A stretch of DNA of 64,000 nucleotides from an uncultured Acidobacteriota bacterium (GTDB taxonomy: Bacteria; Acidobacteriota; Terriglobia; Terriglobales; Acidobacteriaceae). The stretch spans positions 350,885-414,884 of the forward strand of contig CAVQTI010000014.1 of NCBI GenBank assembly GCA_963716405.1, written 5' to 3'. Under the pieces are notes generated by a model. The model worked only from the letters and a program-made list of their open reading frames with translations. It ran no database searches and was not told where the DNA came from. Below, piece by piece: positions 1 to 64,000 of the stretch. The position numbers were made by a program, and so were the translations under genes. The number at the start of each line of letters is the position of its first letter. Positions within the stretch are counted from its first letter, which is position 1.

Positions 1-472
1 CAATACGCTTCTCGGAAAGCTGGAAGATGGCGGCTTCAGCGTCATTCAGGATTTCTTCGGCAGGGTCGCTCTGATCGGAAGCGCGCGTGATGGCGGCATT
101 TGCGGCGTGAATCAGTCCCCGCAGCAGCGCCTTGTCGCGGACGATCTTGATGTAATGCTCAATGCTCGGCCGGTCGGGAACGCCGTCAACCAATCCAGAG
201 ATATAACCGACATCGCCAATCGCCTCCAATTCCTTGCGGCGATCCAGTTCTTCGACCAGCGTAATCATGTCGATCGGCCGCGACGATTCGGCCAGATCAA
301 CCATGCGGGTGAAAATGCGGCGGTGCGAGTCGAGCGAGAAGTCCTCCGGTTTCAGATGCTCGGCGGCTTCGTTGTAGGCGAGATTGTCGAGCATGATCGC
401 GCCCAAGATCGAGCGCTCGGCTTCGACATTCGCCGGCAGGCTGTGCGCGAGACTGTAATCAGTGGTTGCCAT
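1..472 (-). CDS. dnaB: replicative DNA helicase DnaB, N-terminal part (gene runs off the left edge)
   Basis: Absent from the ORF track because it has no stop in the window. Reverse complement from the ATG at 472-470 reads MATTDYSLAHSLPANVEAERSILGAIMLDNLAYNEAAEHLKPEDFSLDSHRRIFTRMVDLAESSRPIDMITLVEEL..., a canonical DnaB N-terminal domain. The listed 107..487 + ORF is its antisense shadow. Confidence 0.9.
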   Translation of the reverse strand, partial: MATTDYSLAHSLPANVEAERSILGAIMLDNLAYNEAAEHLKPEDFSLDSHRRIFTRMVDLAESSRPIDMITLVEELDRRKELEAIGDVGYISGLVDGVPDRPSIEHYIKIVRDKALLRGLIHAANAAITRASDQSDPAEEILNDAEAAIFQLSEKRI

Positions 473-483
473 GAAGCTTTCTT

Positions 484-580
484 GTAGCGCCGGCATCCTG
501 CCGGCTGTCGCGAGGGCATCTTGCCCTCGCCGGTGGGGGCGAGGACGCCCCCACGACAGCCGCCGGGACGGCGGCGCTAC
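484..580. repeat. Family A palindromic interspersed repeat, full copy (GTAGCGCCGGC..CGGCTGTCG arms with two internal hairpins)
   Basis: Arms GTAGCGCCGGCATCCTGCCGGCTGTCG and CGACAGCCGCCGGGACGGCGGCGCTAC are imperfect inverted repeats. Inner hairpins are CGAGGGCAtctTGCCCTCG and TGGGGGCGaggaCGCCCCCA. Related copies lie at 23573, 26335 and 40649. Confidence 0.85.
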
Positions 581-801
581 GAAAACGCGAGAGCGATACT
601 CTCACGACGTAGTTGTGAATTCGCAGTGGCGTCTTCGGAAAACGAAGCACAAACAAAAATAATTCTGGCGGTCGAGTTGCGCGCTTTCATGCGGCGAAGT
701 ATAGGAGAAATAAAAGCGAAGATCAACAGAGGAATCTACGAAATAATTATTCGCAAGGTTTTAGCTTTAATCCGCGTAATCCGTGGCCAAGAATTCTGTC
801 C

Positions 802-841
802 AAAAAATAAAATGCGGCCGGGCCAGCCACCCGACCGCATT
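802..841 (-). terminator. rho-independent terminator (minus strand)
   Basis: Minus strand reads AATGCGGTCGGG-tggctggc-CCGGCCGCATT followed by TTTATTTTTT. The stem is GC-rich and a U-tract follows. Confidence 0.55.
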
Positions 842-1280
842 GCTTTGTGTATGTCCAGCGCGCCCTTTTCAAATCACGATCCACGGACCTAAGCCCGCGT
901 TCCGCAACTTGCAATGATTGCTCAAGCTAAGCGGTTCAGTCCTTCCAATGCGTGGGACTCTACGAGGAGGTCGCGACGCCAAGGTATCCCCAACGCGCAT
1001 CACGCATCTTCAGAAACTGCTTCCGTCGATTCACCCTCGAGAACCGCCGGAAGCGCCCGCTCTGTTGCAATCCGTAGCGTTCAAGACATCTCACGTTTGC
1101 ACTGGCGATACTTTGCTTGAAGAGCAGAATCGCCGCAAGAGAAAATCGATGCCCGGTTGTGAACAAACTGTGGAGGACAGAATTTCTTTGTGGAAACCGC
1201 AGGAAAACGCGGCGTTTTGTTTTGAAGGGAAGCAATGTTTTGACCCAACAGCACCTGAAGACGCTGCCGAAAAAACAATT

Positions 1281-1448
1281 GATTCGTATCAGGGTATGCC
1301 TTCAGGCATACCGTAAGTCTGAAAATAGGTTCGGCTTCAGCCGCTGGGTTCGTGTTCCTCGGGCGAGCAGCGTTTCCCGCAGCGCCTGAAGGCGCGACGA
1401 ACTTTGAAGCATTTACGGCACCGCTGAAGCGATGCCCTGATACGAATC
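1281..1448. repeat. MITE-like element with perfect 14-bp terminal inverted repeats and four internal tetraloop hairpins
   Basis: GATTCGTATCAGGG (1281-1294) and CCCTGATACGAATC (1435-1448) are exact reverse complements. Inside are GGTATGCC-ttca-GGCATACC (1293-1312), a CGGC-ttca-GCCG hairpin, a GCGCC-tgaa-GGCGC hairpin and GGCACCGC-tgaa-GCGATGCC. Confidence 0.65.
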
Positions 1449-1522
1449 GACCGTTTTTCGACAGCGGCAGAGTTACGTTTCAAAATTCGGAGCGGATGAT
1501 TTGTTTTTCTACCGTGGCGTTA

Positions 1523-4500
1523 TTAATCCACGTGCTCCCCGACGTCGAATCCTTCTTCTGCCATCGGCAGCACGTCGCGTTCGCCAGCCACCCACACGTA
1601 AAGCGTGGGCAAAAGAAAAACGCTGATGATGAGGGCCGCAATCAGACCTCCCACAATAACAATTGCGAACGGCCGCTGAGAATCTGAACCGATAGCATGC
1701 GATAGAGCCGCGGGCAACAGTCCAAGAGTTGCCACCAGCATGGTCATCATGATCGGACGCAGCCTCATCACCGCGCCTTCCACTGCGGCATCTTCCACGG
1801 CGAACCGTCGAGCGCGAAGCTGGTTGATGTATTCGAGCATGATGACTCCGGTTTGCACCGAGACGCCGAACAGCGCCAGAAAACCTACGCCGGAGGACAC
1901 ACTGAAGTTGGTGCCGGTGATCAGAAGAGCCAGCAGGCCGCCAATGGGTGCGATGGCGACAGTTGCCATAATCAAGAGCGCCCATTTGAAGGATTTGAAC
2001 ATGGTGTACAGGATGATGAAGATGATGAGCACGGTGATGGGAAGCACGATCAGCAGGCGCTCGTTGGCTCGCTTCTGGCTGGCATATTCGCCCTCCCAGT
2101 GGAGAGTGTAGCCGGTGGGCAATTTAACCTGCTGGTTTACTTTACTGATCGCTTCTTCCACGGTGCTGCCGAGGTCACGTCCGCGGACGCTGTATTTAAT
2201 GGCAACGTAACGGCGATTGCCTTCGCGATAAACTTCCGAAGCGCCATCGGTCACGCTGATTTTGCAAAGCTGGGCCAGCGAGACGCGTTCACCGGTGGGC
2301 GACAGCAAACGAATCCGTTCGATCGCATCTCGCGTATCGCGATATTTCGGCAGGTAACGCAGCGTCAAATCGTATCGCGCCTCACCTTTTAGAACCTGAG
2401 TGAGCGCGTTTCCTCCGACTGCCGTTTGAACCGCATCCTGGACATCTGCGACATTGATCTGGTAGCGAGCAGCCTGCACACGATCAACAGCTATATTCAG
2501 ATTGGGCTGACCTAGAACGCGGAAAACTCCAAGATCCTCGACGCCCTTTAATTCCGCGCATGACAGTGACCACCTCATCGGCCTTTTCCTCCAGAAGTCG
2601 CAAGTCGTCGCCGTAGATCTTGGTTGCCAGCGCGCCCTTTACGCCGCTCACCGCTTCTTCCATGTTGTCTTCGATCGGTTGCGAGAAGCCCCAGACGACA
2701 CCAGGAATTTTGTCCAGTTCGCGCTGCATGGCGGCGATCAACTCGTCTTTGTTCTGGTGAAAGACAGGCCGCCAATCTTCTTTGGGCTTGAGATCGACGA
2801 AGAATTCAGTGTTAAAGAAGCCGGTCGTATCAGTTCCGTCATCCGGCCGCCCAACCTGGCTGGTACATTGCGGAACTTCAGGGAAGGCGCAGAGCATGAT
2901 GCGCGCTTGGTTCGCCACGCGAATGCCTTCATCTGGCCCGGTGCTGGGCGCAAGCGTACCTCGCACCCAGAGCGCGCCTTCATCCAGATGCGGCAGGAAT
3001 TCTGAACCGATAGCCCCGCCGAACGCGAGGTAACCCGCAAGGCACAGCAGCGCTCCAACAACACCAACGGTAACCAGACGATGCCGGATGGCCGATCGCA
3101 CCGCAACGCGGTACCGCTCAATGATGAAATCCATGACCGGGTTGTGCCATTCCTTTGCGCCCTTGGCAAAAGCGAAACTTGCCAGCACGGGAGCGATGAT
3201 GATCGAAAACAGCAGGGCTCCGAGAAGTGCAAAGGCCACGGTCCATGCCATGGGATGGAAGAGCCGGCCTTCGACTCGCTGCAGGGTGAAAATAGGCAGA
3301 TATGCAGTAATTATTATGGCGATCGCATAAAACACCGGACGCTGAACTTCGTGCGAGGCCTCGCTGATTTTTTCCGCTGGCGTTTTGAGATCGTTGTGCC
3401 GGCCCAGATGGCGGACGATGTTTTCCACCATCACCACGGCGCCATCGACGACCATGCCAAAATCCAAGGCGCCGAGCGATAGCAGGTTGGCGGGAATGTG
3501 CCTGAGGTCGAGGCAAATCGAAGCAAATAGCAATGAGAAGGGAATCGTCGCCGCAACAATCAGCGCTCCTCTGATATTGCCGAGGAACAGGAACAGAATG
3601 ATCGACACCAGAATCATTCCCTCGGTCAGATTATGGAGCACGGTGTGACTGGTGAAGTGAACCAGATCGCTGCGATCGAGAAACGGAACAACTTTCACAC
3701 CCGGCGGCAGAATGTGATTGTTGAGTTCGTCGACTTTTTCGTGAACGCCTTGCAGTGCAGTGTCTGCCGCCGCGCCTTTTCGCAGCAACACGATGCCTGA
3801 GACTACATCGTCGTTATCGATGATTTTTCCGTCTTCGCGGTGAATGGCTCTGGCAAACTGACCGAGTCGAATCTTGGGGCCTTGCGAAACCACGGCAACA
3901 TCTTTCACCCTCAGCGGCGTGCCGCTCTTGGTCATGATGACGGTCTCGGCAATGTCCTGAGAACGGTCGACCAATCCGACAGCGCGCACGTTGATTTGCT
4001 GCAGACCCTCTTCGATGAAGCTTCCTCCGGCATTGCCGTTGTTGCTGGTAAGTTGCTGCTCGATCTGTGCGAGGCTCAAGCCGTATGCGATAAGTTTGTT
4101 AGGGTCAACCCGAACCTGGTATTCGCGCGTCGGACCGCCGAAGCTGGCGACGTCGACGATGTCCGGTACTTGTTTGAAATTCTTTTCGATGACCCAGTCT
4201 TCAATGGATTTCAACTCCATCGGGTCATAAGCCGGATTCGTGCTGTGCAGGGTGAAGAAATAGATCTGGCCGACCGGGCTCCAATCCGTGCCCATTTGTG
4301 GGTTCACGCCCGGCGGCAATGTGACTTGACTTAGCCGTTCCAGAACGCGCTCGCGATTCCAATCGTTATCGGACTCGTCGTCGAAAATTAACTTAAGATC
4401 GGAAAGTCCGAAGAGTGAGAACGAGCGCAAATGCACGACATGCGGGATGCCGTTCATCACGATTTCAAGCGGGATCGTGACTTGCTGCTCAATTTGTTCC

Positions 4501-4673
4501 GCCGAAATTCCCGGCCATTGCGTAATAACTTCGACGTAGTTGTCGGCTACGTCCGGATATGCCTCAATCGGAAGATGACGGAATGCGACAATGCCCCCGG
4601 CAAAAAGAATCAGCGCGAACGCCAGCACCAGCAGGCGGTTGCTGAGAGCAAAGTCAACGACTCGGCGAATCAT
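1523..4673 (-). pseudogene. czcA: CzcA-type heavy-metal efflux RND transporter, reading frame broken once (possible sequencing error)
   Basis: ORFs 2484..4673 (729 aa) and 1523..2578 (351 aa) are the N- and C-terminal parts of one pump of about 1050 aa. ALDFGMVVDGAVVMVENI matches the DFG-DGA-VEN signature of HME-RND pumps. The frames join as ...MRGIKG|VEDLGVFRVLGQPNL... if one C of CCC 2544-2546 is dropped. Confidence 0.85.
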
Positions 4674-5816
4674 TTATTGCTCCACCGTATTTTGCAGTAC
4701 CAAGGCATTCGAAACCACTTGATCTCCCGGTTTGAGTCCGGAAACAACTGTCTGCATATTTCCGGGGAGCATGCTTCCGGTGACTACTTCCTGACGCCGG
4801 AAATGTCCGCCGCCCAGCGGCACGTAAACCCACTCGCGATCGTGCAAGTGCAGAATGGCGGTAGCCGGAACCGCGGCGTAGGTCTGAGGCTGCTTCCCAT
4901 AGAAAGTCGCAGTCACGAACATTCCCACTCGCATGATTCCAGGGTTCGGCACTTCGATTCGTACTTTCGCAGTACGGATGTTGGGATCGAGAACCGGCAG
5001 GATGTTATCGATTCGTCCCTTGAACACTTTGTTGGGATACGCATTCAGGCGGATGTCGGCGGTTTCGCCGACGTGCGCGGCGTCGAGATCGTTTTCGTAA
5101 ACATCGCAAATAATCCAGACATAAGAAAGATCAGAAATGGTGAATGGATTGGGTCCAGACAAGCCTTGAACTCCGCCGGCATTGGTAATGTTCTGATCCG
5201 TGATCACTCCAGAAATTGGAGCTCTGACGTCGACGATGCCCGATGGATGGTCTTTGTCGATTCCAAGAAGCCGCAATTGCTCGGTTGCCGCCTCCAGATC
5301 GGCTTTGGCGTTTTGTGCGACCTCTTCCGCTTGCTCGAGCGCGCTCTTGGCAATCGCCCCTTTGTCGTAGAGGAGTTGGGCTCGCTCGAGTTGAATTCGT
5401 GCCAGGAGTTCATCGTTCACCGCCTTGCGATATGTCTGGAAAGCTCCAGAAACATCGTTGCTCTGCACTCTCAGCAACAACTGCCCTTTCTGTACTTGAT
5501 CGCCAAGCCGGGCTTTGACTTCCACAACGCGTCCCGCGGCCAGCGAGACTACGGGCACGGCGCGTGCGATATCAGGCTGCACTACGCCGGTTACATTCAG
5601 TGCCGGCGCAGCTTTGTATTCGATAGCGGTAGCCAGTGGAAATAGCTCAGGGTGGTCAACCTTAAAGTTGTTGGCATCAAGATCGGACTCGACCTTCGCC
5701 GCTGGCGGCGCCTCGGCTTTCGGATCCGGTTTTTTTTCACCGCAACCGAGCAGCCATAAGCCCAGAGGCAGGCAAAGCACGGCGCTCAGCAACGGACGAG
5801 AAAATCGGCTTCTCAT
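4674..5816 (-). CDS. czcB: efflux RND periplasmic adaptor (membrane fusion protein)
   Basis: 380 aa with a lipoprotein-type signal (LWLLGC) and an HlyD/MFP-like body. Its stop abuts the czcA start. Confidence 0.8.
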   Translation of the reverse strand: MRSRFSRPLLSAVLCLPLGLWLLGCGEKKPDPKAEAPPAAKVESDLDANNFKVDHPELFPLATAIEYKAAPALNVTGVVQPDIARAVPVVSLAAGRVVEVKARLGDQVQKGQLLLRVQSNDVSGAFQTYRKAVNDELLARIQLERAQLLYDKGAIAKSALEQAEEVAQNAKADLEAATEQLRLLGIDKDHPSGIVDVRAPISGVITDQNITNAGGVQGLSGPNPFTISDLSYVWIICDVYENDLDAAHVGETADIRLNAYPNKVFKGRIDNILPVLDPNIRTAKVRIEVPNPGIMRVGMFVTATFYGKQPQTYAAVPATAILHLHDREWVYVPLGGGHFRRQEVVTGSMLPGNMQTVVSGLKPGDQVVSNALVLQNTVEQ

Positions 5817-7084
5817 GGGATCACCTCTCGGCCCACGGCCTCGTTCAACTGAGCTGCAGCCGTCAAATAGGAGCCGACCAAATTCACATAATTCAACTGC
5901 ACGCTGCGGAACTCCGACTGCGCGCTGAGAAAATCCAGCAACGAAGCCCCGCCATGCTGATAAGAAAACATAATTGTGTCGCGCACCCGCACCGACTGTT
6001 GCAGATACTTGGCCTTGTAAGGACGAAGCAGAGTCAGATTGCTGGAAAGCGTTGCGTACCCGGAATCTACATCGCTCAACACGCCGGCTTGGGTAGCATC
6101 GCGCAGTCGCTCGTTGCGCGTGATATCGATTTGGGTGCGCAGTTTCTCTCCTTGATTGCGATCGAAAATGCGCAACGGAATGCTGATACTGGCGCCGACA
6201 GTATTTATGGCAAATGGATTATTGGTAGACGAATTGTGCGTGTACCAGACGCTGAATGTGGGATCCGTTGAGCCATTCGCAACTGCCAGTTTGTGATCGG
6301 TCTGCACTTTATCGATAGCCTGGACGGCCGCTTTTAGATCGGGCCGCGTATCCAACGCGATTTTGCGAACCTCATCCAACGGAAGAAGCTGATCGGTAAA
6401 ATCGAACGTGCCGACGACATCGAATTGATCAATCGGAGTGCGGTCATTCAGCAGCGTGAGTAATTGGATCTTCGCGGTGCGCAGGTTGACCTCGGCGGTT
6501 TGCACGTCAGATTCGTACTGCACCCGCTGTAATTCCAATCGGTCAAGATCGATTTGCGCGATGTCACCTGCCTGAAACCGAACTCGGCTGATTTCGAGCA
6601 CGTGATCGTAGTATTCAAGGTCTGCGGTGGCCAATTGAAGCACCGCTTTTGCCTGCAGTGTTGATACAAACGCACTGCGCAAATTAAAAAGCAGAGTCCG
6701 CTCCAGGTCAGCATGGGTTGATTCGGCGATTAAGGTTGCCTTTTGCTGGCTGTCGCGCCGTAGCTCCCGCTTGTGCTGCCGTTCGTGCAGATAGCTCAGG
6801 CTGGGCGTTTCGAAGGTTCCGGCAAATGGTTTCCAGACGCCTTGATTGGGTGCGATCTGCGTGCCGTCTGCCGACAATGTGAATTGAGGATTGGGACGCA
6901 GGAATGCCGTGATTTCTTCCGCTTTCGATTCATCGATATTCAGCTTGTCAGCCAAAAGCGTAGGATTGGTTGTTTCAAAGCGAGTGCGCACCTGGTCCCA
7001 TGTCAATGCCTGCTGGGCTGCGGCCTTAAGGCCGCAGCCCAGCAGCAGAAAAAGCACGGAATAACGCCAAAGCGTCTGGTTCAT
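5813..7084 (-). CDS. czcC: TolC-family outer membrane efflux protein
   Basis: 423 aa with a signal peptide and TolC/OEP-like repeats. It overlaps the adaptor gene by 4 nt, and the C-B-A gene order matches czcCBA. Confidence 0.8.
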   Translation of the reverse strand: MNQTLWRYSVLFLLLGCGLKAAAQQALTWDQVRTRFETTNPTLLADKLNIDESKAEEITAFLRPNPQFTLSADGTQIAPNQGVWKPFAGTFETPSLSYLHERQHKRELRRDSQQKATLIAESTHADLERTLLFNLRSAFVSTLQAKAVLQLATADLEYYDHVLEISRVRFQAGDIAQIDLDRLELQRVQYESDVQTAEVNLRTAKIQLLTLLNDRTPIDQFDVVGTFDFTDQLLPLDEVRKIALDTRPDLKAAVQAIDKVQTDHKLAVANGSTDPTFSVWYTHNSSTNNPFAINTVGASISIPLRIFDRNQGEKLRTQIDITRNERLRDATQAGVLSDVDSGYATLSSNLTLLRPYKAKYLQQSVRVRDTIMFSYQHGGASLLDFLSAQSEFRSVQLNYVNLVGSYLTAAAQLNEAVGREVIP

Positions 7085-7215
7085 CTCGCACTCACAACCA
7101 TTGAGCGTCGCAATACACGCGACGAAATACGCATCGACTGTATTAACCCCAGGGGCTCACTTCAAACCGGGAAAGATTTCGCCGCCGACTAAAGCGGAGA
7201 ATCCAAAGCACACAT

Positions 7216-7632
7216 TCAGGCAGAAAGAGGCGGGGCGCGAGAGGAGGGCCTGCTGAATCGGATTGGTTCAGGTAAACGGACTCGCATAATGAAGACTTGT
7301 CCGTTGTCTGTATTGTCGCGACCCATCGATGACGGAAACATCAAAGCCGGCAACGCGCCAGCGGTCATAAGCCGGCTCAGAGATTTATCGGCTACGGCTT
7401 GTTTAACCAGCCGCTTCGACGGGCTGGACTCTTCGATCTCTTGCCGCATTGCATGCAGATCATCCGTGGCTGAAACCACCGGGAAAAGCAGCATGAGAAC
7501 GCAGCCGAAAAGCACAATGGGACGAATCCGATCGCAACCTCGACGGTTGTTGCTACAGACCAATTGGTTGCGCCACATCCAGATGGCGGGCAGCGCCAGG
7601 GTCAACCAGAGCAGATTTAACAGTAATTCCAT
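7216..7632 (-). CDS. hypothetical small membrane protein
   Basis: 138 aa with two hydrophobic helices (LLNLLWLTLALPAIWMW, IVLFGCVLMLLFPVV). No family recognised. It is the only plausible ORF directly upstream of czcC. Confidence 0.35.
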   Translation of the reverse strand: MELLLNLLWLTLALPAIWMWRNQLVCSNNRRGCDRIRPIVLFGCVLMLLFPVVSATDDLHAMRQEIEESSPSKRLVKQAVADKSLSRLMTAGALPALMFPSSMGRDNTDNGQVFIMRVRLPEPIRFSRPSSRAPPLSA

Positions 7633-7650
7633 TATTCGATGGAATAGCTT

Positions 7651-7687
7651 AAACGAAAGCGCTCGCGAACAATTTCCACGCGAGCGC
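7651..7687 (-). terminator. GC-rich hairpin plus U-tract (terminator or attenuator, minus strand)
   Basis: GCGCTCGCG (7659-7667) and CGCGAGCGC (7679-7687) form a perfect 9-bp stem. The minus strand continues TTTCGTTT. Confidence 0.45.
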
Positions 7688-7957
7688 TAGCGGTATCACA
7701 AGTTTTGCAGACTATCGAATACAAGTCAATGAAACCCAAGACGTTGTACGTTTGTGTATGTGATGACCGGAACGGCAGTGGTCGCGCCGCTCCTTGCTGG
7801 TTTGTCGCAAAGGGTCTGTGACGGTCACGTGTGGGTCGACAATTGCGACCTTCAAAGAATGGAGCTGAACCAGTCCGACGTAAGCACCCGCCCATTGCGA
7901 AAGAGCCGCAAGGAGCGGGGGCCGCCCGTTGTCAATGTGAGTGAAAGACGGTTCCAC

Positions 7958-10102
7958 CTACTTCGGACTAAAGTCAAATGGAGCCGTTGCGTCAATCTGA
8001 TTGAAGATCGTATTGGATGACGACGACTGTGGCTGCGTGACCGTGAATCCCGTAAGCGAATACAGAACAGCGTTGGCATTCCCTCCGACATCGGCTACCG
8101 GAACCGTGAAGGTTATTGTGCCCGCGCTCGTAAAACTGCCCTGGATCGCGTGAGTGGGTGGGTAGGTCAAGAAAAATCCTTCACCGTTGGCCAGCGTTGT
8201 GGTCTCGCCGTCAAAGAAGGTCGGCGCCTGGCCATTGTCTGATTCCATGGCTGCATAATAAGTGTGGCCCGCTCCGTTCGGGTCGGGAACCTCCCAGCGC
8301 ACCAGCCACGCGGCATCCGTCCCGCCGAGTGTGGGTGAGACTGCCAGCGTGCTGAGGCTCTGCACGTTCAGAGTGAATTTATAGTGCTGTGAATCCGGCA
8401 TAGTGACCGAAGCTTGTTTCAGCATCAGGTTCGCTGATGCCTGTACTGCCTCGCCGTTCGCAGAGTAGATGGCATCGGGCGATCCCGGCGCGTGCCCAGT
8501 GGCTGGCGGGGTGCCGTTTACCTGGCCGACCTTGGCGTAGAGACTCGGGCCCGAGTATTGGCGGTTAAAGCCAATGATCGCTGCGGAAGTCCCGCCACCG
8601 TCTTGATTCACCGCGTCGGCCCAAACCACGTTGGCTTCTCCCTTAAGGCCGATGGTAACGCTGATGAAATCAAGCAATCCGCGGTCCCCACCGGTGGTGC
8701 AGGAAATTCCAAAAGTACAAATCGACCCGTAGTGGTTCGAAACTTCCGATACTAGCGTCGTGGCGAAACTCGGGTTTGGATTGGGCTTTCCATTGACAAT
8801 CGCATTTAAGCTCTGTGCCATCATTACCGACCAATGCGCAGTTATGGCACTCGATCCACACGGCTGGTTCGGGCAAGAGCCGAGCGTCGGAGTCCCATAC
8901 CAAACGATGTCCACGCGTCCGGGATCACCCGCAACAATCCACGGAAACAGACTGGTCTGCAAATTCGGGGTCGCCGCAGTTACGCGAATCGGAGGTCCCC
9001 ACGTCGCGCCATGATTGGTTGAAACCGCCATGTAAATCTGGCTCGAACCGCTCACTTGGCCCGTCGTACCATCGACCGGCGCCTGCGCCCAGGTGACATA
9101 CAGGTTGCCGGCGTCGTCAAGGGTCATGGGTGCAAAATCCTGGCCGACTGTGATTGTGCTGTTTCCCGAAGCATCGAGGGCTCCGACGTAGACAACTTCA
9201 GTGGTGCAAAGCGTAGGCTTCAACTGACACAAGGTTTGCCCGTTCAGAGGAATTGCCGTGGTTTCGTTATATCCATTGGGGAAACGCACGACCACAACTG
9301 CGTTGGTGTTTCCATTCGCATCTGATCCATTAATAATGTTGCCATTCGTACCCACCAACGCAGTATGCGAGATGTAAACCCCACCCTGTGCATCAGTCTT
9401 GATCGCGGAGACGATTCCATCCGGCTCGATCTGCTGCGCTGGAAGAGGCGTGAACGTTACCCCATCCTGCGATCGCGTGAGCTCGACAATATTGCTGCCC
9501 ACTTCGCCCAGGTTCGGTATGCAAGAGCCGATGCACTGTTCGACCTCATCCACCGTCTGGTAAAGTGCGCCACCCGATTGCGGATCGCCATAAGCCGCGA
9601 TCCACGGCCGGTCGACGCCAGTATCGTTGGCCGCATCGCATGTGGTCAGCCAGTTTGCGCCCTGGTCCGAACTCACGCTGTTACTCACGTCCGTCAGCCC
9701 CTGCAGATCGACAAAATAAAGCCGGTTGTTCGTGTCCACCGCCAGCCCGGAGTCGCCGCCACCGGGACAGGTCACAAGCGGCTTCCCGACCGGCGGAGCA
9801 TTGCCCGGCACCAAATGAAAGCTGATCCCGTGATCCGTAGACCGCCAAACGAAACTCGCCGTAGTCAAGAATCCGTAGGGCGTCGAGACATAAATCCGGT
9901 CCTGCCCGTCAATCGAAATGCTGGGCTCGCCAGTGATGCGTTGATTGTCGACGATGACTTCCCGGCCAAAAAGCGGTTTGGAGGCGGCACTCGCGGGCGC
10001 TACCAGCACTATGCCCACCATGGCTGTCAACAAACATGCCAGGATTGAAGGGACAAAAAAAGAATTGAAAACTGCAGGATAGCCGCTGACTGGACGTCGC
10101 AT
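7958..10102 (-). CDS. secreted BNR/Asp-box repeat protein (sialidase-like beta-propeller fold)
   Basis: 714 aa with an N-terminal signal/anchor. Asp-box motifs: STDHGISF, SSDQGANW, SQDGVTF, STNHGATW. Confidence 0.7.
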   Translation of the reverse strand: MRRPVSGYPAVFNSFFVPSILACLLTAMVGIVLVAPASAASKPLFGREVIVDNQRITGEPSISIDGQDRIYVSTPYGFLTTASFVWRSTDHGISFHLVPGNAPPVGKPLVTCPGGGDSGLAVDTNNRLYFVDLQGLTDVSNSVSSDQGANWLTTCDAANDTGVDRPWIAAYGDPQSGGALYQTVDEVEQCIGSCIPNLGEVGSNIVELTRSQDGVTFTPLPAQQIEPDGIVSAIKTDAQGGVYISHTALVGTNGNIINGSDANGNTNAVVVVRFPNGYNETTAIPLNGQTLCQLKPTLCTTEVVYVGALDASGNSTITVGQDFAPMTLDDAGNLYVTWAQAPVDGTTGQVSGSSQIYMAVSTNHGATWGPPIRVTAATPNLQTSLFPWIVAGDPGRVDIVWYGTPTLGSCPNQPCGSSAITAHWSVMMAQSLNAIVNGKPNPNPSFATTLVSEVSNHYGSICTFGISCTTGGDRGLLDFISVTIGLKGEANVVWADAVNQDGGGTSAAIIGFNRQYSGPSLYAKVGQVNGTPPATGHAPGSPDAIYSANGEAVQASANLMLKQASVTMPDSQHYKFTLNVQSLSTLAVSPTLGGTDAAWLVRWEVPDPNGAGHTYYAAMESDNGQAPTFFDGETTTLANGEGFFLTYPPTHAIQGSFTSAGTITFTVPVADVGGNANAVLYSLTGFTVTQPQSSSSNTIFNQIDATAPFDFSPK

Positions 10103-10311
10103 TATACTCCTCCGTCACTTGTCGTAACTTTGAATTACGCAGACGACCAGTGCCCATAGGGCAAGCAGCGCGAAGAGGACGAGCGGAGGGTGGACCAACC
10201 CTACAGTCTCTTCTGACGCAACGTAGCGTGCACCCCGGAGGAGGGCAATACGGTGGCATCTTTAAGGATCGGGGATTAATCCCGTATCACCCCTTACGCC
10301 AAACCACGATG

Positions 10312-10911
10312 TTATTTCTTCTCGGTCTTTTTCTCCGCCGCCTTCTTTTGCGCTTCTACCGTCCACGGAGGAACAATGCCATTTTCGCGCGCGTAAGCCA
10401 CCAATTGGCCCAGATGCTCATGTGCATCGGCGACCAGAATGTAGATCACATCGCCGGCATTGGCTTGCGGACCGAGCTTCGGCAACAATTTCGCAAAATC
10501 GGCATTGGTCATGCCATTGATGTTCTTCTTGCTGAACTCCCATGACTTGTTCAGATCCTCGATGATCTGGGCGCGATCCGTCGTCGACTTTTCAAAAGTC
10601 TTGCCGTCGAACCCCGCCGGTGGCGCAGCTCCCATGAGACCGAGGATCCCGTATCGCTCACCAGCTACATGGAGAAATACTTCCGCGAAAGAGCGCGCGT
10701 CCGCTGCCGGACGCCACGTCATTTTGTCAGCAGGCACGGCGTTCGCCAGATCGACAAACTTCTTCTGCACGCGTCCCAGATCTTCCAGCGACTGTGCCTT
10801 CATGTCGTAACTCGGAGCGGTGCGGTCGGCGGTGGCCGCCGCGTTCGAATTCTGCGCCCACCCGCTCAGCTGCAGCGCAAGAAACAACACAGCAAAAAAC
10901 AATTTGTTCAT
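10312..10911 (-). CDS. DinB-family protein (secreted)
   Basis: 199 aa with a signal peptide ending GWAQ. The DinB-like His triad context is FLHVAGERY ... DAHEHLGQLVAYAR. Confidence 0.6.
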   Translation of the reverse strand: MNKLFFAVLFLALQLSGWAQNSNAAATADRTAPSYDMKAQSLEDLGRVQKKFVDLANAVPADKMTWRPAADARSFAEVFLHVAGERYGILGLMGAAPPAGFDGKTFEKSTTDRAQIIEDLNKSWEFSKKNINGMTNADFAKLLPKLGPQANAGDVIYILVADAHEHLGQLVAYARENGIVPPWTVEAQKKAAEKKTEKK

Positions 10912-11011
10912 ATCTCTTCCTCCTGAGAAAGGCTGCTGGTGCGCTTAGACGGGCGCACGGAGAAAACAGCCTTCACCGGAGCCGAAGTTTTTGTGGGATG
11001 GAACACCCGAT

Positions 11012-11042
11012 CAAATAAGAAAGGCACGACCGAAGCCGCGCC
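11012..11042 (-). terminator. rho-independent terminator downstream of rpoD
   Basis: Minus-strand RNA reads GGCGCGGC-UUCG-GUCGUGCC, an 8-bp stem with two G-U pairs and a UUCG loop, followed by UUUCUUAUUUG. Confidence 0.6.
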
Positions 11043-11053
11043 CCTTTGTTTGA

Positions 11054-11088
11054 TTCCTCTGTGACTCTGTGTTTCTGTGGTGAAAAAC
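11054..11088. repeat. Family B repeat, single arm (CTCTGTG octamer tract ending GTGGTGAAAAAC)
   Basis: TTCCTCTGTGACTCTGTGTTTCTGTGGTGAAAAAC resembles the arms at 31154-31194 and 32441-32476. Confidence 0.7.
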
Positions 11089-11091
11089 CGG

Positions 11092-12783
11092 TTAGTCTCT
11101 CACCCCATCCATAAACGCGCGCAACTTCCGCGAGCGCGAGGGATGGCGCAGCTTGCGCAGCGCCTTGGCTTCGATTTGGCGGATACGTTCGCGCGTCACC
11201 GCAAACGACTGGCCTACTTCTTCGAGCGTGTGCTCGCTGCCGTCTTCCAGTCCGAAGCGCATCTTGATGACTTTTTCTTCGCGTGGAGTCAGCGTACGCA
11301 GCACCTGCGAAGTCTGGTCTTTCAAGTTGACGTTGATCACGGCCTCGGCTGGCGAGACTACGGCGCGGTCTTCGATGAAGTCGCCCAGATGCGAATCTTC
11401 CTCTTCGCCAATTGGCGTTTCGAGGGAGATTGGTTCCTGCGCGATCTTCAGCACCTTGCGCACCTTGGCCACGGGAATATCCATGCGCTTGGCAATTTCT
11501 TCCGAGGTAGGCTCGCGTCCCAGTTCCTGCACCAGTTGCCGCGAAGTGCGGATCAACTTGTTGATCGTCTCGATCATGTGCACGGGGATGCGAATCGTAC
11601 GCGCCTGATCAGCAATGGCACGAGTGATCGCCTGCCGAATCCACCATGTGGCGTAAGTCGAGAACTTATAGCCGCGGCGGTATTCGAATTTGTCGACGGC
11701 TTTCATCAGGCCGATGTTGCCTTCCTGAATCAGATCCAAGAACTGCAAGCCGCGGTTGGTGTACTTTTTGGCAATCGAAACTACCAGTCGGAGATTGGCC
11801 TCAATCAGCTCTCGCTTGGCCTGCTCCGCATCCATGTCCCCCTGGATGATCTCGCGCTGCGTGCGCTTGAGCTCCTGGAACGAGACTCCAGCCTCGACTT
11901 CAAGCTTCTCCAGTTCGGTGCGGATGGCACGCGACTGGCGGCGGTATTCCTTGCGCTGGTCTTCACTCCGGGTCGCGTCGGCTTTTTTTTCCAGATTCGT
12001 CGACTGACGGTCAAGCGACCGCATCATGTCGACCGTCTTGTTGGCTCGGTCGATGAGGCGCTTGCGCTCGTTGTTGGTGAAGCCCAGTTTGCGGACACAC
12101 AGCGAGACATCAACGATGGCGCGGGCCAACGCGATGCGATAACGGCGATAGTCCTTGGGACGCTTCTTCTGCGAAACCGCGGCAAACTTCTCCAGAAGTT
12201 GATTCGACTTCTTGTAGGCTTTCGCCAAGTCGTCAATCTTTCCGGTAAATTCTTTCAGCCGGTTCTGCAGAATTTCGTCAGTGATTTCCTCCTCGTCGAA
12301 GGTGACCACTTCCTTGATGGAGCGGACGCCTTTCTTGAGGTCTTCGCCCATCGCTAGTAATTCGTTGATGACGATTGGCGAACGCGAAAGAGCCTTCAGA
12401 ACGCGCAGTTGTCCGCGCTCGATGCGCTTGGCAATTTCAACTTCGCCTTCACGCGTAAGAAGCGGGACCGTTCCCATCTCGCGCAAATACATGCGGACGG
12501 GATCATTAGTTTTTTCCAGGGCGCCTGGGGTGAGATCGAGTTCGACGTCCTCGCCAACTTCATCTTCGTCAAACTTTTTATCGAGCGCAGAGGAGGGAAG
12601 CTTGGGTCCCTCCAGCACATCGATTCCCTGCGTACCAATGGTGGTAAGCAGATCGTCCAGGTCTTCAGGAGAGTGCACATCGTGCGGGATTAACTCGTTT
12701 ACTTGGTCGTAAGTAAGGTATCCCTTTTCCTTGCCTGTATCGATCAGCTTTTTAATGTCGTCGTACTTGTCATCAAGAGCCAA
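11092..12783 (-). CDS. rpoD: RNA polymerase sigma factor RpoD (sigma-70)
   Basis: 563 aa. Region 2 reads [27 protein letters not shown], and region 4 reads [28 protein letters not shown]. Confidence 0.95.
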
Positions 12784-13004
12784 GACGGATTATCCTCAAG
12801 TCGTCCTTGAAAAGGACTGTCGAAAACTGTCGTTTATAGCGGTGGGAACGCGAGGTGGCGGGATTAGCGCCGACAAAACCTTAAAAGTATAGCACGAATT
12901 GCCGCTTCCTCTGATCGTAAAACTTCGCAAGAGAGTCAGCCTGCCCGCTGTTGTCCGCCCGTTAATAACTTAGATGGCAAATGAGACCATTTAGTTTCAA
13001 GGCC

Positions 13005-15053
13005 CTAGCGTATTTCCGGGGAGTTCGCTTGGGCGCCCGAGGCCGCTAAGGCCGGATCCATCAGGGCTCTCTTTAGCCGATCTTTTTCCCCCAGAAGGAA
13101 GCGCAGCCTTTCCGGCTCGTGTTTTTTCGCAGCTTGCAGCTCCCGCTGAACTTCGTCCATTTGGCGCTTGAATTGGATGCGGCGAAGGGCTCGGACAGCC
13201 CCCTCTAATTTTTCTGGGGAAAGTTCCTCGTTCTCTCTCATCAAAATGGCAGCCAAAAGATTGCGGTCTGCGTCGGACAACGTCAATTTCGTCACATCGA
13301 TGGTTTGCGATTCTGCGTTGAGGATGCCTTCGACTAACGATTCGGTGGCTAAACCCAGGTGCAAACGCTCATTGGTGAGAGCGAAATGGGCCTGGCGCGC
13401 GGGATCGAATTCTTCCTCGGCGCCATCACGGGCTGAGACATGTTCTTCTGAAGTCTGCATTTCGCCGGCGGAAGTTAGGGCTCGGATTAGAAGTTTTTCC
13501 GCATCGGTGACTTGAGCTTCGACCGTTGCTTTCACGCTGGCGACCGATCGGTTGGTAGCGGCATGCTTCAATTCCTGCCGCAAAACGGCAGAGTCGATGC
13601 CAAGTTTCTGCGCGATCTCATGCGCCAGTTCGTCGCGTACGATTCGGCTGGGAACACGTTGGATGTGCGGCAGCAGGTAATTCAGCGCCTTTACTTTGCC
13701 TTCGGCACTGCGAATGGGGAACTGGCTTTGGGCGCGCTCGATCAGGTAATCAAAATAACGTTGTGAATGCTTGAGTGCGTCGCCGTAGGCCGCTTTTCCT
13801 TTTTGGCGGATGAAAAGATCAGGGTCAAAGCCGGCTTCGAGGGTCAACACTTTGATCTGAAATTCTTCTTCGACTAGAAGACCCAAAGTCCGCTCCGTGG
13901 CTTTGGCACCCGCAGTATCCGGATCGAAATTTACCACCACGTTTTTGCTGAAGCGGCCGAGCAATCTGGCTTGAATTTCGGTGAAGGCGGTTCCGGAGCT
14001 GGCAATCACATTGTGAAAGCCAGCAGCGAACACCGAAATGCAATCCATCTGGCCTTCTACCAGAATTGCGTAATCCAGCTTGCGAATGGCCTCTTTGGCC
14101 TGCTCGAGATTGAACAAAACCCTCGATTTGGAATAAATCGCGGTCTCCGGCGAGTTGAGATATTTCGGTCCGGCTTTGTCGTCGGTGGAAAGCGTGCGTC
14201 CGGTGAAGGCGATTACTCGGCCGGTCTCGTTGGTGATCGGGAACACGACCCGGTTGCGAAATTTGGAATAGATGGTCGTTGGTCGCTGGTCGTCGGTCGT
14301 TGGCTTGTTCTCAACACGACCAGTCTTCTCTGCAATAATCCCCCCATCCTTGTGATCCCGAGCGGAGTCGAGGGACCTTGAGTCTTGCCGAGAGCTGGCC
14401 GTGGGCAGGGAGCCTTCTTTCCATGAGAACAGTCCGCTTGCCCGGAGCGTCTCCTCGTCGAACTGTCCCTTCAGCCGGTCTTTCAGCAAAAACCCAGAAT
14501 CCGGCGCGTAGCCAATGCGAAACGCTTTGATAACTTCCTGGCTGAGACCACGACCAGCCAGGTATTCGCGGGCGTGTGCGCCCTCAGGGCGGCGCAAACA
14601 CTCCTGAAAGAAATCTACGGCACACTCGTGGACTTCGAGCAGCACGGTGCGCAGTTTGGCTTCCTCAGCTTCTGCGGGACTGTTGAAACTGAGTTTCGGA
14701 AGTGCAATTCCTAGCTTTTGCGCCACAGCTCTGACGGCTTCCGGGAAGGTGACGTTTTCTATCTTCTGGACAAAGTCGAATACATCGCCTGTTGCACCAC
14801 ATCCGAAACAATAGAAAAACTGCTTGGTGACACTAACCGTAAACGAGGCTGTCTTCTCCTTGTGAAATGGACAAAGTCCCGAATAGTCGCGCGCCCCGGT
14901 CTGTTTCAGCTTGACGTAGTCGCCGACGACGCGAACGATATCTGCCTGCTGCTTGACGATATCTTTGAAATCGGCGGAGTCGGTCATGAGGAGGACACTA
15001 TTTTCCGTAGGAATTGTGAGGCAATGCGTGACAGAAGCAAATATAGCAGCCAC
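13005..15053 (-). CDS. dnaG: DNA primase DnaG (likely true start ATG 14987)
   Basis: Zinc ribbon CPFHKEKTASFTVSVTKQFFYCFGCGATGDVFDF, RNAP/TOPRIM core FRNRVVFPI..GRVIAFTGRTL..KYLNSPET..VEGQMD. It carries an extra segment of about 44 aa (see findings). Confidence 0.92.
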   Translation of the reverse strand: MAAIFASVTHCLTIPTENSVLLMTDSADFKDIVKQQADIVRVVGDYVKLKQTGARDYSGLCPFHKEKTASFTVSVTKQFFYCFGCGATGDVFDFVQKIENVTFPEAVRAVAQKLGIALPKLSFNSPAEAEEAKLRTVLLEVHECAVDFFQECLRRPEGAHAREYLAGRGLSQEVIKAFRIGYAPDSGFLLKDRLKGQFDEETLRASGLFSWKEGSLPTASSRQDSRSLDSARDHKDGGIIAEKTGRVENKPTTDDQRPTTIYSKFRNRVVFPITNETGRVIAFTGRTLSTDDKAGPKYLNSPETAIYSKSRVLFNLEQAKEAIRKLDYAILVEGQMDCISVFAAGFHNVIASSGTAFTEIQARLLGRFSKNVVVNFDPDTAGAKATERTLGLLVEEEFQIKVLTLEAGFDPDLFIRQKGKAAYGDALKHSQRYFDYLIERAQSQFPIRSAEGKVKALNYLLPHIQRVPSRIVRDELAHEIAQKLGIDSAVLRQELKHAATNRSVASVKATVEAQVTDAEKLLIRALTSAGEMQTSEEHVSARDGAEEEFDPARQAHFALTNERLHLGLATESLVEGILNAESQTIDVTKLTLSDADRNLLAAILMRENEELSPEKLEGAVRALRRIQFKRQMDEVQRELQAAKKHEPERLRFLLGEKDRLKRALMDPALAASGAQANSPEIR

Positions 15054-15183
15054 CTTTGTAGGAGGAAAACCTGTGGATTATGTTAGTTAACCGTTGATTC
15101 GTTAGGAAAACAGGCCTGATACTGCAACACCGTAACAACGCCGGTCCGGATCGCCGTTCTTCTCTTTACACTCCTCCGTCGAT

Positions 15184-16761
15184 TTGAGACACTCGTCCGT
15201 GGAAACCCAATCTATTGTTGTCCTCGACTTTGGAGCGCAATATTCGCAACTGATTGCGCGCCGCATCCGCGAACAAAATGTTTTTTCTGCGGTGCTGCCT
15301 TGCACCGCGAGCCTTGATGAGATCCGAAGCTACTCGCCGCTCGGCATCATTCTGTCGGGCGGACCTTCGTCGGTTTACGACAAAGATGCGCCTAACATGG
15401 ACCGGCGTGTATTTGAACTGGGTCTGCCTGTGCTCGGCATCTGCTACGGATTGCAGTTGATGGTGCATTCGCTCGGCGGCAAGGTGCGCGCAGCTGACAA
15501 ACGCGAGTACGGCCATGCCGCGGTCGAGGTCAAAGAAAGTTCGCGTCTTTTTCACGATGTACCCCAGAAGCTTTCGGTGTGGATGTCGCACGGCGATGAA
15601 GCCGTGGAGTTACCGCCAGGTTTCCGCTTGATCGCCAGTTCGACGAATGCTGTTGCCGCCATTGAGAATAGCGACCGAAAAATGTGGGCAGTCCAGTTCC
15701 ACCCGGAAGTGCGCCACACGCAATCTGGCGCCGACATCCTACGCAACTTTGCTTTAGAAATTTGCGGCGCCAAGCCCACCTGGACTCCGCAGCACTTCAT
15801 CGATTCGACCATCGCCAGCGTGCGCCAGACGGTGGGCAACGGACGCGCCATTTGCGCGCTTTCGGGCGGCGTGGATTCTGCCGTGGCAGCGACGCTCGTC
15901 GATCGCGCATTGCGAGACGGCAACTCGCCATCGCGCCTGACCTCGGTCTTCGTAAACAATGGAGTGCTGCGCAAAAACGAATTCGAAAAAGTTCAGCAGA
16001 ATCTGCGCGACAAGTTGGGACTGCACGTAGTCGCGGTGGATGCCACCGATCGCTTCCTGAGCAAGCTGGCGGGCGTGGTTGATCCGGAGAAGAAACGCAA
16101 GATTATCGGCAACGAATTCATCGCCGTATTCGACGAGCAAGCCCATCGCATTGAGAAAGAAGAGGGCGAGGTCGAATGGCTGGTGCAGGGCACGCTTTAT
16201 CCCGACGTGATCGAATCGCGCTCGGTGCGCGGACCATCGCAGATCATCAAATCGCACCACAACGTCGGCGGCTTGCCGGAAAAAATGAAGCTCAAGCTGA
16301 TCGAGCCACTGAAAGAATTATTCAAAGACGAAGTCCGCAAAATCGGCCGCGACCTGGGCATGCCGGAAGAAATTCTGCAACGCCAACCGTTCCCCGGACC
16401 TGGTTTAGCGGTGCGCATTCTCGGCGAGGTCACACCCGAGCGTCTCGCAATTCTGCGCGAGTGCGATGACATCGTGGTGGGCGAAATCAAGCAAGCCGGC
16501 TTGTATCCGAAGATTTGGCAATCGTTCGCGGTTTTGCTGCCCGTGATGTCTGTCGGAGTCATGGGCGACCAGCGAACTTACGCCAATACCTGCGCCATCC
16601 GCGCCGTTCACTCCGAAGATGGCATGACCGCCGACTGGGTTCCGCTGCCGCACGAGGTGCTGAAGACAATCTCCAGCCGAATCGTGAATGAAGTGAAAGG
16701 CGTCAACCGCGTGGTCTACGACATAACGTCGAAGCCGCCAGGAACGATTGAGTGGGAGTGA
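15184..16761 (+). CDS. guaA: glutamine-hydrolysing GMP synthase
   Basis: 525 aa with GATase motifs (GICYGLQL, HPE), the ATP-PPase motif SGGVDSAV, and the C-terminal ending PPGTIEWE. Confidence 0.95.
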   Translation: MRHSSVETQSIVVLDFGAQYSQLIARRIREQNVFSAVLPCTASLDEIRSYSPLGIILSGGPSSVYDKDAPNMDRRVFELGLPVLGICYGLQLMVHSLGGKVRAADKREYGHAAVEVKESSRLFHDVPQKLSVWMSHGDEAVELPPGFRLIASSTNAVAAIENSDRKMWAVQFHPEVRHTQSGADILRNFALEICGAKPTWTPQHFIDSTIASVRQTVGNGRAICALSGGVDSAVAATLVDRALRDGNSPSRLTSVFVNNGVLRKNEFEKVQQNLRDKLGLHVVAVDATDRFLSKLAGVVDPEKKRKIIGNEFIAVFDEQAHRIEKEEGEVEWLVQGTLYPDVIESRSVRGPSQIIKSHHNVGGLPEKMKLKLIEPLKELFKDEVRKIGRDLGMPEEILQRQPFPGPGLAVRILGEVTPERLAILRECDDIVVGEIKQAGLYPKIWQSFAVLLPVMSVGVMGDQRTYANTCAIRAVHSEDGMTADWVPLPHEVLKTISSRIVNEVKGVNRVVYDITSKPPGTIEWE

Positions 16762-16766
16762 GGGGC

Positions 16767-16791
16767 GGTCGTTGGCCGCTGCGGTCGTTGG
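16767..16791. repeat. Family D short repeat (GGTCGTTGG x2)
   Basis: GGTCGTTGGccgctgcGGTCGTTGG lies directly after the guaA stop. The same heptamer-type motif recurs inside dnaG at 14274-14303. Confidence 0.5.
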
Positions 16792-16994
16792 TATGAAGGG
16801 GCACGCGGAGAAGGCAAGAGACCTGTTGGTTCAGGCAAACCAAGAGTTGAAGGCGGCCGCTGAGGCTGCCGATGCATCCCGTGGGGCTGGCACCGGCCAA
16901 AAAAGAAAATAGTTCGCGGTTTAGCCTCAACCATCACAAGCGAAACTTGCGGGCATCGGGCTCAGTTCTCGGTGCCCAAGTTTTTTTCGGCAGC

Positions 16995-18134
16995 TTAGGT
17001 CGCTGCCATCAGATGACAGGAGTGCGTTTTTACGATCAGCCAGACTTCGCGGCCTGCTTGAAGTTCCAGCGAGTCGCGCGCGGCCAAAGTCAGATGAACT
17101 TCCATGTCGACGCCGCAGTTCACCCGCACAACGACGATGACGTCACGTTGCAGCAACGAATGTACCCGTCCGGGAATTACGTTGCGCGCGCTCAATCCCA
17201 CGGGATGAACCGTAGCTAACAGAATATCGCCGGCGCGAATTCCGACCAATAACTTCGATCCCGTTTCTGCGCGCAGCAATGGTGTTTCCAACTGCACATT
17301 GCCGTCGGCGATCCGGCAGATCATGGTGCCACGCTCTTCGTGAAGAGCGGCCACTGTGGCGTGAAAAATGTTTTCGAAGCCGACCAGTTGCGCCATCGAC
17401 TCCTGACGTGGCGCGGTCATTACCACGTGCGGAGTACCGTCGGCGATGATGCGGCCATTTTTCAGGAGGAGCACTCGGTCTCCCAGAGCAAAAACTTCTT
17501 CGCGGTTATGAGTTATGTAGAGGATGGGAATGTTGTGGAGAGCATTCCAGGCGCGGAGGTCGTCGATGATTTTCGATTTGGTCGCCGCGTCGAGCGCAGC
17601 CATGGGTTCATCGAGCAGCAAGACGCAAGGGTTGGTAATCAGGGCGCGGGCCAGAGCTACTCTTTGACGTTCGCCGCCAGAAATATCTTTGGGCTTGCGA
17701 TCGCGCAGATTAGCAATGCGAAAAGATTCGAGGATGGTGTCGCTCTTTTTCCTGCGTTCTTCTTTCGGGCCGCTAAGGCCGTACTCGACATTCTTTCCGA
17801 CCGTGAGATGAGGAAAGAGCGCGAGATCCTGAAAAACATAACCGGCGTTTCGACTCTGAACGGGAACATTCGTTCCAGAAGCTTGGTCGAACAGAATACG
17901 GTCGCCGATGGCGATTCTGCCGGAGTCGGGAGTTGCCAGACCAGCGACGCAATCAAGCAGCGTGGTCTTTCCTGCTCCCGACGGGCCGAAAATGATGGTG
18001 ATGCCCGGGGCGACGGTGAATGCAACATCGAGGGTGAAATGGCTTGCGCTATTGGAGAAGCGCTTGCGGAGAGCGACGGTCAAACTATCCCGCGATGCGG
18101 AATCAGTGGGCAGGTTTATGCTTTCCGTTCTCAT
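16995..18134 (-). CDS. modC: molybdate-type ABC transporter ATP-binding protein with C-terminal TOBE/Mop domain
   Basis: Walker A GPSGAGKT, signature LSGGERQRVALARAL, and a C-terminal SARNVIPGRVHSL...LELQAGREVWLIVKTHS TOBE-like domain. The start is uncertain: ORF start 18182, ATG 18134 and TTG 18083 are all possible. Confidence 0.65.
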   Translation of the reverse strand: MRTESINLPTDSASRDSLTVALRKRFSNSASHFTLDVAFTVAPGITIIFGPSGAGKTTLLDCVAGLATPDSGRIAIGDRILFDQASGTNVPVQSRNAGYVFQDLALFPHLTVGKNVEYGLSGPKEERRKKSDTILESFRIANLRDRKPKDISGGERQRVALARALITNPCVLLLDEPMAALDAATKSKIIDDLRAWNALHNIPILYITHNREEVFALGDRVLLLKNGRIIADGTPHVVMTAPRQESMAQLVGFENIFHATVAALHEERGTMICRIADGNVQLETPLLRAETGSKLLVGIRAGDILLATVHPVGLSARNVIPGRVHSLLQRDVIVVVRVNCGVDMEVHLTLAARDSLELQAGREVWLIVKTHSCHLMAAT

Positions 18135-18351
18135 CGGTGCCGGTCTTAGCGAAAACGAAAAAGTCAGACACCGGCTACCCACTGCACACGCAAGAGCCCG
18201 TTACCGTTGCTTCCTTCCGGACCTGGCGGGGTTGGCGGGAGTGCGTCGCGCGGGACCGATGCCTGACCTGTTCGATTTTAGCATCACAATCGTACTCTTC
18301 CCTTTCTCGATGAAATCGCCAACAATGTAACGAAGTTCATGGACGTGTTGC

Positions 18352-20532
18352 ATGACTAGTGTCGAATCCGATATCGTTCCTCTGCCCACGGCGGTGCAGC
18401 GCTACTTCGAAGTCGCGCTCTATCTGCTGGTCATGTGCGGCTTCGGGACGCTGGTTTCGACCGGCGGTCTTGATTTGCCTACGATCCTGCTTGTAGTGGC
18501 AGCGCTTTTATTTCGCGGATACCTGCTGGCCACGCGTCGAACCTGGCTTATTCCGGAATCTTGGACCACCACGCTTACTCTCGGCTATGTTGCGTTTTAT
18601 CTCGCAGACTACTTTGTGTTGTCCGGTTTATTTGTTAGTGCCACGGTCCACCTCGTACTCTTCGTGATGGTCGTGCGGTTGTTCTCGACTCGGCGCGATC
18701 GCGATTATTATTTTCTGGCGATCATCTCGTTTCTCATGGTGTTGGCCGCTGCCGTGCTCACCGTCGACAGCACTTTTCTGGTCGCATTCGCAGCATTCAT
18801 GCTGATGGCTGTCGTCACTTGCATTCTGATGGAGATGCGTAGTGCCGCAGCCAATGCTATGGTGCGAGCGAAGGCGTCGAATGACGATTTGGCTCAGCGG
18901 AAGATGGGGATCTCGTTGGCCAGCGCCTCACCTGTCCTTGCTTTATTAATATTGCTGATCGCGGCGGCCATCTTCTTTGTGCTGCCGCGCCTATCGAATG
19001 GATATTTCAGTGCCTTCGCGCGTGGCCGCGTGATGAGCACAGGGTTCAGCGACCAGGTGCAACTGGGACAGATTGGCGAGATTCAACAATCGAATTCGCT
19101 GGTGATGCACATTCAAATCGATGGCGACACGCATGGATCCTACGATCTGAAGTGGCGCGGCGTAACTCTGAACCTGTTCAATGGCAACACGTGGTCCAAT
19201 CCGCACGCCCAGCATGCGGTGGTGAGCGTAGGCGCGGGGCGGTTTGTTTTGTGGCAGAACGCCTCACGATTGAAAAGGTCTCAACATGTTGGGCCGGCGC
19301 AGCCAATACACTATCGGGTGCTGATGGAGCCCGTGATCAGCAATGTGTTCTTCCTCGCGCCAACCGCACGGCTGCTACAGGGTAATTACCGTCTGGTGGG
19401 CATGGACAATGGAGATTCTGTTTTCGATCTCGATCCCGAGCATCCAGTTGGGCGCTACGAGGCAACATCCGACATCGCTCAAACTCCGGCCAGCGAGTTG
19501 CGTAGTGCCGGTTCCGATTATCCGCCCGAGATCCTTTTGGACTATCTGCAACTGCCTGCCGTTGACCGCCGGGTGGTATCGCTGAGCAAAGAGATTACCG
19601 CTTCCGCGGACAACAATTACGATAAGGCGGCAGCGATCGAATCGTATTTGCGCAGCAACTTCGGATACACGCTGCAACTTCCGCGCACGGTTCCGCGCGA
19701 TCCGGTAGCTAATTTCCTTTTTGAACGCAAGCAGGGGCATTGCGAATACTTCGCTTCGTCGATGGCAATCATGTTGCGCACACTGGGCATTCCCTCGCGG
19801 GTGGTGAACGGCTTCCGCACCGGGGAATTTAACGACCTCACTTCACAGTATCTGGTTCGCGCCAGCAATGCGCACTCCTGGGTGGAAGCTTATTTTCCGG
19901 GCTATGGATGGATCAGTTTTGATCCCACGCCAGCCGCGCCCGCGCAGTTGCATACCGGCTGGAGCAGAAGCATGTTGTATCTGGATGCGATGGCGTCGTT
20001 CTGGCGGGAGTGGGTCATCAACTACGACGCCGGACATCAATACAATCTGGGACGCGAGGCCACGCGCAACAGCCTGGAGTGGTTGCAGCGGGCGCGCAAC
20101 TGGGCGCGCCAACATCATGAAGCGTTGTTGACTGCGGCCCGCCGGACCTCGCGCAACATTTCTGAGTCACCCGGAAGGTGGGGCCTTGCCGGGGCAGCCA
20201 TCACGCTACTCGTGATTCTGGGTGCGAATGCGAAGCAGATGTGGCGAGGGCTGCGTGACCGCCGCGTGGCGGCTCGTCCAGAAAAGTCACCGCGCTTGGC
20301 CGCAACCATTTGGTACGAGCGCATGACGCGAATGCTGGCAAGAAAGGGCTGGACGAAATCTCCGGCGCAGACGCCGGCGGAATTTCTGGTCACTATTCAA
20401 AATGAGGTGGTACGGGAACCAGTGTCGAAGTTCACCGAGCATTACAAGTCAGCGCGTTTCGGAGGTTCGGCTGAGGACGCCCAACGTCTGCCCGAACTGT
20501 ACGAAGAAGTTTTGACGACGTCACGTCGCTAA
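18352..20532 (+). CDS. transglutaminase-domain membrane protein (TgpA-like: DUF3488 + transglutaminase core + DUF4129-like tail)
   Basis: 726 aa with N-terminal polytopic helices. The core motif is QGHCEYFASSMAIMLRTLGIPSRVVNGF ... SNAHSWVEAYFPGYGWISFDPT. Confidence 0.8.
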   Translation: MTSVESDIVPLPTAVQRYFEVALYLLVMCGFGTLVSTGGLDLPTILLVVAALLFRGYLLATRRTWLIPESWTTTLTLGYVAFYLADYFVLSGLFVSATVHLVLFVMVVRLFSTRRDRDYYFLAIISFLMVLAAAVLTVDSTFLVAFAAFMLMAVVTCILMEMRSAAANAMVRAKASNDDLAQRKMGISLASASPVLALLILLIAAAIFFVLPRLSNGYFSAFARGRVMSTGFSDQVQLGQIGEIQQSNSLVMHIQIDGDTHGSYDLKWRGVTLNLFNGNTWSNPHAQHAVVSVGAGRFVLWQNASRLKRSQHVGPAQPIHYRVLMEPVISNVFFLAPTARLLQGNYRLVGMDNGDSVFDLDPEHPVGRYEATSDIAQTPASELRSAGSDYPPEILLDYLQLPAVDRRVVSLSKEITASADNNYDKAAAIESYLRSNFGYTLQLPRTVPRDPVANFLFERKQGHCEYFASSMAIMLRTLGIPSRVVNGFRTGEFNDLTSQYLVRASNAHSWVEAYFPGYGWISFDPTPAAPAQLHTGWSRSMLYLDAMASFWREWVINYDAGHQYNLGREATRNSLEWLQRARNWARQHHEALLTAARRTSRNISESPGRWGLAGAAITLLVILGANAKQMWRGLRDRRVAARPEKSPRLAATIWYERMTRMLARKGWTKSPAQTPAEFLVTIQNEVVREPVSKFTEHYKSARFGGSAEDAQRLPELYEEVLTTSRR

Positions 20533-20539
20533 TGGTCCG

Positions 20540-20624
20540 TTCTGAAGCTCTCAGCTGTCAGCTCTCAGCTCAGCATGATGCTCTGCGGCTGAGAGCTGAA
20601 ACTGAAAGCTGATAGCCGAAAGCT
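20540..20624. repeat. Family E heptamer-tract inverted repeat between convergent genes (probable bidirectional terminator)
   Basis: GCTCTCAGCTGTCAGCTCTCAGCTCAGC faces GCTGAGAGCTGAAACTGAAAGCTGATAGC. AGCTCTCAGC and GCTGAGAGCT pair perfectly. Confidence 0.6.
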
Positions 20625-20631
20625 GCCTTCC

Positions 20632-21879
20632 TCACATCAGTTTTCTACGGACCATATCCAGCGCCTGCTGGCTGGCGAAACGGCGGATGCGTTTGCGATC
20701 TCCGGGGAATTTGCGTTCCACTACTTCGGTTCCAGCGTCGGAGGCCAGCGCGTGGAAAACGAGTCCTACCGGTTTCGTGTCGCTTCCGCCAGCCGGTCCT
20801 GCGATTCCGGTAACGCTTAGGCCGAAAGTTGCGCCGCTGCGCCGGCGTATTCCCTCCGCGAGAGCCTTGGCGACTTCGGGGCTTACGGCGCCGTGTTTAT
20901 CGATCAGTTCGGCGGGAACGTCAGCGAACGCAGTTTTCCATTGATTGGAATAAACCACCGCACCCCCGAGAAAATACCGCGAGCTTCCTCCCACGGAAGT
21001 GATGCGCTCCGCCAACAGGCCTCCAGTGCAGGATTCGGCGACTGCCAGCGTGGCATTGCGCATTTGCAGGTAATAGCCGACGATCTGTTCCATGGAATCG
21101 CCGTTGTCGGAAAAAACAGAATCGCCGAGTTCCTCTTCGAGCTTCTCCGCCAATTCGTCGACCCGCGATTGCGCGGCTTCGAGCGAGGCCGCTCTCGACT
21201 TCAAGTGCAACTGAATTTCGTCGGCTCCTGCCAGGATGGTTGTGTCCACATCCTTATACAGCTTGTAAATAGGCGCGATGCGCGAGTCGCACGATGACTC
21301 GCCGAGCCCGGTGATTTTCAATTCGCGCGTGGCGATAAATTGCGGCGGCAGTTTGGCGCGCAGGCGAGGCAAGCATTGCTCCTCGAACAGAGCCTTTAAC
21401 TCATGAGGCGGTCCGGGAAGCAGCATGATGATTCGTTCACGGCCATCATACTTTCCGCTCATCCACTGTCCGGGAGCGCTGCCATTGGCGTTTGGCAGCA
21501 CGGTCGCACCCGAAAGAACGTCCGCCTGCTTCAGATTATTTGTGGCCATCTTCCAGCCGCGGGCAGCGAAGCGTTGTTCGAGACTGGTAATGATTGCTGG
21601 ATCGCGGCGCAGTTCAAGTCCAAGCGCGTCGGCCACTGCTTCGCGGGTGAGATCGTCCTCGGTGGGGCCAAGGCCGCCCATGAAGATGACCACTTCAGCT
21701 CGAGACACGGCAAGACTCGCGGCTCCTGTCAGGCGTTCGCGGCTGTCTCCCACAATGGTTTTGAAAATTACATCAATGCCCAACTGGTTGAGTTTCTCGG
21801 TCAGATAAAGCGAATTCGTATCCTGGCGGAAAGGAGTCAGCAATTCGGAGCCAATGGCAATGATCTCGGCGTTCACCAA
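20632..21879 (-). CDS. cinA: competence/damage-inducible protein CinA (MoCF-binding domain + PncC-type nicotinamide-nucleotide amidase)
   Basis: 415 aa. N-terminus reads AEIIAIGSELLTPFRQDTNSLYLTEKL, and the C-terminal domain contains LAVAESCTGGLLA. Confidence 0.85.
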   Translation of the reverse strand: MVNAEIIAIGSELLTPFRQDTNSLYLTEKLNQLGIDVIFKTIVGDSRERLTGAASLAVSRAEVVIFMGGLGPTEDDLTREAVADALGLELRRDPAIITSLEQRFAARGWKMATNNLKQADVLSGATVLPNANGSAPGQWMSGKYDGRERIIMLLPGPPHELKALFEEQCLPRLRAKLPPQFIATRELKITGLGESSCDSRIAPIYKLYKDVDTTILAGADEIQLHLKSRAASLEAAQSRVDELAEKLEEELGDSVFSDNGDSMEQIVGYYLQMRNATLAVAESCTGGLLAERITSVGGSSRYFLGGAVVYSNQWKTAFADVPAELIDKHGAVSPEVAKALAEGIRRRSGATFGLSVTGIAGPAGGSDTKPVGLVFHALASDAGTEVVERKFPGDRKRIRRFASQQALDMVRRKLM

Positions 21880-21947
21880 TCAAAGTGTAAATGATTTGGG
21901 CCAAGCAAGATCAGCCACGGATTTTCACCCATGTGCGCGGATAAAAC

Positions 21948-23013
21948 TTAAGTGGGGACTTCTGTTAACGGAGATCCTTGAATGTTCCAGGCCAGATGAT
22001 GAACGGCGCTGTTGGTGGCTAGAACCGCGGAACGGCCGGGCGCAAAGGCAAGTCCGACCAGGCCCGCGCCGGCAACTGCCAGCGATGCTTCGCCGTTCGG
22101 GGTGATCTTGACAATGCCGCGTTTGCCGGAGAGCGAAGCAGCCACGTACAGATTGCCTTCCGCATCGAACGCGACACCCTGCGGACGCCCCAAGCCGCGG
22201 AAAAAAGTCGACACGTTGCCTTGCGGCGTGATCTTGTAAATGCAATCAAAACTGGACGTCGTTGGCCCGGTCACGAACAGATCTCCATTCGGAGCGAATG
22301 CAAGATGGTAGGCGGAGATGCTTGCCTCAAGGGTGGCGAAGACAAAGATTTGGCGGTCGGCGCCGATTTTGAAAATGGTGCCGCTGCGGTCGCCGACATA
22401 AAGATTCTGCGCGTCGATCGAAGGCAATCCCGGTGGCGATGCCCATGCCTTCCGCATAGGAAGACATCGTGCCGTTGGGAGCGACGCGGTATACGGTCCC
22501 ATCAAAGCGCGAGGAGACGTACATTTGACCGCTGCGGTCGAATGCAATGGAAGTGGCGTTCATCAAGTCGGCCAGGAAAGGCTTGACGTTGTAGTTGGTG
22601 TCGATCTTATAAATAGAAACGGGAACTTTCTGACCGCGACTGCCGGAGAAACTAACGTAAATATTGCCTTCAGCGTCGAGCGCGGGGTTTGTCACGGGGT
22701 GGAGATTCTCAGCAATGGGAACCGCGACCTTGATCTGATGGGGATTGCTGGAGTGTCCATTCGTCGAAACCACGATCGGGCCCGAAGACGCGCCGGCAGG
22801 CACGCGCGCCACCAGAAATTCGTCTGAACTGATTACGACCGCGCCCTCAATTTCGCCAAAGCGAACACGAGGACGCCGCAAATCCTGGGGACGCAGGCCG
22901 TGGCCGGTGATGCGTACTTCGCCGCCGGGCAGGGCAGCAGCCGGCACCACCGCTTCAATATGCGGCTTTCCATTTACGTTTGTCTTACCCAGCAAGCGGT
23001 CAGAAATTCCCAT
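21948..23013 (-). pseudogene. IPT/TIG domain + NHL/SMP-30-like beta-propeller protein, reading frame broken once
   Basis: ORFs 22327..23067 and 21948..22547 overlap. The N-terminal TIG-like domain contains PHIEAVVPAAALPGGEVRITGHGL, followed by repeated G.AFD..GN.YV blades. The frames join near 22407-22422 (...GIATGIAFD|AQNLYVGDRSG...). ATG 23013 avoids overlap with pgpA. Confidence 0.7.
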
Positions 23014-23047
23014 GGACTTCAACTTCCTCGCATGGTGCTGTGCCACA

Positions 23048-23566
23048 CTATCGTGGCAAAAGGCCAAAATGCAAAGCCGCTTGCATGACCATCAACGCGT
23101 AAAGCCCAGCGGCAATATCATCTAGTACGATGCCCATTCCCTCACGAAGGTGCTCAAGTTGACGCACCGGAAGAGGTTTGACGATGTCGAACCCTCGGAA
23201 AAGTATAAAGCCGAGCAACATAGATTGCCACGAGACGGGCACGGCAATGAGAGTAATCAATTGCCCGGCCACTTCGTCGATCACTACGAACTGCGGATCT
23301 TTCAGGCGGGTGGCGCGGGCCATGCGAGTCGCCGCGGGGATGCCCACAAGTATGGCGACAGCAGCCAGTAGTGCCGCGAATGCTGGCTGCCAATGGGGAT
23401 TGATCCCTGAACTCAGTAACCACCAAACTAAAACAGTAGCGGCCGAAGCCCAACTTCCCGGCGCCGGACGAAGCAAGCCTATGCCGAAAAAGGTAGCGAC
23501 CAGCTTAGCCCAAAGCGGGGCGCGAGACGTACTTGATACATCGCCAGCGTCAATCTTTCCGCGCAT
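23048..23566 (-). CDS. pgpA: phosphatidylglycerophosphatase A
   Basis: 172 aa. Motifs: FGIGLLRPAPGSWAS, VVIDEVAGQ, FRGFDIVKPLPVRQLE, GIVLDDIAAGLYA. Confidence 0.85.
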   Translation of the reverse strand: MRGKIDAGDVSSTSRAPLWAKLVATFFGIGLLRPAPGSWASAATVLVWWLLSSGINPHWQPAFAALLAAVAILVGIPAATRMARATRLKDPQFVVIDEVAGQLITLIAVPVSWQSMLLGFILFRGFDIVKPLPVRQLEHLREGMGIVLDDIAAGLYALMVMQAALHFGLLPR

Positions 23567-23572
23567 GTCCTT

Positions 23573-23625
23573 GTAGGGCCGCCGTCTCGGCGGCTATCGT
23601 GTGGGCATCCTGCCCCCATCCCGCT
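23573..23625. repeat. Family A repeat, half copy (inverse orientation)
   Basis: GTAGGGCCGCCGTCTCGGCGGCTATCGTGTGGGCATCCTGCCCCCA matches the reverse complement of the right half of the copy at 484-580. Confidence 0.7.
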
Positions 23626-23836
23626 AGAATTTCTCGTCCGAATCGAACGGCGGCGCGTCTTCAACACCCTCGCTCGTGTCCTGCACGGGTGACGAGATTA
23701 CGTAGGCGCCGCTCGCCCATTTTCCGAGGTCGATGGTGCGGCAGCGCTCACTGCAGAATGGGAACTCCGCATCGCCGTTTTTAACCGGCTTTTTGCAGAT
23801 GGGGCAACGCAGCTTTAACGTGCGCTTGTGAGGCAT
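23624..23836 (-). CDS. yacG: DNA gyrase inhibitor YacG (zinc finger)
   Basis: 70 aa. CPICKKPV...[21 protein letters not shown] matches the YacG C4 zinc ribbon and the DLGxW motif. Confidence 0.8.
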
Positions 23837-23842
23837 AGATCT

Positions 23843-25327
23843 TTAGATGATTTTAGCGACTAGATCGTAGTCATGGGCTTCGGTGATCTGGCATCGATAG
23901 AATTCGCCAGGCACTGGCTGGAGGCCGTCGGGGACGTCGTTTACAAAGACTTTGCCGTCAATTTCGGGAGCGTGCATGGCAGTGCGTCCTTCGAGCAGCA
24001 ATTCGCTTTCTTCCGATACTCCTTCGAGCAGCAGGTCGAATTCCTGGCCGACCAAGGCTTTCTTTCTCTTTTTGCTGATGCGGCGTTGAATCTGCATCAG
24101 GTGTTTACGGCGCCGCTGAATCTCGCGCTCCGGAAGCTTCGTATCCAATCCGAAAGCCTGCGCGCCCTCTTCGTCGGAATATCCAAATGTGCCCATCCAA
24201 TCAAATTCAGCCTGGCGGACGAATTCGCAAAGTTGCTCGAATTCGTCTTCGGTTTCGCCGGGAAAGCCGACGATGAACGATGTTCGCAAGGTGACCCCTG
24301 GAATCGTGCGCCGCATCTTCTCAATCGATCGGAGAAAAACGTCAGCGCCTCCGCCGCGTTTCATCCGCTTTAAAGCTGTTGCGGATGCGTGTTGCAAAGG
24401 CACATCGACATAGGAGCAAATCTTCTCGTGTCCGGCGATGGTTTCGAGCAAGCGACCCGTAATCTTGTTGGGATAGGCGTAGAGAAAGCGGATCCACCGC
24501 AGTTCGTTGATGCCCGCGAGCTTTTCGAGCAGGAGCGCAAGCCCATCCTTGAGTCCAAAGTCTTCGCCGTAGCAGGTTGTGTCCTGCCCGATGAGCGTGA
24601 TCTCGCGAACGCCGGAGCGGGCGAGGCGTTCGGCCTCGGCGATTACGGATTCGAATCGGCGAGAGCGAAACTTGCCGCGCAGCTGCGGAATAATGCAGAA
24701 GCTGCAAGGATGATCGCAGCCTTCGGCAATTTTTATATATGCGGTGTAGCCGGGCGTGGCCAGGACGCGCGGCGTGGCTTCGTCATAAAGATAATTCGGA
24801 AGATCGGCAATGGCTCCGTCCCAGGACTCGCGGGAAAATCGTCCTTGCGCCTCACGGGCGTCGCCCTCGGCGCGCGATGTCAAAATATTAAACGGAGACG
24901 GTTTAGTGGGCTTTGGCTCAACCCCCGCAGCGGCCAGAATTTTTTCCAGTTCCCCGGTACCTACGACGGCGTCTACTTCCGGAATGTTCTTGCGAATGTC
25001 GTCGCGGAAACGTTCGACCAGGCATCCTGCAACCACCAGTTTCTGCGCCCGGCCGTCAGTTTTGTGACGCGCCATTTCCAGAATCGTGTCCACAGATTCC
25101 TGCTGCGCGCTCGCAATGAACGAACAGGTGTTGACCACGATGACGTCGGCGTCTTCGGCGCGCGCAACCAAGTCGGCTCCGCCGTCCGCCAACATGCCCA
25201 TCATAACTTCGCTGTCGACCAGGTTTTTGGGACACCCCAGGCTCACGAAACCGACCTTGGGTCGAAAGCGCGGACTGGCCTTTTCAGGCGTATCTTCGAT
25301 GGCTACAGTGGGCTTCTGAACAGGCAT
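23843..25327 (-). CDS. rimO: ribosomal protein S12 methylthiotransferase RimO
   Basis: 494 aa with an N-terminal MTTase domain (VGFVSLGCPKNLVDSE), the radical-SAM motif CDHPCSFC and a C-terminal TRAM domain. Confidence 0.9.
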   Translation of the reverse strand: MPVQKPTVAIEDTPEKASPRFRPKVGFVSLGCPKNLVDSEVMMGMLADGGADLVARAEDADVIVVNTCSFIASAQQESVDTILEMARHKTDGRAQKLVVAGCLVERFRDDIRKNIPEVDAVVGTGELEKILAAAGVEPKPTKPSPFNILTSRAEGDAREAQGRFSRESWDGAIADLPNYLYDEATPRVLATPGYTAYIKIAEGCDHPCSFCIIPQLRGKFRSRRFESVIAEAERLARSGVREITLIGQDTTCYGEDFGLKDGLALLLEKLAGINELRWIRFLYAYPNKITGRLLETIAGHEKICSYVDVPLQHASATALKRMKRGGGADVFLRSIEKMRRTIPGVTLRTSFIVGFPGETEDEFEQLCEFVRQAEFDWMGTFGYSDEEGAQAFGLDTKLPEREIQRRRKHLMQIQRRISKKRKKALVGQEFDLLLEGVSEESELLLEGRTAMHAPEIDGKVFVNDVPDGLQPVPGEFYRCQITEAHDYDLVAKII

Positions 25328-25503
25328 GGAATCTTATTATTCTAACATTCATGACCGATTCTGAAGCCTGGTCTGGGATTGAAGCAGAATGAAAAGCCGC
25401 GTTCGGGCCTTGGAGGAAATCAATGAAACGTTAGAGAATATGACGCACCGGCGTCACTGAAAAGAGATGACCAGTTTGTTTTGGCCGTGATTGGGAGCGC
25501 CAC

Positions 25504-25716
25504 TTGACTCGACTGACGTGGTTCGGATTATTCGCGGTCACAGCAATGCTGGTTTGCTATGCTTTTGAAAATCGAAGCAGATGGTTCACTTTGGCGTTCG
25601 CCGTTGCGTGTCTGTTAGGTTCGGCCTATGGATTTCTGCAGGGCTCCTGGCCTTTTGGAATTGTTGAAGCAATTTGGTCGGTGGTTGCGGTGCGTCGCTG
25701 GTGGCTGGCAAACTGA
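25504..25716 (+). CDS. hypothetical two-helix membrane protein
   Basis: 70 aa with a TTG start and two clear hydrophobic helices. It does not overlap thpR when thpR starts at 25736. Confidence 0.4.
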   Translation: MTRLTWFGLFAVTAMLVCYAFENRSRWFTLAFAVACLLGSAYGFLQGSWPFGIVEAIWSVVAVRRWWLAN

Positions 25717-25735
25717 AGCTGGAAGCGGGCTTTCC

Positions 25736-26323
25736 ATGCGCATTTTTGTGGCTCTCGACATTGACGACGCAATCCGACAGCGCATGCAGCGCTTCATCGA
25801 AGGAGTGACTGGCTTCGCGCCAGATGCGCGATGGGTCCGACCTGAATCGCTGCATGTCACCTTGAAATTTGTTGGCGAAAAGCCGCAGGAAGCCGTGGAA
25901 GAAATCAAGCGGGCGCTGTCGAGTATCCGCCCCGAGCCTGTCGACATGAGCTTTCGCGGCTACGGATTCTTTCCTACCGCAAAAGCGGCTCGCGTCTTCT
26001 GGGTGGGAATTGAATCCGGACCGCAACTCGCGGCACTGGCAAAAGCTGTCGATCAGTCTCTGAAGGCTCTGGGAATTCCGCAAGAAGAACATCCTTTCAC
26101 TCCTCACCTCACGCTGGCCCGCGGTGGCGGACGGTCCGGCGCGCCCCATCGAAAAAAGGATGATGCTGCAAACAAGAACTTCCATTGCTTGCAGGAAAAA
26201 TTGGCCGCTTTACCTGCTCCGGACTTTGGTACCATGGCGGCCCACGAGTTTTTTCTATATCAGAGCCAGCTCTCGCAAGGAGGTTCACGCTACACAAAGA
26301 TCGCAAGCTTCCCCTTGATGTAG
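25736..26323 (+). CDS. thpR: RNA 2',3'-cyclic phosphodiesterase (2H phosphoesterase, ThpR/LigT)
   Basis: Starts MRIFVALDI. It has two HxT motifs, HVTLKF and HLTLAR. The longer listed ORF (25628) is an upstream extension. Confidence 0.8.
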   Translation: MRIFVALDIDDAIRQRMQRFIEGVTGFAPDARWVRPESLHVTLKFVGEKPQEAVEEIKRALSSIRPEPVDMSFRGYGFFPTAKAARVFWVGIESGPQLAALAKAVDQSLKALGIPQEEHPFTPHLTLARGGGRSGAPHRKKDDAANKNFHCLQEKLAALPAPDFGTMAAHEFFLYQSQLSQGGSRYTKIASFPLM

Positions 26324-26334
26324 CTCTTGTCTAT

Positions 26335-26395
26335 GTAGCGCCGGCGTCCCGCCGGCTGTCGCGAGGGCCTCTTGCCCTCGCCGCCGTCCAGCCAC
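26335..26395. repeat. Family A repeat, half copy
   Basis: GTAGCGCCGGCGTCCCGCCGGCTGTCGCGAGGGCCTCTTGCCCTCGCC is nearly identical to the left half of the copy at 484-580. Confidence 0.8.
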
Positions 26396-26421
26396 CTGAA
26401 GCTTGTATATTTGAAACCGCA

Positions 26422-27024
26422 ATGACCACTTTTCTTCTCACCGCCGCGTATAGCTACCTTCTGGGATCGATCCCCTTCGGGTACATTCTGGTTCGTACTT
26501 TTCGCGGAAAGGACGTGCGCCAAACCGGCAGCGGCAACATTGGGGCAACCAACGTCTCTCGCACTTCTCCGCGATTGGGCGCGCTCACCTTGATCCTCGA
26601 TGCATTGAAGGGACTCAGCGCTGTGCTATTGACTCGCGCGCTCTTCCCAACTCGCACGGGCTTAATGTTCGCGGCAGCCCTGTTCGCCATCGTGGGTCAT
26701 GTGTTTCCGGTGTGGCTGCGTTTTCGAGGCGGCAAGGGTGTGGCCACGGGATTAGGTTCTTTCGCCATCCTCACCCCGAAAACCATTCTTGTCGTGATTG
26801 CTGTCTTCATTGTGATTTTCCTCGCGTTTCGCTACGTCTCGATAGCGTCGATCCTCAGTGTGGCCTTGTTTCCGCTGCTGGCTTGGATTCTCGAGCCGGG
26901 CATAAATTTGCGGATGGTCGGAGTCATGGCAGTTGCTTCGCTTATGATCATTGCCCGGCACCATGAAAATATTCGCCGCCTGCTGAACCACACTGAGTCC
27001 CGCTTCCAGTGGAGGCGTGCATGA
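26422..27024 (+). CDS. plsY: glycerol-3-phosphate acyltransferase PlsY
   Basis: From ATG 26422 the protein reads MTTFLLTAAYSYLLGSIPFGYILVRTFRGKDVRQTGSGNIGATNV, followed by GGKGVATGLG. Confidence 0.9.
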   Translation: MTTFLLTAAYSYLLGSIPFGYILVRTFRGKDVRQTGSGNIGATNVSRTSPRLGALTLILDALKGLSAVLLTRALFPTRTGLMFAAALFAIVGHVFPVWLRFRGGKGVATGLGSFAILTPKTILVVIAVFIVIFLAFRYVSIASILSVALFPLLAWILEPGINLRMVGVMAVASLMIIARHHENIRRLLNHTESRFQWRRA

Positions 27025-28037
27025 GCGACATTGCCGTAGTTGGCGCCGGCGCTTGGGGCACGAGCCTTTCTATTGTGTTGGGAAGGAAAGGCTCGCATCG
27101 CGTGCGTCTATGGGCGCACGAACCCGAAGTGCGCGATTCAATTTCGTCGCGCCGCATCAATGAACTCTTTCTTCCGGGACAAACCATTCCCGATTGCGTC
27201 TCCGCTTCGGGCAGTTTTGAAGAGGCTCTTCACGGTGCTGAAATTGTCGTCAGCGTGATGCCTTCGCAGCACTGCCGGGCGCTTTTCGCGAACATGCGTG
27301 CGTTTCTAAATCCCGACATGTTGTTCGTGAGCGCGACCAAAGGCCTTGAAGAGGGAACTCTGTTGCGCATGACGGAAGTGATCTCGGTTGTTCTCGATTC
27401 ACCCGGCGGGTTCGAGCCCCGTATCGGGGCGCTGAGCGGACCTACATTCGCCAAAGAAGTGGCGCGCGGCGATCCTACGGCAATCACTATCGCCTCTCAT
27501 GACGGCGATCTCGCGGAAACCGTTCAGCGAGAATTCAGTGGTCCCTGTTTCCGCGTTTACACGAATTCTGATGTGGCTGGAGTGGAACTCGGCGGTGCGC
27601 TGAAAAACATTATTGCCATCGCCGCAGGAGTTTGCGACGGACTGGGGCTCGGGCATAACTCGATCGCAGCGCTGATCACTCGCGGACTGGCCGAGATCAC
27701 TCGCCTAGTCGTGGCCTGCGGCGGCCGCCAGGAAACCATGGCCGGACTTGCGGGGATAGGGGATCTTGTCCTTACCTGCACCGGCGGCCTTTCGCGCAAC
27801 CGTAGCGTGGGTGTCGAGCTCGGCCGCGGGCGCAAGCTTGCTGACATTGTTGCTGGCATGCATGGCATGGTCGCCGAAGGCGTTTTCTGCACCCATGCCG
27901 CAGTCGAACTAGCGCGCGTTCGCGGCGTCGAAATGCCCATCACCGCCGAGATGGATGCCATCCTCAACCACGGTAAATCGCCGCGCGACGCAATCCACAA
28001 CCTGATGACCCGCACCGCAAAGAGCGAAACCGTGTAG
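27021..28037 (+). CDS. gpsA: NAD(P)H-dependent glycerol-3-phosphate dehydrogenase
   Basis: Starts MSDIAVVGAGAWGTSL. Internal motifs are GPTFAKEV and LKNIIAIAAG. Its ATG overlaps the plsY stop as ATGA. Confidence 0.9.
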   Translation: MSDIAVVGAGAWGTSLSIVLGRKGSHRVRLWAHEPEVRDSISSRRINELFLPGQTIPDCVSASGSFEEALHGAEIVVSVMPSQHCRALFANMRAFLNPDMLFVSATKGLEEGTLLRMTEVISVVLDSPGGFEPRIGALSGPTFAKEVARGDPTAITIASHDGDLAETVQREFSGPCFRVYTNSDVAGVELGGALKNIIAIAAGVCDGLGLGHNSIAALITRGLAEITRLVVACGGRQETMAGLAGIGDLVLTCTGGLSRNRSVGVELGRGRKLADIVAGMHGMVAEGVFCTHAAVELARVRGVEMPITAEMDAILNHGKSPRDAIHNLMTRTAKSETV

Positions 28038-28194
28038 GCTGCCCGTGTAGACGCGTCCATCGCAATCGCCCAAACCGCCCCAACGGTGCGGCTTTTCGGG
28101 GTACTTTCGTAACACTTGCCGAGTCGAATACCACGCTACACTTTTAGCAGCACCAATAAATTCAAGCTGCGTATAAACGCGGCGAAAAGGCCAC

Positions 28195-30012
28195 GTGTTG
28201 CTGAAATTACCGTCGCCATCTCGACTGCCCATTCTTTACGTCATTCTAAGTGTGCTCGTATTGGTGAGCGTGGTGCCCATGTATTTCTATTCGGCTCAGG
28301 TGGAATCGATTAATCGGGACCGCCTGATCACTAATGAAAGGTTGCTGCAGAATACGGTCACGCGCTCGCTCGCGGACGATATTTCACAGCACCAGCAATC
28401 CCTGCGCATGATGCAGGCAAATCTCGCGTCCGCGCTGCAGGTGGCCAGCGGCGGTGACATTACTTCCGAACACGTGGAAGCACCGGAGTTGCGAGCCTTG
28501 CTGGAAAACTTTGTTTCATCTTCAGACGATCTGGCCTATGCCACGCTGTTGAACTCCGATGCCAAGGGAATCTCAGCCGGACGAATTGCCCCGGATGCCT
28601 TCCTGCAGCGCGAACTTGAGCGCGCTTATGCCGCTGCCCGCGAAGGTCGAGTCTACAACGGCGAGGCGTTGGTCGTGGGCACCGGTAAATCCGCCCGCAC
28701 CGTCATGCTGGTCAGCACGCCCGTGACGTACGCAGGCAGTTTCCTGGGCATGATTGGCTCGGTCGTCGACTTGCAATTCCTCATCCGCCGCTTGCAGGAA
28801 GTCAACCGTGGCGGTCTGACTCCTTACGTTGTGGATAGTCAGGGACGGCTGGTGGTCGGTGCCGCTCCCGGTTACGCTACCGGGCAGGACATGTCGAACC
28901 TGGAGATTGTGCGCAACTTCGTCGAGGCCGGCACCAAGGTACAAATGGTGGCCGCGACTCGCGAATTTAATTTGCGCAACGGCAATGCCAACATCCGAAT
29001 GCTCGGCACCTACAGTCCCGTCAATAATCTGGACTGGGCAGTCGTCGTGCAAAAGCCGCGCGCCGAGGCCTACAAGGGCGTGTACGAGATGCAGAGCAAT
29101 GCCCGCATTTTGGCCATTATGGCCATCGCTCTCAGCATTGGTATCAGTATTTTCGCGGCCCGCCGCATCACCAACCCGCTGGAGGTGCTCACTCATTTCA
29201 GCCGGGCTATTGCCGCCGGCGATTTTTCCCAGCGCGTTCACGTCAAGAGCCGCACAGAAATCGGTGAACTGGCGCAGACTTTTAATGTCATGTCAGAAGA
29301 GCTAGAGCATTTCGTGCTCGACCTCAAACGCGCGGCTAAAGAAAATCGCGAATTGTTTATGGGCTCCATTCAAATGCTCGCCGGAGCCGTCGACGAAAAG
29401 GATCCGTATACTCGCGGCCACTCGGATCGCGTCACCCGTTATTCGCTGCTGATTGCCAAAGAGATGGGCGTGTCAGAAGACTTTATTGAAACCGTTCGCA
29501 TCTCCGCTCAACTGCACGATGTGGGAAAAATTGGAATCGAGGATCGCATCCTTAAAAAGCCGGGCGCGCTTACTCCAGAAGAATTCGACATTATGAAGAC
29601 GCATACCACCAAGGGCGCCAACATCCTGCGTTCGGTGGCGCAATTGAAAGACATGATTCCTGGAATCGAGCTACACCATGAATCGCTCGATGGACGCGGC
29701 TATCCGCACGGACTTAAGGGAGATCAAATTCCGCTGCTGCCTCGCATTATCGCGGTAGCCGACACCTTTGATGCGCTGACCACCAACCGTCCTTATCAGC
29801 AAGCGCACAATCCCATAGACGCGTTGAAGATCATTCACAATCTCTCGGGAAAGCGCCTTGATCCTACCGCAGCCAGCGCCATCACCGCGATTTATTATCG
29901 CGGCGAAATACAGATCGCGCGCCCAGTCGCTGCCGCGACGCCTTCTCCAGTCCCAGTTCCTGTGCCTGTTGCCCCGATTGCGACACCAGCCGTGTCCGAG
30001 ACTCTCGCGTAG
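28195..30012 (+). CDS. membrane sensor protein with Cache-like periplasmic region, HAMP and HD-GYP domains (cyclic-di-GMP phosphodiesterase family)
   Basis: 605 aa. It has a HAMP domain (RRITNPLEVL...GELAQTFNVM) and an HD-GYP domain (RGHSDRV, QLHDVGKIGI, HHESLDGRGYPHGLKG). Confidence 0.8.
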   Translation: MLLKLPSPSRLPILYVILSVLVLVSVVPMYFYSAQVESINRDRLITNERLLQNTVTRSLADDISQHQQSLRMMQANLASALQVASGGDITSEHVEAPELRALLENFVSSSDDLAYATLLNSDAKGISAGRIAPDAFLQRELERAYAAAREGRVYNGEALVVGTGKSARTVMLVSTPVTYAGSFLGMIGSVVDLQFLIRRLQEVNRGGLTPYVVDSQGRLVVGAAPGYATGQDMSNLEIVRNFVEAGTKVQMVAATREFNLRNGNANIRMLGTYSPVNNLDWAVVVQKPRAEAYKGVYEMQSNARILAIMAIALSIGISIFAARRITNPLEVLTHFSRAIAAGDFSQRVHVKSRTEIGELAQTFNVMSEELEHFVLDLKRAAKENRELFMGSIQMLAGAVDEKDPYTRGHSDRVTRYSLLIAKEMGVSEDFIETVRISAQLHDVGKIGIEDRILKKPGALTPEEFDIMKTHTTKGANILRSVAQLKDMIPGIELHHESLDGRGYPHGLKGDQIPLLPRIIAVADTFDALTTNRPYQQAHNPIDALKIIHNLSGKRLDPTAASAITAIYYRGEIQIARPVAAATPSPVPVPVPVAPIATPAVSETLA

Positions 30013-30114
30013 AAAATTGGTTCGCCCTTCACCTGAGCCGTGGATGAGTCACCTCATCGCGTGGAAATCACCACCTCCCGCTATAATTAATGTTTAGCCG
30101 CTATTCCTCCGATT

Positions 30115-31071
30115 ATGATTCAGACCCTGTTTGGCAGCCTCGACGAAGAGCAGAAGCCGGGTCTCTTCGACCGCATGAAAGAGGCGGTGACGCGTACCCG
30201 CGAAAACCTCAGCCAACGCATTGAGGACGTTGTTTCCTTCGGCAAGGAAATTGATCGGTCGACGCTAGATGATCTGGAAGCGACTCTTATCGGAGCAGAC
30301 CTCGGCAACATCACGACTCAGGAAGTTCTGGGCAAGCTTCGAGAAAAAGCTGACCGAAAACAAATCAAGAACGTCGATGAGCTCAAGCGCGTGTTGAAAG
30401 ACGAACTGCTCGCAATTTTGAATGCAGCCAACACGCGTCCGGTGGAGAAGGTTGACGGCACCCCTGAAGTCATCCTCGTGGTGGGCGTCAATGGCACCGG
30501 CAAAACTACTACGATCGGCAAGCTGTCGCAGGTTTTTCGATCGCAGGGTAAAACCGTGTTGCTGTGCGCAGCCGATACGTTTCGCGCCGCCGCCATCGAG
30601 CAACTCGAAATTTGGGGACAACGCACCGGAACCGAAGTCATCCGAACCAAAGCTGGCGGTGATCCGTCAGCTGTCCTGTACGACGCCTTGCAAGCCGCAT
30701 CCGCGCGGCACAGCGATTACGTGATCGTCGACACTGCTGGGCGTCTTCACACTAAAACCAACCTGATGGCTGAACTGGAAAAGATGCGGCGCACGGCGCA
30801 ACGCATCATTCCCGGCGCACCGCACGAAACTTTGCTGGTGATGGATGCCACCACCGGACAGAACGGTTTGCAGCAGGCGCGCCAGTTCACGGACGCCGCT
30901 GGCGTAACCGGAATCGTGCTCACCAAGCTCGATGGCACGGCCAAGGGTGGAGTGGTGGTAGCCATTTCTCGAGAGCTGGGCCTGCCGGTGCGCTATGTTG
31001 GAGTCGGCGAAAAAGCTGGAGATTTGCTGCCTTTCAACGCAAAAGATTTTGTGGACTCATTGTTCGCGTAG
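30115..31071 (+). CDS. ftsY: signal recognition particle receptor FtsY
   Basis: 318 aa. SRP-GTPase motifs: [31 protein letters not shown]. Confidence 0.92.
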
Positions 31072-31073
31072 AT

Positions 31074-31194
31074 TTTCACCACAGCGATACGGAAGCAAAG
31101 AGACGCACTTAATTTTTGCCTTTTCGAAAAATGATCTTGATAGTTTAGTCCCTGCGTTTTTCTCTGTGGCTCTGTGACTCTGCGGTGCAAAACC
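31074..31194. repeat. Family B MITE-like element, both arms
   Basis: The left arm TTTTCACCACAGCGATACGGAAGCAAAGAGACGC faces the right arm GCGTTTTTCTCTGTGGCTCTGTGACTCTGCGGTGCAAAACC. It fills the ftsY-ribD spacer. Confidence 0.7.
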
Positions 31195-31198
31195 TGAA

Positions 31199-32357
31199 AT
31201 GCCTGATCGCGACATTGACGAACGGTTCCTCAGCCGAGCACTGGATCTGGCTCGGCAAGGCATTGGTTTGACGTCGCCCAATCCTTGCGTGGGGGCCGTT
31301 ATTGTGGACGCGAACGGCGTCGTCATCGGCACCGGCACCCACACCTACGAGGGCTTGAAGCATGCCGAAATCCTTGCTCTCGAAGAAGCCGGAGAAAAAG
31401 CTGACGCGGCAACTCTCTATATCAACCTCGAACCGTGCGCTCATCAAGGCCGTACCGCGCCTTGCGCCGATGCGCTAATCGCGGCCGGAATCTCCCGCGT
31501 CGTCGCGTGCATGCAGGATCCGAATCCGCTGGTCAGCGGGAAGGGGTTTGCCAAGCTTCGCGACGCGGGGATCAGCGTCTCCTGTGGCATTCTCGAGGAG
31601 CAAGCGAAAGCGCTGAATGAGTCTTTCGCCAAATATATTCGCCATCACACTCCGCTGGTGACGTTAAAGGCGGCGATGACGCTGGATGGAAAAATTGCGC
31701 CGCCTCCGATCCGTACTTCCAATCGTGCGGTTGGCAGGTCAAATCCTGGGGGATGGATCACCGGCGATGCCGCACGAGCGCATGTGCAGGAACTGCGTCA
31801 TCAGAGTGACGCGATTCTGGTCGGAGTCGGGACTGTGATTGCCGACGACCCACTGCTCACTGACCGCAGTGGCTATCCGCGCCGCCGTTCTCTGCTGCGC
31901 GTGATCCTGGATTCGCGGCTACGCCTGCCGCTCGATTCGCGCGTGGTCACGAGCGCCCGGGACGATGTTTTGATTTTGTGCTCCTTCGCGGAAGAGAAAA
32001 AGAAAAGACAATTACTGAAGCGTGGGGTTCGCGTGGAGCAACTACCCAGGGCGACATCGGACGGACATCCGGACATGTCCGCCATTGTTCGTTTTCTCGG
32101 CCAAATGGAAATCACTGGGCTGACTGATCGAAGGCGGCGCATTGGTTAACTGGGCCGCGCTGTCCGCCGGCATCGTGGACAAAGTGTTTTTCTATTACGC
32201 ACCCAAAATTCTCGGAGGCATAGGATCGATCCCGCTGGCAGGAGGCGCTGGATTCGCCAGCATCGGCGATGCCGCCTGCGTGAAGTCCGTCCGTCTGCAT
32301 CGCTTTGGCGAAGACTTCGCAGTCGAGGGATACTTAAAAGATCCGTATACAAGTTGA
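31199..32357 (+). pseudogene. ribD: bifunctional riboflavin biosynthesis protein RibD (deaminase/reductase), reading frame broken once
   Basis: The deaminase motif is HAEILALEEAG...LEPCAHQGRTAPC. The reductase domain continues in ORF 32142..32357. The frames join as ...EITGL|LIEGGALVNWAALSAG... around 32120-32130. Confidence 0.88.
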
Positions 32358-32362
32358 GGGCC

Positions 32363-32476
32363 ATTTCACCACAGAGGCACAGAGACACAGAGAAGGCAAG
32401 AAAGGGAAAACCATGCTACAAGAAAATTAAGATCTTCGATTTTTTCTGTGTCTCTGTGCCTCTGTGGTTAATGAAG
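32363..32476. repeat. Family B MITE-like element, both arms
   Basis: ATTTCACCACAGAGGCACAGAGACACAGAGAAGG faces TTTTTTCTGTGTCTCTGTGCCTCTGTGGTTAATGAA. It fills the ribD-ribE spacer and ends at the ribE Shine-Dalgarno sequence GAAGGAGG. Confidence 0.8.
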
Positions 32477-32484
32477 GAGGTCTC

Positions 32485-33130
32485 ATGTTTACCGGCATCA
32501 TTGAAGAAGTTGGGCGCGTCACCAGTATCAGCAACGAAGAGGGAAATCGTCGGCTTACCGTCGCCGCTTCGCATCTGGTTAAGGAATTGAAGAAGGGCGA
32601 CAGCATTGCGGTCAGCGGCGTCTGCCTTACGGCTGTAGAAATCACATTTGATTCGTTCGGTGCTGACCTGGCAGAAGAGACGTGGAACCGCACTTCATTC
32701 TCTCGCATTAAACGCGGGGGCGCTGGTCAACCTCGAACTACCGATGCGCGCCGACGGACGTTTCGGCGGGCACATTGTGCAGGGCCATGTCGACGGCACC
32801 GGCAAATTTCTCGCACTCAACGAAATTCCCGGCGCCGACAATTATTGGCTGCGCATCGAAATCCCGCCCGAATTAGCGCGTTACGTCATCTTCAAAGGCT
32901 CGCTCTCGATTGAAGGCATCAGCCTCACGGTGGCAAAAATCGAGGGAGCGGAGGTAACGGTGGCCGTTATCCCGCACACCACCGAGATGACCAATCTGAA
33001 ATCTCTCAAGCCCGGCGATCCCGTAAACCTCGAAGTGGACCTGATCGCCAAGTACGTCGAGAAAATGATTCGAGGCGATTCAGCGAACAGTTCGGTTACG
33101 ATCGAACAATTGGTGGAGCAGGGATTCTAG
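32485..33130 (+). pseudogene. ribE: riboflavin synthase alpha chain, reading frame broken once in a G5 run
   Basis: Starts MFTGIIEEVG. The second lumazine-binding repeat, GHIVQGHVDGTG...SLSIEGISLTV, lies in ORF 32648..33130. Removing one G of GGGGG 32716-32720 gives ...SRIKRGALVNLELPMR... Confidence 0.88.
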
Positions 33131-33146
33131 AAGCCTGAAGCCTGAA

Positions 33147-33941
33147 TCATACTTCCAACACCAGTTCATCCAGTGTCAAGAATTCCTGAATGATGGGCTC
33201 TTCGCATCTCTCCATTTCTGGATACGTGCCAAAGAAGAGCACCTTAGCCTCGTGCAAGAATACGATTCGGTCCGCCAGTTTCTGAGCCAATCGCATGTCG
33301 TGAGTAACAACCACGCTGGTCAGGTGCAATTGGGTTTTGAGCCGCTTAATCAAATCGCCCAGCAATTGCGCCATTAGCGGATCGACCATGGTGGTGGGTT
33401 CATCGTAGAGAACGCACTCCGGTTGGGCTGCGAGGGCTCGTGCGATGGCGACCGAGCGCTTCATCCCGGTAGATAAATCCGAGGGAAGCTGGTCGCGCAT
33501 TTCCTTGACGCCGACCATCTCCAACAACCCATCCACGATCTGGAAAATTTGGTCCTCTTGAAGGTCGCCGCGTTCGCGGAGCGGGAAGGCCACATTCTCA
33601 CGCACGGTCAGCGAGTCGAACAACGCGCCGTTCTGGAACACCATGGTGACTTTTTTGCGAATGCGCTGCAGGTCGGGCTCATCATAATCAGTGATGTCTT
33701 CGCGGGCCACGATGACGCGTCCTGCATCCGGCTTGAGAAAGCCCATAATATGTTGCAGCGTGACTGATTTCCCCACGCCGCTTCTTCCCAGAATGCACAC
33801 CGTTTCTCCAGCCTGCACATCGAAGCTGACGTGGTCGAGCACGCGATTCTCGCCAAAGGCCTTCGAGACCTCCTTAAATTCGATATAAGGTCCTTCTTGC
33901 CGGGTTTCGACTACGACGATTTCTGCGTTGATCGCAACCAT
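33147..33941 (-). CDS. ABC transporter ATP-binding protein, MlaF/Ttg2A-like
   Basis: Walker A GRSGVGKS, signature LSTGMKRSVAIARAL, Walker B VLYDEPT. The N-terminal IEFKEVSKAFGENRVLDHVSF is typical of the MlaF group. ATG 33941 is the likely start. Confidence 0.7.
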   Translation of the reverse strand: MVAINAEIVVVETRQEGPYIEFKEVSKAFGENRVLDHVSFDVQAGETVCILGRSGVGKSVTLQHIMGFLKPDAGRVIVAREDITDYDEPDLQRIRKKVTMVFQNGALFDSLTVRENVAFPLRERGDLQEDQIFQIVDGLLEMVGVKEMRDQLPSDLSTGMKRSVAIARALAAQPECVLYDEPTTMVDPLMAQLLGDLIKRLKTQLHLTSVVVTHDMRLAQKLADRIVFLHEAKVLFFGTYPEMERCEEPIIQEFLTLDELVLEV

Positions 33942-33991
33942 TTCAGAGCCTATTTCCGATAGTAAATGAAGCTGTGAGAGTTTTCCCGTTC

Positions 33992-34604
33992 TCACTCAAC
34001 GCCGGATTCGGGGTTCGAACTCCGTGCGTCTTCTAAATCATCCGGAGTGTTCAAATTGCGGAACATCTGCGACGAGAAACCACCGCGCATCAACTCTTGT
34101 TCCTCAATCACGCAAGTCCGGATGTTCGCGAATAGCGAATCGATCTTGTTTCTTCCGCTTGCGCAAAGACTCTTCCGCCACCTCAGCAAATGCACGCCGA
34201 TAGACCGCGCAAAGTGGCTGCAAGCCTCCGGCAGCGCGCGGCAATGTAACCATTGCCTGACACTCACGTGCACGCGCCAGCAAATATTGGAGAAAGTTCG
34301 CGTCCACAAAAGGCAGATCAACCGCTAGCATCAGATTCAACTCGGTGGAGGAAGTTGACAGAGCCGCGTGGATGCCGCCTAACGGTCCCCGATCACGATA
34401 GACGTCTTCAACCACTTCTCCAAAGACCGAGAATTTCCCGGCATCCCCGACAATCTTGACGTCACCAGTGACAGCACCAGCCAGCTTCAATGCGTGTGCC
34501 AGCAGCGTCTCGTCTCCTAACTGCAGAAAAGCCTTATCGCTCCCCATTCGAGAACTCTTGCCGCCAGCCAGAATGAAAGCCGTAACGTCGAGCGCACGCA
34601 TCAC
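33992..34604 (-). pseudogene. mobA: molybdenum cofactor guanylyltransferase MobA, reading frame broken once
   Basis: The N-terminus reads ILAGGKSSRMGSDKAFL ... GPLGGIHAAL (ORF 34104..34604). The C-terminal FRNLNTPDDLE motif lies in the frame of ORF 33992..34321. The frames join if one T of TTT 34149-34151 is dropped. Confidence 0.75.
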
Positions 34605-34640
34605 GCGCTGATCATACCTGTAATTCGGACATCCAAAGAA

Positions 34641-35012
34641 TCAAAGCAGCACCAGGGTGATTCCCTTATTGCCGCGGCCGACATCGCTATCGAGGACCAA
34701 CTCCGGAAGTTTAGCGAAGATCAGCTTGCTGCGTTCATCGAAACTCGACCAGCTTTCTCCATTGACAAATGCTGCAATCTCGCCTTTTTCTTTGCGCTGC
34801 CGCAAGTACCCGCGAATGGCAAAGCGCAATACGCCGCCTGCGCCGGACGAGCCATAACCATGGATCACTTTCAGGGCGGCGACGCCGTCTTTTCGCGCCT
34901 TTGCCAGCGCCGCTTCCAGCTTCTGGTAAGCCTGATCGCGGGTTGGAAATCCCTCTTCGAGATTGACGATCCGTATCCTTGATGACATAGCATTTGTCGG
35001 ATTAGACACCAT
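34641..35012 (-). CDS. Smr domain protein
   Basis: 123 aa. LKVIHGYGSSGAGGVLR is the Smr-type motif. Confidence 0.65.
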   Translation of the reverse strand: MVSNPTNAMSSRIRIVNLEEGFPTRDQAYQKLEAALAKARKDGVAALKVIHGYGSSGAGGVLRFAIRGYLRQRKEKGEIAAFVNGESWSSFDERSKLIFAKLPELVLDSDVGRGNKGITLVLL

Positions 35013-35289
35013 ATAGCAAGGCGGTCTTTAAGACTGTCGAAATCACATTACATTCTTTGAGAATTGGCGGGGTAGCTCAATGCATTATGAGAGAGCGGCA
35101 CTCTTGAGTGGAGTAAAGCAAACAGGCAGCATACTGGATCTGCGCTCGATTGAGAACTACTGCTGCAGCCCCAATAACAGGTCGTGAATGGAAAGGGGCG
35201 GTGGCATGATCAGAGCTTCTCCCAGACGAGTTCCGGCTGTCATGATCGAGGGATGCCTGGTGCCAGCAACTTCTTGCGAATCGTCGCTG

Positions 35290-35874
35290 CTACTTTGTCG
35301 CGGCCGCGCTTTCTTTTTGGTAGACCGCGCTCAACGTGCCCTTGCTCTTCGCGATCGGCAGCAGGGTTGGATAGAACTGGACAAAAGTCGTATCAACCGC
35401 CCCATGAGACGCGTGGCACTTATAACAGTTCGCTTCCACTGGAACCATGGTCGCAAGCTTCTTGTCATCGAATCCGAAAAATGCCCATCCCCCGGAGAAG
35501 CGTGCCGTGTCCTTTACATGGACTTCGAGGCCCATGCGCTCGGCGCCCTGGTAATTGCCTTTCTGGTTGATGGAGCCCTTACCCTCGGCCATGCGCGCCT
35601 CGAGCACCAGCAAGGTCTTGTCCGGCCATGTCCCGGTCTCGACAAAAGCCTTGTAAGACGCGGGATCGACAAAGACATTGTCGAACATGTGATGGCCCGG
35701 CACTTGCAATCCAGGGTTGTAACTCATATCGAATCCGGAAGTGAGATAGATCCACTCGCGATAGTTCTCGGGCAGCTTCAACTGGCCGTCAGCCGTATAG
35801 TCCGGTCCTTTCGCGGCTTGACCCGCGGCCGTCCACGCACAGAGAAGCAAACCGCTGAATAGCAAAGTTTTCAT
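35290..35874 (-). CDS. cytochrome P460 family protein (periplasmic monohaem)
   Basis: From ATG 35874 the protein has a signal peptide (MKTLLFSGLLLCAWTAAGQA). Family landmarks are LPENYREW, VDPASY, WAFFGF, a haem site CYKCH near the C-terminus, and FVQFYPTL. Confidence 0.8.
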   Translation of the reverse strand: MKTLLFSGLLLCAWTAAGQAAKGPDYTADGQLKLPENYREWIYLTSGFDMSYNPGLQVPGHHMFDNVFVDPASYKAFVETGTWPDKTLLVLEARMAEGKGSINQKGNYQGAERMGLEVHVKDTARFSGGWAFFGFDDKKLATMVPVEANCYKCHASHGAVDTTFVQFYPTLLPIAKSKGTLSAVYQKESAAATK

Positions 35875-35989
35875 TTCAGTCAGCATATGAGGAGTATCTA
35901 TCTTGCCTGCTTCGAGCGCTAGTCCGGTTCCTGCACTGGAAAGGCTACTGGCTGCATTATTGTGGCGACGGAAGCGGAGGCTCGGCAAA

Positions 35990-36496
35990 TTACTGCTTGC
36001 GCGCGAGATGGTACACCATATCCGTGTCCTTGCCATTCTTCCGCCAGGTCCAGCGTTCCGTGATGTGGTCCTTGTCTTCGAAGTCCAGCACCATCTTGTG
36101 CTCATGCCCAACCGCGATGCTGGGGAGATTGCCGGCGCTCAGGAAAGTGAAGGTCAACTGCTTTACGTCCGCGGAGGATGGCACTGCGCGCATATGCGGT
36201 TGATTGTTGGTGGGGCAATAGTGCAGCAAAGAAATCCCGTCACCGTCGACACTGTAAAGCGTAAGCATCTCCTCCATGCCAGAGGCATTGAGCGTCTCCA
36301 TCACGACCGTGTTCGAGATGGCCAGTTTAAAATTGCTTTTTACTTCCGCACCCTGGTCGTCTTTCCCCACCCAATCACCCGCAAGATTCGCTAGCTTCTT
36401 ATAGGCTTCTGGAGCGAAGTTCGACTGCTTTTGTGCGGAGATTGAGATGGTAAGCACGATGAAGGCGCACAGAACGCGAATGGTATGCTGAATCAT
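35990..36496 (-). CDS. hypothetical secreted protein
   Basis: From ATG 36496: 168 aa with a signal peptide (MIQHTIRVLCAFIVLTISISAQ). No family recognised. Confidence 0.5.
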   Translation of the reverse strand: MIQHTIRVLCAFIVLTISISAQKQSNFAPEAYKKLANLAGDWVGKDDQGAEVKSNFKLAISNTVVMETLNASGMEEMLTLYSVDGDGISLLHYCPTNNQPHMRAVPSSADVKQLTFTFLSAGNLPSIAVGHEHKMVLDFEDKDHITERWTWRKNGKDTDMVYHLARKQ

Positions 36497-36741
36497 TGTC
36501 GGAGTCTCCCTATCTCGAGTCTCAAGCCCGGCGCCGTCCTGTATAACATCACAAATCGTAAGCGTTTTGGGCAGCCGACATCTCTGGGTAGAGACGCCAG
36601 CCTCACAACTTTGGTTAGCGACGGATAATTTCCCTTCAACTGAGCGAGTTGGCATCCATAAATTAGCAATGAACGCAAGCACGTGAAGTGTCTATCCAGT
36701 AGAGTCCCAGCGCCAGACCACCAACTGCAGGGGACCAGCCA

Positions 36742-37884
36742 GTGGCTGCATTTCTACGTCCGCTGGCCCGCGCTGGGAGTTACTATTCACGAGTGAGCCT
36801 GGAACGCCTTGCTTCCAAGTCGCAGTGGTTCTGGATCGCTTCGATCTGGCTGGGTTTCGCGCTCTTCGACGCCACCCAGACGGTATTTGTCATGCGCTCG
36901 GAAGGCATGCACCACGCCTGGGTTCGCCTGTTCATTACTCTGCTCGTGGGCTGGTTGCCGTGGGCATGCGCAACGCCGCTCGTCCTGCGCCTCGGCCGAC
37001 AATACCCGTTGGCGGAATGGACGCACATCTCTACCTGGGCCATTCACGTTGCAGCCTGTCTTACGATAGGTCTGGTCTACGCCGCGTGGAGAGGTTTGTT
37101 CGAAGCGCTGCTCAACCCTTGGGCCAATCCGACTCCCATACCCTTCGAATCGGCCTGGCTTAAAGAGTTCGAAAATGGCCTGCTGGCGTATTTCATTCTT
37201 TACGGCACGGTCCTTGCCGTGGGTTCGATGCTGGACTCGCGCGAGCGCCTGGCTCAACAACAAACGGAGGCCGCTCGTCTTAGTGAACAACTCTCTAAAG
37301 CCCAACTCAGGGCACTTCGCCACCAGATCGAGCCGCACTTTCTGTTCAACACCCTCAACGCCATCGCCGGACTGGTCCGGGAAAATCGTAATGACGATGC
37401 GGTCAGCATGATCGCAGGCCTCAGCGACTTCCTGCGCCGTATCCTCAAGGACTCCCACCGACAGGAAGTGCCCCTGGCCGAGGAAATGGATTTTCTTCAA
37501 AGATATTTGGATGTGCAGAAAGTACGCTTCGCCGACCGGCTTCAGCTTTCTGTGGATGTCCCGCACGAATTGCTCGTCGCGCAGGTACCGAATTTAATTC
37601 TGCAACCGATGGTCGAGAACGCCGTCAAACATGGCATCGCGAAGCGCGCTCAGGGTGGAACCATTCGTATCCGCGCCTCGCGCCTGAATGCCATGCTCAC
37701 ACTCAGCATTTTCAATGATGGCCCCAGCCTGACGGCGGATTGGGAGACAACCGGTTCCGGCATCGGCATCTCGAACGTGCGCACGCGGCTGCGGAGTCTC
37801 TACGGAGACTCGTTCGATCTGCGCCTCCAGAATCAAGACAACGGCGTTGAAGTCTCAGTCTCCGTGCCCTTCCGGGAGGCCTGA
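36742..37884 (+). CDS. LytS/YehU-type sensor histidine kinase
   Basis: 380 aa with N-terminal TM helices. It has a His_kinase (PF06580-type) box, LRALRHQIEPHFLFNTLNAIAGLV, and an HATPase N-box, ILQPMVENAVKHG. Confidence 0.85.
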   Translation: MAAFLRPLARAGSYYSRVSLERLASKSQWFWIASIWLGFALFDATQTVFVMRSEGMHHAWVRLFITLLVGWLPWACATPLVLRLGRQYPLAEWTHISTWAIHVAACLTIGLVYAAWRGLFEALLNPWANPTPIPFESAWLKEFENGLLAYFILYGTVLAVGSMLDSRERLAQQQTEAARLSEQLSKAQLRALRHQIEPHFLFNTLNAIAGLVRENRNDDAVSMIAGLSDFLRRILKDSHRQEVPLAEEMDFLQRYLDVQKVRFADRLQLSVDVPHELLVAQVPNLILQPMVENAVKHGIAKRAQGGTIRIRASRLNAMLTLSIFNDGPSLTADWETTGSGIGISNVRTRLRSLYGDSFDLRLQNQDNGVEVSVSVPFREA

Positions 37885-38628
37885 TTGGTGCATTCGGAAT
37901 CGATAACCCCAAGATTGCGCGCGCTCGTGGTGGACGACGAACCGCTTGCCCGCGCCAACCTCACCGTACTTTTGCGGAAGGATCCAGAAATCGCCGAGGT
38001 GCGCGAATGCGGCTCGGGCGCAGAGGCGGTGGCGGAGATTCGATCCAGCCAGCCCCATCTGGCGTTCCTCGACGTTCAAATGCCCGAATGCGATGGCTTT
38101 GACGTGCTCGAACTACTGGGAGCGGACATGCCTCCTGCCGTGGTCTTCGTCACCGCTTACGATCAATATGCCTTGCGAGCTTTTGAAGCGGGTGCGCTCG
38201 ACTACCTGCTGAAGCCTTTCGATAACGCCCGCTTCGAGCGAGCCCTCAGCCGCGCCAAGGAAAGAATCACTAACGACCTGAAGCAGCCCCGCAAAGTGGA
38301 TCGCCTCGTTATCAAGAGCGCTGGGCGAATTTCCTTCGTCAAGCCCTCGGACATCGATTGGATCGAAGCCGCCGATTATTATGCGTGCCTGCATGTGGGT
38401 GGGAAATGCCATCTTCTGCGCCGCAGTCTCTCTAATCTCGATCAGGAACTGGACCCGACTATTTTTTGCCGGATCCATCGCTCTACCATCGTCAATCTCG
38501 ATCGCGTGCGCGGGCTCAAGCTGAACGCCGATGGCGACTACGATGTGCTCCTCGATCATGGAATCAGACTGTGCCTGAGCCGCCGATACCGAAAGCAACT
38601 GCAGTGGCGTATGGGCCTTCGCCGCTAG
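37885..38628 (+). CDS. LytTR-family DNA-binding response regulator
   Basis: 247 aa. The receiver domain shows LVVDDE and LAFLDVQMPECDGF. The C-terminal LytTR domain contains IDWIEAADYYACLHVGGKCHLLRRSLSNL. It starts immediately after the kinase stop. Confidence 0.88.
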   Translation: MVHSESITPRLRALVVDDEPLARANLTVLLRKDPEIAEVRECGSGAEAVAEIRSSQPHLAFLDVQMPECDGFDVLELLGADMPPAVVFVTAYDQYALRAFEAGALDYLLKPFDNARFERALSRAKERITNDLKQPRKVDRLVIKSAGRISFVKPSDIDWIEAADYYACLHVGGKCHLLRRSLSNLDQELDPTIFCRIHRSTIVNLDRVRGLKLNADGDYDVLLDHGIRLCLSRRYRKQLQWRMGLRR

Positions 38629-38735
38629 CCTGACTCCTTAAAGGCGGCATCCCGTCGGGCGGCGTTAACTGCGGCAAGCAGCTTGGCGGGCAACACGAAA
38701 GTAACCTACACAAATTCACGCCGCCGTTAGATGAT

Positions 38736-39329
38736 GTGTCATCCGGCGATTGTATGCCGGAAGACCCCATGCCTCAGAAGTTATTGGATGTCCTTATGTT
38801 AGGCCGCTGCTCCCACGAGTTTTCCTGGCCCCGGCGAGGCGCTGATGGCCAGTTTTACCAGGTTTGCCTGCTGTGCGCTGTCGAGTACAGCTATGACTGG
38901 ACGACCATGCGGCGTACCCAGCGGGTCGACCGCAGTCCTGATACCGCCGAGGCGGAGGGCAGCAGCACGCGCCGCAGCCGCGGCCGCACTCGCAAGCCTA
39001 CGTGGGTGCCGCGCGCGCGACGCCTAAAAGTCGATACGCCGGTGCGTTACCGCGTGAAGAATCTTGGCAGTTGGTATGAAGGCACAATTGCCAACCTCAG
39101 CCAGTCCGGCGTGCTGCTCCTTGGCCCGCAGCGTTTTCCCGATAACACGCTGGTGGAAATGGTTTTTGAGATGCCGGAGGAAATTTCCGGCCAGAAAAAC
39201 AGCACCGTGCTCTGCCAGGGACGGATTACCCGGACCAAAGAAGATTCAGCAGAAAAGTCGACAGACAAAGTCGAAATGGCGAGGATCGCAGCCAGCATCC
39301 TCGATTACAAATTCCTGCACCAAACTTAG
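38736..39329 (+). CDS. PilZ-like domain protein with Cys-rich N-terminal region
   Basis: The C-terminal half reads RRLKVDTPVRYRVKNLGSWYEGTIANLSQSGVLLLG, which contains the NxSxxG half of the PilZ signature. The N-terminus contains CSHEF...CLLC. The start codon is uncertain. Confidence 0.5.
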   Translation: MSSGDCMPEDPMPQKLLDVLMLGRCSHEFSWPRRGADGQFYQVCLLCAVEYSYDWTTMRRTQRVDRSPDTAEAEGSSTRRSRGRTRKPTWVPRARRLKVDTPVRYRVKNLGSWYEGTIANLSQSGVLLLGPQRFPDNTLVEMVFEMPEEISGQKNSTVLCQGRITRTKEDSAEKSTDKVEMARIAASILDYKFLHQT

Positions 39330-39451
39330 TTTTGCCCAAACCGTCTCGCGTAAACTTCGGTAACCAAATGTATTCTCACAATATTTTTCGGAAATTTCCA
39401 TTTACCATGCATCTAATCGGTTTAGATCCGATCCACAATCAGGAGTGTTTT

Positions 39452-40501
39452 ATGAAGGCGAGGCTATCTCTCTACCTCAGCGCGTGTATCTTGCTCATTG
39501 CTTCAGTGACGCTCGGCTGCTCCAAGGCTCCTGCGGACGCGCAGATTGCCACCGATATTCAGAACAAACTGAACACCGATTCCGGACTTCAGGGCAAGCA
39601 ACTGATCGTGCAAGCGGATAAGGGAAGCGTCACGCTTTCCGGCGAAGTGGACAACAATGCGCAGCGCGATGCTGCTGCCCGCTATGCCGCGAGTGAGCCG
39701 GGGGTAAAGCAGATCGTAAACAATTTACAAGTCGCGCCGCCACCGCCGATGCAGGCTCAAGCTCCGTCGCCTCAGCAGCCCAAGCCTTCTGCGACGGAAA
39801 AGCATCGGCGCAAGGAGTCCAGGGATAGGGAACATCATTCCGCCGCGGCTCCAGCGGAGGTAGCGCAAATGCCTCCCGCGCCGGCAGCGTTGCCGCCAGC
39901 TCCCACGGCGCCCATAACACCGCCGCCACCACCGCCCCCGCAGAAGGTGACCATTCCTTCGGGAACAAGTTTGTCGGTGCGCTTGGTGGATGCAATCGAC
40001 TCAGAAACTGCGGCTCAGGGCCAGACTTTTCACGCTACGTTGAACTCGCCTCTCGCAGTCGATGGCGCCATGGCCATCCCAACCGGATATAACGTCGAGG
40101 GCCATGTCGTGAGCGTGCAGAGTGCGGGCAAGTTTTCTGGACAGTCGCTGCTGGTGCTGCAACTGGATCGCATTTCGGCAGCAGGAAACATTTACAACAT
40201 CCAAACCGATCAGTACAAGAAGCAGGGAAGCTCACGCGGTAAGAACACCGCTGAGAAGGTGGGCGGCGGCGCCGGAATTGGAGCCATAATCGGCGCGCTC
40301 GCCGGCGGCGGTAAAGGCGCGGCGATTGGAGCGGCTGCTGGCGGCGGCTTAGGAGCCGGAGCCCAGGGCATCAGCCACAGCCAGCAGATCAAACTGCCGT
40401 CCGAAACGGTGTTGACTTTTACCCTACAAGCGCCGCTGACGGTCACTCCGACGACCCAGGGGCCGAACGCAGACCGTCAGACCTTGAAGGCGCAAGAGTA
40501 A
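39452..40501 (+). CDS. BON-domain lipoprotein with Pro-rich linker and Gly-zipper tail
   Basis: ATG 39452 follows an AGGAG. It has a lipobox (LGC), a BON domain (IQNKLNTDSGLQGKQLIVQADKGSVTLSGEVDN) and a C-terminal tail GGGAGIGAIIGALAGGGKGAAIGAAAGGGLGAGA. Confidence 0.7.
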   Translation: MKARLSLYLSACILLIASVTLGCSKAPADAQIATDIQNKLNTDSGLQGKQLIVQADKGSVTLSGEVDNNAQRDAAARYAASEPGVKQIVNNLQVAPPPPMQAQAPSPQQPKPSATEKHRRKESRDREHHSAAAPAEVAQMPPAPAALPPAPTAPITPPPPPPPQKVTIPSGTSLSVRLVDAIDSETAAQGQTFHATLNSPLAVDGAMAIPTGYNVEGHVVSVQSAGKFSGQSLLVLQLDRISAAGNIYNIQTDQYKKQGSSRGKNTAEKVGGGAGIGAIIGALAGGGKGAAIGAAAGGGLGAGAQGISHSQQIKLPSETVLTFTLQAPLTVTPTTQGPNADRQTLKAQE

Positions 40502-40525
40502 GTCAGTAGTCGACTTCAACCAAGA

Positions 40526-40557
40526 GGCGCGAAGAGATTCGCGCCTTTCGCTTTTTC
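40526..40557 (+). terminator. rho-independent terminator after the BON-domain gene
   Basis: GGCGCGAA-gaga-TTCGCGCC is a perfect 8-bp stem, followed by TTTCGCTTTTTC. Confidence 0.75.
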
Positions 40558-40648
40558 GGATGCGACATTCCGGCAACACCAAATCTAGAACCCGACGCGA
40601 TCATCAGGTTCATTGGCGCAAGCATTCCTAGTGGGCGCTACCACTCTG

Positions 40649-40745
40649 GTAGCGCCGGCGTCCCGCCGGCTGTCGTGGGGGCGTCCCGCCCGCACCAGGC
40701 GAGGGCAAGATGCTCTCGCGACAGCCGCCGAGACGGCGGCGCTAC
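40649..40745. repeat. Family A repeat, full copy (inverse orientation relative to 484-580)
   Basis: GTAGCGCCGGCGTCCCGCCGGCTGTCG-TGGGGGCGTCCCGCCCGCA-..-CGAGGGCAAGATGCTCTCG-CGACAGCCGCCGAGACGGCGGCGCTAC. The inner hairpins are in the opposite order to the copy at 484. Confidence 0.85.
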
Positions 40746-40785
40746 AAAGAACGGGTGCCCGTCACCACACGGGCATTTATATCCC

Positions 40786-41314
40786 TCAGCTTGTTTGTTG
40801 GTGGATGTGGTGGGTGCTTTGGCCGGTTTTCAGGGCGTAGGCCATATAAAAGACTACGGCGAGATTAATCAGCAGAACGGATACGTGGAACAGACTTTGT
40901 TTGTGAATCAGTTTGTAGATTTCAAAGGGGAGATACAGCAGTGCCGGAAATCAGGGCGATCCATTCGGCCCAGGCTCGCGCGTACCAGAGTCCGTAGGCT
41001 TCTATGAAGCGCAGAACGGAATAAGCGAGGGCGGCGGCAGCGACTGTCCATAATTTTGCATTGGTGAGCGAATCGGCCCAATCGAGGAAGACTTGCGCGA
41101 AGTGATGATCGGGGCTGATGTGGAGAAGCCGCAGCAGACCATCGGCAATGTCCCAGGGATCTTCGCGGCGCACCACCAGAAGAATGCCCACTGCGGCCAG
41201 CAGTACGATCATTCCTTTCGTGACCTCCAGCGTGGCGATCCCGCGAAGCACCTGCAGGTTCGTCCTATACCTGTCACGCGCGGTCAGGATTTTGGTGTGC
41301 ACGATAGAGTTCAT
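40786..41314 (-). pseudogene. DUF2127-family membrane protein, reading frame broken once
   Basis: ORF 40922..41314 ends ...EWIALISGTAVSPL*. The +1 frame continues LLYLPFEIYKLIHKQSLFHVSVLLINLAVVFYMAYALKTGQ to a stop at 40786-40788, which is the expected C-terminal helix. Confidence 0.6.
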
Positions 41315-41321
41315 TAAAGCA

Positions 41322-42110
41322 TTATCTCCCGGGCTGCAGACTCAATTGTTGCGCGGCGGTAAAAATCCCGTCCCGAATCAGTAGTGTACTCACTAACGAG
41401 GTTAGGCCGGAGGCCGCGAAAATCATAGCTAACACCACGAATTGATAAATCGCCGCATACACCGGACGGGCTCCTGAGAGTAACATCCCAGCCATCAATC
41501 CGGGAATCCATACGATGCCGAGAGAGCGCAGCGAGTCGATGGCGGGGATCAAGCTGGATTCGAATGCAGCTTGCACATATGGCGCGACGCTGTGTTTGGC
41601 GTCAGCTCCCAAAGCCAACGCGGTTTCGATTTCGCCCGCGTGGGCAAGAACGTCGGCGCGAAAACGGTTGAGAGCCAATCCGTTCGTGTTCATAGCGTTC
41701 GTAATCAACATGCTCCCTACCGGGACCAGCGAAGTGATGGCGGTATCAATCACGCCAAGCCAGGTCATAATCGCGATGACCGAGCCGGAACCAAAAGCAA
41801 TTGACCATGCGGAGACACGAAACGCGCCCGGCATCCCTTTAGCCCGGCGGGCTGAAGTTGCTCCGGCGGCGATAATCATGGCGGCAAGCAGAAAGATGCT
41901 GGTCCAACGGGGCGCACGCAGCAGCAATAGCAAAATCGAACCCACAGCAGTAATTTGGATGATCCCTCGAAGCATCGCGACCAGCGTTTCGCTCTCTAAA
42001 TGTATTCCGCGCCTGTGAGCCAGCAAAACCACGACCATGGCGGCAATTGCCGCGACCAGGGCTTGCGCTAAGACCAAGGACAACTGATTGCTGAACAGCA
42101 GCTTAAGCAT
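41322..42110 (-). CDS. fetB: iron-export-type ABC permease FetB (UPF0014/YbbM family)
   Basis: 262 aa, polytopic, paired with a YbbL-like ATPase gene that overlaps its start. Confidence 0.7.
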   Translation of the reverse strand: MLKLLFSNQLSLVLAQALVAAIAAMVVVLLAHRRGIHLESETLVAMLRGIIQITAVGSILLLLLRAPRWTSIFLLAAMIIAAGATSARRAKGMPGAFRVSAWSIAFGSGSVIAIMTWLGVIDTAITSLVPVGSMLITNAMNTNGLALNRFRADVLAHAGEIETALALGADAKHSVAPYVQAAFESSLIPAIDSLRSLGIVWIPGLMAGMLLSGARPVYAAIYQFVVLAMIFAASGLTSLVSTLLIRDGIFTAAQQLSLQPGR

Positions 42111-42795
42111 GGAGCACCTCGCTTATGGGACCATTGCGGGTTACGTGTCCGGATTCGAGCATTAGGGCGCGCTCAGCCAGACGCGCGGCTTGGGCGGTGT
42201 CGTGGGTGACCAGGATGCAGGTTAATCCCTGGTCGCGGACGATGGTTTGGATCGAAGCTTCAACCTCACGCTTAGATGTTTCGTCGAGCGCTGAGGTAGG
42301 CTCGTCGAGCAATAAGACCAGCGGCGAATTGGCCAGGGTGCGAGCGACAGAGACGCGCTGGGCTTCGCCTCCGGAGAGATTGGCGACGTTTCGGCTGGCG
42401 TAGCCTTTCAGACCTACTTGGCCCAGCAGTTCCTCGACAGAGTCTTTGGACAAAGCCTCTCCGCGCTGCATCGGACCAAATTGGAGGTTCTGCTCAACCG
42501 TGCCGGGAAAGAGAAAAGGACGCTGGTTGACCATGCCCAACTTTCGGCGTAATTCGCGTGGCGCAATCTGGCGGTAGTCCGTGCCTTCGAGGTAGACAGT
42601 GCCGCTGGTGGGCTCATCGAGGCGATTCAGCAGCCTGAGCAGAGAACTCTTCCCCGAGCCGCTGGGGCCGACAATGGCGAGGACCTCGCCGGTTTGCACG
42701 TCGAAATTGATGTCTTCGACCAGAATTTTCTCGTTGACCACGCGGCCCAGGTGCTCGGCTTGCAGGATGGGATCGGAGGTGGGCGAGCGGGTCAC
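42103..42795 (-). CDS. fetA: ABC transporter ATP-binding protein FetA (YbbL-like)
   Basis: Walker A GPSGSGKS, signature LSGGEAQRVSVARTL, Walker B LLLDEPTSALD. The probable start is GTG 42795. The longer listed ORF (to 43056) runs through a repeat and into the upstream gene. Confidence 0.75.
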   Translation of the reverse strand: MTRSPTSDPILQAEHLGRVVNEKILVEDINFDVQTGEVLAIVGPSGSGKSSLLRLLNRLDEPTSGTVYLEGTDYRQIAPRELRRKLGMVNQRPFLFPGTVEQNLQFGPMQRGEALSKDSVEELLGQVGLKGYASRNVANLSGGEAQRVSVARTLANSPLVLLLDEPTSALDETSKREVEASIQTIVRDQGLTCILVTHDTAQAARLAERALMLESGHVTRNGPISEVLHA

Positions 42796-42874
42796 GGGGA
42801 TGTCGTCGAATGTGCTCCGGCCTACTGCGTATCGCGGAAATGCCTTACCACATTCATCTGGGTACTGGCTGCTC

Positions 42875-42929
42875 GGGGTTCTTCGACTCCGTGAGCCGCT
42901 TTGCGGCTCACTCCGCTCAGAATGACAAG
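42875..42929. repeat. Family C repeat, single arm (GGTCCTTCGACTCC..hairpin..CGCTCAGGATGACAA type)
   Basis: GGGGTTCTTCGACTCC-GTGAGCCGCtttGCGGCTCAC-TCCGCTCAGAATGACAAG. The internal 9-bp stem is perfect. It matches the arms at 62706-62908. Confidence 0.8.
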
Positions 42930-42931
42930 TA

Positions 42932-43903
42932 TTAGGCTTGGGCGCGGACGGCGGCTCGCAACTCTTCCACGATTTCGCTGGCAGCTTTGCGCGCTTCTTT
43001 CTGTTGCGTGACTTCGAATGAAATGGCGCCGACGCGGGCGTGGCCGCCGCCGCCATAGCGCTCGCAAATCTTCGCCAGGTTGACCACCGGCTCCGACGGC
43101 GCCCATGGATTCGATCCTACGGAAACTTTTACCCGAAAAGTGCTTTTGCTCAAGCCCACGCTGTAGATGGATTCAGGGTGCAGATAGTAAGGGACGAACT
43201 TGTTGTAGCCCTCGAGTTCGTGGTCCGTGACATCGAAGAAAATCGTGCCGTCTTTCGATTCGATGCGATCGCCGAGAATAGCCATGGATCGTTGATGCCG
43301 TTCAAGCAGCGGCGGCAGGAGCGATGCGACGAAGGGTTCTTCGATAATTTCCCCCAGAGACTTAGTCGCAAGCAGTGGAATAAGTCGGGGGACAAATCCG
43401 TGAGTCTGGTTCGATTCGATGATCATGGTCAGCTTCATGGCCGGGGCTTGCATTTCGACCGCGGTGCGGGCGTCGGCATACTGGGCGCCGTCAATGATGT
43501 CGGTCCAATGCACCAGGTCGGCTAAAGGTTTGGGATCGAAGCCGAAGCGTTGCTCGGCAATGGTGGCGATGAAACTGGTGCACGATTTGAAGTCCGGGTC
43601 GTAGAATTTGCGGTTGCTCTGATCCTGTTCAAAGTGCGCCGCGTCGGCTGGCGATAAAAACGCGCTTTCATGATGGTCGAACCACCAGGTGATTTTGGGC
43701 GAGCTGGAATATTTGAAATCCACGATGGCGTTTTCGTCGCCGTCAAAATTGTTCTCGTCGAACAACGCACCAGCGCGGTGGAGCAGGCCGGAGAAAACGA
43801 ACTCCACATCGCCGCGAATCCGTTCACGGTAGAAGCGCGAGAAAAGCGCTGCGGATGAAGCTCCGTCAAAACATTTGTCGTGATAGAAAACCCGAACTCT
43901 CAA
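42932..43903 (-). CDS. DHH/DHHA1-family phosphoesterase
   Basis: 323 aa with a TTG start. The N-terminus reads RVRVFYHDKCFDGASSAALF with a DHH motif (FDHHES), and the C-terminus contains GGGHARVGA (DHHA1 GGGH). Confidence 0.65.
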   Translation of the reverse strand: MRVRVFYHDKCFDGASSAALFSRFYRERIRGDVEFVFSGLLHRAGALFDENNFDGDENAIVDFKYSSSPKITWWFDHHESAFLSPADAAHFEQDQSNRKFYDPDFKSCTSFIATIAEQRFGFDPKPLADLVHWTDIIDGAQYADARTAVEMQAPAMKLTMIIESNQTHGFVPRLIPLLATKSLGEIIEEPFVASLLPPLLERHQRSMAILGDRIESKDGTIFFDVTDHELEGYNKFVPYYLHPESIYSVGLSKSTFRVKVSVGSNPWAPSEPVVNLAKICERYGGGGHARVGAISFEVTQQKEARKAASEIVEELRAAVRAQA

Positions 43904-44166
43904 GCCTGTCTCCCCTCCCGGCCAGAATCAGACAGACTACCCGAAACCGGGTGTGAATCAAAAACAAATAGCGAGGGCGGCGGCTTCTCAATTTCGGCAA
44001 ACTTGTCCCTCACGGGTGTAAAGTCCTTGTCAAAGCAATGTTAAGGGATAAGTCTGGGTACGCGCGATTCACGCCTGCGAAACAACCTCGCTGAGGACAA
44101 GCTTTTCCTGGGGATGGACGGTTGTGCTATCCATCTCAGACCTTGAGAGAAATTATTCTTCGGTGA

Positions 44167-44619
44167 TCAGGCGTTGGCCTGTTTTTCGGCCATATCGCCG
44201 ATCACCGGCAGCTTCCACATTTGTCCCTGATTGGCTTTCATCAACAGCATAACCCAGACAATCAGCAGCCCCACAGAGAGGACCAACCAGAGCAGCAAGG
44301 CAACCAGATGCCCCAGAATCGGGATAAACGCCAGTACAGCAGAGAGAATGATGAAAGCAATCCAAGCTACCACTGCAGCTACATGCAGAAAAATGCTCTG
44401 AAAAGCGTGGAAGCGTACGAAGCGGTTTTTGTTGTAAGGCTCGATCACCAGAAACAGAATCGCCGGAATAATCGTCACGTAAGCCAGCATTCCAGCCACG
44501 TTGTCAGACATCCCTCCAGCCGTAGATGTAACCGGCGGTGCCGCGGCAGCCCCCGAATGTGCCGGACACATAGTGGAACCATCCGCGGTTTGAGCGCCAC
44601 ACACTGTACAGAATGCCAT
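44167..44619 (-). CDS. zinc-ribbon + DUF4870-like membrane protein
   Basis: From ATG 44619 the protein reads MAFCTVCGAQTADGSTMCPAH, followed by three hydrophobic helices (MLAYVTIIPAILFLV...). Confidence 0.55.
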   Translation of the reverse strand: MAFCTVCGAQTADGSTMCPAHSGAAAAPPVTSTAGGMSDNVAGMLAYVTIIPAILFLVIEPYNKNRFVRFHAFQSIFLHVAAVVAWIAFIILSAVLAFIPILGHLVALLLWLVLSVGLLIVWVMLLMKANQGQMWKLPVIGDMAEKQANA

Positions 44620-44817
44620 AAAGTCACCCCCCCGAAAGCAATGGTCTGAAATAAAGGACGCGCGCACGTTAGCAGAAATAGAGCGTCAAGGCAATGGAAA
44701 TCGCAATAATTCCTGCTGGAAAATCAAGCGTTTGATGGAGATAAAAAATGATGTGACGTTTATACGCTGATACTTCCTGTGAGGTTGGTGAAACAGTGAG
44801 ATTACGTCTTTAGACCC

Positions 44818-46155
44818 CTAATGGCCCGGCTGGGAGCTAAATGTCTCAGGAGGATCTAAAAAGCAGCGGCGCCAGAAGGCTTGATCGGAGAGCGCACCGG
44901 CTTTCCATTGCTGCAGGGTAGGCAAGGTTGCAGCCGCCATTCCTCCGTCTTCCGAATCGAAAATCAGCACCACTCCGGCGGCGCTGGTTGGGGCTTGAGT
45001 TAGTTCGGCGTATTCTTTGCCGAAAAGCGATTTGGCGAATTCGAGCTTGGCTCGCGAACCGGTGTCAGTTGTGCCCGCGCTGGCGTTTTGAACGGTTAGA
45101 ATTTTCACCGTCTTTCCGCGAAGCGGTTCCCAGGTGCCGGGGAAAGAGGCAATCTCTTCATTCTTCACCTGAAAATTTTCCGCGTTGGCTTGCGCCGGGG
45201 AATTTTCACCTTTCGCTTCGGACGCGAAGTTACTCGGCATTTCGACGCCCGAGCGCCGCATCCATCCGCGAGACAGGCCCGAAATCCGCACGTGCACCCA
45301 GTTCGCATTCATGTCCAGAATTTCGAATTCATCTTCCGCGGTTGCGAGAAATAAAACTTTGGCGCCTTCAATCGGATTTCCCAGCACCGGCGTGCCCGAC
45401 TTCTTGACGGCGACCAGGTTTTTGGGGTGCGCTTGATTGCGCAGAATTTCCTCCAATCCTTTCGCTTCTTTGGTCAGGTCCTCCATGTGTTTATCGGCGA
45501 CTGCCTTCTGCGTGGCCAAGGAGGCCGCGAGATCGGAGTTAACCGGATTACCCATCTTGAAAGGAGAATTTTCAGGCATTGGTTTGGAAGACGCGAGCGG
45601 GGCGCTTGAAATCGCGTCGCCAGGCTGGGGGGCGGAGATGGTTGGCGTGGACGCCGCCGGCTTGCTCTTAAGCTGCGGTGGTGGCGAATTAACGGAGGCA
45701 TTCGCAGCGGGCGGTGAGCCAGTGCTGCCGAGCGCATCCTCGAGGCGATCGAGAAAATCGGTTTCCAGGCGGCCGTTGGAAGGGAGTTCCAGGTAGCCGG
45801 ATTTCGATGAAGCGGGATCGGCATACCACGCAGTTATTTTCGTGCTAACCCGCACTGTCGCGCCGCCGGATGGAGTTGAAATCACCTGCACCGCGCACTG
45901 ATAATAGCCACGCTGGAAGCGATCTAAAGGTCGATCGCCGGGACGAGTGAAGCCATCCAGTGTAGGCAAACGTCCCGAGGCCGAAGACTGCAACTGCCTC
46001 AGAGTTTTTTCTACTGATGCCTTGGATTGCGAAAACGTGCGCTCGTAGGGAGCGCTTTGAGCGGCACTGATGACAGCCAATGGCATCGTCGTAGCCAGCC
46101 AGAAAATGAGAAACCAGAGCCAGTGCGAAGCTGCAATCAAATGGATTCGCCTCAT
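44818..46155 (-). CDS. hypothetical exported protein with SH3b-like domain
   Basis: ATG 46155 overlaps the upstream stop as ATGA. It has a signal/anchor (HWLWFLIFWLATTMPLAVISAAQS) and an SH3b-like stretch, VLFLATAEDEFEILDMNANWVHVRISGLSRGWM. Confidence 0.55.
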   Translation of the reverse strand: MRRIHLIAASHWLWFLIFWLATTMPLAVISAAQSAPYERTFSQSKASVEKTLRQLQSSASGRLPTLDGFTRPGDRPLDRFQRGYYQCAVQVISTPSGGATVRVSTKITAWYADPASSKSGYLELPSNGRLETDFLDRLEDALGSTGSPPAANASVNSPPPQLKSKPAASTPTISAPQPGDAISSAPLASSKPMPENSPFKMGNPVNSDLAASLATQKAVADKHMEDLTKEAKGLEEILRNQAHPKNLVAVKKSGTPVLGNPIEGAKVLFLATAEDEFEILDMNANWVHVRISGLSRGWMRRSGVEMPSNFASEAKGENSPAQANAENFQVKNEEIASFPGTWEPLRGKTVKILTVQNASAGTTDTGSRAKLEFAKSLFGKEYAELTQAPTSAAGVVLIFDSEDGGMAAATLPTLQQWKAGALSDQAFWRRCFLDPPETFSSQPGH

Positions 46156-47105
46156 GGCAGCGGCTCCAGTTGATCGTGACGAATCCATCCGTGCTGTCCA
46201 TCCTCAGTTTCGACGCCGAACCAGTAGGGAGTCGCAATTACAATCACGACTTCGGCACCGGTATCCAAAGATTTCAAATTCGAGGCCGTATGAAACGGAG
46301 CGGATTTAAGTTGCGCCCCGGGAGCCTTAATCACCCGTTCGGCTTGCCGGCGAAGCTCCTGGATATGCTGTTCCAAACCTTGCACGGAAGTTTGCGCCGT
46401 GGCCAGAGCCAGGGCCTCATCCTCTTCACTTTTGCGCTCGAGAGCCCGCTTGGCCAACTCTTCCTGGCGCTGTTTTTCGCCCTGCTTAGCCTGACTTTTC
46501 TGCAGTTCGAGCGCGTCAACCTGGTCCTGAATATCTTTGTACTCGGCGCTTTCAACGCTGCCATTGGATTCATGCACGGTACGCCTGAAATCTTCGGTGA
46601 ATACGGCATCGATGCGCAGGATGGTACGATTTGCATCACGGCTTTGCACCACATAGCGAACCGCGAGCGTGCCTTCGTCGCCGGTTTCCTTGAAATTCGC
46701 CGGAGCCAAAACCTTGGTGCGTACTTTGTAAAAAACCGTGCCCGGGTCTTTCCACTCAGGAAACAGTGACGATGAGGAGACCAAATTGGCGCGTTCGACG
46801 TATTTGTCTTTGTTGTATTCGAAAGTGCCTTTGATGATGCCGTCGTCTGCGACAGCCTGCACTGCCTGCAAGACCTCGCTCTCCGGAGCATCGATCTCCG
46901 TGGAGAACGTCTGACCAAACTGTTCTTTTTTGTGTTCGCGGCCATAGAGCGGAACGACTGCTATGGCAAGCCAGAAAACTGAAAGCAGAGCGACGGCTAA
47001 CCTGCGGCAGGATGGGGCCCGCTGCTTTCCGGCGAACGACGGTACACTGTCGCTGACGATGCCGAGAATCTCTACCCTTCTACCGATGTTCCACATGCAC
47101 TTCAA
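46152..47105 (-). CDS. hypothetical membrane-anchored protein with coiled coil and C-terminal SH3b-like domain
   Basis: 317 aa with an anchor (LAVALLSVFWLAIAVVPLYG), a charged coiled coil (QKSQAKQGEKQRQEELAKRALERKSEEDE) and a C-terminal stretch AEVVIVIATPYWFGVETEDGQHGWIRHDQLE. Confidence 0.55.
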   Translation of the reverse strand: MKCMWNIGRRVEILGIVSDSVPSFAGKQRAPSCRRLAVALLSVFWLAIAVVPLYGREHKKEQFGQTFSTEIDAPESEVLQAVQAVADDGIIKGTFEYNKDKYVERANLVSSSSLFPEWKDPGTVFYKVRTKVLAPANFKETGDEGTLAVRYVVQSRDANRTILRIDAVFTEDFRRTVHESNGSVESAEYKDIQDQVDALELQKSQAKQGEKQRQEELAKRALERKSEEDEALALATAQTSVQGLEQHIQELRRQAERVIKAPGAQLKSAPFHTASNLKSLDTGAEVVIVIATPYWFGVETEDGQHGWIRHDQLEPLP

Positions 47106-47426
47106 TGGCTGAGCGTCCAGGGATTGGACGGGTGAATCTTAACATGCTCAGATCTTAAGCTCGATCCTCATACTCTATCGACCGGCGCTGGCTGTCAACT
47201 TCCCGACTGTGTTTTTCTCAAATTGATTTTTCGAATATAGCAGTGCGGCAGGATTTGTCTGCACCCCAGAGTGATGTAATTTACAAAACTTTTCAAATAC
47301 CACTCATGGTTCGGCAAATAGAAAAATAATTGTTATTCACAAGATTCTGACGCGGGCAACCCTATCAATGGTTGTTAGGTTCTGATCAGTTTGTTGCATA
47401 GCAAGAATCGTTTTTCTGGTTTTTTC

Positions 47427-47454
47427 TTGACACTGCTCTAACGAACATGATAAT
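47427..47454 (+). promoter_or_regulatory. candidate sigma-70-type promoter for the cyc2-like/oxidase operon
   Basis: TTGACA (47427-47432), a 16-nt spacer, then GATAAT (47449-47454), inside an AT-rich stretch of about 620 bp. This would give a leader of about 265 nt before ATG 47725. Confidence 0.35.
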
Positions 47455-47724
47455 TACTCCCTCCACGCGCACTTTACAGGGAATGGATGGTTTAACTTGC
47501 AATTTGGCTTTAGGGGAAACCAGATGACTGCTCCTGAGGTGCGTGTCCTCGGCCCAAGTAGGGCGGACTTTCTGTTTTTTCCGTCATCTGGTCAAATGCG
47601 ACCGTTTTCAGCGAACTCTAACCGACAACAATAGATTCAGTAACCATGCTTCGTCCGTTCGTTGTGGCGTCTATGTGATTTGGCATTAATTTTTGCGGTT
47701 GAGATTTCGCATTCAGGAGGAGTG

Positions 47725-49125
47725 ATGATCTCGTCCCGGAGAAATTTTGCGGGTAGCTTGTTGCTGCTGGTGCTGGTGCTGGGCTGCTTCCAAAATGCTA
47801 ATGCGTTGCCCGCCTTCGCCCGCAAGTATGGTTTGCGTTGTTCGGCCTGCCACGAATCGTGGCCAATGCTGAATTACTTTGGACAAAAGTTCAAAGACAA
47901 CGGTTATCAGCTCATGAATGATCGGGATTCTCCGGTCTGGCAGAATCCTTCGTACTGGCCCGTCACCTTCCGTATGACGCCGTCCTGGCACCGCGTCAGC
48001 GGCGCCAGAGTCGCCGAAGATTCGGTACCAGGCGATGCAACCTCCGCCACAGTGGAAAGAAGGGTGACCTCGACCGGCTTCGACTTAAGCGGTCTCGACT
48101 TGCATACCGGTGGGACCCTGGAGAAGAATATTTCGTTTTTCCTGTTGCCTTCTTCAGACAATACCGGAGCTTTTCACTTTGAAACGGTCATGGCTCGCCT
48201 TGACAATCTCTGGGGCAGTTCCTGGTTCAATGTGAAGCTGGGTAAATTTGAGCTGGACAACCTGCTTTCCGAAAAGCGCATTCTGACCTTGACCGGGAAT
48301 GGCGGAGTTTATCAGACATATCACTTCATTCCCGTGGGTGATAACAATATTTTCGGCCAGATCGGCGACAATCAGCTGGGCCTCGAGTACATGGGACATT
48401 CGATGGACGACCGGACGCGAATTTCCGCCGCCCTTATTAGCTCGAGCGACGGTAACGTGGGCCTGGTCACCGGGGCTAACTCTTACACCGGGTTCTTTAC
48501 CGGGAGCCAGGCTTTTGACGCGGGCAAACTGGGTGTGGAGCGCATTGGTTTCTACGCCATGGTAGGACAAGCAGCCACGTTCTATCAGACCGCTGGCGGG
48601 CTGCCGATCCCCGGATCGGGAATCGGTAATAAAAGCTTCAGCCGTGTCGGCTTCGTCGGACAATTCTACTTCGGCCCGCATTTCGACATCCAAGTCGTAA
48701 CCCAACACGGCTCCGATAACGCGTTTTTTGGACAAGGTTTTGGCAACGCCACGGACCCCAGCAATGGATCGACGGCAAACGACCTGCCGAACGCTACACC
48801 GGGAACCGTTCTCCCACCGACAGCTCGTGCGCCTAGCTGGAACGGTGCCACTTTCGAAGCTCATTATGTGTACAGCCCGCAACTGATATTCATCGGGCGC
48901 TTTGAGTTGGAAAGAATGTCGCAGCAAGCCAACACGACGAATCCGTCCAACTTGGGGAATATTACGACTTACACCGTTGGCTACCGCTACAACCCGTTTA
49001 TGACCAGCCGAGCGGGCTTCGCCTGGCACAACGAATACAACTTTCTGCACCAGGACCTCACGTCGTTCTACGGCAACAACGTAAACTCGAGCGAATTGTT
49101 ACTCGGCTTCGACTTCGATTTCTAG
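47725..49125 (+). CDS. Cyc2-like fused monohaem cytochrome c / outer-membrane beta-barrel protein
   Basis: ATG 47725 follows AGGAGG. The signal peptide (LLLLVLVLGCFQNANA) is followed immediately by LPAFARKYGLRCSACHESWPMLNYFGQKFKDNGY, which holds the single CxxCH. About 430 aa of alternating beta-strand-like sequence follow, ending in the OMP-type terminus LLLGFDFDF. Confidence 0.7.
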   Translation: MISSRRNFAGSLLLLVLVLGCFQNANALPAFARKYGLRCSACHESWPMLNYFGQKFKDNGYQLMNDRDSPVWQNPSYWPVTFRMTPSWHRVSGARVAEDSVPGDATSATVERRVTSTGFDLSGLDLHTGGTLEKNISFFLLPSSDNTGAFHFETVMARLDNLWGSSWFNVKLGKFELDNLLSEKRILTLTGNGGVYQTYHFIPVGDNNIFGQIGDNQLGLEYMGHSMDDRTRISAALISSSDGNVGLVTGANSYTGFFTGSQAFDAGKLGVERIGFYAMVGQAATFYQTAGGLPIPGSGIGNKSFSRVGFVGQFYFGPHFDIQVVTQHGSDNAFFGQGFGNATDPSNGSTANDLPNATPGTVLPPTARAPSWNGATFEAHYVYSPQLIFIGRFELERMSQQANTTNPSNLGNITTYTVGYRYNPFMTSRAGFAWHNEYNFLHQDLTSFYGNNVNSSELLLGFDFDF

Positions 49126-49137
49126 AGAGGAACAGCG

Positions 49138-50007
49138 ATGCGGACAAAATTACTTCTGCACAGTTCGTTATTGATAAGCGCGGTTGCTGTTCTCGTGCTT
49201 ACCTTGCCCGCGCGGGCCCAGCTTTCGACTAATCAGCTTGAGGCATGGCTAAACTCACCGGCGGCGACAAGCCACGTTGGCAATATCACTGGCAATGCCA
49301 AGGCCGCTGCCGCGCCCTATCGTAGATATTGCGTCGGTTGCCACGGCGACTTGGGCGATGGCAATGGCGAAAATGCGGTGTGGCTTGATCCAAAGCCACG
49401 CGATTTTCAGCTAGGCATATTCAAGTGCCGCTCCACACCCACCGGTACTCTGCCTACCGATGAGGACCTGTTCGACACTATTGGCCGTGGGTTGGATCGC
49501 TCGAATATGCCAATCTGGAATACTCTTACCAAGGACGAGCGTGCCGACCTGGTGGCATGGATCAAGCATTTTTCTCCCCGCTGGCAGAATGAGAAATCGG
49601 GAGCACCCATCCAGATTCCTACGGAGCCTGAAGTCACACCGGACCGCGTCAAGGCCGGCCAGGAAGTATTCGGCCGGGTCCAGTGTTGGAAGTGTCATGG
49701 AGTTCAGGGCATGGCTAACGGTCCTTCTGCGGCCACTCTTACCGATGATCTTGGCCGGCCGATTCTGCCCTACAATTTCACTGACGGATCTCGGCCGAAG
49801 TGCGGCAGTACCGATCGCGATATCTATAAGATCTTCATGACCGGGCTGGATGGTACGCCTATGCCGTCCTTTGCGGACAACCTCAAGCCAGACGAAGCCT
49901 GGGACTTGGTCTTCTACCTTCGTACTTTGCAACCCCACAACAAGTTTAATGCCAAGGAAAAACAGATCGCCAAGCAACTGGGATTGAAGCCAGTGAATCC
50001 ACAATAG
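49138..50007 (+). CDS. dihaem c-type cytochrome (periplasmic)
   Basis: 289 aa with a signal peptide and two CxxCH sites (CVGCHGDLGDGNG and CWKCHGVQGMANG), each followed by a candidate Met ligand region (SNMPIW, GTPMPSF). Confidence 0.8.
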   Translation: MRTKLLLHSSLLISAVAVLVLTLPARAQLSTNQLEAWLNSPAATSHVGNITGNAKAAAAPYRRYCVGCHGDLGDGNGENAVWLDPKPRDFQLGIFKCRSTPTGTLPTDEDLFDTIGRGLDRSNMPIWNTLTKDERADLVAWIKHFSPRWQNEKSGAPIQIPTEPEVTPDRVKAGQEVFGRVQCWKCHGVQGMANGPSAATLTDDLGRPILPYNFTDGSRPKCGSTDRDIYKIFMTGLDGTPMPSFADNLKPDEAWDLVFYLRTLQPHNKFNAKEKQIAKQLGLKPVNPQ

Positions 50008-50047
50008 TTTCGGACCAGTGGCGAAATCTATTTTTCAGGAGAAAGTG

Positions 50048-50794
50048 ATGAAGAACCAGAGGTATTCGAAGTACGTGGCAGTACTATTGGGTGTAGTACT
50101 GGTTGGTTTCGCGGCGGTCAGCCTTAACCAACACGTCAGCGCTGCCGCGGAAGGCTCGATTGCCGGCACGGTGAAACTCAACGGTCCCGCACCTCACATG
50201 AAGGGCATCGACATGTCGAAAGATCCCTATTGTGTGAAGCAGCATGAAAACAGTCCGGCGCACCTGGAGAATATTGAGGTGGGATCGGGCGGTGGAATAA
50301 AGAACGTCGTTCTGTACATCTCGGAAGGTCTCACCGGTAACGAGGCCAGCACGGCTTCAGGCACGCCGACTTTCGACCAGAAGGGTTGTATGTACATTCC
50401 GCACGTTCTGGCTATGGATGTTGGCCAGACCTTCAAGGTCATCACCAGCGATCAGACAACCCACAACATTCATCCGCTGCCCAATCCAATGACGGGGAAC
50501 ATTCCCTGGAACGAATCGCAGCCGCCGGGAGCGCCGCCTATCATGAAGAGCTGGAAGGCGCCCGAAATGATTCCCGTCAAATGCAACATTCATCCGTGGA
50601 TGCACGGATATCACGCGGTAGTAAAGGGGCCGTACGCTACTACTGATGATAGCGGGGCTTACACCATTCACGGGGTTCCTCCCGGCAGTTATACGGTCAC
50701 TGCCTGGCAGGAAGAGTTGGGCACTCAGACACAGAAAGTGACCGTGGCTGCGGGAAAACCCGGAAGCGCGGATTTCACCTTCAAGCCGAAATAG
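50048..50794 (+). CDS. cupredoxin (type-1 copper) domain protein with CarboxypepD_reg-like flanks
   Basis: ATG 50048 follows AGGAG. It has an N-terminal anchor. The type-1 Cu ligand pattern is THNIHP ... KCNIHPWMHGY (His ... Cys-x2-His-x2-Met, amicyanin-like spacing). The C-terminus, YTIHGVPPGSYTVTAWQEELG, looks like a beta-sandwich. Confidence 0.7.
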   Translation: MKNQRYSKYVAVLLGVVLVGFAAVSLNQHVSAAAEGSIAGTVKLNGPAPHMKGIDMSKDPYCVKQHENSPAHLENIEVGSGGGIKNVVLYISEGLTGNEASTASGTPTFDQKGCMYIPHVLAMDVGQTFKVITSDQTTHNIHPLPNPMTGNIPWNESQPPGAPPIMKSWKAPEMIPVKCNIHPWMHGYHAVVKGPYATTDDSGAYTIHGVPPGSYTVTAWQEELGTQTQKVTVAAGKPGSADFTFKPK

Positions 50795-50889
50795 ATAGTT
50801 GACGGGTGGCCGTCACAACATATAACGTGGCGGCCTCGCAGTCTCATTTCGTAAGCCAGATCGAAACATGCTTTGGGGGGCGAAGCGTC

Positions 50890-51693
50890 ATGGCGAAAAT
50901 CTTTGCCGTTACCGTTATCTTAATTGCAATTGCGTCCGCGATTCCCATCCTCCGGCATACTTGGGTGGCGCCCGAGGACATTTCGACTCATGGCGTGATG
51001 ATCGATGAGCAGATGTCAGAGACTATGGCAGAGGCGGGAATCGCGTTTCTGGCTGCGCAGTTCGTTCTCGCCATCTTTGTGTGGATGTTTTCCGGTCGAG
51101 GCAAAGACGCCAAGATCACCACTTTTCCCGGCGGCGCCACCGGATTGGTGGTAGCCGCTTTCCTCCTTGTGGGTACTGAGGTGCTGGCTCTCGGCATTTT
51201 CGGAGTAAAGGCTTGGGCCGACGTTTATCTCACGCCACCCTCAGCCTCAGCTATGCCCGTTCAAGTCCAGGCCGGACAGTTCGCCTTTTATTTTCGCTAC
51301 CCCGGCCCCGATGGAACATTCGGCCCGCTGCATCCCGAACTGATCAGCGAAGCCAACGAGAACTTCTTTGGGCTGGATACCACTCACGATGCGGATTCCA
51401 AAGACGACATTGTCACAGCCGAAATGGCGATCCCGGTGAACAAGGAAGTCCATCTGCTCATGCACTCGAAAGATCTCGGACATTCGTTTTTCGTGCGGGA
51501 GTTGCGAGTGCAACAGGATTTTGTTCCTGGGTTGGATGTGTCTCTTCATTTCACCGCGACCAAGGTTGGAAGATACGAAATCGTCTGCACGCAACTTTGT
51601 GGTTTGGGACATTACAACATGAAGGCATACCTCTCTGTCCTGTCCCAGGCAGACTTTGATGATTGGTTAAAGAAGCAAGCGGCACTGCAGTAG
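50890..51693 (+). CDS. coxB: cytochrome c oxidase subunit II (CuA, no fused cytochrome c domain)
   Basis: Two N-terminal TM helices and the CuA site HSFFV ... CTQLCGLGHYNM. There is no CxxCH. The start is ATG 50890, or the ORF start at 50806. Confidence 0.88.
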   Translation: MAKIFAVTVILIAIASAIPILRHTWVAPEDISTHGVMIDEQMSETMAEAGIAFLAAQFVLAIFVWMFSGRGKDAKITTFPGGATGLVVAAFLLVGTEVLALGIFGVKAWADVYLTPPSASAMPVQVQAGQFAFYFRYPGPDGTFGPLHPELISEANENFFGLDTTHDADSKDDIVTAEMAIPVNKEVHLLMHSKDLGHSFFVRELRVQQDFVPGLDVSLHFTATKVGRYEIVCTQLCGLGHYNMKAYLSVLSQADFDDWLKKQAALQ

Positions 51694-51741
51694 GATGCAT
51701 CCACTTTACTAGTGGGCAGACATCTCGTTTGAGGTGAGGCC

Positions 51742-53526
51742 ATGCACGATACATCAGCACATGCGGCACAACATCACGCCCCGACAAGCTTTATTAGCAA
51801 GCACGTCTTCAGTCTGGACCACAAGGTCATCGGGAAACAATACTACGCTCTGGCTCTGGTGGCGGTTTTTACGGGCATGGTGCTGTCATGGATAATGCGC
51901 CTTCACCTGGGATGGACCAGCCTGGCAATTCCCGGTCTCCATTTTCTTTCTAAAGCCGGGGCTCCTGGCGACGTGATGACGCCGGAGTTTTACCTGCAAC
52001 TGATGACGATGCACGGCACGATCATGGTGTTTTTCGTGCTCACCACCGCACCTTTTGCGGCCTTCGGAAACTATTTTCTACCCATCCAGGTCGGCGCGGA
52101 AGACATGCCCTTCCCCCACTTCAATATGATGTCGTTTTGGGTCACCTTCGTCTCCTTCCTGGTTCTGATGGCATCGTTCTTCGTGGGTGACGGTCCAACC
52201 TTAGGTGGATGGACCCAGTACGCGCCGCTTAGCGCCGTGGGTTCGGTCGGAGGCCCGGGCGAAGGATTGGGCACGGTTTTGTGGGCAGCTTCGATTGGAA
52301 TTTTTTGTGTGGGGCAGTTACTGGGCTCTCTGAACTTCATCACGACCACGCTCGACATGCGGACCAAGGGCATGAGCATGATGCGGCTGCCGTTAAGCGC
52401 CTGGGCATGGTTTGTGACTTCCTGCATGGGCCTCACTGCTTTCGCCGTGCTGATGCCAGCTACAATCCTGCTGATTCTGGATCACGTAGCCGGAACCAGT
52501 TTCTTCGTTCCCTCCAACCTGGTGATCAACGATCAGATACAGCCGCATTCCGGCGGATCAACTCTGCTTTGGCAGCACCTGTTCTGGTTCTTTGGACATC
52601 CCGAGGTTTACATCGCCATCGTGCCAGGAATAGGCATCGTCTCCCATATTCTCATCACTAACCTGCGCCGGCCGCTGCTCAGCCATCGCGTGATGATCTA
52701 CTGTATGGGAGCTCTTGCCGTTCTCAGTTACATGGTTTACGGGCATCACATGTTTGTCAGCGGAATGAACCCATATTCCTCCCTGGCATTCTCGTTCCCG
52801 ACGCTGGTAATCACCATCCCGGCGACGATCATGGTTCTGATCCTGCTGGGCAGCATTTGGGGCTCCCGGTTGCGCATCAATACGGCGTCACTGTTCGCTC
52901 TTGGCTTCATCTCCATGTTCGTTAGCGGCGGAGTCAGCGGCTTTTTCTTGGCCCAACCTTCAGTCGACATCATGCTGCATGCGACCTACTTCGTAGTCGG
53001 CCACTTTCACATGGTAATGGCAGTGGCGGCAATTTTCGGGATCTTCGCCGGCACCTATTTCTGGTTCCCGAAGATGACCGGGCGCATGATGAATGAGACT
53101 TTGGGCAAAATACATTTCTGGCTCAGCTTCGTGGGCACGTATTGTATCTTTATGCCATTCCACTACTTGGGCATGGCTGGCAATGTGCGCCGTTATCAGG
53201 CCTTTGTCGATGATTTCATGCAGCCCCTCATTCCGGTTCACAAGTTCATTACGATTGCTGCGATCTTGACCGGCGCATCGCAGTTCATTTTTCTCTACAA
53301 TCTGATTCACAGCCGGTTCTGGGGCAAGCCCGCGCCGGATAATCCTTGGGAGGGTACTTCGCTGGAGTGGAGCACGCCCACGACTCCTCCGCCACACAAC
53401 AATTTTGGCGATCATCTGCCCGTGGTTTACCACGATCCCTATCAGTATGGCGTGAAGAGTTCGACGGGCGATTACCTTATGCAGACTTCGCCAGACCAGG
53501 TTGCAAACGCGAAGGATGAGAAGTAG
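51742..53526 (+). CDS. ctaD: cytochrome c oxidase subunit I
   Basis: 594 aa. Haem-copper oxidase landmarks: WFFGHPEVYI, HHMF, VVGHFHMVM. Confidence 0.95.
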   Translation: MHDTSAHAAQHHAPTSFISKHVFSLDHKVIGKQYYALALVAVFTGMVLSWIMRLHLGWTSLAIPGLHFLSKAGAPGDVMTPEFYLQLMTMHGTIMVFFVLTTAPFAAFGNYFLPIQVGAEDMPFPHFNMMSFWVTFVSFLVLMASFFVGDGPTLGGWTQYAPLSAVGSVGGPGEGLGTVLWAASIGIFCVGQLLGSLNFITTTLDMRTKGMSMMRLPLSAWAWFVTSCMGLTAFAVLMPATILLILDHVAGTSFFVPSNLVINDQIQPHSGGSTLLWQHLFWFFGHPEVYIAIVPGIGIVSHILITNLRRPLLSHRVMIYCMGALAVLSYMVYGHHMFVSGMNPYSSLAFSFPTLVITIPATIMVLILLGSIWGSRLRINTASLFALGFISMFVSGGVSGFFLAQPSVDIMLHATYFVVGHFHMVMAVAAIFGIFAGTYFWFPKMTGRMMNETLGKIHFWLSFVGTYCIFMPFHYLGMAGNVRRYQAFVDDFMQPLIPVHKFITIAAILTGASQFIFLYNLIHSRFWGKPAPDNPWEGTSLEWSTPTTPPPHNNFGDHLPVVYHDPYQYGVKSSTGDYLMQTSPDQVANAKDEK

Positions 53527-53567
53527 CAGATCTGTAGAAGTGAAGATCAGAAGGGAAGTTGTGCAGT

Positions 53568-54245
53568 ATGGCAAGTACGGTTCATGAACCGCCACAAATC
53601 GACAAGCGACGTTTGCCGGATCTGAAGCAATCCGGAAACGGCGGTTGGCGGAATCTTGTGCCCGCGAACGGCGATCTGCGGGCGATAAAAGATTACTCTC
53701 CGCCAGCGTCGTCAACGGGAATTTGGGTGGTGCTGTTTGCCATCACCATGATGTTCGCCGCTTTTACCAGCGCGTTAGTGGTTCGCAAAGGTTCGTCGCT
53801 GGACTGGCGGCATTTTGCCCTCCCCTCCATTCTTTATTTCAATACGTTTCTGTTGTTGATGAGCAGTGTGACCCTTGAGGTCGCGCGCCGGCGCGTAGCC
53901 GCTTTCATGGGCGGTCTGCGCAAGGAAAATGAAAACCCAGCGCGATGGCTGTACATCACATTATTTCTGGGACTGCTTTTTGTGGCTGGCCAATACATCG
54001 CATGGCGTCAACTCAGTGCTGAGGGAGTTTTTCTCGCCACCAATCCCAGCAGTTCGTTTTTCTATGTACTCACTGCAACCCATGCGCTGCATGTACTGGG
54101 CGGCTTAGGCGGAATTATTTTTGTCATCCGCAAGCTTAACCGGTCTGCGTTGCGGCGCAACACCTTAGTTGCAGCAGCGCGCTACTGGCATTACATGGAC
54201 GTGCTTTGGATATACCTGCTGTTGCTGTTGTGGATGAATTTTTAA
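53568..54245 (+). CDS. haem-copper oxidase subunit III family protein (first of two)
   Basis: About 225 aa and polytopic. It ends RYWHYMDVLWIYLLLLLW, the typical subunit III C-terminal W-H-F-V-D-x-V-W-like motif. Confidence 0.8.
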   Translation: MASTVHEPPQIDKRRLPDLKQSGNGGWRNLVPANGDLRAIKDYSPPASSTGIWVVLFAITMMFAAFTSALVVRKGSSLDWRHFALPSILYFNTFLLLMSSVTLEVARRRVAAFMGGLRKENENPARWLYITLFLGLLFVAGQYIAWRQLSAEGVFLATNPSSSFFYVLTATHALHVLGGLGGIIFVIRKLNRSALRRNTLVAAARYWHYMDVLWIYLLLLLWMNF

Positions 54246-54270
54246 TCGTCTCGAGAAAGCAGGAGGCGCC

Positions 54271-54891
54271 GTGAGCCAAGCTGATTTGACAATGGGAGCA
54301 CACTCCGCAGGTATGGTGGCGGAACCCCCGTTTTCCATGCCTACCAAAAAGTTGGCAATGTGGTTGTTCATCATTGCCGACACCATGACATTTGCCGCAT
54401 GCCTGGTGGCTTATGGATTCCTGCGCGTTGGCACGCCCACTTGGCCGAGGCCTTTTCACAGCATCACTAACGTCGCGATCATGACCTTCATCCTGCTGAG
54501 CAGCAGTTTGACCATGATGCTCGGAGTGCAATCGGCGAAGACCGGGGATAAAGCCGGAGCCTTTCGCTGGACTATGATCACGGCGGCGCTCGGCATCGTA
54601 TTCGCTCTGCTGCACATTCGGGAATGGCTGGCGCTGATCGACGAAGGCATGACGCTGTTTAAGAATCCGTGGGGAACCGGACTGTTCGGCGCGTCATTTT
54701 TCAGCATCACCGGCTTGCACCTCACCCACGTTACCTGTGGCGTAATCGCTCTCATCGCCGTCGGCTTGCGTTACAAAGGTGGCCGTTACAACGCCGACGA
54801 TCTTGAGATTATGGGCCTCTACTGGCACTTCGTGGATCTGGTTTGGATGTTTGTGGTGCCGCTGGTATATCTGTTGAACCTTTCCCACTAG
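54271..54891 (+). CDS. ctaE: cytochrome c oxidase subunit III (second of two)
   Basis: 206 aa. GTG 54271 follows AGGAGG. Motifs: FFSITGLHLTHVTCGV and YWHFVDLVWMFVVPLVYL. Confidence 0.85.
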   Translation: MSQADLTMGAHSAGMVAEPPFSMPTKKLAMWLFIIADTMTFAACLVAYGFLRVGTPTWPRPFHSITNVAIMTFILLSSSLTMMLGVQSAKTGDKAGAFRWTMITAALGIVFALLHIREWLALIDEGMTLFKNPWGTGLFGASFFSITGLHLTHVTCGVIALIAVGLRYKGGRYNADDLEIMGLYWHFVDLVWMFVVPLVYLLNLSH

Positions 54892-54912
54892 ACGGACGAG
54901 GGAGCTGAACAT

Positions 54913-55239
54913 ATGGCAGTCACGCAACAACATAAAGAAAACGCAACCGGTAAGTACCTGATAGTTTATGTCTGCTTATTGGCTCTGGCTGGAATTCAGT
55001 TCGTGATCGCCTATCAGAATATTGATCCCGGCCAAATGTTCGTCCGCATGATGATCGTCGCCTTCGTGGAGGCACTGCTTGCGGTTCTGATTTTTATGCA
55101 TTTATGGGCAGAGAGCCGTGCCTTCGTGATTTTTGTGGCGGTGTTTACAATTTTTGTGCTGCTCGCTATGCAATATGGATGGACCGACAGTTTTCGCATG
55201 GAGCATGGCGGCGCGCCTTATTCCAATTATTCGAAGTAA
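54913..55239 (+). CDS. prokaryotic cytochrome c oxidase subunit IV family protein
   Basis: 108 aa with three hydrophobic helices, in the standard position after subunit III. Confidence 0.7.
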   Translation: MAVTQQHKENATGKYLIVYVCLLALAGIQFVIAYQNIDPGQMFVRMMIVAFVEALLAVLIFMHLWAESRAFVIFVAVFTIFVLLAMQYGWTDSFRMEHGGAPYSNYSK

Positions 55240-55267
55240 CGGTTATTCGAAGTAGCAAAGAGGAAAA

Positions 55268-55543
55268 ATGAAGTTAGCTAAGCCGCTCCCGTTGCTTGCC
55301 ATTGCGCTGCTGGGACTGACGTTGCTGGCGTTTCCTGTCCCGGTGTTCGCCCAGGGTTGCGCGCTCTGCTATACTCAGGCCGCTTCCGCGGGCGCTCGCA
55401 TGATTCAGGCTTTGCGCAGTGGAATTTTGATTCTGATTATTCCTCCCACACTCATGTCCGTTGGTATGATTTTTATTGTTCGGCAGAAACGCAGTCAGTT
55501 TAAGCGGAGCGAAGCCGCAGACGATTCTGGTCAAGACTGGTAA
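55268..55543 (+). CDS. small exported/membrane protein with CxxC motif
   Basis: 91 aa. A signal peptide ending VFAQG is followed by CALCY, one TM helix (ILILIIPPTLMSVGMIFIV) and a charged tail. It has an SD-like AGAGGA and a 2-nt gap to ctaB. Confidence 0.55.
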   Translation: MKLAKPLPLLAIALLGLTLLAFPVPVFAQGCALCYTQAASAGARMIQALRSGILILIIPPTLMSVGMIFIVRQKRSQFKRSEAADDSGQDW

Positions 55544-55544
55544 A

Positions 55545-56438
55545 ATGGCCACCACTACTTTAATGGCAAACTCTCCGCAGACTCTTACCGCCAAGCTTCG
55601 GGATTACTACACTCTCACCAAGCCAGAAGTGAACCTGCTTATTCTGATGACCACGTCGGCGGGCTATTATCTCGCCTCCCGCGGGCCGTTCAAGATTGCA
55701 GGCTTGGTCAATACGTTGGTGGGCACGCTTCTGGTTGCCAGCGGAACTGCAACCCTGAATCAATGGATGGAACGGGTGTTCGACGGCCAGATGCGTCGCA
55801 CCGCGAACCGGCCTTTGCCTTCAGGACGTCTCAGCACGCACGAAGCGCTTCTGTTCGGCATTTTGTTGAGCGTGGCCGGCGGAGTTTATCTTGCGATTAC
55901 AGTAAATCTGTTATCGGCATTCTTGGCAGTCTCGACGTTGCTCTCGTATCTGCTGATCTATACGCCGTTGAAGCGGAAAACCCCGCTGTGCACGCTGCTG
56001 GGTGCATTCCCTGGTGCGATGCCGACTTTAATCGGATGGGCCGGCGCCTCCAATGGCATTAACATGCATGCGTGGTATCTTTTTTCGATTCTCTTCCTGT
56101 GGCAATTTCCACACTTCCTCGCCATCGCTTTGATGTACCGCGACGATTACGCGCGTGCCGGCTATCGTATGCTGCCCGACTTCGATCTTGACTCCCGTTT
56201 CACGCGCGCCGAGATCGTCGGCTTCACTCTCGTCCTAATCGTCACCACCATGCTGCCTCTCGTCGGACGCGGCGGTCCAGTCTATGTTGTTGGCATGCTG
56301 CTGGCGGGAATCTTCATGTTGTATCACGTTGCCAAGCTGGCGCAATCTACCTCGAAAGCCTTGGCTAGCCGCGTGGTTCACGCCTCGGTTATTTATCTTC
56401 CAATTGTCCTTCTGATAATGGTTACCCACAAAGGCTGA
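55545..56438 (+). CDS. ctaB: protohaem IX farnesyltransferase (haem O synthase)
   Basis: From ATG 55545. UbiA-family motifs: NQWMERVFDGQMRRTANRPLPSGR and YRDDYARAG. Confidence 0.9.
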   Translation: MATTTLMANSPQTLTAKLRDYYTLTKPEVNLLILMTTSAGYYLASRGPFKIAGLVNTLVGTLLVASGTATLNQWMERVFDGQMRRTANRPLPSGRLSTHEALLFGILLSVAGGVYLAITVNLLSAFLAVSTLLSYLLIYTPLKRKTPLCTLLGAFPGAMPTLIGWAGASNGINMHAWYLFSILFLWQFPHFLAIALMYRDDYARAGYRMLPDFDLDSRFTRAEIVGFTLVLIVTTMLPLVGRGGPVYVVGMLLAGIFMLYHVAKLAQSTSKALASRVVHASVIYLPIVLLIMVTHKG

Positions 56439-56457
56439 GAGATTTCAGTTCACTATT

Positions 56458-57090
56458 GTGCTTTTGCGCGCGGATACAATGGCGGGCATGCGCATTCCTT
56501 TGTGGCTGAAGATTGCTTGGAGTGTGTGGCTGCTGGTGTGGATTCCGTTTTACTGGCATCAGTACGGAGCGCAGAACTTTTTATACTTTTGCGATCTGGG
56601 AAACTTTTTTATTGCGGCGGCGCTATGGCTGGAAAGCCCGCTGCTGTTTTCATGGCAGGCGTGCGGCCTGCTGCTTTTTCAAACGCTCTACAGCATTGAT
56701 CTGTTCGGAGCAGTGTTAAGCGGTAAGCATATTATCGGCGGCACGGAATACATGTTTGATCCTCATGTGCCGCTGCCGGTGCGGTTGCTAAGCTTGTTTC
56801 ACATCGTAGTGCCGCCGCTGCTGCTTTGGGCGATCTGGCGGTTGGGCTACGATCCACGAGGCTGGAAGTATCAGACGCTGACCGCTTGGATTGTGGTTCC
56901 CATGAATTATTTCTGGCGTCCGCAATTCGATGTCAACTGGGCGCGAGGACTTTTTTTTCGTCAACAGCACCTGGTACCGGGAATTATGTATTTATTGTTT
57001 TATCTGATCGCCGTGCCGTTGCTGGTGTATTGGCCGACGCATCTGTTTTTGCAATGGTGGGCCCGGCGGCGGCCTTACTCTAACCGCTAG
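56458..57090 (+). CDS. hypothetical polytopic membrane protein
   Basis: 210 aa with about 5-6 hydrophobic helices and several Trp/His-rich loops. No family recognised. It is the last gene of the oxidase operon. Confidence 0.5.
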   Translation: MLLRADTMAGMRIPLWLKIAWSVWLLVWIPFYWHQYGAQNFLYFCDLGNFFIAAALWLESPLLFSWQACGLLLFQTLYSIDLFGAVLSGKHIIGGTEYMFDPHVPLPVRLLSLFHIVVPPLLLWAIWRLGYDPRGWKYQTLTAWIVVPMNYFWRPQFDVNWARGLFFRQQHLVPGIMYLLFYLIAVPLLVYWPTHLFLQWWARRRPYSNR

Positions 57091-57232
57091 GTCATCCCGA
57101 AAGCCGGCGCACTTCAGCCGGCTGAGGGATCTCGCGAGGGGTAGCGCAGTGCGTCATGGCAGGGAATTGCGTTCAGTTACTGCACGCGGGATTCCTCACC
57201 CCGCTGGAGGAAACGCGGGGTTTCGGGATGAC
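57091..57232. repeat. Family C-variant MITE-like element, both arms (GTCATCCCGAAA ... TTTCGGGATGAC)
   Basis: The 12-bp termini are exact reverse complements. Internal hairpins are GCCGGC-gcacttca-GCCGGC and CCCCGC-tggaggaaa-GCGGGG. It lies between convergent genes. Confidence 0.75.
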
Positions 57233-57272
57233 AAACAGCGTCGGAGGACGGGCGAGAGATGCCGGTCCTTCA

Positions 57273-59390
57273 TTAACGCGCGGACGCTAGCGCCTGCTGC
57301 GTGGCCTCCAGCAGCGCCTCCGGGCCGACCGGACGTCCCGTGGCGCGTTCCATCCACAGGTCCGGCGTGATGCGGCCCATCCTCGCCATGCGCTCGAACT
57401 CCGGGCCGATGCTTCCCGCTTTTTTCATTTGCTCTTCGATCTGGAACGCGATCATGTGGCCGATTGGATAATCGGGAAGATAGAGGAACGAATCGATCAT
57501 GTGCGAATAAACTCCGAGCAGAACGACGTCGTTCTTGTGGAAGACCGGCGCGTAGTAACGGTTCCAAATGTCTTTCGCGATTTGCACTGTAGCTTGATCG
57601 AGTTGCTCAGGCGTAGCTTGCGGATGGTCGTACATCCAGTGCCAGACGCTCATGTCCACGAGCGCGACACCAGCGATTTCGTAAGTACCCCAGAAATCGT
57701 TTAGAGTTTTTTCGGCTAGGCTTTTGGCGTCGGGCGCGGGCAGACCGAGCAGTTCGAGGTCGTGTCCCTGAAATACAAAGGCGAGCGCTTCGGTGAAAGC
57801 CGTGTTGGGCACGCCTTGCAGCAACGTGAAATCGTTGTCGTTCAGCGAGAAGGTTTGCTCTACGTTATGCCCCATTTCGTGCACAGCGATGTTGAATCCT
57901 TTGTAGTTCATACCGGTTTTTTCCACGCGGGTGCGCAAGTGAGCTTTTTCCGCGCGCATGGACGAACCCATGGCGTGTCCCGAGCCGCGAGCCGGGTCAA
58001 CGATGATGTTGTTCGCGACATGCTGCGCGCGGTCGGGCGCGAACCCAAGCTTGATAAGCAAATTAGGAATGTCTTTCTGATATGCCTCAGCGGTCGGATA
58101 TTTTTTCGCGACTATCTCATCAAGCTGCGCCTCGGTGTATTGGCTTCCCGGACGAAATCCGTTGTACCAGATGTCGAATGGCTCGAGCGGACGGCCTAGC
58201 CGAGTTTGAATCAGTTGCGCGGTTTGCGCGACCAGCGGCGAACTCAGCACTTGCTCCAGCATCGACTTTTACGCGCACTTCGGGAATCTCGCGATCTTCC
58301 TGGAAGCGCCGGTCGATCAGCGTGGGCGCGGTCGGGGAATAAGGATCAGCTTTTCTCGACGCGATGTAAGTTTTGAGCAACTTGGCGTAACGCGTGTCGG
58401 GTTCGGGCGAGTTCGTAATCGGGCGATTGTCGGAGGCTGCGGCATCCGAATCTTTCGCCGCCGCGGGCTTCACTTCGTTGCTGTATGGATTCCAGTCCAC
58501 CATGGGATTGTTGATCACAATCTGCGGAATGGTTTGCGTAACAATCCGTTCCATCACCTGCTGAATCATCCGCTGTTTGGCAAGGCCGTTCTGCTTGTCG
58601 GAATAATCCGCCTTTATTTCGTCGCGCAGGTTCCAGTGGCTCAGCAGCCGCATCTTCGCCGGGAAAAGACGCTGTCCTTGCGGATCAAGCAGGTGATACA
58701 TCCAAATGTTGTATTGGGCGACGTACTGCGCGGATTCGGCTGCGGCCTGGGCAATGCCCAGGTTGACGTCAGCTGGAATGCGTTTGTCAAAGCGCTCTGC
58801 GAGGCGAACCTCGGCCCATTGGCGGCGGGTCCAGTTCGGTCCATTCTTCAGACGTTCGTCGAGCGTAGTTAGTGGAAAGTTCAGCAGAACGATAAAGGCG
58901 ATTTTGTTATTAAAGAAATCATCGAGCACATGGGCGGAAGGGTCGTAACCGGCGAACATTTCGTCGAAGGGAAGCACCGGGCCGAGATCGAGATCGGATT
59001 GCTGGTTGAACTCGCGACTAATCTCGTGCATGTGGCCATCGAGTTGTTCGAGCAAGCTTTGAAAGCGGTTGAACATGGTATCGAGAGTAGCTTGGTCGCC
59101 GGCAAAATTTGTGTGAATGAATTCCTCGAACGTGGCAGCATCGCCGTCATCCGTGCGCCAGAATTCGGCAACCTGATGCAAACCTTGTTCAATTCTGGCC
59201 CGCCTGTTGGCCGCCGTATTTGGCGGTTAATTCCTTTTGTAGCTTGGCGGTTGAGTCGTTCATCCACGACGGTGAGACAGTTGCGGCGGAGGTGGAAGCG
59301 TTCTGCATCAAAATCTCCTCTGAAAAAAGTGGAACCGTAAACGAAAAAAGTGCAACCGCTAACAACGTCAGACAGATAGCGTGCTTTCAT
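57273..59390 (-). pseudogene. secreted gluzincin metallopeptidase (HEMGH...E, M2/M3-like), reading frame broken three times
   Basis: The three listed ORFs (58881..59390, 58120..59181, 57273..58262) tile one protein of about 705 aa. The active site is VHEMGHNVEQ with a downstream TEA. A proper signal peptide (KHAICLTLLAVALFSFTVPLFS) appears only after a frame shift right behind the ATG. Confidence 0.65.
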
Positions 59391-61138
59391 TTCCTGCTCC
59401 TTAATGCCGAGTCGGGCTGCGGATAAGGCAAGGAATTGCTGAACTCGGAGATGTCAGAAGTTGCGAAGTCGGGGAAAGGCAGCTTATGGTTCTCCCGCCA
59501 TTGTTCAACTTCGCGCGAGACGGCAGCGGCTTTATCGTGATCGACGCCGTGATCGCGCCCTAGATAAACTGTGCGAGAGGGAAAGGCCAAACTGGTGCCC
59601 GAAGCCTCGATGATATCGGCGATTCTGAGCAGCAGGTCTTCCTGGATAGCCAGAAATTCCGCGCCATCGCGAGTCAGAACATAGCAAAAGATTTCGAGAG
59701 CCAGCGCGTTGTTATCGAACCCAATAAATCGGATGCGGGCGCCGTCGGTTTCAACCTTGGGATGTTCATAAAGCAGGCGTCGAATCTGGGCCAGCACGTA
59801 ACGCAGTTGGTCTGCCGAAGTTTCGTAGCGCAGTCCCAGCTTGGTGTTGAAAAGAATTTTGTCGCGTCGGCTCAGGTTCTCGATGTTCATGGTAGCGAGC
59901 GAGCCGTTGGGAATGGATAGCTCGGTCCGTTCCGGAGTGCGAATGCGAGTGGAGCGCAGGCTGATGTCTTCGACCGTTCCAGTCCGGTCGCCAAAGCGGC
60001 AAATGTCGCCAATGTGAATGACTTCGTCTCCGAGAAGCGAAATGCCTCCGAAAAGATTCTCGAGCGTTTTCTGCGCGGCAAATGCAACCGCAATTCCGCC
60101 GATTCCCAATCCGGCCAGCGCGGTGGTCATGTTGAAGCCAAGGGTGGTAAGGATGAGAAAGACAGCGAGGATCAGAATCAGCGCTTTCAGAATGCGCTCG
60201 CCCAACAGCATCACCGATCCCGTGCCCGCTCGTCCCGCATAAATAGCGCGTTCTCGAACTCCTCTTGCTAGGCGCTGCAAAATCCGCCACAGCAGCCAGT
60301 TGAAGCCGATAATCAACACCACCCCAATAGCCATCTGGTAGTAGTGGCGCGGTAGCAGCGGCAGACGAAGATACCTCACGCAAACCGCATGGATGATCGC
60401 AGTGAGTACAAGCCATAGCGGACTGGAAATGGCAGCCCACACCGGGCTCAAGGATTGTTTATGGCGTCGCAGCCAAATGTATCGAGGAAATTTCAGTAGT
60501 TTGACAGCAAGCCAGCCCAGACCCGCGGCAAATGGAATGGCAAGCAGAATCGCGAGCCATTGCCATACCGCTATGCCCGCGAACTCATTGTGGACAAGAA
60601 ATCCAGGAAGTTTGGTTTCCACCCGGCGCACCTGAACTTGCTCGTAGAGGTCGGGAATTTTGGCCAAGGTGTCGGACGAAATTAGCCAAATCCGCCCGCC
60701 GCCTGCGTCAGGAACGTGGACCAGAGTCAGATCGTCATCAATGTCGCCAGCAGAAAGAACTCCGATCCGCTGCCGGTCGAGCGGAACACCCTCCTGCGGA
60801 GTCCCGTCGCGCTGATTGCTGATCGCTCTCAAATCGCCGGTGAAAGCGCGATCCATGACCAGTTTCAGTTTGGTGGCGAGATCTTCTCCTTGGGTGAGCC
60901 GACGGGCGCTCGTCATTTGCAAATATTGCGCGGCAGTCGAGTAGTTTCCCGCCTGCGCAGCCTGCAAGAATCCGTACACTGTTCCGCTGGGCGTATCGCG
61001 ACCTAGCGGATCGCGCGCTGCATTCGCGGTTCCGGGCGCAGGCGTGGTTAACTGTGTGGGCACAAGTTGCCCGACAGCCATAGCCGAAAGGGCTATATAA
61101 AAGAGAAGCCAGTGGGCTCGTTTAAGAAGAAAAGACAT
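59387..61138 (-). CDS. MscS-family mechanosensitive channel protein
   Basis: From ATG 61138. It has a signal peptide and a large N-terminal region. The MscS core reads LENLFGGISLLGDEVIHIGDICRFGDRTGTVEDISLRSTRIRTPERTELSIPNG. Its stop overlaps the peptidase ATG as ATGA. Confidence 0.8.
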   Translation of the reverse strand: MSFLLKRAHWLLFYIALSAMAVGQLVPTQLTTPAPGTANAARDPLGRDTPSGTVYGFLQAAQAGNYSTAAQYLQMTSARRLTQGEDLATKLKLVMDRAFTGDLRAISNQRDGTPQEGVPLDRQRIGVLSAGDIDDDLTLVHVPDAGGGRIWLISSDTLAKIPDLYEQVQVRRVETKLPGFLVHNEFAGIAVWQWLAILLAIPFAAGLGWLAVKLLKFPRYIWLRRHKQSLSPVWAAISSPLWLVLTAIIHAVCVRYLRLPLLPRHYYQMAIGVVLIIGFNWLLWRILQRLARGVRERAIYAGRAGTGSVMLLGERILKALILILAVFLILTTLGFNMTTALAGLGIGGIAVAFAAQKTLENLFGGISLLGDEVIHIGDICRFGDRTGTVEDISLRSTRIRTPERTELSIPNGSLATMNIENLSRRDKILFNTKLGLRYETSADQLRYVLAQIRRLLYEHPKVETDGARIRFIGFDNNALALEIFCYVLTRDGAEFLAIQEDLLLRIADIIEASGTSLAFPSRTVYLGRDHGVDHDKAAAVSREVEQWRENHKLPFPDFATSDISEFSNSLPYPQPDSALRSRK

Positions 61139-61250
61139 GAATCCTTCTCCACGGGTAGGACGATTGCAAACACTGCGCTCCCGACAAGTGGTCTTATAGA
61201 GAAAATTCATTGTACCGAAGGTATTGTTATTTCGTGGAAACAGCGGATCA

Positions 61251-62675
61251 CTAGCGCTTGGGCCGGTATACGTGCGTGCTGGTGCCGAAGAAAACTTCAG
61301 CCGATTCCATTACCGTTTCCGAGAGCGTGGGATGCGGATGGATGGTCAGCGCAATATCATGAGCGAGCGCGCCCATTTCGATGGCAAGCACTCCCTCGGC
61401 AATGAGTTCGCCGGCGCCGACTGCCGACAATCCCCACGCCCAGCACACGCTCGGTTTGCGGATCGATGATCAGCTTGGTCGTGCCTTCGGTTCGGTCGAG
61501 CGTCATGGCGCGCCCAGACGCGCCCCAGGGAAATTTGGCCACTTTGATTTCGCGATTGTCTTTTTGCGCCTGCGTTTCGGTGAGGCCGCACCAGGCAATC
61601 TCGGGATCGGTGAAAACGACGGCGGGGATGGCGTTGGGCTCGAAGGCAACTTTGTGTCCGGCGATGGCTTCAACGGCGGTGCGTCCTTCGTGCGAAGCTT
61701 TGTGCGCGAGCATGGGTTCGCCGACCACGTCGCCGATTGCGTAAATTGCGGGATCGTCGGTTTGAAGCTGCTTGTTCACTTGAATGAATCCGCGCGGGCC
61801 GACCTTTACTTGCGTCTTTTCTAGTCCCGGAATTTCGGAATTTGGTTTTCGTCCCACGGAAACTAGAACTTTGTCGAACACTCTCTCGCGTTCTTTCACC
61901 TCTGGTCCGTCGAAGGTTACGCGTATTCCGCCGGATTCTTCTTTCACAGCGGAGACGGTAGTGTTAAGCAGGATGGAATCAAAAATCTTTTCCATTCGCT
62001 TGTGCAAAGGCAGAACGAGATCGCGATCCGCTCCAGGCAAGAGTCCGGGAAGCATCTCGACCACCGACACTTTGCACCCGAGCGCGGCATATACCGTGCC
62101 CAGTTCGAGGCCGATGTATCCGCCGCCAATCACCAACAAAGTGCCTGGGACGTCGCTCAAATCCAAGGCGGAAGTCGAATCCATCATGCGCGGAGTTTCG
62201 AGCTTGAGGCTGGGAATGATCGCGGGTCGCGAGCCGGTGGCGATGACGATGCGGTCGAAGGTCAGCGACTCTTCACTTCCGTTGGCTCGGCTGATTCGTA
62301 AGAGTATTGGAATTTTCGAATGCGGCCCGGCCCTGAATGTACTCGACTTTTCTTTGCTTCGAGAGCTGGCCCAAGCCCGCCGGTCAATTTCTTGATGACG
62401 CCGTCTTTCCACGTCCGCAGGCGCGGCAAGTCGATCTTCGGCTCGCTGTAGTCGATGCCCCAGTTCTTCGCGTGGCGCGATTCGTCGATCAACTTGGCGA
62501 CGTGGAGCAGCGCCTTCGAAGGAATGCATCCGCGATACAGGCACACGCCGCCCGGATTTAGTTCCGGATCGATCAGCGTAACTTTCATTCCGAGGTCGGC
62601 AGCGAGGAACGCGGCCGCGTAGCCCCCTGGTCCGCCGCCGATTACCGCGATGTGCAAGTTCGATGTTTCTGTCAT
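61251..62675 (-). pseudogene. lpdA: dihydrolipoyl dehydrogenase (E3), reading frame broken three times
   Basis: The N-terminus reads AVIGGGPGGYAAAFLAADLGMKVTLID...GGVCLYRGCIPSKALL (redox disulfide). The middle domain (LLVIGGGYIGLELG) is in the frame of ORF 61357..62712. The C-terminal interface domain ([33 protein letters not shown]) is in ORF 61251..61448. Confidence 0.85.
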
Positions 62676-62705
62676 AGAAAATCGATTGTGTAGTCAACAA
62701 AGCTC

Positions 62706-62908
62706 TTGTCATCCTGAGCGAAGTTGCCCGCGCGAAGCGAGGGCAACGCAGTCGAAGGATCCCGGGAAGTCAGTTTAAGCAAAGCGCGTACAGGAGTTCG
62801 TACAATAAAAATGCCTTGCGGCGATCATCCTGGCGGAAACAGCTCAGAGGTCCTTCGACTCCGAGGCTGCCGCGCTTCGCGCGGCAGCCTTTCCGCTCAG
62901 GATGACAA
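62706..62908. repeat. Family C MITE-like element, both arms
   Basis: The left arm is TTGTCATCCTGAGCGAAG-GTTGCCCgcgcgaagcgaGGGCAAC-GCAGTCGAAGGATCC. The right arm is GGTCCTTCGACTCCGA-GGCTGCCGCGCttcGCGCGGCAGCC-TTTCCGCTCAGGATGACAA. It fills the E2-lpdA spacer. Confidence 0.85.
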
Positions 62909-62923
62909 ATTACGTAGTGCGTT

Positions 62924-64000
62924 TCATCCTTGAACCGACAGCAGGAACGGTTGTTCAAAAGCTTCCGCGATCCAGCGTAGAAAGCGGGCGGCATCGGCGC
63001 CGTCGATCAGTCTATGGTCATACGATAAAGACACTGGCAGCACCAGTCGCGGCTCGAACTTGCCATTGAGCCACACCGGCTCGGTGCTTGAACGCGACAG
63101 GCCGAGGATCGCGACTTCGGGATAATTTACGATGGGAGAAAATCCCGTGCCTCCGATTCCGCCGAGATTAGTGATGGTAAATGTGCCGCCTTCCATCTCA
63201 GCCAGGCTGAGCTTCTTATCCTTCGCTTTGCGGGAAAGCTGCGTGAGTTCGGTGGCAAGTTCGACAATGTTTTTCTTGTCGACATCGCGAATCACCGGCA
63301 CCAGTAGTCCGCGGTCGGTATCGACGGCCACGCCAATATTGATGAATTGCTTGTAGACGATCTCATCTTTTGCCAAATCGATGCTGGCATTGAACTGAGG
63401 AAATATTTTCAGCGCAGACGAGCAGACCTTGAGCGCGATCGCCGTGACCGTCATCTTGCCGCCGGCTTCCTCGGCTTTCGGCGCAAAGCGCGCGCGCAAG
63501 TGTTCTAGTTCCGTAATGTCGGCTTTATCATGCTGCGTTACGTGAGGAACAGTGGTCCATGCCTGCCACAAATGTTCGGCGGTTTTGCGCCTCACCCCAC
63601 GAATCGAAACCCGCTCAACCTTCCCCCACTTGGTGAAATCAGGCAATTCCGGCTGCGCGAATTGCGCTCCGCGCGGCGTCTGCGCGGCCGCTGTAGTAGC
63701 TGCGAGCAACGACTTCGAATGAGACTTAACGTCATTTTCACTGATGCGCCCGCCGGGTCCGGTTCCTTTTACTTCATGAATTTCAATTCCAAGTTCACGC
63801 GCCAGCCGTCGGACATGCGGCGCCGCAGGTACCGGATCACGATGCTCGCTTCCCGCAACCTTTTCCAGTTGCGCAGGCATGGCGAAGCTCGGAAGAATCG
63901 GCTGCGGCTGATCGGGCGGCAGCGCTTGTTCTTCCGTCTTACCTTCGGCGTGGATGGCAGCCTGAAAAGCGAGGCGTGCCCCTTGCTGCCCCGAAACGTG
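62924..64000 (-). CDS. 2-oxoacid dehydrogenase E2 (dihydrolipoamide acyltransferase), C-terminal part; gene runs off the right edge
   Basis: It has an E3-binding domain (APHVRRLARELGIEIHEVKGTGPGGRISENDV) and a catalytic domain with DHRLIDGADAARFL. The frame stays open upstream of the listed ATG 63880 to position 64000, and no lipoyl domain is present yet. Confidence 0.85.
   Translation of the reverse strand, partial: HVSGQQGARLAFQAAIHAEGKTEEQALPPDQPQPILPSFAMPAQLEKVAGSEHRDPVPAAPHVRRLARELGIEIHEVKGTGPGGRISENDVKSHSKSLLAATTAAAQTPRGAQFAQPELPDFTKWGKVERVSIRGVRRKTAEHLWQAWTTVPHVTQHDKADITELEHLRARFAPKAEEAGGKMTVTAIALKVCSSALKIFPQFNASIDLAKDEIVYKQFINIGVAVDTDRGLLVPVIRDVDKKNIVELATELTQLSRKAKDKKLSLAEMEGGTFTITNLGGIGGTGFSPIVNYPEVAILGLSRSSTEPVWLNGKFEPRLVLPVSLSYDHRLIDGADAARFLRWIAEAFEQPFLLSVQG

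What the first reader, a model, noticed from the sequence alone, without database searches (positions are those of the whole stretch)
14274..14420. In-frame insertion of repeat-element sequence inside the essential primase gene dnaG
**Seen in sequence.**
- Between the conserved ...ASGLF and YSKFRNRVVFPI blocks, DnaG carries about 52 residues. From memory, E. coli DnaG has about 8 between the equivalent blocks.
- The extra DNA contains four tandem heptamers, TCGTTGG/TCGCTGG/TCGTCGG/TCGTTGG (14274-14303). This is the Family D motif also found after guaA at 16767-16791.
- It also contains TTGTGATCCCGAGCGGAGTCGAGGGACC (14350-14377). This matches the Family C arm TTGTCATCCTGAGCG...AGTCGAAGGATCC with the internal hairpin removed.
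- The reading frame is preserved and there is no stop.

**Inference.** A MITE-like element, or its remnant, was domesticated as a linker between the zinc-binding and RNA-polymerase domains of the primase.
Basis: partly seen in the sequence, partly recalled or inferred. Interest (0 to 1): 0.6.

Follow-up and report, generated by a model that had tools for sequence, protein, structure and literature searches.

The report
Repeat-built hypervariable loop inside primase
The primase gene of this soil acidobacterium carries a 49-residue floppy surface loop whose DNA is made of the genome's own short repeats. The same loop is rebuilt from such repeats in 80 related species, so this is a clear but not unprecedented case of repeat DNA being read as protein inside an essential gene.

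Summary
DnaG (window 13005-14987, minus strand) has 52 residues between ASGLF and YSKFRNRVVFPI. Solved primases and other Acidobacteriota have 3-10 there.

The extra DNA holds three repeat-derived pieces:
- a four-unit TCGTTGG array, one of 47 genomic copies of a 28-mer;
- a short-form copy of the hairpin repeat "family C", which has 60-190 genomic copies;
- a remnant of an AGCT-core heptamer array.

The insert splits the N-terminal subdomain of the catalytic core (Pfam DNAG_N). It is not the linker between the zinc-binding and polymerase domains.

The insert is not private to this genome. In 80 related Terriglobales species the same loop is 14-92 residues long, and 77 of 81 loops are recognisable mosaics of heptamer arrays and REP-like units. 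One lineage shows a clean, recent 27-nt nested insertion.

The loop is predicted to be disordered. It evolves blind to the reading frame (dN/dS 0.94, against 0.07 for the rest of the gene). Its DNA nevertheless changes 2-5 times more slowly than flanking synonymous sites, which I cannot explain.

The same repeats sit in frame in mnmG (twice), cca and tilS, and an array is also read in frame in rsmH.

Verdict: this is a new member of a known kind (RPE-like intragenic REPs and dispersed heptanucleotide repeats). "Domestication" is not shown.

The parts
13005..14987 (-). dnaG (DNA primase, 660 aa), upstream of rpoD (11092-12783, minus strand)
   Evidence: One search gives the ORF. (Pfam) finds Zn_ribbon_DnaG at 7-98, DNAG_N in two stretches, Toprim at 306-392 and DnaB_bind at 412-466. 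Searches match solved primases, with TM-score 0.84-0.89 to the polymerase-domain structures.
14271..14417 (-). Loop-coding insert, 147 nt. It encodes residues 191-239, EGSLPTASSRQDSRSLDSARDHKDGGIIAEKTGRVENKPTTDDQRPTTI.
   Evidence: defines the loop. In one search, residues 194-235 have pLDDT below 50 and no secondary structure, while the flanks are above 90. One search gives dN/dS 0.94. Searches show that outgroups have 7-10 residues here.
14276..14303 (+). Heptamer array (TCGTTGG)x4. In mRNA sense it is (CCAACGA)4 and encodes PTTDDQRPTT. It is a degenerate copy of the dispersed 28-mer TCGTTGGTCGTTCGTCGTTGGTCGTTGG (25 of 28 bases match).
   Evidence: The genome has 47 copies within 3 mismatches; the reversed control has 0.
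14304..14349 (-). Spacer with no recognised repeat. It encodes HKDGGIIAEKTGRVENK approximately.
   Evidence: One search found no significant genomic matches. In one search the unclassified loop positions show 13 differences in 91 against L001; this class pools the spacer with the stretch upstream of family C.
14350..14377 (+). Family C repeat, short form (core GTGATCCCGAGCGGAGTCGAGGGACC). In mRNA sense it encodes RSLDSARDH.
   Evidence: Searches show the element is conserved as DNA in relatives' dnaG loops, in the same frame in all 23 short-form copies.
14382..14404 (-). Remnant of an AGCT-core heptamer array. The mRNA sense reads CCACGGCCAGCTCTCGGCAAGAC and encodes PTASSRQD. The boundaries are approximate.
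   Evidence: In one search this stretch is homologous to (CTCAGCT)n in L005 and to (CAGCCGT)n in L006 and L014 at the same position. The same unit family occurs at window 20546-20625.
62706..62908 (.). Inverted pair of long-form family C copies in an intergenic spacer. This is the reference for the family.
20546..20625 (.). Intergenic inverted pair of AGCT-core heptamer arrays, starting 15 nt after a TAA triplet that appears to end the upstream gene.

Best explanation
The segment is repeat DNA that has lodged in a permissive surface loop of primase and is translated as a disordered peptide.

**What is shown**
- Terriglobales genomes carry families of very short, largely stop-free repeats.
  - One kind is the four-unit heptanucleotide array, such as TCGTTGG/CCAACGA. 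Because 7 is not a multiple of 3, an array gives the same cyclic peptide in all three frames. This unit has no stop codon in any of the six frames.
  - The other kind is the REP-like hairpin unit, 'family C'.
- These repeats normally sit just past gene ends, often as inverted pairs.
- The tip of a beta-hairpin in the N-terminal subdomain of the DnaG catalytic core was ancestrally 7-10 residues long.
- In 81 loops from related species the repeat-built loop is present at this site and differs in length and content.
- One nested insertion is visible directly.
- The encoded peptide is predicted to be disordered and shows no constraint at the amino-acid level.
- Only frame-preserving versions are seen.

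**What is inferred**
- In an ancestor of this family, such repeat DNA was copied into the DNA that encodes the hairpin tip.
- The loop has since been remodelled by array slippage, nested insertion and deletion.
- The route of the first entry was transposition, template switching or ectopic conversion.
- The primase works normally with the loop.

**What remains open**
- The repeat units inside the gene stay conserved as DNA, including synonymous positions. They therefore behave as members of their repeat family and are not decaying relics. Homogenisation (slippage, conversion from dispersed copies) or selection on the DNA or RNA unit could each explain this.
For: **Membership in the repeat families**
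- The 28-mer has 47 copies, arrays of at least 3 units number 38, and family C has 60 strict copies. A reversed-genome control gives 0, 0 and 1.
- The order and orientation in dnaG match the intergenic composites at C4:89638 and C6:457439.

**Position in the protein**
- The insert lies inside Pfam DNAG_N.
- Residues 194-235 are predicted with pLDDT below 50, while the rest of the core superposes on solved primases at TM 0.84-0.89.

**Lineage pattern**
- Acidobacteriota outside the family have 7-10 residues at this site. Four sampled genera of the same family have about 17-37.
- The 80 closest species have 14-92 residues, all with an intact frame.
- 77 of 81 loops carry recognisable repeat units.
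- Period-7 structure is present in 36 of 81 loops and in 0 of 400 control coding segments.

**An insertion seen directly**
- L008 differs from L006 by a clean 27-nt REP-like insertion inside the CCAACGR array.
- Similar nested units occur in the non-sister lineages L058 and L078.

**No protein-level constraint**
- Loop dN/dS is 0.94, against 0.07 for the rest of the gene.
- Differences are spread evenly over codon positions in the loop (7, 8, 5), against 38, 22, 195 in the rest.

**Generality**
- The same elements lie in frame in mnmG at two sites, in cca and in tilS, where each adds residues. An array is also read in frame in rsmH, with no net gain over the profile.
- Both mnmG sites are equally hypervariable in 29 genomes of the family.
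Against: - No target-site duplication, terminal inverted repeat or transposase link was found for family C. The four Y1 transposase genes are each flanked by other repeat families. The route of entry is therefore unknown.
- The loop is not simply neutral DNA. Its per-site divergence is 2-5 times lower than flanking four-fold sites in eight species pairs. Synonymous positions inside the family C unit are conserved, while the codon just after it varies freely. Passive tolerance alone does not predict this.
- The loop was never lost in 80 species (minimum 14 residues). That could mean some length is needed.
- Translation of the loop is inferred only from frame conservation.
Confidence: 0.7

Rival explanations
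1. The repeats in the loop act as nucleic acid. Family C and the heptamer arrays would be kept inside dnaG because the DNA or the mRNA segment does something in cis. Examples are a binding site or processing site that sets primase output relative to the downstream rpoD, or a site for a protein that recognises the repeat.
For: - Conservation is blind to the reading frame. Family C shows 9 differences in 196 aligned bases, where four-fold sites differ by 0.19-0.44.
- Third codon positions inside the unit are conserved, and the next codon (AAN) varies freely.
- The two arms co-vary across subfamilies: TCCC/GGGA, TCCT/AGGA, TTCC/GGAA, TTCT/AGAA, TTTC/GAAA.
- Intergenic copies are enriched just past stop codons: 12 of 38 arrays, against 2.4 expected.
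Against: - The loop RNA folds no better than shuffled sequence (z = +0.25).
- Rfam has no match.
- The same units sit in unrelated genes and at varying positions within the loop.
- In this window and in L001 the units are already degenerating.
Confidence: 0.12
2. Protein-level exaptation. A long, flexible, hydrophilic loop at this hairpin is now needed by the primase, for example as a spacer or a contact in the primosome. Selection would act on length and composition but not on sequence.
For: - The loop is retained in all 81 sequences and is never shorter than 14 residues, against 7-10 in outgroups.
- Its composition is always hydrophilic.
Against: - dN/dS is 0.94.
- Length varies 6.5-fold.
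- pLDDT is below 50.
- Equally variable repeat-built loops exist in mnmG; the inserts in cca and tilS were examined in this genome only.
- Synonymous sites are conserved, which selection on the protein would not cause.
Confidence: 0.08
3. Origin in place. The CCAACGA array would have grown by replication slippage from the native hairpin codons, and would not have been inserted. Other primases read TNDQGR at this spot, and ACC-AAC-GAC-CAA already contains 1.7 units.
For: - HMMER aligns the array-encoded TDDQRPTTIYSKFRNR with E. coli TNDQG--RSYDRFRER.
- In every loop where I saw the array, it abuts the conserved YSKFRNR block (read off the listing; not tallied).
Against: - The same unit, and even the same 28-mer variant with CGAACGA as its third unit, occurs at dozens of unrelated loci in several genomes.
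- In dnaG it comes with family C in the same arrangement as the intergenic composites.
- Acidobacterial outgroups read RDQGGR, NEQGER and the like, not TNDQ.
Confidence: 0.05
4. Chance similarity or assembly artefact in a draft genome that has many frame errors.
For: Other notes on this window report frame breaks that are typical of long-read errors.
Against: - L001 comes from another assembly and has 90% identical DnaG. It has the same 49-residue loop with no gaps.
- Reversed-genome controls give 0-1 matches against 38-60 in the real genome.
Confidence: 0.01

Closest known systems
Rickettsia palindromic elements (RPE) and intragenic REPs (Di Nocera et al. 2013, PMC3733652; MITE review, PMC10969869)
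   Same: - Short dispersed repeats are inserted in frame in housekeeping genes and read as extra peptide.
- They lie at sites compatible with the protein fold.
- Many hosts are replication, repair or tRNA/rRNA-modification genes.
- Repeats are sometimes clustered, encoding 43-82 residues, and different REPs can occupy the same site in related species (recB in Xanthomonas).
   Different: - There is no sequence relation to RPE.
- Family C lacks the GTAG or CGTC tag and is not next to a RAYT gene here.
- The main text of Di Nocera et al. does not mention DnaG or primase; its supplementary table of intragenic REPs was not searched.
- Here one loop is a mosaic of several repeat types and is remodelled across 80 species.
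Dispersed tandem heptanucleotide repeats: GGGNATC of Xanthomonas and Nostoc (Rehm et al. 2015, PMC4692102), the four-unit GGACCGG elements of Geobacter metallireducens (Aklujkar et al. 2009, PMC2700814), and the cyanobacterial STRR repeats (named from my own knowledge)
   Same: - The unit is 7 nt and there are tens of dispersed copies.
- Four units are preferred: 20 of 38 arrays here.
- The arrays are enriched close to stop codons.
- In Geobacter the arrays are found between genes and inside them.
   Different: - The unit TCGTTGG has no GGG tracts, so the four-tract G-quadruplex rationale of Rehm et al. does not apply directly.
- Here the arrays are combined with a REP-like unit and occupy a conserved hot spot in an essential enzyme.
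REP/REPIN-RAYT systems
   Same: - Family C forms inverted doublets 110-170 nt apart.
- It has conserved arms around a hairpin.
- The genome encodes four Y1 transposases, each flanked by its own REP family. One of these is of the type seen (as GAPSLSVRSLDGQGG) in relatives' DnaG loops.
   Different: - No Y1 transposase gene is flanked by family C.
- The internal hairpin differs between copies while keeping its pairing. That is unusual for simple copy-and-paste.

Membership tests
Bacterial DnaG primase | CHC2 zinc ribbon, catalytic core (DNAG_N plus TOPRIM) and a DnaB-binding C-terminal domain | tested here: met
   One search finds all Pfam domains above their cut-offs. Searches match solved primases. 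One search shows the invariant acidic TOPRIM residues are conserved (E311, D355, D357).
In-frame intragenic repeat insertion (RPE-like or intragenic REP) | The inserted DNA belongs to a multi-copy dispersed family of the same genome | tested here: met
In-frame intragenic repeat insertion (RPE-like or intragenic REP) | The insert is absent from orthologues outside the lineage | tested here: met
   Searches show 7-10 residues in 25 other acidobacterial families. Searches show 3-8 residues in solved primases.
In-frame intragenic repeat insertion (RPE-like or intragenic REP) | The frame is preserved, there is no stop, and the site is a surface loop with the host fold intact | tested here: met
   One search shows 81 of 81 frames intact. 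rest on a predicted structure only.
MITE | Terminal inverted repeats and a target-site duplication at the ends of the insert | tested here: not met
   In dnaG the two ends carry different heptamer units (TCGTTGG and an AGCT-core remnant), and no flanking duplication is visible. Intergenic composites do have inverted heptamer arrays.
REP/REPIN-RAYT system (for family C) | The repeats flank a RAYT (Y1 transposase) gene and carry a GTAG or CGTC tag | tested here: not met
   Searches show four Y1_Tnp genes flanked by other REP families. Family C starts with GTCA.
Dispersed tandem heptanucleotide repeats | 7-nt unit in tandem, many dispersed loci, preference for four units, location near gene ends | tested here: met
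   20 of 38 arrays have four units; 56 of 157 period-7 arrays are of this unit; 12 of 38 arrays lie just past a stop codon, against 2.4 expected.
G-quadruplex-forming heptamer repeats (GGGNATC type) | Four consecutive G-tracts of at least 3 G | tested here: not met
   The unit TCGTTGG has only GG.
Intein, intron or translational-bypass insert | Splicing domains or ribozyme, or no need for an open frame | tested here: not met
   One search finds no Hint or intein domain. One search finds no Rfam intron. All 81 loops keep the frame and lack stops, which a bypassed or spliced insert would not require.

The most novel reading that the evidence does not exclude
The repeats in the primase loop are not relics. 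They are members of an actively maintained nucleotide-level system. Tiny heptamer-array and hairpin units would be copied or converted between loci by an unidentified mechanism. They would use permissive loops of essential genes as safe harbours, because imprecise deletion there is lethal.

In this reading the DnaG hairpin tip just before the YDRFR motif is a preferred landing site across phyla. It is seen here in Acidobacteriota. Unchecked notes from this scan report it in several candidate-phyla-radiation genomes.
Probability: 0.2. Interest if true: 0.75.

Novelty: new member of a known kind. Interest (0 to 1): 0.5.

Why it matters
- **A natural test of tolerance.** An essential replication enzyme tolerates 14-92 residues of arbitrary repeat-encoded peptide inside its catalytic core. 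The 80-species series shows how repeat DNA becomes protein sequence, and at what rate.
- **A puzzle about constraint.** The loop's DNA is conserved beyond synonymous sites while the peptide is unconstrained. Either gene conversion with dispersed copies reaches into essential genes, or these small units have a sequence-specific role. Both can be tested.
- **A practical point.** The loop and its counterparts in mnmG, cca and tilS are hypervariable markers. They also inflate "hypothetical" low-complexity annotations in Acidobacteriota.

Tried and rejected
- **Rfam.** A scan of the window matched only SRP RNA. Nothing matched family C or the arrays.
- **RNA fold.** The loop folds no better than shuffled sequence (z = +0.25). 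An mRNA-structure explanation gains no support.
- **Recent recombination tract.** I tested this as the cause of the low loop divergence and rejected it. The 25-codon windows on either side have normal third-position divergence (6-9 of 25), against 2-3 of 25 in the loop.
- **RAYT link for family C.** None of the four Y1_Tnp genes is flanked by family C or by heptamer arrays.
- **Genome-specific array variants, as a test of concerted evolution.** The result was inconclusive. The alternating CCAACGG/CCAACGA variant of L006 and L007 is found only at dnaG in those genomes. The CGAACGA-containing 28-mer is shared across genomes.
- **Literature.** No paper pairs Acidobacteria with 'heptanucleotide'. 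None pairs DnaG with in-frame repeat elements. One search was wasted by a loose term setting.
- **Survey artefacts.** The argS candidate in the ORF-spanning scan has its repeats upstream of the true start, not inside the gene. Many loose family C matches inside ORFs, such as TonB-type receptors, are pattern noise.
Full report
**Observation.**
dnaG is the minus-strand ORF 13005-14987 (660 aa from the ATG at 14987) and lies upstream of rpoD. Between ASGLF and YSKFRNRVVFPI there are 52 residues: SWK plus a 49-residue loop encoded by 14271-14417.
- The plus strand carries TCGTTGG TCGCTGG TCGTCGG TCGTTGG at 14276-14303.
- It carries TTGTGATCCCGAGCGGAGTCGAGGGACC at 14350-14377.
- Solved primases have 3-8 residues at this place: A. 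aeolicus 7, S. aureus 3, and E. coli ...TNDQGRSYDRFRER.

**Where it sits in the protein.**
The zinc ribbon is residues 7-98. The insert splits Pfam DNAG_N into two stretches (profile 1-65 and 66-128), so it lies in the N-terminal subdomain of the catalytic core. It is not the linker between the zinc-binding and polymerase domains.
- An AlphaFold2 model built on 42 aligned sequences has mean pLDDT 82.
- Residues 194-235 are below 50 and have no secondary structure, while both flanks are above 90.
- The core superposes on polymerase-domain structures of S. aureus, E. coli, B. subtilis and M. tuberculosis at TM 0.84-0.89.

**The repeats are real families.**
The window is C14:350885-414884 of a 5.53-Mb, 22-contig genome with 55.6% G+C.
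- TCGTTGG/CCAACGA arrays of at least 3 units occur 38 times. The common 28-mer TCGTTGGTCGTTCGTCGTTGGTCGTTGG occurs 47 times within 3 mismatches. A reversed-genome control has 0 of each.
- Four units is the commonest length, in 20 of 38 arrays.
- 12 of 38 arrays lie within 40 nt past the stop codon of a long ORF, against 2.4 expected.
- Many arrays form inverted pairs.
- TRF finds 157 period-7 arrays in all. Of these, 56 are of this unit, and most of the rest share an AGCT core.
- Family C has the form GTCATYCYGAGCG, then 0-70 nt, then AGTCGARGRAYC. It has 60 strict copies (control 1) and 190 loose copies. It includes short forms with 0-1 nt between the arms and inverted doublets.
- The arrangement (TCGTTGG)n, about 40 nt, family C, (CCAACGA)n occurs in intergenic DNA at C4:89638-89760 and C6:457439-457630. 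The order and orientation are the same as in dnaG.
- The left end of the dnaG loop (CCAGCTCTCGGCAAGAC) is homologous to AGCT-core arrays at the same position in relatives. The same unit family forms an intergenic inverted pair at window 20546-20625.

**Relatives.**
Record titles place the organism in Acidobacteriota, order Terriglobales, near Candidatus Sulfotelmatobacter.
- In 80 species with DnaG 64-90% identical, the segment between SGLFSWK and (M/I)YSKFRNRV is 14-92 residues and always in frame.
- It is a mosaic of translated repeats:
  - PTTNDQRPTT, from the CCAACGA array, in 23 loops;
  - SLDSARDD or VLRSAQDD, from family C, in 39 loops;
  - PEAxSxKPEA, from AGCCNGA arrays, in 22 loops;
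  - SRQPSAV, from CAGCCGT arrays, in 16 loops;
  - GAPSLSVRSLDGQGG, from another REP hairpin, in 15 loops.
- 77 of 81 loops carry a recognisable unit. Period-7 runs occur in 36 of 81 loops and in 0 of 400 control coding segments.
- L008 differs from its close relative L006 by a clean 27-nt REP-like insertion inside the array. L058 and L078 carry similar nested units.
- Outside the family the loop is 7-10 residues; the same-class genome reads SRDQGGRM. Four sampled genera of the same family have about 17-37 residues.

**Evolutionary rates.**
The comparison is with L001, whose DnaG is 90% identical and whose loop aligns without gaps.
- The loop has dN 0.148 and dS 0.158, giving omega 0.94. The rest of the gene has dN 0.046 and dS 0.673, giving omega 0.07.
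- Differences fall evenly on codon positions in the loop (7, 8, 5), against 38, 22, 195 elsewhere. Adjacent windows have normal third-position divergence, so a recombination tract is excluded.
- The loop is therefore unconstrained as protein. Its DNA nevertheless changes more slowly than neutral: 20 differences in 147 nt, where about 65 are expected (binomial P about 1e-15).
- The same holds in seven other species pairs. For example, loop divergence is 0.064-0.176 where four-fold sites differ by 0.19-0.34.
- The family C unit is the most conserved part, with 9 differences in 196 bases pooled over pairs.
- All 23 short-form copies are in the same frame. Their synonymous third positions are conserved, and the codon after the unit (AAN) varies freely.
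- The arms co-vary across subfamilies.
- I have no tested explanation for this conservation. Slippage, conversion from dispersed copies, or selection on the DNA or RNA unit are all possible. The loop RNA shows no special fold.

**Other genes.**
The same elements lie in frame in other housekeeping genes of this genome, confirmed by Pfam.
- MnmG has two inserts. The GIDA domain spans 433 residues against a 390-position profile, and GIDA_C_1st spans 154 against 96.
- The CCA-adding enzyme has 23 extra residues, QVPRLRPNFAERSSDSARDD.
- TilS has 14 extra residues, including SSQLSAVSSQQ.
- RsmH reads a heptamer array (LVVGRSSLVVG) with no net gain over the Pfam profile, so an insertion is not shown there.
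- Both MnmG sites are equally variable in 29 genomes of the family. One case (L118) is a full (TCGTTGG)n-C-(CCAACGA)n composite read as PSSVVGRSSLANSLAGCHSEERSAEESALANDPRPTTND.

**Explanation and rivals.**
- Best supported (0.7): repeat DNA entered a permissive hairpin tip, is translated as a disordered loop with no sequence-specific protein role, and is continually remodelled.
- Shown: family membership, lineage specificity, one direct insertion event, frame conservation and lack of amino-acid constraint.
- Inferred: the entry mechanism and normal enzyme function.
- Rivals:
  - a cis-acting nucleic-acid role (0.12);
  - selection for a long flexible loop (0.08);
  - origin in place by slippage from the native TNDQ codons (0.05);
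  - artefact (0.01).

**Comparison with what is known.**
- In-frame intragenic REPs and Rickettsia RPEs are well described, and many lie in replication, repair and RNA-modification genes (PMC3733652, PMC10969869).
- Dispersed heptanucleotide arrays that prefer four units and sit near stop codons are described in Xanthomonas and Nostoc (PMC4692102).
- Such arrays are also described in Geobacter metallireducens, both between and inside genes (PMC2700814).
- The main text of PMC3733652 does not mention primase. The library holds no paper pairing Acidobacteria with 'heptanucleotide' and none holding DnaG, primase, insertion, 'repeat element' and 'in-frame' together.
- Unchecked notes from this scan report heptamer arrays in the same DnaG hairpin in several candidate-phyla-radiation genomes. 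I did not test these.

**Verdict.**
This is a new member of a known kind. It is of moderate interest because of the family-wide hot spot in an essential enzyme and the unexplained nucleotide-level conservation.

**Limits.**
- The structure is predicted, not solved.
- The repeat classification of relatives' loops uses simple patterns.

Noticed in passing
G000 genome-wide, for example window 62706-62765, C7:332633-332860 and C15:168087-168294: The internal hairpin of family C differs in sequence from copy to copy but keeps its pairing, while the flanking arms are conserved. The arms co-vary across subfamilies (TCCC/GGGA, TCCT/AGGA, TTCC/GGAA, TTCT/AGAA, TTTC/GAAA). This suggests structural constraint or templated fold-back synthesis, not plain copying.
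   Followed up: partly
G000 C4:441103-441450 (outside the window): A selD-like gene changes frame exactly at a 28-nt CCAACGA array. The upstream part ends in TGA shortly before the array, and the downstream part (VHAMTDVTGFGMIGHAREI) continues in another frame. It is either a gene broken by a 28-nt insert (not a multiple of 3) or an assembly error.
   Followed up: partly
G000 C10:96347-97064, C15:339655-340465 and C6:189625-190256 (loci L112-L114): Three of the four Y1 transposase (RAYT-like) genes are each flanked by their own REP family. The C10 family (GGGTGCCCCATGTCTCGC...GCGAGACATGGGA) is of the type that appears, translated as GAPSLSVRSLDGQGG, in the DnaG loops of 15 relatives.
   Followed up: partly
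window 14271-14303 compared with E. coli DnaG chains 1eqn, 3b39 and 1dd9: HMMER aligns the array-encoded TDDQRPTTIYSKFRNR with the native E. coli hairpin TNDQG--RSYDRFRER. In every loop where I saw the CCAACGA array it abuts the YSKFRNR block. This is probably coincidence, but it leaves room for an origin in place or for mimicry of the native turn.
   Followed up: partly
L003 and L023: Two contigs of one metagenome-assembled genome (CAVROB010000016 and CAVROB010000011) carry dnaG copies with identical loops. This is either a duplication or redundant contigs in the bin.
   Followed up: no
G000 C4:449671-451863 (mnmG), C14:40120-40177 (cca), C4:446516-446546 (tilS), C4:564563-564593 (rsmH): Family C and heptamer arrays add in-frame residues in three other housekeeping genes (mnmG, cca, tilS), and an array is read in frame in rsmH without net gain. 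All four act on tRNA or rRNA. Both mnmG sites are hypervariable across the family.
   Followed up: yes
window 18165-18262 (minus strand): Bacterial small SRP RNA (Rfam RF00169, 70.5 bits). It was the only Rfam match in the window.
   Followed up: no
G119 (the genome that holds L001): The closest relative has no strict four-unit CCAACGR array anywhere in its genome, although its dnaG loop keeps a degenerate one. The array family may be dying out in this sub-lineage.
   Followed up: no

Follow-up and report, generated by a model that had tools for sequence, protein, structure and literature searches.

Does a gene cluster that places a porin-cytochrome beside a terminal oxidase provide an acidobacterium with a route for electrons from the cell surface to O2, and, if so, which donor feeds it? 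The question is raised by positions 47725-57090 of a 64,000-nucleotide stretch of DNA from an uncultured member of the Acidobacteriaceae (this whole analyzed stretch is called the window below). In Acidithiobacillus ferrooxidans, the rus operon (cyc2-cyc1-ORF1-coxB-coxA-coxC-coxD-rus) encodes an electron chain from Fe(II) to O2, and an earlier note had proposed a similar pathway here, to its author's knowledge not yet shown experimentally in Acidobacteriota. Our literature search found no description of this operon, while cyc2 in Acidobacteriota has been flagged by gene-catalogue surveys. The claim of novelty thus stands for experiments and for the operon as such, but not for Cyc2 itself, since matches in MAGs had already come from FeGenie-type surveys.

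Layout and Control Signals of the Cluster

The note had listed eleven same-strand genes with small gaps, and all eleven ORFs were recovered at those positions on the + strand, with intergenic gaps of ~1-95 nt once revised start codons were applied. Domains were assigned across the cluster with Pfam and NCBIfam. The features are as follows.

47427..47454, +, sigma-70-type promoter-like site (TTGACA-16 nt-GATAAT, 11/12 consensus positions)
47455..47724, +, 5' leader of ~270 nt (AGGAGG at 47716-47721)
47725..49125, +, gene 1, Cyc2-family fused monohaem cytochrome c and outer-membrane porin by motif and predicted fold, 466 aa
49138..50007, +, gene 2, periplasmic dihaem cytochrome c, 289 aa (CVGCH, CWKCH; two Pfam Cytochrom_C domains)
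50048..50794, +, gene 3, putative secreted cupredoxin-like (type-1 copper) domain with a CarboxypepD_reg fold around it, 248 aa (conserved ligands)
50806..51693, +, coxB, subunit II with CuA site, without cytochrome c domain (Pfam COX2, TIGR02866 CoxB)
51742..53526, +, coxA, A1-type haem-copper oxidase subunit I (COX1 E = 1e-123; TIGR02891 531 bits)
53559..54245, +, oxidase subunit III, copy a (Pfam COX3; conserved in 72/80 loci)
54271..54891, +, oxidase subunit III, copy b (Pfam COX3; conserved in 72/80 loci)
54913..55239, +, oxidase subunit IV (Pfam COX4_pro)
55268..55543, +, small CxxC protein, 91 aa (signal peptide, CxxC, C-terminal transmembrane helix)
55545..56438, +, ctaB, haem O synthase (Pfam UbiA E = 2e-56)
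56458..57090, +, polytopic membrane protein, 210 aa, last gene of the cluster

The strong promoter-like site ahead of the eleven genes was the best in a scan of 46.9-57.5 kb, and both the site and the block that follows it, GTCCACGCGCACTT, are conserved in the nearest clade (L001-L005, L011, L045), where the 5' leader is partly conserved as well. An Rfam search with the leader gave no match, and a Fur-box search of the promoter region yielded a non-significant best match of 13/19. Within the cluster, the promoter-like and terminator-like matches were all weak and less numerous than those obtained with shuffled sequence. On the core chromosome the operon has rpoD, dnaG, and guaA as neighbors; neither bc1 nor ACIII genes were found within the 64-kb window.

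Gene 1 Encodes a Cyc2-Family Porin-Cytochrome

Gene 1 starts at ATG 47725, preceded by AGGAGG. The translation begins with a signal peptide, contains ALPAFARKYGLRCSACHESWPML as its motif, and ends in DFDF. The signature consists of ALPAFARKY, an interval of five residues between the R of FAR and the first Cys, CSACH as the single haem motif, PML as the PXL element four residues beyond CXXCH, and a C-terminal Phe. According to Keffer et al. (PMC8406198), AXPXFAR[Q/K][T/Y] is unique to Cyc2. Among 158 full-length relatives of gene 1, the strict motif is present in 139, exactly one CXXCH in 155, and the C-terminal Phe in 140. Pfam and NCBIfam searches with gene 1 gave no match.

A structure prediction for 47725..49125, suggested as a check in the earlier note, yielded a porin barrel of 16-18 strands (AlphaFold pLDDT 80.9, pTM 0.80), and the best Foldseek matches of this model were OprP (2o4v), OprO (4rjw), and PorB (3a2s/4aui/3wi4). 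The same three porins have been reported as structural templates for Cyc2 (PMC8406198) and also for Cyt572. Because gene 1 carries the published family features and its modeled barrel finds the same templates, its assignment as a Cyc2-family fused cytochrome-porin, anticipated in the note, is supported by sequence and predicted fold.

The family is large: more than 5,000 homologues of gene 1 were found in 90%-identity clusters and 2,083 in 50%-identity clusters, with relatives in at least 572 species-level genomes; Anaeromyxobacter and Myxococcaceae MAGs also contain relatives. In a published sequence-similarity network, the acidobacterial homologues adjoin Cyt572 (PMC10654088). All Cyc2-family proteins tested biochemically, namely A. 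ferrooxidans Cyc2, Cyt572, and PV-1 Cyc2, oxidize Fe(II) (PMC8406198). The same authors regard the function of homologues beyond the well-studied clades as uncertain, most of all that of Cluster 3, and leave room for further roles of Cyc2 (PMC8406198). Nitrifying Nitrospirales, which do not oxidize iron, carry homologues too, as do Mn(II) oxidizers (PMC9040806).

Genes 2 and 3 Encode Putative Periplasmic Carriers

The description of gene 2 as a dihaem cytochrome c is borne out by its two Pfam cytochrome c domains and by a profile match to PDB 6h5l_B over residues 60-266 (E = 1.9e-55). A match to the NCBIfam cytochrome 579 model was weak (44 bits; cut-off 280). Genes 1 and 2 are separated by a median of 12 nt (80/80 loci), and gene 2 shares 47-50% identity with the dihaem cytochromes beside distant Cyc2-like genes. 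One relative (P0469) shows an apparent Cyc2-like::dihaem c fusion. In another locus (L084) the dihaem c that follows the Cyc2-like gene carries a fused OmpA domain, suggesting that it is anchored in the envelope.

Gene 3 most likely starts at ATG 50048, with AGGAGA upstream, rather than at GTG 50018, where the ORF opens. Its only Pfam match is a C-terminal CarboxypepD_reg domain. Residues H129, H149, C189, H192, and M195 (ORF numbering from GTG 50018) are invariant; CNIHPWM is kept in ~72 of 77 loci, and three more carry a one-residue variant that retains C-x2-H-x2-M. A distant partner protein with 34% identity to gene 3 is cupredoxin-like and likewise retains C-x2-H-x2-M. The profile match to the blue copper domain 5fc9_A is weak (E = 0.0015), with the ligand positions aligned, and the AlphaFold model is poor (pLDDT 51). 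Based on the ligands and this weak match, gene 3 probably contains a cupredoxin-like domain nested inside a CarboxypepD_reg fold. The type-1 copper protein of the note is therefore retained as far as its ligands and the 5fc9_A match go, while an identification as rusticyanin was rejected, given the CarboxypepD_reg fold and the lack of a Pfam copper-protein match.

The Oxidase and the Downstream Genes

The coxB reading frame probably starts at ATG 50890, and its translation shows the CuA pattern H-x34-CTQLCGLGHYNM. CoxA contains GHPEVY, YGHHMF, and GHFHMV, and all canonical A1-type motifs are there. The oxidase is thus a complete A1-type aa3 enzyme with a CuA site. As the note had stated, CoxB has the CuA ligands but no fused cytochrome c domain, and the oxidase therefore needs an external donor.

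The small CxxC protein found no match in family searches including Pfam and NCBIfam. Its position is kept in 71/80 loci with a median identity of 58%, and it may have a role in oxidase or CuA assembly. The start of ctaB is probably ATG 55545, the ORF opening at TTG 55476; the gene lies downstream in the close clade, whereas many other loci have it upstream in the opposite orientation. The polytopic membrane protein at 56458..57090, also without a match in family searches including Pfam and NCBIfam, recurs in only 1/80 related loci and is probably outside the conserved unit. Given the rarity of this last gene and the variable position of ctaB, the conserved unit consists of the first nine genes, with ctaB variably attached, rather than of all eleven genes as originally described.

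The Linkage Is Conserved in Close and Distant Relatives

A synteny survey, likewise suggested in the note, covered the 80 nearest genomes, all Terriglobales or Ca. Sulfotelmatobacter MAGs. Peat and organic soils are the main source of the host genomes, which include SPRUCE, Stordalen palsa, and Microflora Danica MAGs. Wherever the flank suffices, the order cyc2-like, dihaem c, cupredoxin-like, coxB, coxA, cox3, cox3, cox4, small CxxC is kept. Since the order is identical in every close genome with enough flank, the arrangement is far beyond chance. The cluster is under strong constraint, with median identities of 71% for gene 1 (across 80 species), 76% for CoxB, and 65-72% for the Cox3 copies.

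We also analyzed eight contexts from distant relatives (28-50% identity). The porin-cytochrome adjoins a gene-2-type dihaem c in 6/8 of them and lies beside an A-type oxidase, in differing gene orders, in 4/8; the Cyc2-like gene stands alone in 2/8. Gene orders are listed below.

L085, COX1-COX3-COX4-x-x-COX2, then Cyc2-like, dihaem c, CarboxypepD_reg
L086, Cyc2-like, dihaem c, then COX3-COX4-x-COX2-COX1-COX3
P0191 contig, oxidase genes, then Cyc2-like, dihaem c
L087, gene order of the window, single COX3
L081, CarboxypepD_reg, Cyc2-like, dihaem c, no oxidase nearby
L084, Cyc2-like, then dihaem c fused to an OmpA domain

The linkage between porin-cytochrome and oxidase survives rearrangement in distant lineages. 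Kept across 80 Terriglobales genomes and reshuffled farther away, it gives the proposal a stronger context than was available to the note.

Proposed Electron Path and Alternative Explanations

An outer-membrane-to-oxidase electron conduit is well supported by this context, and we infer the direction of flow and the order of carriers as follows. The Cyc2-family protein, with one c-type haem at or in its 16-18-strand porin, would take single electrons from a small soluble donor. The donor is most likely Fe(II), either free or complexed by organic ligands; Fe(II) is stable in the acidic, redox-fluctuating soils and peats of these bacteria. The next carriers would be the periplasmic dihaem c, whose gene lies 12 nt downstream, and the secreted cupredoxin-like protein, which would receive the electrons or relay them. 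These two carriers would reduce the CuA of the A1-type aa3 oxidase, which would in turn reduce O2 and pump protons. A heterotroph needs the downhill branch only, so the host would gain additional energy (lithoheterotrophy), be protected from Fe(II), or benefit in both ways. We consider the chances about even that the genes form an electron-uptake pathway linking the cell surface to O2, with Fe(II) as the most likely donor. If true, dissolved extracellular iron may be a source of electrons for a very common group of soil bacteria.

The genes could also serve ordinary respiration, with the aa3 enzyme as a main terminal oxidase and with the dihaem c and cupredoxin-like proteins as its regular soluble donors, fed by a bc1 or ACIII complex whose genes lie elsewhere. 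A side role would then be left to the Cyc2-like protein, in clearing toxic Fe(II) or reactive oxygen species at the surface, in metal or haem acquisition for oxidase assembly, or in redox sensing, with no energy-yielding entry. This explanation is consistent with a core-genome operon that is near-universal in its lineage (80/80 close genomes; gene 1 relatives in no fewer than 572 species-level genomes), with the co-encoding of ctaB and of a protein putatively involved in assembly, and with a lineage known as heterotrophic, some members of which reduce sulfate; a CoxB without fused cytochrome c would need soluble carriers there too. However, the dihaem c tracks the Cyc2-like gene and not the oxidase, adjoining it without an oxidase nearby in L081 and L084; the OmpA fusion in L084 suggests envelope anchoring, and P0469 shows the apparent fusion of dihaem c with a Cyc2-like protein. 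Ordinary respiration is compatible with the conduit, as the carriers could take electrons from complex III and Cyc2 alike. We regard it as an unlikely account of the cluster.

In an unlikely variant, the conduit operates as proposed but is fed by Mn(II), by Cu(I), by humic or quinone groups of dissolved organic matter in their reduced state, or by some other small, soluble reductant of which peat and acid soil contain plenty. The context evidence fits such donors equally well, the host genomes come mainly from peat and organic soils, and Keffer et al. allow for additional Cyc2 functions (PMC8406198); the candidate Mn(II) oxidase of Ca. Manganitrophus is a Cyc2 homologue, and others occur in nitrifiers (PMC9040806). 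On the other hand, every biochemically tested family member oxidizes Fe(II), a small one-haem pore would suit a hydrated metal ion better than bulky humics, and none of the sequence features seen indicates another substrate. Outward flow, i.e., anoxic export of electrons to extracellular Fe(III) or humics with the oxidase adjacent only through shared carriers, is very improbable. Anaeromyxobacter and Myxococcaceae MAGs do contain relatives, as do lineages that live anaerobically, and a use of organic-matter electron acceptors has been proposed for peat Acidobacteriota. Yet the co-encoding with an O2 reductase is tight and repeated in several gene orders, gene 1 is monohaem with no multihaem wire, and the cluster contains no CymA- or ImcH-type quinol dehydrogenase.

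Comparison With Known Systems

Gene 2 is clearly homologous over both haem domains to 6H5L chain B, from the HAO-like structure of Ca. Kuenenia stuttgartiensis. The latter presumably serves a larger redox enzyme as its soluble electron-transfer partner. Its partner is an octahaem HAO-like protein, whereas the genomic partners of gene 2 are a porin-cytochrome and an oxidase.

In Acidobacteriota, the A-type oxidases known so far are of the caa3 type and linked to bc1 or ACIII (Trojan et al., 2021, PMC8407424), bc1 occurring in superoperons with A1 and ACIII with A2 caa3 (PMC8407424). The present oxidase shares the phylum, the A1 type (GHPEVY), and an identical subunit set with them. In contrast, no bc1 or ACIII is adjacent, subunit II has no fused cytochrome c, and a porin-cytochrome, a dihaem c, and a cupredoxin-like gene lie upstream.

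Like the Cyc2 proteins of Mariprofundus PV-1 and A. ferrooxidans and Leptospirillum Cyt572, gene 1 encodes a signal peptide, AXPXFAR[Q/K][T/Y], one CXXCH, and PXL, in a protein within the size range of ~430-490 aa and with a porin barrel best matched by OprP, OprO, and PorB. Cyc2 porin domains have been described as poorly conserved, while the clade studied here shows 71% median identity (80 species). The pathway genes of Leptospirillum (Cyt572, periplasmic Cyt579) are unclustered, in contrast to those in the window and in distant relatives.

The rus operon parallel drawn in the earlier note holds by function but not by orthology: the closest solved relative of gene 2 is Kuenenia 6H5L_B and not a demonstrated c4 Cyc1, and the copper protein is third rather than last and no rusticyanin. 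The cluster further differs in its two COX3 genes, small CxxC protein, and ctaB, and no uphill (bc1) branch is evident. The host is heterotroph-like and from acid soil or peat, whereas A. ferrooxidans is an extreme-acidophile autotroph. In both, one same-strand cluster unites the four functional classes: it opens with the porin-cytochrome, followed by the dihaem c, and also encodes a cupredoxin and an A-type aa3 oxidase in which CoxB carries CuA without a fused cytochrome. Shared as well is the downhill logic, proposed for the present cluster, of a chain from the outer to the inner membrane that ends at O2.

Organization of the gene cluster

Open reading frame listing and translation confirmed that the eleven genes between positions 47725 and 57090, which the earlier note had read as one operon for Fe(II) oxidation or electron uptake, are all located on the + strand. 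The gaps between them, described there as small, indeed measure only about 1-95 nt after refinement of the start codons. The first three genes encode a Cyc2-like protein (gene 1), a dihaem cytochrome c (gene 2) and a cupredoxin-like protein (gene 3). COX2, COX1, two COX3, COX4_pro and a UbiA-family haem O synthase were recognised in the cluster by Pfam and NCBIfam, whereas gene 1, a small CxxC protein of 91 aa and the last membrane protein of 210 aa gave no family match in these databases, even at E <= 10. The start codons and the promoter-like site are as follows.

Start codons and promoter-like site of the cluster
47427-47454, + strand: promoter-like site TTGACA-16-GATAAT, the sole strong one in 46.9-57.5 kb
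47725, + strand: ATG start of gene 1, with AGGAGG upstream
50048, + strand: ATG start of gene 3, with AGGAGA upstream, in agreement with the 248-aa length of homologues
50890, + strand: probable ATG start of coxB
55545, + strand: probable ATG start of ctaB

Convincing terminators were not found within the cluster, where terminator-like matches were weak and fewer than in shuffled sequence. Downstream, a GC-rich hairpin (AGCCGGC-N8-GCCGGCT, 57102-57124) lacking a T-run is situated between the cluster end and the convergent gene 57273-58262, and may act as a bidirectional terminator.

The promoter, the block GTCCACGCGCACTT immediately downstream of the -10 element and the leader (~265-280 nt) are kept solely in the nearest clade of related loci (L001-L005, L011 and L045), with L045 retaining promoter and block ahead of a leader of just 85 nt. 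A Shine-Dalgarno-like element followed by an ATG ('CCAGATGAC', ATG at 47525) is conserved in the leader, the encoded peptide is not. The region 47427-47724, which gave no match in Rfam, could serve as an operator or as a regulatory leader. A Fur-box-like sequence at 47443-47461 (13/19 matches) overlaps the -10 element, and since the window contains 13 equally good matches it was dismissed as not significant.

The window represents core chromosome, with rpoD, dnaG, guaA, ftsY, plsY, gpsA and the SRP RNA present and no compositional break. Horizontal transfer of the cluster is unsupported, given its GC content of 0.53-0.55 versus 0.55-0.58 nearby and the core genes in its flanks. Directly upstream of the operon lie two divergent genes without Pfam match, 46152-47105 (-) and 44818-46188 (-), encoding proteins of 317 and 456 aa. 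About 70/80 related loci keep this pair, as does L087 from Ca. Acidoferrales, in which the homologue of the 456-aa protein carries an SH3_3 domain. Elsewhere in the window, an AcrB/RND transporter gene belonging to an RND-HlyD-OEP efflux operon (4674-7084) is split into the overlapping reading frames 1523-2578 (-) and 2484-4673 (-), which cover profile positions 2-701 and 698-1020; the cause is either a frameshift or a sequencing error, or the gene is a pseudogene.

Gene 1 encodes a predicted Cyc2-family cytochrome-porin

By published criteria, Cyc2 proteins are at least 365 aa long and combine a signal peptide with a single CXXCH and a 16-strand porin (Keffer et al., 2021; PMC8406198). The motif AXPXFAR[Q/K][T/Y], whose FAR arginine is separated from the first Cys by five residues, is called unique to the family, and PXL four residues past the haem motif serves as a further criterion (PMC8406198). 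The gene 1 product is 466 aa long, reads ...NA/LPAFARKYGLRCSACHESWPML... and ends in DFDF. Its signal peptide, read by eye from the sequence as MISSRRNFAGSLLLLVLVLGCFQNANA followed by LPAF, appears as a low-confidence helix in the AlphaFold model. The haem region ALPAFARKY-GLR-CSACH contains the single CXXCH within the family motif, and CSACH-ESW-PML provides the PXL, whose P47 does not vary, and L49 hardly does, among 24 aligned sequences. Across these 24 relatives, P29, F31, A32, C39, C42, H43 and P47 are invariant down to 26% identity. The strict published pattern is present in 139/158 full-length relatives retrieved, exactly one CXXCH in 155/158 and a C-terminal Phe in 140/158.

The AlphaFold2 model (pLDDT 80.9, pTM 0.80) consists of a short N-terminal helical part and, behind it, 16-18 DSSP strands. 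Foldseek searches of the PDB matched it with a probability of 1.00 to OprP (2o4v), OprO (4rjw/4rjx), PorB (3a2s, 4aui, 3wi4) and Omp32. OprO and OprP are templates reported for Cyc2 (PMC8406198), and PorB 4AUI and 3WI4 are those reported for Leptospirillum Cyt572 (PMC10654088). The 16-18-strand barrel that the earlier note had asked structure prediction to look for is thus found in the model, and its description of gene 1 as a Cyc2-like porin-cytochrome holds against both the published sequence criteria and the predicted fold, which together place the protein as a putative Cyc2-family cytochrome-porin. Neither Pfam nor NCBIfam holds a Cyc2 model matching gene 1, and the null scans there say nothing against membership.

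In a published similarity network, Cyt572 derives from a dense cluster of homologues from Acidobacteria and Nitrospira (PMC10654088). This placement would indirectly point gene 1 to the Cyt572-containing cluster, which the field regards as the Cyc2 cluster of most uncertain function (PMC8406198). In the divergent alignment A1 of gene 1 relatives, H225, located in the barrel within a ..MGHS.. motif, is nearly invariant down to 26% identity, as are E153, R232, E437 and others. The cytochrome region offers neither a conserved Met nor a second His, and H225 may therefore be the distal haem ligand or bind a metal.

Genes 2 and 3 encode putative periplasmic electron carriers

Gene 2 (49138..50007, +) encodes a protein with a signal peptide, two CXXCH motifs and two class I cytochrome c domains (Pfam). 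It is homologous over both domains to PDB 6H5L chain B (E = 1.9e-55), which belongs to an HAO-like structure from Ca. Kuenenia, is labelled 'conserved hypothetical cytochrome protein' and is read by us as a soluble electron-transfer partner. Structures of the c4 type were absent from its PDB matches at E <= 0.01, leaving 6h5l_B as the nearest solved relative. A weak score against the NCBIfam cytochrome 579 model (44 bits against a cut-off of 280) gives only a hint of likeness to that protein.

The product of gene 3 is publicly annotated as 'carboxypeptidase regulatory-like domain-containing protein' and now and then as 'plastocyanin'. It gave no copper-protein family match in Pfam or NCBIfam. 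The sequence CNIHPWM (C-x2-H-x2-M) is present in ~72/77 loci, and three more show a one-residue variant that retains the ligand spacing. The candidate copper ligands H149, C189, H192 and M195 (numbered from the reading frame starting at GTG 50018) are invariant. A profile of the family aligned these ligands over 77 residues with the blue-copper domain 5fc9_A, a weak match (E = 0.0015) and the sole PDB cupredoxin match obtained. The AlphaFold model, built from a shallow alignment, was poor (pLDDT 51). Because the CarboxypepD_reg start G-x-I-x-G-x-V precedes the copper region and the remainder of the domain follows it, the putative cupredoxin appears to be nested inside a CarboxypepD_reg fold. 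Rusticyanin was ruled out as an identity for gene 3 on account of this differing architecture and the lack of a copper-protein family match.

The cluster encodes an A1-type oxidase

CoxB contains the CuA ligands H-x34-C-x-Q-x-C-x3-H-x2-M, which led us to reject a quinol oxidase, and translation and Pfam agree with the previous reading that it carries CuA without a fused cytochrome c domain. CoxA shows the motifs MHG, GHPEVY (A1 type, helix VI), GHHMF and GHFH and matches COX1 with E = 1e-123. Its score against TIGR02891 (531 bits) is below the equivalog cut-off of 671, and it is therefore a divergent member. Between them, the two subunits possess the haem/CuB histidines, GHPEVY and CuA ligands by which A1-type haem-copper aa3 oxidases are recognised.

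The small CxxC protein encoded at 55268-55543 (+) begins with a signal peptide and carries a transmembrane helix at its C-terminus, and is conserved after cox4 in 71/80 loci. It may assist oxidase assembly by handling thiols or copper. In related loci, ctaB is found downstream of the cluster or ~3 kb upstream on the opposite strand.

Conservation of the operon and of its core pair

A scan of one genome per species yielded at least 572 genomes with a gene 1 relative, and the 80 closest were analyzed as loci. All of these best 80 are MAGs and, three excepted, they are labelled Terriglobales, Ca. Sulfotelmatobacter, Acidobacteriaceae or Acidobacteriota; the three aberrant labels probably reflect mis-binning. 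The same-strand order Cyc2-like, dihaem c, cupredoxin-like, coxB, coxA, cox3, cox3, cox4 and small CxxC protein is kept in every one of the 80 with enough flank. Of the proposed eleven-gene unit, the first nine genes consequently recur in related loci, but the last (56458-57090) was found in one locus only. Genes 1 and 2 are separated by a median of 12 nt (80/80 loci). Median identities to the window are 71% for gene 1 (range 67-93%), 76% for CoxB, 83% for CoxA and 65-72% for the Cox3 copies. The porin part of the Cyc2 family is said to be poorly conserved (PMC8406198), and the median for gene 1 is high for this family.

Contigs of family members 28-50% identical to gene 1 show the following arrangements.

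Gene neighborhoods of distant gene 1 relatives
L085: COX1-COX3-COX4-x-x-COX2, Cyc2-like, dihaem c, CarboxypepD_reg
L086: Cyc2-like, dihaem c, COX3-COX4-x-COX2-COX1-COX3, cytochrome c
P0191 contig: COX3-COX4-x-COX2-COX1-COX3, cytochrome c, Cyc2-like, dihaem c; CarboxypepD_reg and SCO1 divergent
L087 (Ca. Acidoferrales): gene order of the window, with one COX3
L081: CarboxypepD_reg, Cyc2-like, dihaem c; no oxidase within 10 kb
L084: Cyc2-like, then dihaem c fused to an OmpA domain (11318-12520)
L082 and L083: Cyc2-like gene alone

Named relatives in the L085 branch are Thermoanaerobaculia, Anaeromyxobacter and Myxococcaceae MAGs. The linkage of the Cyc2-like genes to their partners outlasts the shuffling of gene order, which is good evidence for functional coupling. 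The dihaem cytochromes beside the distant Cyc2-like genes are 47-50% identical to gene 2 and thus more conserved than the Cyc2-like protein itself, and the CarboxypepD_reg protein of L081 is 34% identical to gene 3 with C-x2-H-x2-M retained. The dihaem cytochrome trails the porin-cytochrome also in loci that lack an oxidase in the vicinity, which speaks for Cyc2, and not the oxidase, as its main partner. An apparent fusion of a Cyc2-like protein to cytochrome c domains (dihaem c) was observed in the 624-aa cluster representative P0469, which could instead be a gene-calling artefact. If real, this fusion and that in L084 would give Rosetta-stone-type support for a physical pairing of Cyc2 and dihaem c near the outer membrane.

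A putative electron-uptake chain and its alternatives

The best-supported reading of the operon is an electron-uptake chain from the outer membrane to the oxidase, which we consider probable. The haem of the Cyc2-like protein in the outer membrane would accept electrons first and pass them to the dihaem cytochrome c and/or the cupredoxin-like protein, from where they would reach CuA, haem a, the a3-CuB site and finally O2. The full statement, with Fe(II) as the physiological donor, draws its functional part from homology and gene context, and we give it an even chance. Fe(II) is oxidised by every biochemically tested member of the Cyc2 family (PMC8406198), and the host MAGs originate from acid, iron- and organic-rich, redox-fluctuating soils. 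Cyc2 homologues are also known in Mn oxidisers and nitrifiers (PMC9040806), which supports a rival reading in which the same conduit would serve another donor, for example Mn(II) or reduced organic matter, a reading that we regard as unlikely here.

It is also rather unlikely that the operon serves ordinary respiration, in which genes 2 and 3 would carry electrons from a bc1 complex or ACIII encoded elsewhere and the porin-cytochrome would have a non-energetic role. Such an arrangement fits a near-universal operon in a heterotrophic lineage, but leaves unexplained why the Cyc2-like protein and the dihaem cytochrome are paired where no oxidase is present. Outward electron flow appears highly improbable. 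Ordinary respiration and the use of another donor are both partly compatible with electron uptake from the outer membrane to the oxidase, the reading preferred here.

Implications for iron cycling in acidic soils

Terriglobales are among the most abundant bacteria of acidic soils and peat, where iron redox cycling controls carbon stabilisation, phosphorus availability and greenhouse-gas fluxes. An outer-membrane Cyc2-type cytochrome-porin and its dedicated dihaem cytochrome c may, together with a nested cupredoxin and an aa3 oxidase, form an ancient conserved module of facultative Fe(II)-oxidising lithoheterotrophs, a proposal that we advance tentatively and hold to be somewhat doubtful. If it is true, these lithoheterotrophs would include the uncultured Terriglobales that dominate in acid soils and peatlands (Ca. 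Sulfotelmatobacter with its relatives, and Ca. Acidoferrales) and likewise some Thermoanaerobaculia and Myxococcota. A large and so far unrecognised part of the aerobic oxidation of Fe(II) in acidic soils rich in organic matter would then be the work of 'heterotrophic' Acidobacteriota rather than of classical iron oxidisers.

Should the operon encode a chain from Fe(II) to O2, iron oxidation in such habitats would be biologically much broader than the few recognised iron oxidisers, and the survey gene cyc2 would gain a defined respiratory context in Acidobacteriota. To our knowledge, the periplasmic steps after Cyc2 are poorly known outside Acidithiobacillus; gene 2, related to 6H5L-B, and gene 3, with its nested cupredoxin-like domain, are concrete candidates for them. 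At 67-93% identity in 80 genomes, gene 1 also offers a practical marker for metatranscriptomics.

Comparison with known systems

The presence of Cyc2 homologues in the phylum is not new, since FeGenie and marker-gene surveys have already listed cyc2 in Acidobacteriota MAGs from mine tailings and clayey till, and a cave Ca. Koribacter MAG was reported with 'cyc2 and sulfocyanin'. Full-text searches gave no published account or test of the operon, its conserved partners or its distribution, and no publication naming both 'Sulfotelmatobacter' and 'cyc2'. The metatranscriptome supplement of Dyksma and Pester (2023) concerns Sulfopaludibacter, a different lineage. As a candidate, the operon is well founded and occurs widely, and it yields a specific prediction on iron cycling by abundant soil bacteria that can be put to the test.

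The parallel to the rus operon of A. ferrooxidans drawn in the earlier note is upheld for the Cyc2 criteria and the gene order but does not extend to rusticyanin. A rus-type layout with cyc2 first, dihaem c second and coxBACD is seen in the order of the genes, their small gaps and the single strong promoter-like site of the predicted unit. However, the cupredoxin of the rus operon is rusticyanin, which gene 3 is not. Gene 2, with two class I domains and 6h5l_B as nearest solved relative, may or may not correspond to the c4-type Cyc1. The likeness is one of function, and the cluster is not an orthologous copy. It also differs in arrangement from the known acidobacterial A-type oxidases, which are caa3 enzymes encoded in superoperons with bc1 or ACIII (PMC8407424).

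Follow-up and report, generated by a model that had tools for sequence, protein, structure and literature searches.

A Cyc2-like cytochrome-porin gene heads a rus-like oxidase operon in Terriglobales (Acidobacteriota)

Cyc2 is the main genetic marker for inferring microbial iron oxidation from metagenomes, but how to read it in organisms other than the classical iron oxidisers is uncertain. All the biochemically tested members of the family, namely A. ferrooxidans Cyc2, Cyt572 and Cyc2 PV-1, oxidise Fe(II) (PMC8406198, PMC7029218). Many homologues are present in organisms without known iron oxidation (PMC7029218). Keffer et al. (2021), with a tree and alignment of 1,593 sequences, described Cyc2 by a signal peptide, one CXXCH close to the N-terminus, a length of at least 365 aa, the motif AXPXFAR[Q/K][T/Y] ahead of CXXCH (stated to occur in Cyc2 only), a PXL downstream of CXXCH, and a 16-strand porin body for which OprP and OprO were the templates named; the porin part is poorly conserved (PMC8406198). 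In the rus operon of Acidithiobacillus, cyc2 is the first gene in the order cyc2-cyc1-cup-coxBACD...ctaB (PMC10654088). Operons of the rus type are found in Acidithiobacillus, Acidiferrobacter and Acidihalobacter. Annotation pipelines have reported Cyc2 in MAGs of Acidobacteriota.

Here we describe a Cyc2-family gene for a fused cytochrome-porin at 47725..49125 (+) of the window, by which we mean the whole 64-kb stretch of DNA analysed. The host is a Terriglobales acidobacterium; members of this order are aerobic heterotrophs and are not known to oxidise iron. A literature search returned no paper in which Cyc2 of Terriglobia or 'Ca. Sulfotelmatobacter' is tied to an oxidase operon. The Cyc2 family itself is already known; the operon described below is apparently new to the literature.

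The ORF spans 47662..49125 (+) and opens with TTG. An ATG at 47725, with the Shine-Dalgarno sequence AGGAGG 5 nt upstream, gives a protein of 466 aa plus stop. The signal peptide, assigned by eye (aa 1-27, MISSRRNFAGSLLLLVLVLGCFQNANA; 47725..47805, +), has an n-region with RR, a core with LLLLVLVL and ANA preceding the cut. The predicted cut falls between ...CFQNANA and LPAFARKYGLRCSACHESWPMLNYFGQKFKDNGY, and the mature N-terminus is LPAFARKY, comparable to IPAFARQ following SEA in Cyc2 of Zetaproteobacteria. The position of the signal peptide is conserved across the family alignment. A cytochrome block follows at aa 27-61 (47803..47907, +), reading ALPAFARKY-GLR-CSACH-ESW-PML-NYFGQKFKDNGY, as delimited by a regular-expression search, invariant columns and hhalign. 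Its haem-binding CSACH (aa 39-43, 47839-47853) is the sole C..CH in the protein, which has three Cys in total, the third within the signal peptide.

The sequence-only reading had placed the cut at ANA before LP and had counted a single CxxCH in 466 residues. The cut was borne out by eye from the n-region, core and cut site, and the regular-expression search gave CSACH alone. The strings that it quoted (YTVGYRYNPF, GFAWHNEYNF and the C-terminal LLLGFDFDF) were all found in the translation. The FAR-x5-C-x2-CH block that it ascribed to Cyc2 proteins is real, with the FAR-x5-C spacing of the PV-1 peptide ...R-QTGAA-CLSCH. Its description of the body as rich in Gly, Tyr and Asn stood for Gly and Asn and less so for Tyr. 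In the mature protein Gly makes up 11.4%, Ser 8.4%, Phe 8.2%, Asn 7.3% and Tyr 4.1%; Tyr is only modestly raised, and Phe is more prominent.

The start of the gene faces a divergent intergenic region of 620 bp. A promoter-like site, TTGACA-16-GATAAT (47427..47454, +; 11/12 consensus match), lies there about 270 bp 5′ of the start codon. It is the top consensus match of the region; the count of such sites was not above that in shuffled sequences, and we take the site as weak evidence. An antisense ORF of 298 aa inside the gene (48154-49050) may be a by-product of the coding frame.

In an alignment of 31 family members with identity down to 26%, the residues C39, C42, H43, P29, F31, A32 and P47 were invariant in 31/31. 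This invariance over such divergence implies that the haem motif is not a chance occurrence. Most of the 31 members retain an aromatic terminal residue. A distal haem ligand was sought in the same alignment, and no Met or His outside CXXCH was invariant; H225 was almost so. Pfam and NCBIfam scans matched the protein to no family, and phmmer against PDB sequences returned a chance match alone (8rk9, E 0.034).

The protein has the sequence-level features published for Cyc2 (PMC8406198). The motif upstream of the haem site is ALPAFARKY (aa 27-35), PML follows CSACH-ESW, and the length is 466 aa against a minimum of 365 aa. For comparison we collected 22 Cyc2 sequences of Zetaproteobacteria by searching with the concatenated PV-1 mass-spectrometry peptides (Table S1 of Keffer et al.); the search returned relatives of PV-1, M. 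ferrinatatus CP-8 included, and not PV-1 itself. The full-length family aligned to this set over 373 columns in hhalign (probability 98.4%, E 6.4e-15). The cytochrome block alone gave a probability of 99% and E 8.6e-18, while the barrel alone had no similarity to the 22 sequences (probability 0.1%, E 0.43). Similarly, pairwise BLASTP aligned 27 residues, in the haem block only. We therefore rejected the reading of the 373 columns as whole-protein homology: given the barrel result, the case for kinship to Cyc2 of the validated type consists of some 50 residues and the architecture, and at the level of sequence homology is demonstrable just for this cytochrome block. We regard the Cyc2 family assignment as firm.

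The architecture comes from the barrel (aa 80-466; 47962..49122, +). An AlphaFold2 (AF2) model has 16 strand elements over aa 80-465 (pLDDT 80.2, pTM 0.79) and ends in GFDFDF; two of its loops are long, one L3-like and spanning aa 176-216, the other spanning aa 332-370. Its top solved match in Foldseek was OprP (2o4v_A, E 1.3e-11), and OprO followed within the top five, with 4rjx and 4rjw both among the top nine; PorB and Omp32, which are also 16-strand porins, were among the top matches. The body is thus predicted to be a 16-strand porin like OprO and OprP. The earlier proposals that the protein belongs to the Cyc2 family and is not a soluble cytochrome hold. Of the checks suggested with them, the one for significant Cyc2 similarity gave E 8.6e-18 for the cytochrome block and E 0.43 for the barrel alone, and the AlphaFold check for a transmembrane barrel returned the 16-strand porin at pLDDT 80.

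The strongest functional clue, missed in the sequence-only reading, is the rus-like operon downstream. The Cyc2-like gene is the first gene of a tightly spaced operon in which all genes are on one strand with intergenic gaps of 12-95 bp. A periplasmic dihaem cytochrome c of 289 aa (49138..50007, +) begins 12 bp past it. This protein matches Pfam Cytochrom_C and, twice, Cytochrome_CBB3, and its two haem motifs are CVGCH (aa 65) and CWKCH (aa 183). Its closest solved relative is 6h5l_B, an anammox HAO entry (E 1.9e-55), and its PDB matches at E up to 1 include no cytochrome of Acidithiobacillus or A. ferrooxidans.

The third gene (50048..50794, +) encodes a membrane-anchored cupredoxin-like protein of 248 aa and fills the slot of cup in the rus order. 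Its cupredoxin-like domain appears to be inserted into a CarboxypepD_reg / transthyretin-like domain. H139, C179, H182 and M185, the last three in C-N-I-H-P-W-M, are invariant. The family profile matches the type-1 copper protein 5fc9_A (E 1.2e-3), and the top Foldseek matches were the cupredoxin domain of NirK and amicyanin (E about 1.6e-3), for a weak model with pLDDT 70.5. Some JGI members of this family carry the name 'plastocyanin'. The N-terminal 165 residues gave no Pfam match even at E 10. From its profile and model, we consider the cupredoxin assignment moderately supported.

The genes that follow encode a complete A-family (aa3-type) cytochrome c oxidase. Subunit II (CoxB; 50890..51693, +; start as called in locus L001) matches Pfam COX2 and TIGR02866 (E 5.6e-29) and has the CuA ligands (GHSFF...CTQLCGLGHYNM). 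Subunit I (CoxA; 51742..53526, +; Pfam COX1, E 1.2e-123) is that of an A-family haem-copper oxidase (TIGR02891 CtaD_CoxA, E 2.4e-159). Two tandem COX3-family genes (53568..54891, +; 53568-54245 and 54271-54891, as called in L001; Pfam COX3) precede subunit IV (COX4_pro, coxD; 54913..55239, +; TIGR02229, E 1e-5). A conserved hypothetical small ORF of 91 aa, orf91 (55268..55543, +), contains a CALCY motif and one segment that is either a signal or a TM segment. The next gene, for haem O synthase (CtaB; 55563..56438, +), matches Pfam UbiA and scores 265 bits against the TIGR01473 cut-off of 210. Two divergent hypothetical genes lie upstream of the Cyc2-like gene (44818..47105, -; 46152-47105 and 44818-46188); the one at 46152-47105 has a weak SH3 match (TIGR04211). 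This pair travels with the operon and is also present in an Acidoferrales-type locus, L091.

Conservation was counted over 80 loci from species genomes of Terriglobales. The dihaem cytochrome was present in 80/80 loci and the cup-slot gene in 79/80. COX2, COX1 and COX3 were found in 76/80, 74/80 and 72/80, orf91 in 71/80, and the two divergent upstream genes in 76/80 and 75/80. The operon order is kept in 72-80 of the 80 species genomes. The order was identical at a relative whose Cyc2-like protein has 53% identity. At 35-49% identity the dihaem cytochrome was kept, with or without cupredoxin/CarboxypepD_reg genes, and throughout the range of 35-53% it likewise follows the Cyc2-like gene. In a relative at 33% identity the gene lies within a rearranged oxidase cluster with dihaem cytochromes on both sides. 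Linkage to a dihaem cytochrome, to cupredoxin-type genes or to the oxidase is thus seen again in relatives with as little as 33% identity. In three of nine distant relatives examined, the Cyc2-like gene stood alone, with no redox neighbours. The copper chaperone SCO1 is present in one related cluster. The possibility of a mobile island was considered for the locus and dropped because composition is even and rpoD, dnaG and guaA lie inside the same 64-kb window.

The porin might serve oxidase biogenesis or the uptake of nutrients, for example by passing copper, iron or haem, with its own haem acting as a structural element or a sensor. In favour of such a role, both substrate-specific and general porins are among the structures that the barrel resembles (OprP, OprO, PorB, Omp32), and the operon that the gene heads needs Cu and haem; the SCO1 of the related cluster would fit as well. 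Strict conservation is limited to the haem-binding block common to proven iron oxidases, however, and the most constant neighbour, even where there is no oxidase, is a soluble dihaem electron carrier. We therefore consider such a role very improbable. The operon may also be simply the housekeeping aa3 oxidase of Terriglobales.

The explanation we prefer, and hold to be reasonably probable, is electron flow from Fe(II) through the Cyc2 haem and periplasmic carriers to the aa3 oxidase and O2. The Cyc2-like protein would form a 16-strand barrel in the outer membrane, with a single haem c bound covalently to its first mature residues. Extracellular Fe(II), dissolved or organically complexed, would be oxidised at this haem, and the dihaem cytochrome c would accept the electron. 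From there it would pass to CuA of the oxidase, directly or via the cupredoxin, and on to O2. The operon would supply the soluble periplasmic dihaem carrier, the membrane-anchored cupredoxin-like protein, the A-family oxidase and the haem O synthase. For a heterotroph of acid soil and peat (Terriglobales, Acidobacteriota), Fe(II) would be a source of extra energy. Outer-membrane location, haem attachment, electron donor, direction of flow and energy conservation are all predicted parts of this explanation, and we infer the iron-oxidising function of the protein itself from its family and its operon.

The same hardware could carry electrons inward from another donor, such as humics or quinones in reduced form, Mn(II) or some other soluble reductant that peat holds in abundance. 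Nothing in the sequence specifies the substrate. The family is large, with 2,083 clusters at 50% identity and at least 586 species genomes, and occurs in organisms not known as iron oxidisers; oxidation of Mn has been proposed for Cyc2 homologues of 'Ca. Manganitrophus' (PMC9040806). We nevertheless judge a donor other than Fe(II) unlikely: every biochemically tested member oxidises Fe(II) (PMC8406198, PMC7029218), and a single haem in a 16-strand pore would accommodate a small ion in solution more readily than large humic molecules.

The direction of flow might also be the reverse. When O2 is scarce, electrons would pass from the dihaem cytochrome, a natural branch point, to the Cyc2-like haem and out to extracellular Fe(III) or humics, with the porin as an overflow valve. 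A conduit with one haem is reversible in principle, and Fe(III) reduction by Acidobacteriaceae isolates involves no known multihaem conduit. The place of the gene in one operon with a terminal oxidase, and its recurrent, rearranged linkage to oxidase genes, suggest instead that O2 is the acceptor. In addition, neither a quinol dehydrogenase nor a multihaem module is linked to the gene, and the characterised members all act as oxidases, which makes outward flow improbable in our view.

Finally, inward electron flow from Fe(II) at the cell surface might be mainly protective: it would exclude Fe(II) from an aerobic periplasm and so limit Fenton chemistry or encrustation, with no meaningful gain of energy. 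The host lineage consists of heterotrophs from acidic peat and soil rich in Fe(II), among the MAG names are palsa, SPRUCE and Microflora Danica samples, and the predicted hardware would be identical to that for Fe(II) respiration. Delivery of electrons into a proton-pumping A-family oxidase would, however, conserve energy automatically, and the protective and the energy-gaining readings differ by degree; we consider a mainly protective role improbable.

Since a Cyc2-type pore leads an operon of cytochrome, copper protein and oxidase, dissolved iron may support respiration in these common soil bacteria. The Cyc2 marker is seen here in a dominant lineage of soil and peat, wired to a dedicated set of periplasmic carriers and to a terminal oxidase, with the genes ordered as in the best-understood iron-oxidation operon. 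The locus offers the Acidobacteriota a concrete and testable route to Fe(II)-dependent respiration, with a bearing on the turnover of iron, carbon and oxygen where oxic meets anoxic in acidic wetlands and soils. A broader reading, which we put forward only tentatively, is that a rus-like module of Cyc2 porin, dihaem cytochrome, composite cupredoxin and aa3 oxidase is vertically kept in the core chromosome and is standard in Terriglobales and related Acidobacteriota. In that case, certain heterotrophs that rank among the most abundant in acidic soil and peat would be lithoheterotrophs with facultative Fe(II) respiration, the rus-like order would represent an old common design or convergence on one wiring, and the cupredoxin/CarboxypepD_reg protein would be a new type of membrane-bound blue-copper carrier. 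If the protein turns out not to oxidise iron, the locus is a useful caution against equating Cyc2 matches with iron oxidation.

Among described systems, MtoAB, PioAB and MtrAB also take electrons across the outer membrane via a barrel plus c-type haem (PMC10654088). They consist of two proteins, a decahaem cytochrome and the larger barrel that surrounds it, whereas the Cyc2-like protein is one polypeptide with one CXXCH and 16 strands; a multihaem gene was looked for in its operon and none was found. The barrel resembles OprP and OprO (2o4v, 4rjw, 4rjx; E 1.3e-11 to 6e-10, TM 0.57-0.61 when normalised to target length) at 12% sequence identity. These are phosphate- and anion-selective transport porins that have no haem domain and are not redox proteins.

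Cyc2 of PV-1 and other Zetaproteobacteria (Cluster 1) has its signal peptide cut 1-2 residues ahead of PAFAR, as here, and shares the block A[IL]PAFAR[QK][TY]-x3-CXXCH...PxLNxFG, the single haem and the 16-strand OprP/OprO-like porin body, which is predicted for the present protein. It differs in length (about 405-415 aa versus 466 aa), in the spacer between CXXCH and PxL (4 residues in the Zetaproteobacteria sequences read, CHFQTFPAL, versus 3 across the present family, CHESWPML) and in the C-terminal residue (L or M versus F). The present host, in contrast, is a heterotrophic acidobacterium, and its gene heads an oxidase operon. Cyt572 (Cyc572) of Leptospirillum has been described as a cytochrome-porin of the outer membrane with one haem, whose CXXCH lies at the N-terminus. 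It has been modelled as a 16-strand barrel like PorB, which is also among the top Foldseek matches of the present barrel. Its cluster in a similarity network is reported to hold homologues from Acidobacteria and Nitrospira (PMC10654088). Cyt572 is longer, with residues beyond 550 cited (PMC10654088), and its partner genes are unclustered in Leptospirillum.

The closest comparison is with the rus operon. Both have, by gene class, the order cyc2, dihaem cytochrome c, membrane cupredoxin, coxB, coxA, coxC, coxD and ctaB, both have an aa3-type cytochrome c oxidase as electron sink, and both hosts live in acidic habitats. The present operon differs in that it lacks genes for rusticyanin, ctaA and ctaT; no further cupredoxin ORF was found between 47.7 and 57.1 kb, where the rest is COX4, orf91, CtaB and a 210-aa membrane protein. 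Its carriers are not orthologues of Cyc1 (a cytochrome c4) and AcoP/Cup, its cupredoxin is embedded in a CarboxypepD_reg domain, and it has two COX3 genes. The shared order may reflect common descent or convergence. Because it does without rusticyanin and uses other carriers, the operon is a natural comparison for the essential parts of the rus design. The present system would work like the rus operon, yet we do not count it as a member of the rus type.

The Cyc2-like gene lies in an ORF spanning 47662..49125 (+), whose ATG at 47725 is preceded, 5 nt upstream, by an AGGAGG Shine-Dalgarno sequence and starts a protein of 466 aa. All strings quoted for this protein in the sequence-only reading were found in the translation, and the C-terminus was GFDFDF as claimed. 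A regular-expression search detected one C..CH, CSACH at aa 39-43, in agreement with the claim of a sole haem motif; there are three Cys in total, one of them within the signal peptide. The signal peptide was assessed by eye and has an RR n-region, a LLLLVLVL core and the expected ANA before the cut. The claimed richness of the mature part in Gly, Tyr and Asn held for Gly (11.4%) and Asn (7.3%), with Tyr (4.1%) only modestly raised; Ser and Phe (8.2%) were also abundant. An antisense ORF of 298 aa (48154-49050, -) lies wholly within the gene and is assumed to be a by-product of the coding frame.

Cyc2 proteins have been defined by a signal peptide, a single CXXCH, a length of >365 aa, PXL after the haem site and a 16-strand porin with an OprO/OprP-like structure, and AXPXFAR[Q/K][T/Y] before the haem site was described as unique to them (Keffer et al. 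2021, PMC8406198). The window protein carries the block ALPAFARKY-GLR-CSACH-ESW-PML (by regular expression), and thus has each sequence feature of this definition; its structure model predicts the 16-strand porin. In an alignment of 31 members of its family, with identities down to 26%, few columns were invariant, and seven of these (P29, F31, A32, C39, C42, H43 and P47) fell within one block with the pattern A-x-P-A-F-A-R-K-Y-x3-C-x-x-C-H-x3-P-x-L-N-x-F-G. Outside CXXCH, no Met or His was invariant in this alignment. A candidate for the distal haem ligand is H225 in the barrel (MGHS, aa 223-226), which was almost invariant; in Cyc2 of Zetaproteobacteria, an almost invariant GQH occupies a comparable place in the sequence.

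For comparison with Cyc2 of iron oxidisers, a query of concatenated mass-spectrometry peptides of Cyc2 PV-1 (Keffer Table S1), including QTGAACLSCHFQTFPALNAFGR, was used, and it returned Cyc2 of Zetaproteobacteria, including M. ferrinatatus CP-8, M. aestuarium and M. micogutta. Pairwise BLASTP against these sequences was limited to 27 residues surrounding the haem site (15 of 27 identical, E 2e-6). Profile-profile comparison of the 31-member alignment with 22 Zetaproteobacteria sequences gave a probability of 98.4% and E 6.4e-15 over 373 columns. When the alignments were split, the cytochrome block alone matched (99%, E 8.6e-18) but the barrel alone showed no similarity to the same sequences (probability 0.1%, E 0.43). 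Homology to Cluster-1 Cyc2 could therefore be demonstrated in the cytochrome block alone: the proposed similarity to Cyc2 stands for this block, whereas the barrel has architecture alone in common. [quoted passage not shown] (PMC8406198). The spacer between CXXCH and PxL differed systematically, with 3 residues in the window protein's family and 4 in Cyc2 of Zetaproteobacteria.

Searches of Pfam, NCBIfam and PDB sequences with the Cyc2-like protein assigned no family. An AlphaFold2 model built on the family alignment (mean pLDDT 80.2, pTM 0.79) has 16 strand elements at aa 80-465 with seven short turns and eight loops, and its haem block is covered by short helices. The two long loops span aa 176-216, where porins have loop L3, and aa 332-370. 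Foldseek against the PDB gave 224 matches at E <= 1e-3, led by OprP (2o4v_A, E 1.3e-11, TM 0.61 by target length) and followed by OprO (4rjx, 4rjw), PorB, Omp32 and OmpF-type porins, all 16-strand barrels. OprP and OprO are the templates named for Cyc2 (PMC8406198), and PorB is the template reported for Cyt572 (PMC10654088). The check by fold prediction that the sequence-only reading had named thus returned a 16-strand barrel. The signature block, the profile match of the cytochrome block and the predicted porin fold bear out a fused cytochrome-porin of the Cyc2 family as opposed to a soluble cytochrome, and we are highly confident of an outer-membrane cytochrome-porin of this family.

The gene opens a cluster whose members share its strand and are separated by 12-95 bp. 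It is followed by genes for a dihaem cytochrome c that has a signal peptide of its own and the motifs CVGCH and CWKCH (49138-50007, +; sequence and Pfam), a membrane-anchored 248-aa protein with cupredoxin and CarboxypepD_reg features (50048-50794, +), COX2 (50890-51693, +) and COX1 (51742-53526, +; CtaD_CoxA, E 2.4e-159). Two COX3-family genes encoding 225 and 206 aa (53568-54891, +; Pfam) stand in tandem instead of one, and COX4 (54913-55239, +) and haem O synthase (ctaB, 55563-56438, +) complete the cluster. All CuA ligands are present in COX2 (H...CTQLCGLGHYNM), which indicates a cytochrome c oxidase and not a quinol oxidase. Between COX4 and ctaB, a 91-aa ORF with hydrophobic ends and a CALCY motif (orf91, 55268-55543, +) may encode an oxidase assembly factor or small subunit. 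Among solved structures, the dihaem cytochrome was closest to 6h5l_B (E 1.9e-55), which a Kuenenia HAO entry lists as a "conserved hypothetical cytochrome", and no Acidithiobacillus cytochrome was among its PDB matches at E up to 1. Chain B of 6H5L is the partner of an anammox HAO-like enzyme; this type of dihaem carrier is common to very different respiratory systems.

The sole annotation of the 248-aa protein is CarboxypepD_reg. This domain is interrupted by an insert with hallmarks of a type-1 copper site (...YIPHVLAMDVGQTFKVITSDQTTHNIHP...VKCNIHPWMHG...), and H139, C179, H182 and M185 were invariant in 24 orthologues with identities down to 42%. The C-x2-H-x2-M spacing is that of amicyanin. 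A type-1 copper protein of Nitrosopumilus (5fc9_A) was matched by the family profile along its entire length (E 1.2e-3). Foldseek with the AlphaFold2 model found a NirK cupredoxin domain at the top and many amicyanin entries (E ~1.6e-3, TM 0.59), together with plastocyanins and Cupredoxin_1; "plastocyanin" is also the name in some JGI records of this family. Because the model is weak (pLDDT 70.5, one of five models folded), the protein is only probably a cupredoxin. Its layout resembles a transthyretin-like domain into which a cupredoxin has been inserted; this composite blue-copper protein has >6,000 relatives.

When the window's proteins were searched by tblastn against 80 species loci, the operon genes that matched lay without exception downstream, with strand and order unchanged. 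The dihaem cytochrome was found in all 80 loci, the cupredoxin/CarboxypepD_reg protein in 79, COX2 in 76, COX1 in 74, both COX3 copies in 72, orf91 in 71 and COX4 in 68; most misses were at contig ends. Two divergent upstream genes without a Pfam family (44818-47105, -), one with a weak SH3 match, were kept in 76 and 75 of the 80. This pair also adjoins the Cyc2-like gene in an Acidoferrales-type locus (L091), where the counterpart of the SH3-match gene contains SH3_3. In some genomes, an extra gene of about 1-2 kb separates the cupredoxin gene from coxB: it lies at 13203-14147 (+) in locus L006 and at similar offsets in L009, L010, L019, L040, L046, L061, L064 and L070. By eye, the C-terminal sequence of the L006 gene product resembles a STAS/anti-sigma-antagonist domain, a hint that the oxidase genes may be under additional control.

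Among distant relatives, P0238 (53% identity; a cluster member is named "Ca. Acidoferrales") has the whole operon, and P0240 (49%) has the same dihaem cytochrome directly after it. P0289 and P0306 (both 35%) have dihaem cytochrome and CarboxypepD_reg genes and no adjacent haem-copper oxidase, with a Cupredoxin_1 gene in addition at P0289. P0303 (33%; JGI sample 3300047160) lies in the order COX3-COX4-x-COX2-COX1-COX3-dihaem-cyc2-dihaem, the cyc2 relative flanked on either side by a dihaem cytochrome gene, and SCO1 and a CarboxypepD_reg gene lie upstream; its contig joins the same parts as the window operon in another order. P0285, P0297 and P0325 (~35%) stand alone. Linkage that outlasts rearrangement is good evidence that haem porin, dihaem cytochrome, copper protein and oxidase are functionally coupled. 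That the porin serves oxidase biogenesis or uptake seems very improbable to us.

The Cyc2-like protein has >5,183 relatives in a word-indexed search, the best 120 of them 71-100% identical and nearly all named "hypothetical". An exhaustive search of 50%-identity representatives gave 2,083 clusters at E <= 1e-3, of which 463 reached E <= 1e-10. With one genome scanned per GTDB species, at least 586 genomes contained a relative. The best 80 of these, from peat, palsa, SPRUCE and Danish soil samples, were nearly all MAGs labelled Terriglobales, Acidobacteriaceae, Acidobacteriota or "Ca. Sulfotelmatobacter"; three were labelled otherwise. These three loci, two labelled Verrucomicrobiia (L039, L069) and one Binatia (L044), have copies 69-71% identical with full Terriglobales synteny, and represent either mis-binned Acidobacteriota contigs or recent transfer. 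The presence of rpoD, dnaG and guaA in the window and its even composition indicate core chromosome, and an island origin of the locus was rejected on the same grounds.

In the pathway that we consider probable as a whole, the Cyc2 haem would oxidise Fe(II) and pass the electron to the dihaem cytochrome c, from which it would reach CuA of the aa3 oxidase, possibly via the cupredoxin, for reduction of O2. Such a direct route, which bypasses a bc complex and ends at a high-potential oxidase, would fit the high potential of the Fe couple in acidic peat and soil. Humics, Mn(II) or some other reductant is an unlikely donor. We regard as slightly less likely still both an outward flow of electrons, to Fe(III) or humics, and Fe(II) oxidation that is protective and not energy-yielding.

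Cyc2 matches in Acidobacteriota MAGs were already reported by annotation pipelines, and a network study placed Acidobacteria homologues next to Leptospirillum Cyt572 (PMC10654088). The Cyc2-like protein therefore belongs to a known kind, and its family assignment is in itself unsurprising. An incomplete literature search, which gives absence of evidence only, found neither the composite cupredoxin nor the conserved rus-like operon of Terriglobales described. With the operon, the finding of Cyc2 in a soil heterotroph would become a specific respiratory pathway that can be tested, in a lineage of great abundance.

The rus operon, the iron-oxidation operon of Acidithiobacillus, has the order cyc2-cyc1-cup-coxBACD...ctaB, and close variants occur in Acidiferrobacter and Acidihalobacter (PMC10654088). 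The window operon has the same succession of protein classes as the rus operon up to coxD, with ctaB later. Unlike the rus operon, it is without rusticyanin, ctaA and ctaT, and neither Cyc1 nor the rus "cup" protein has an orthologue among its carriers. By analogy, the window operon would work like the rus operon, yet we do not class it as one.
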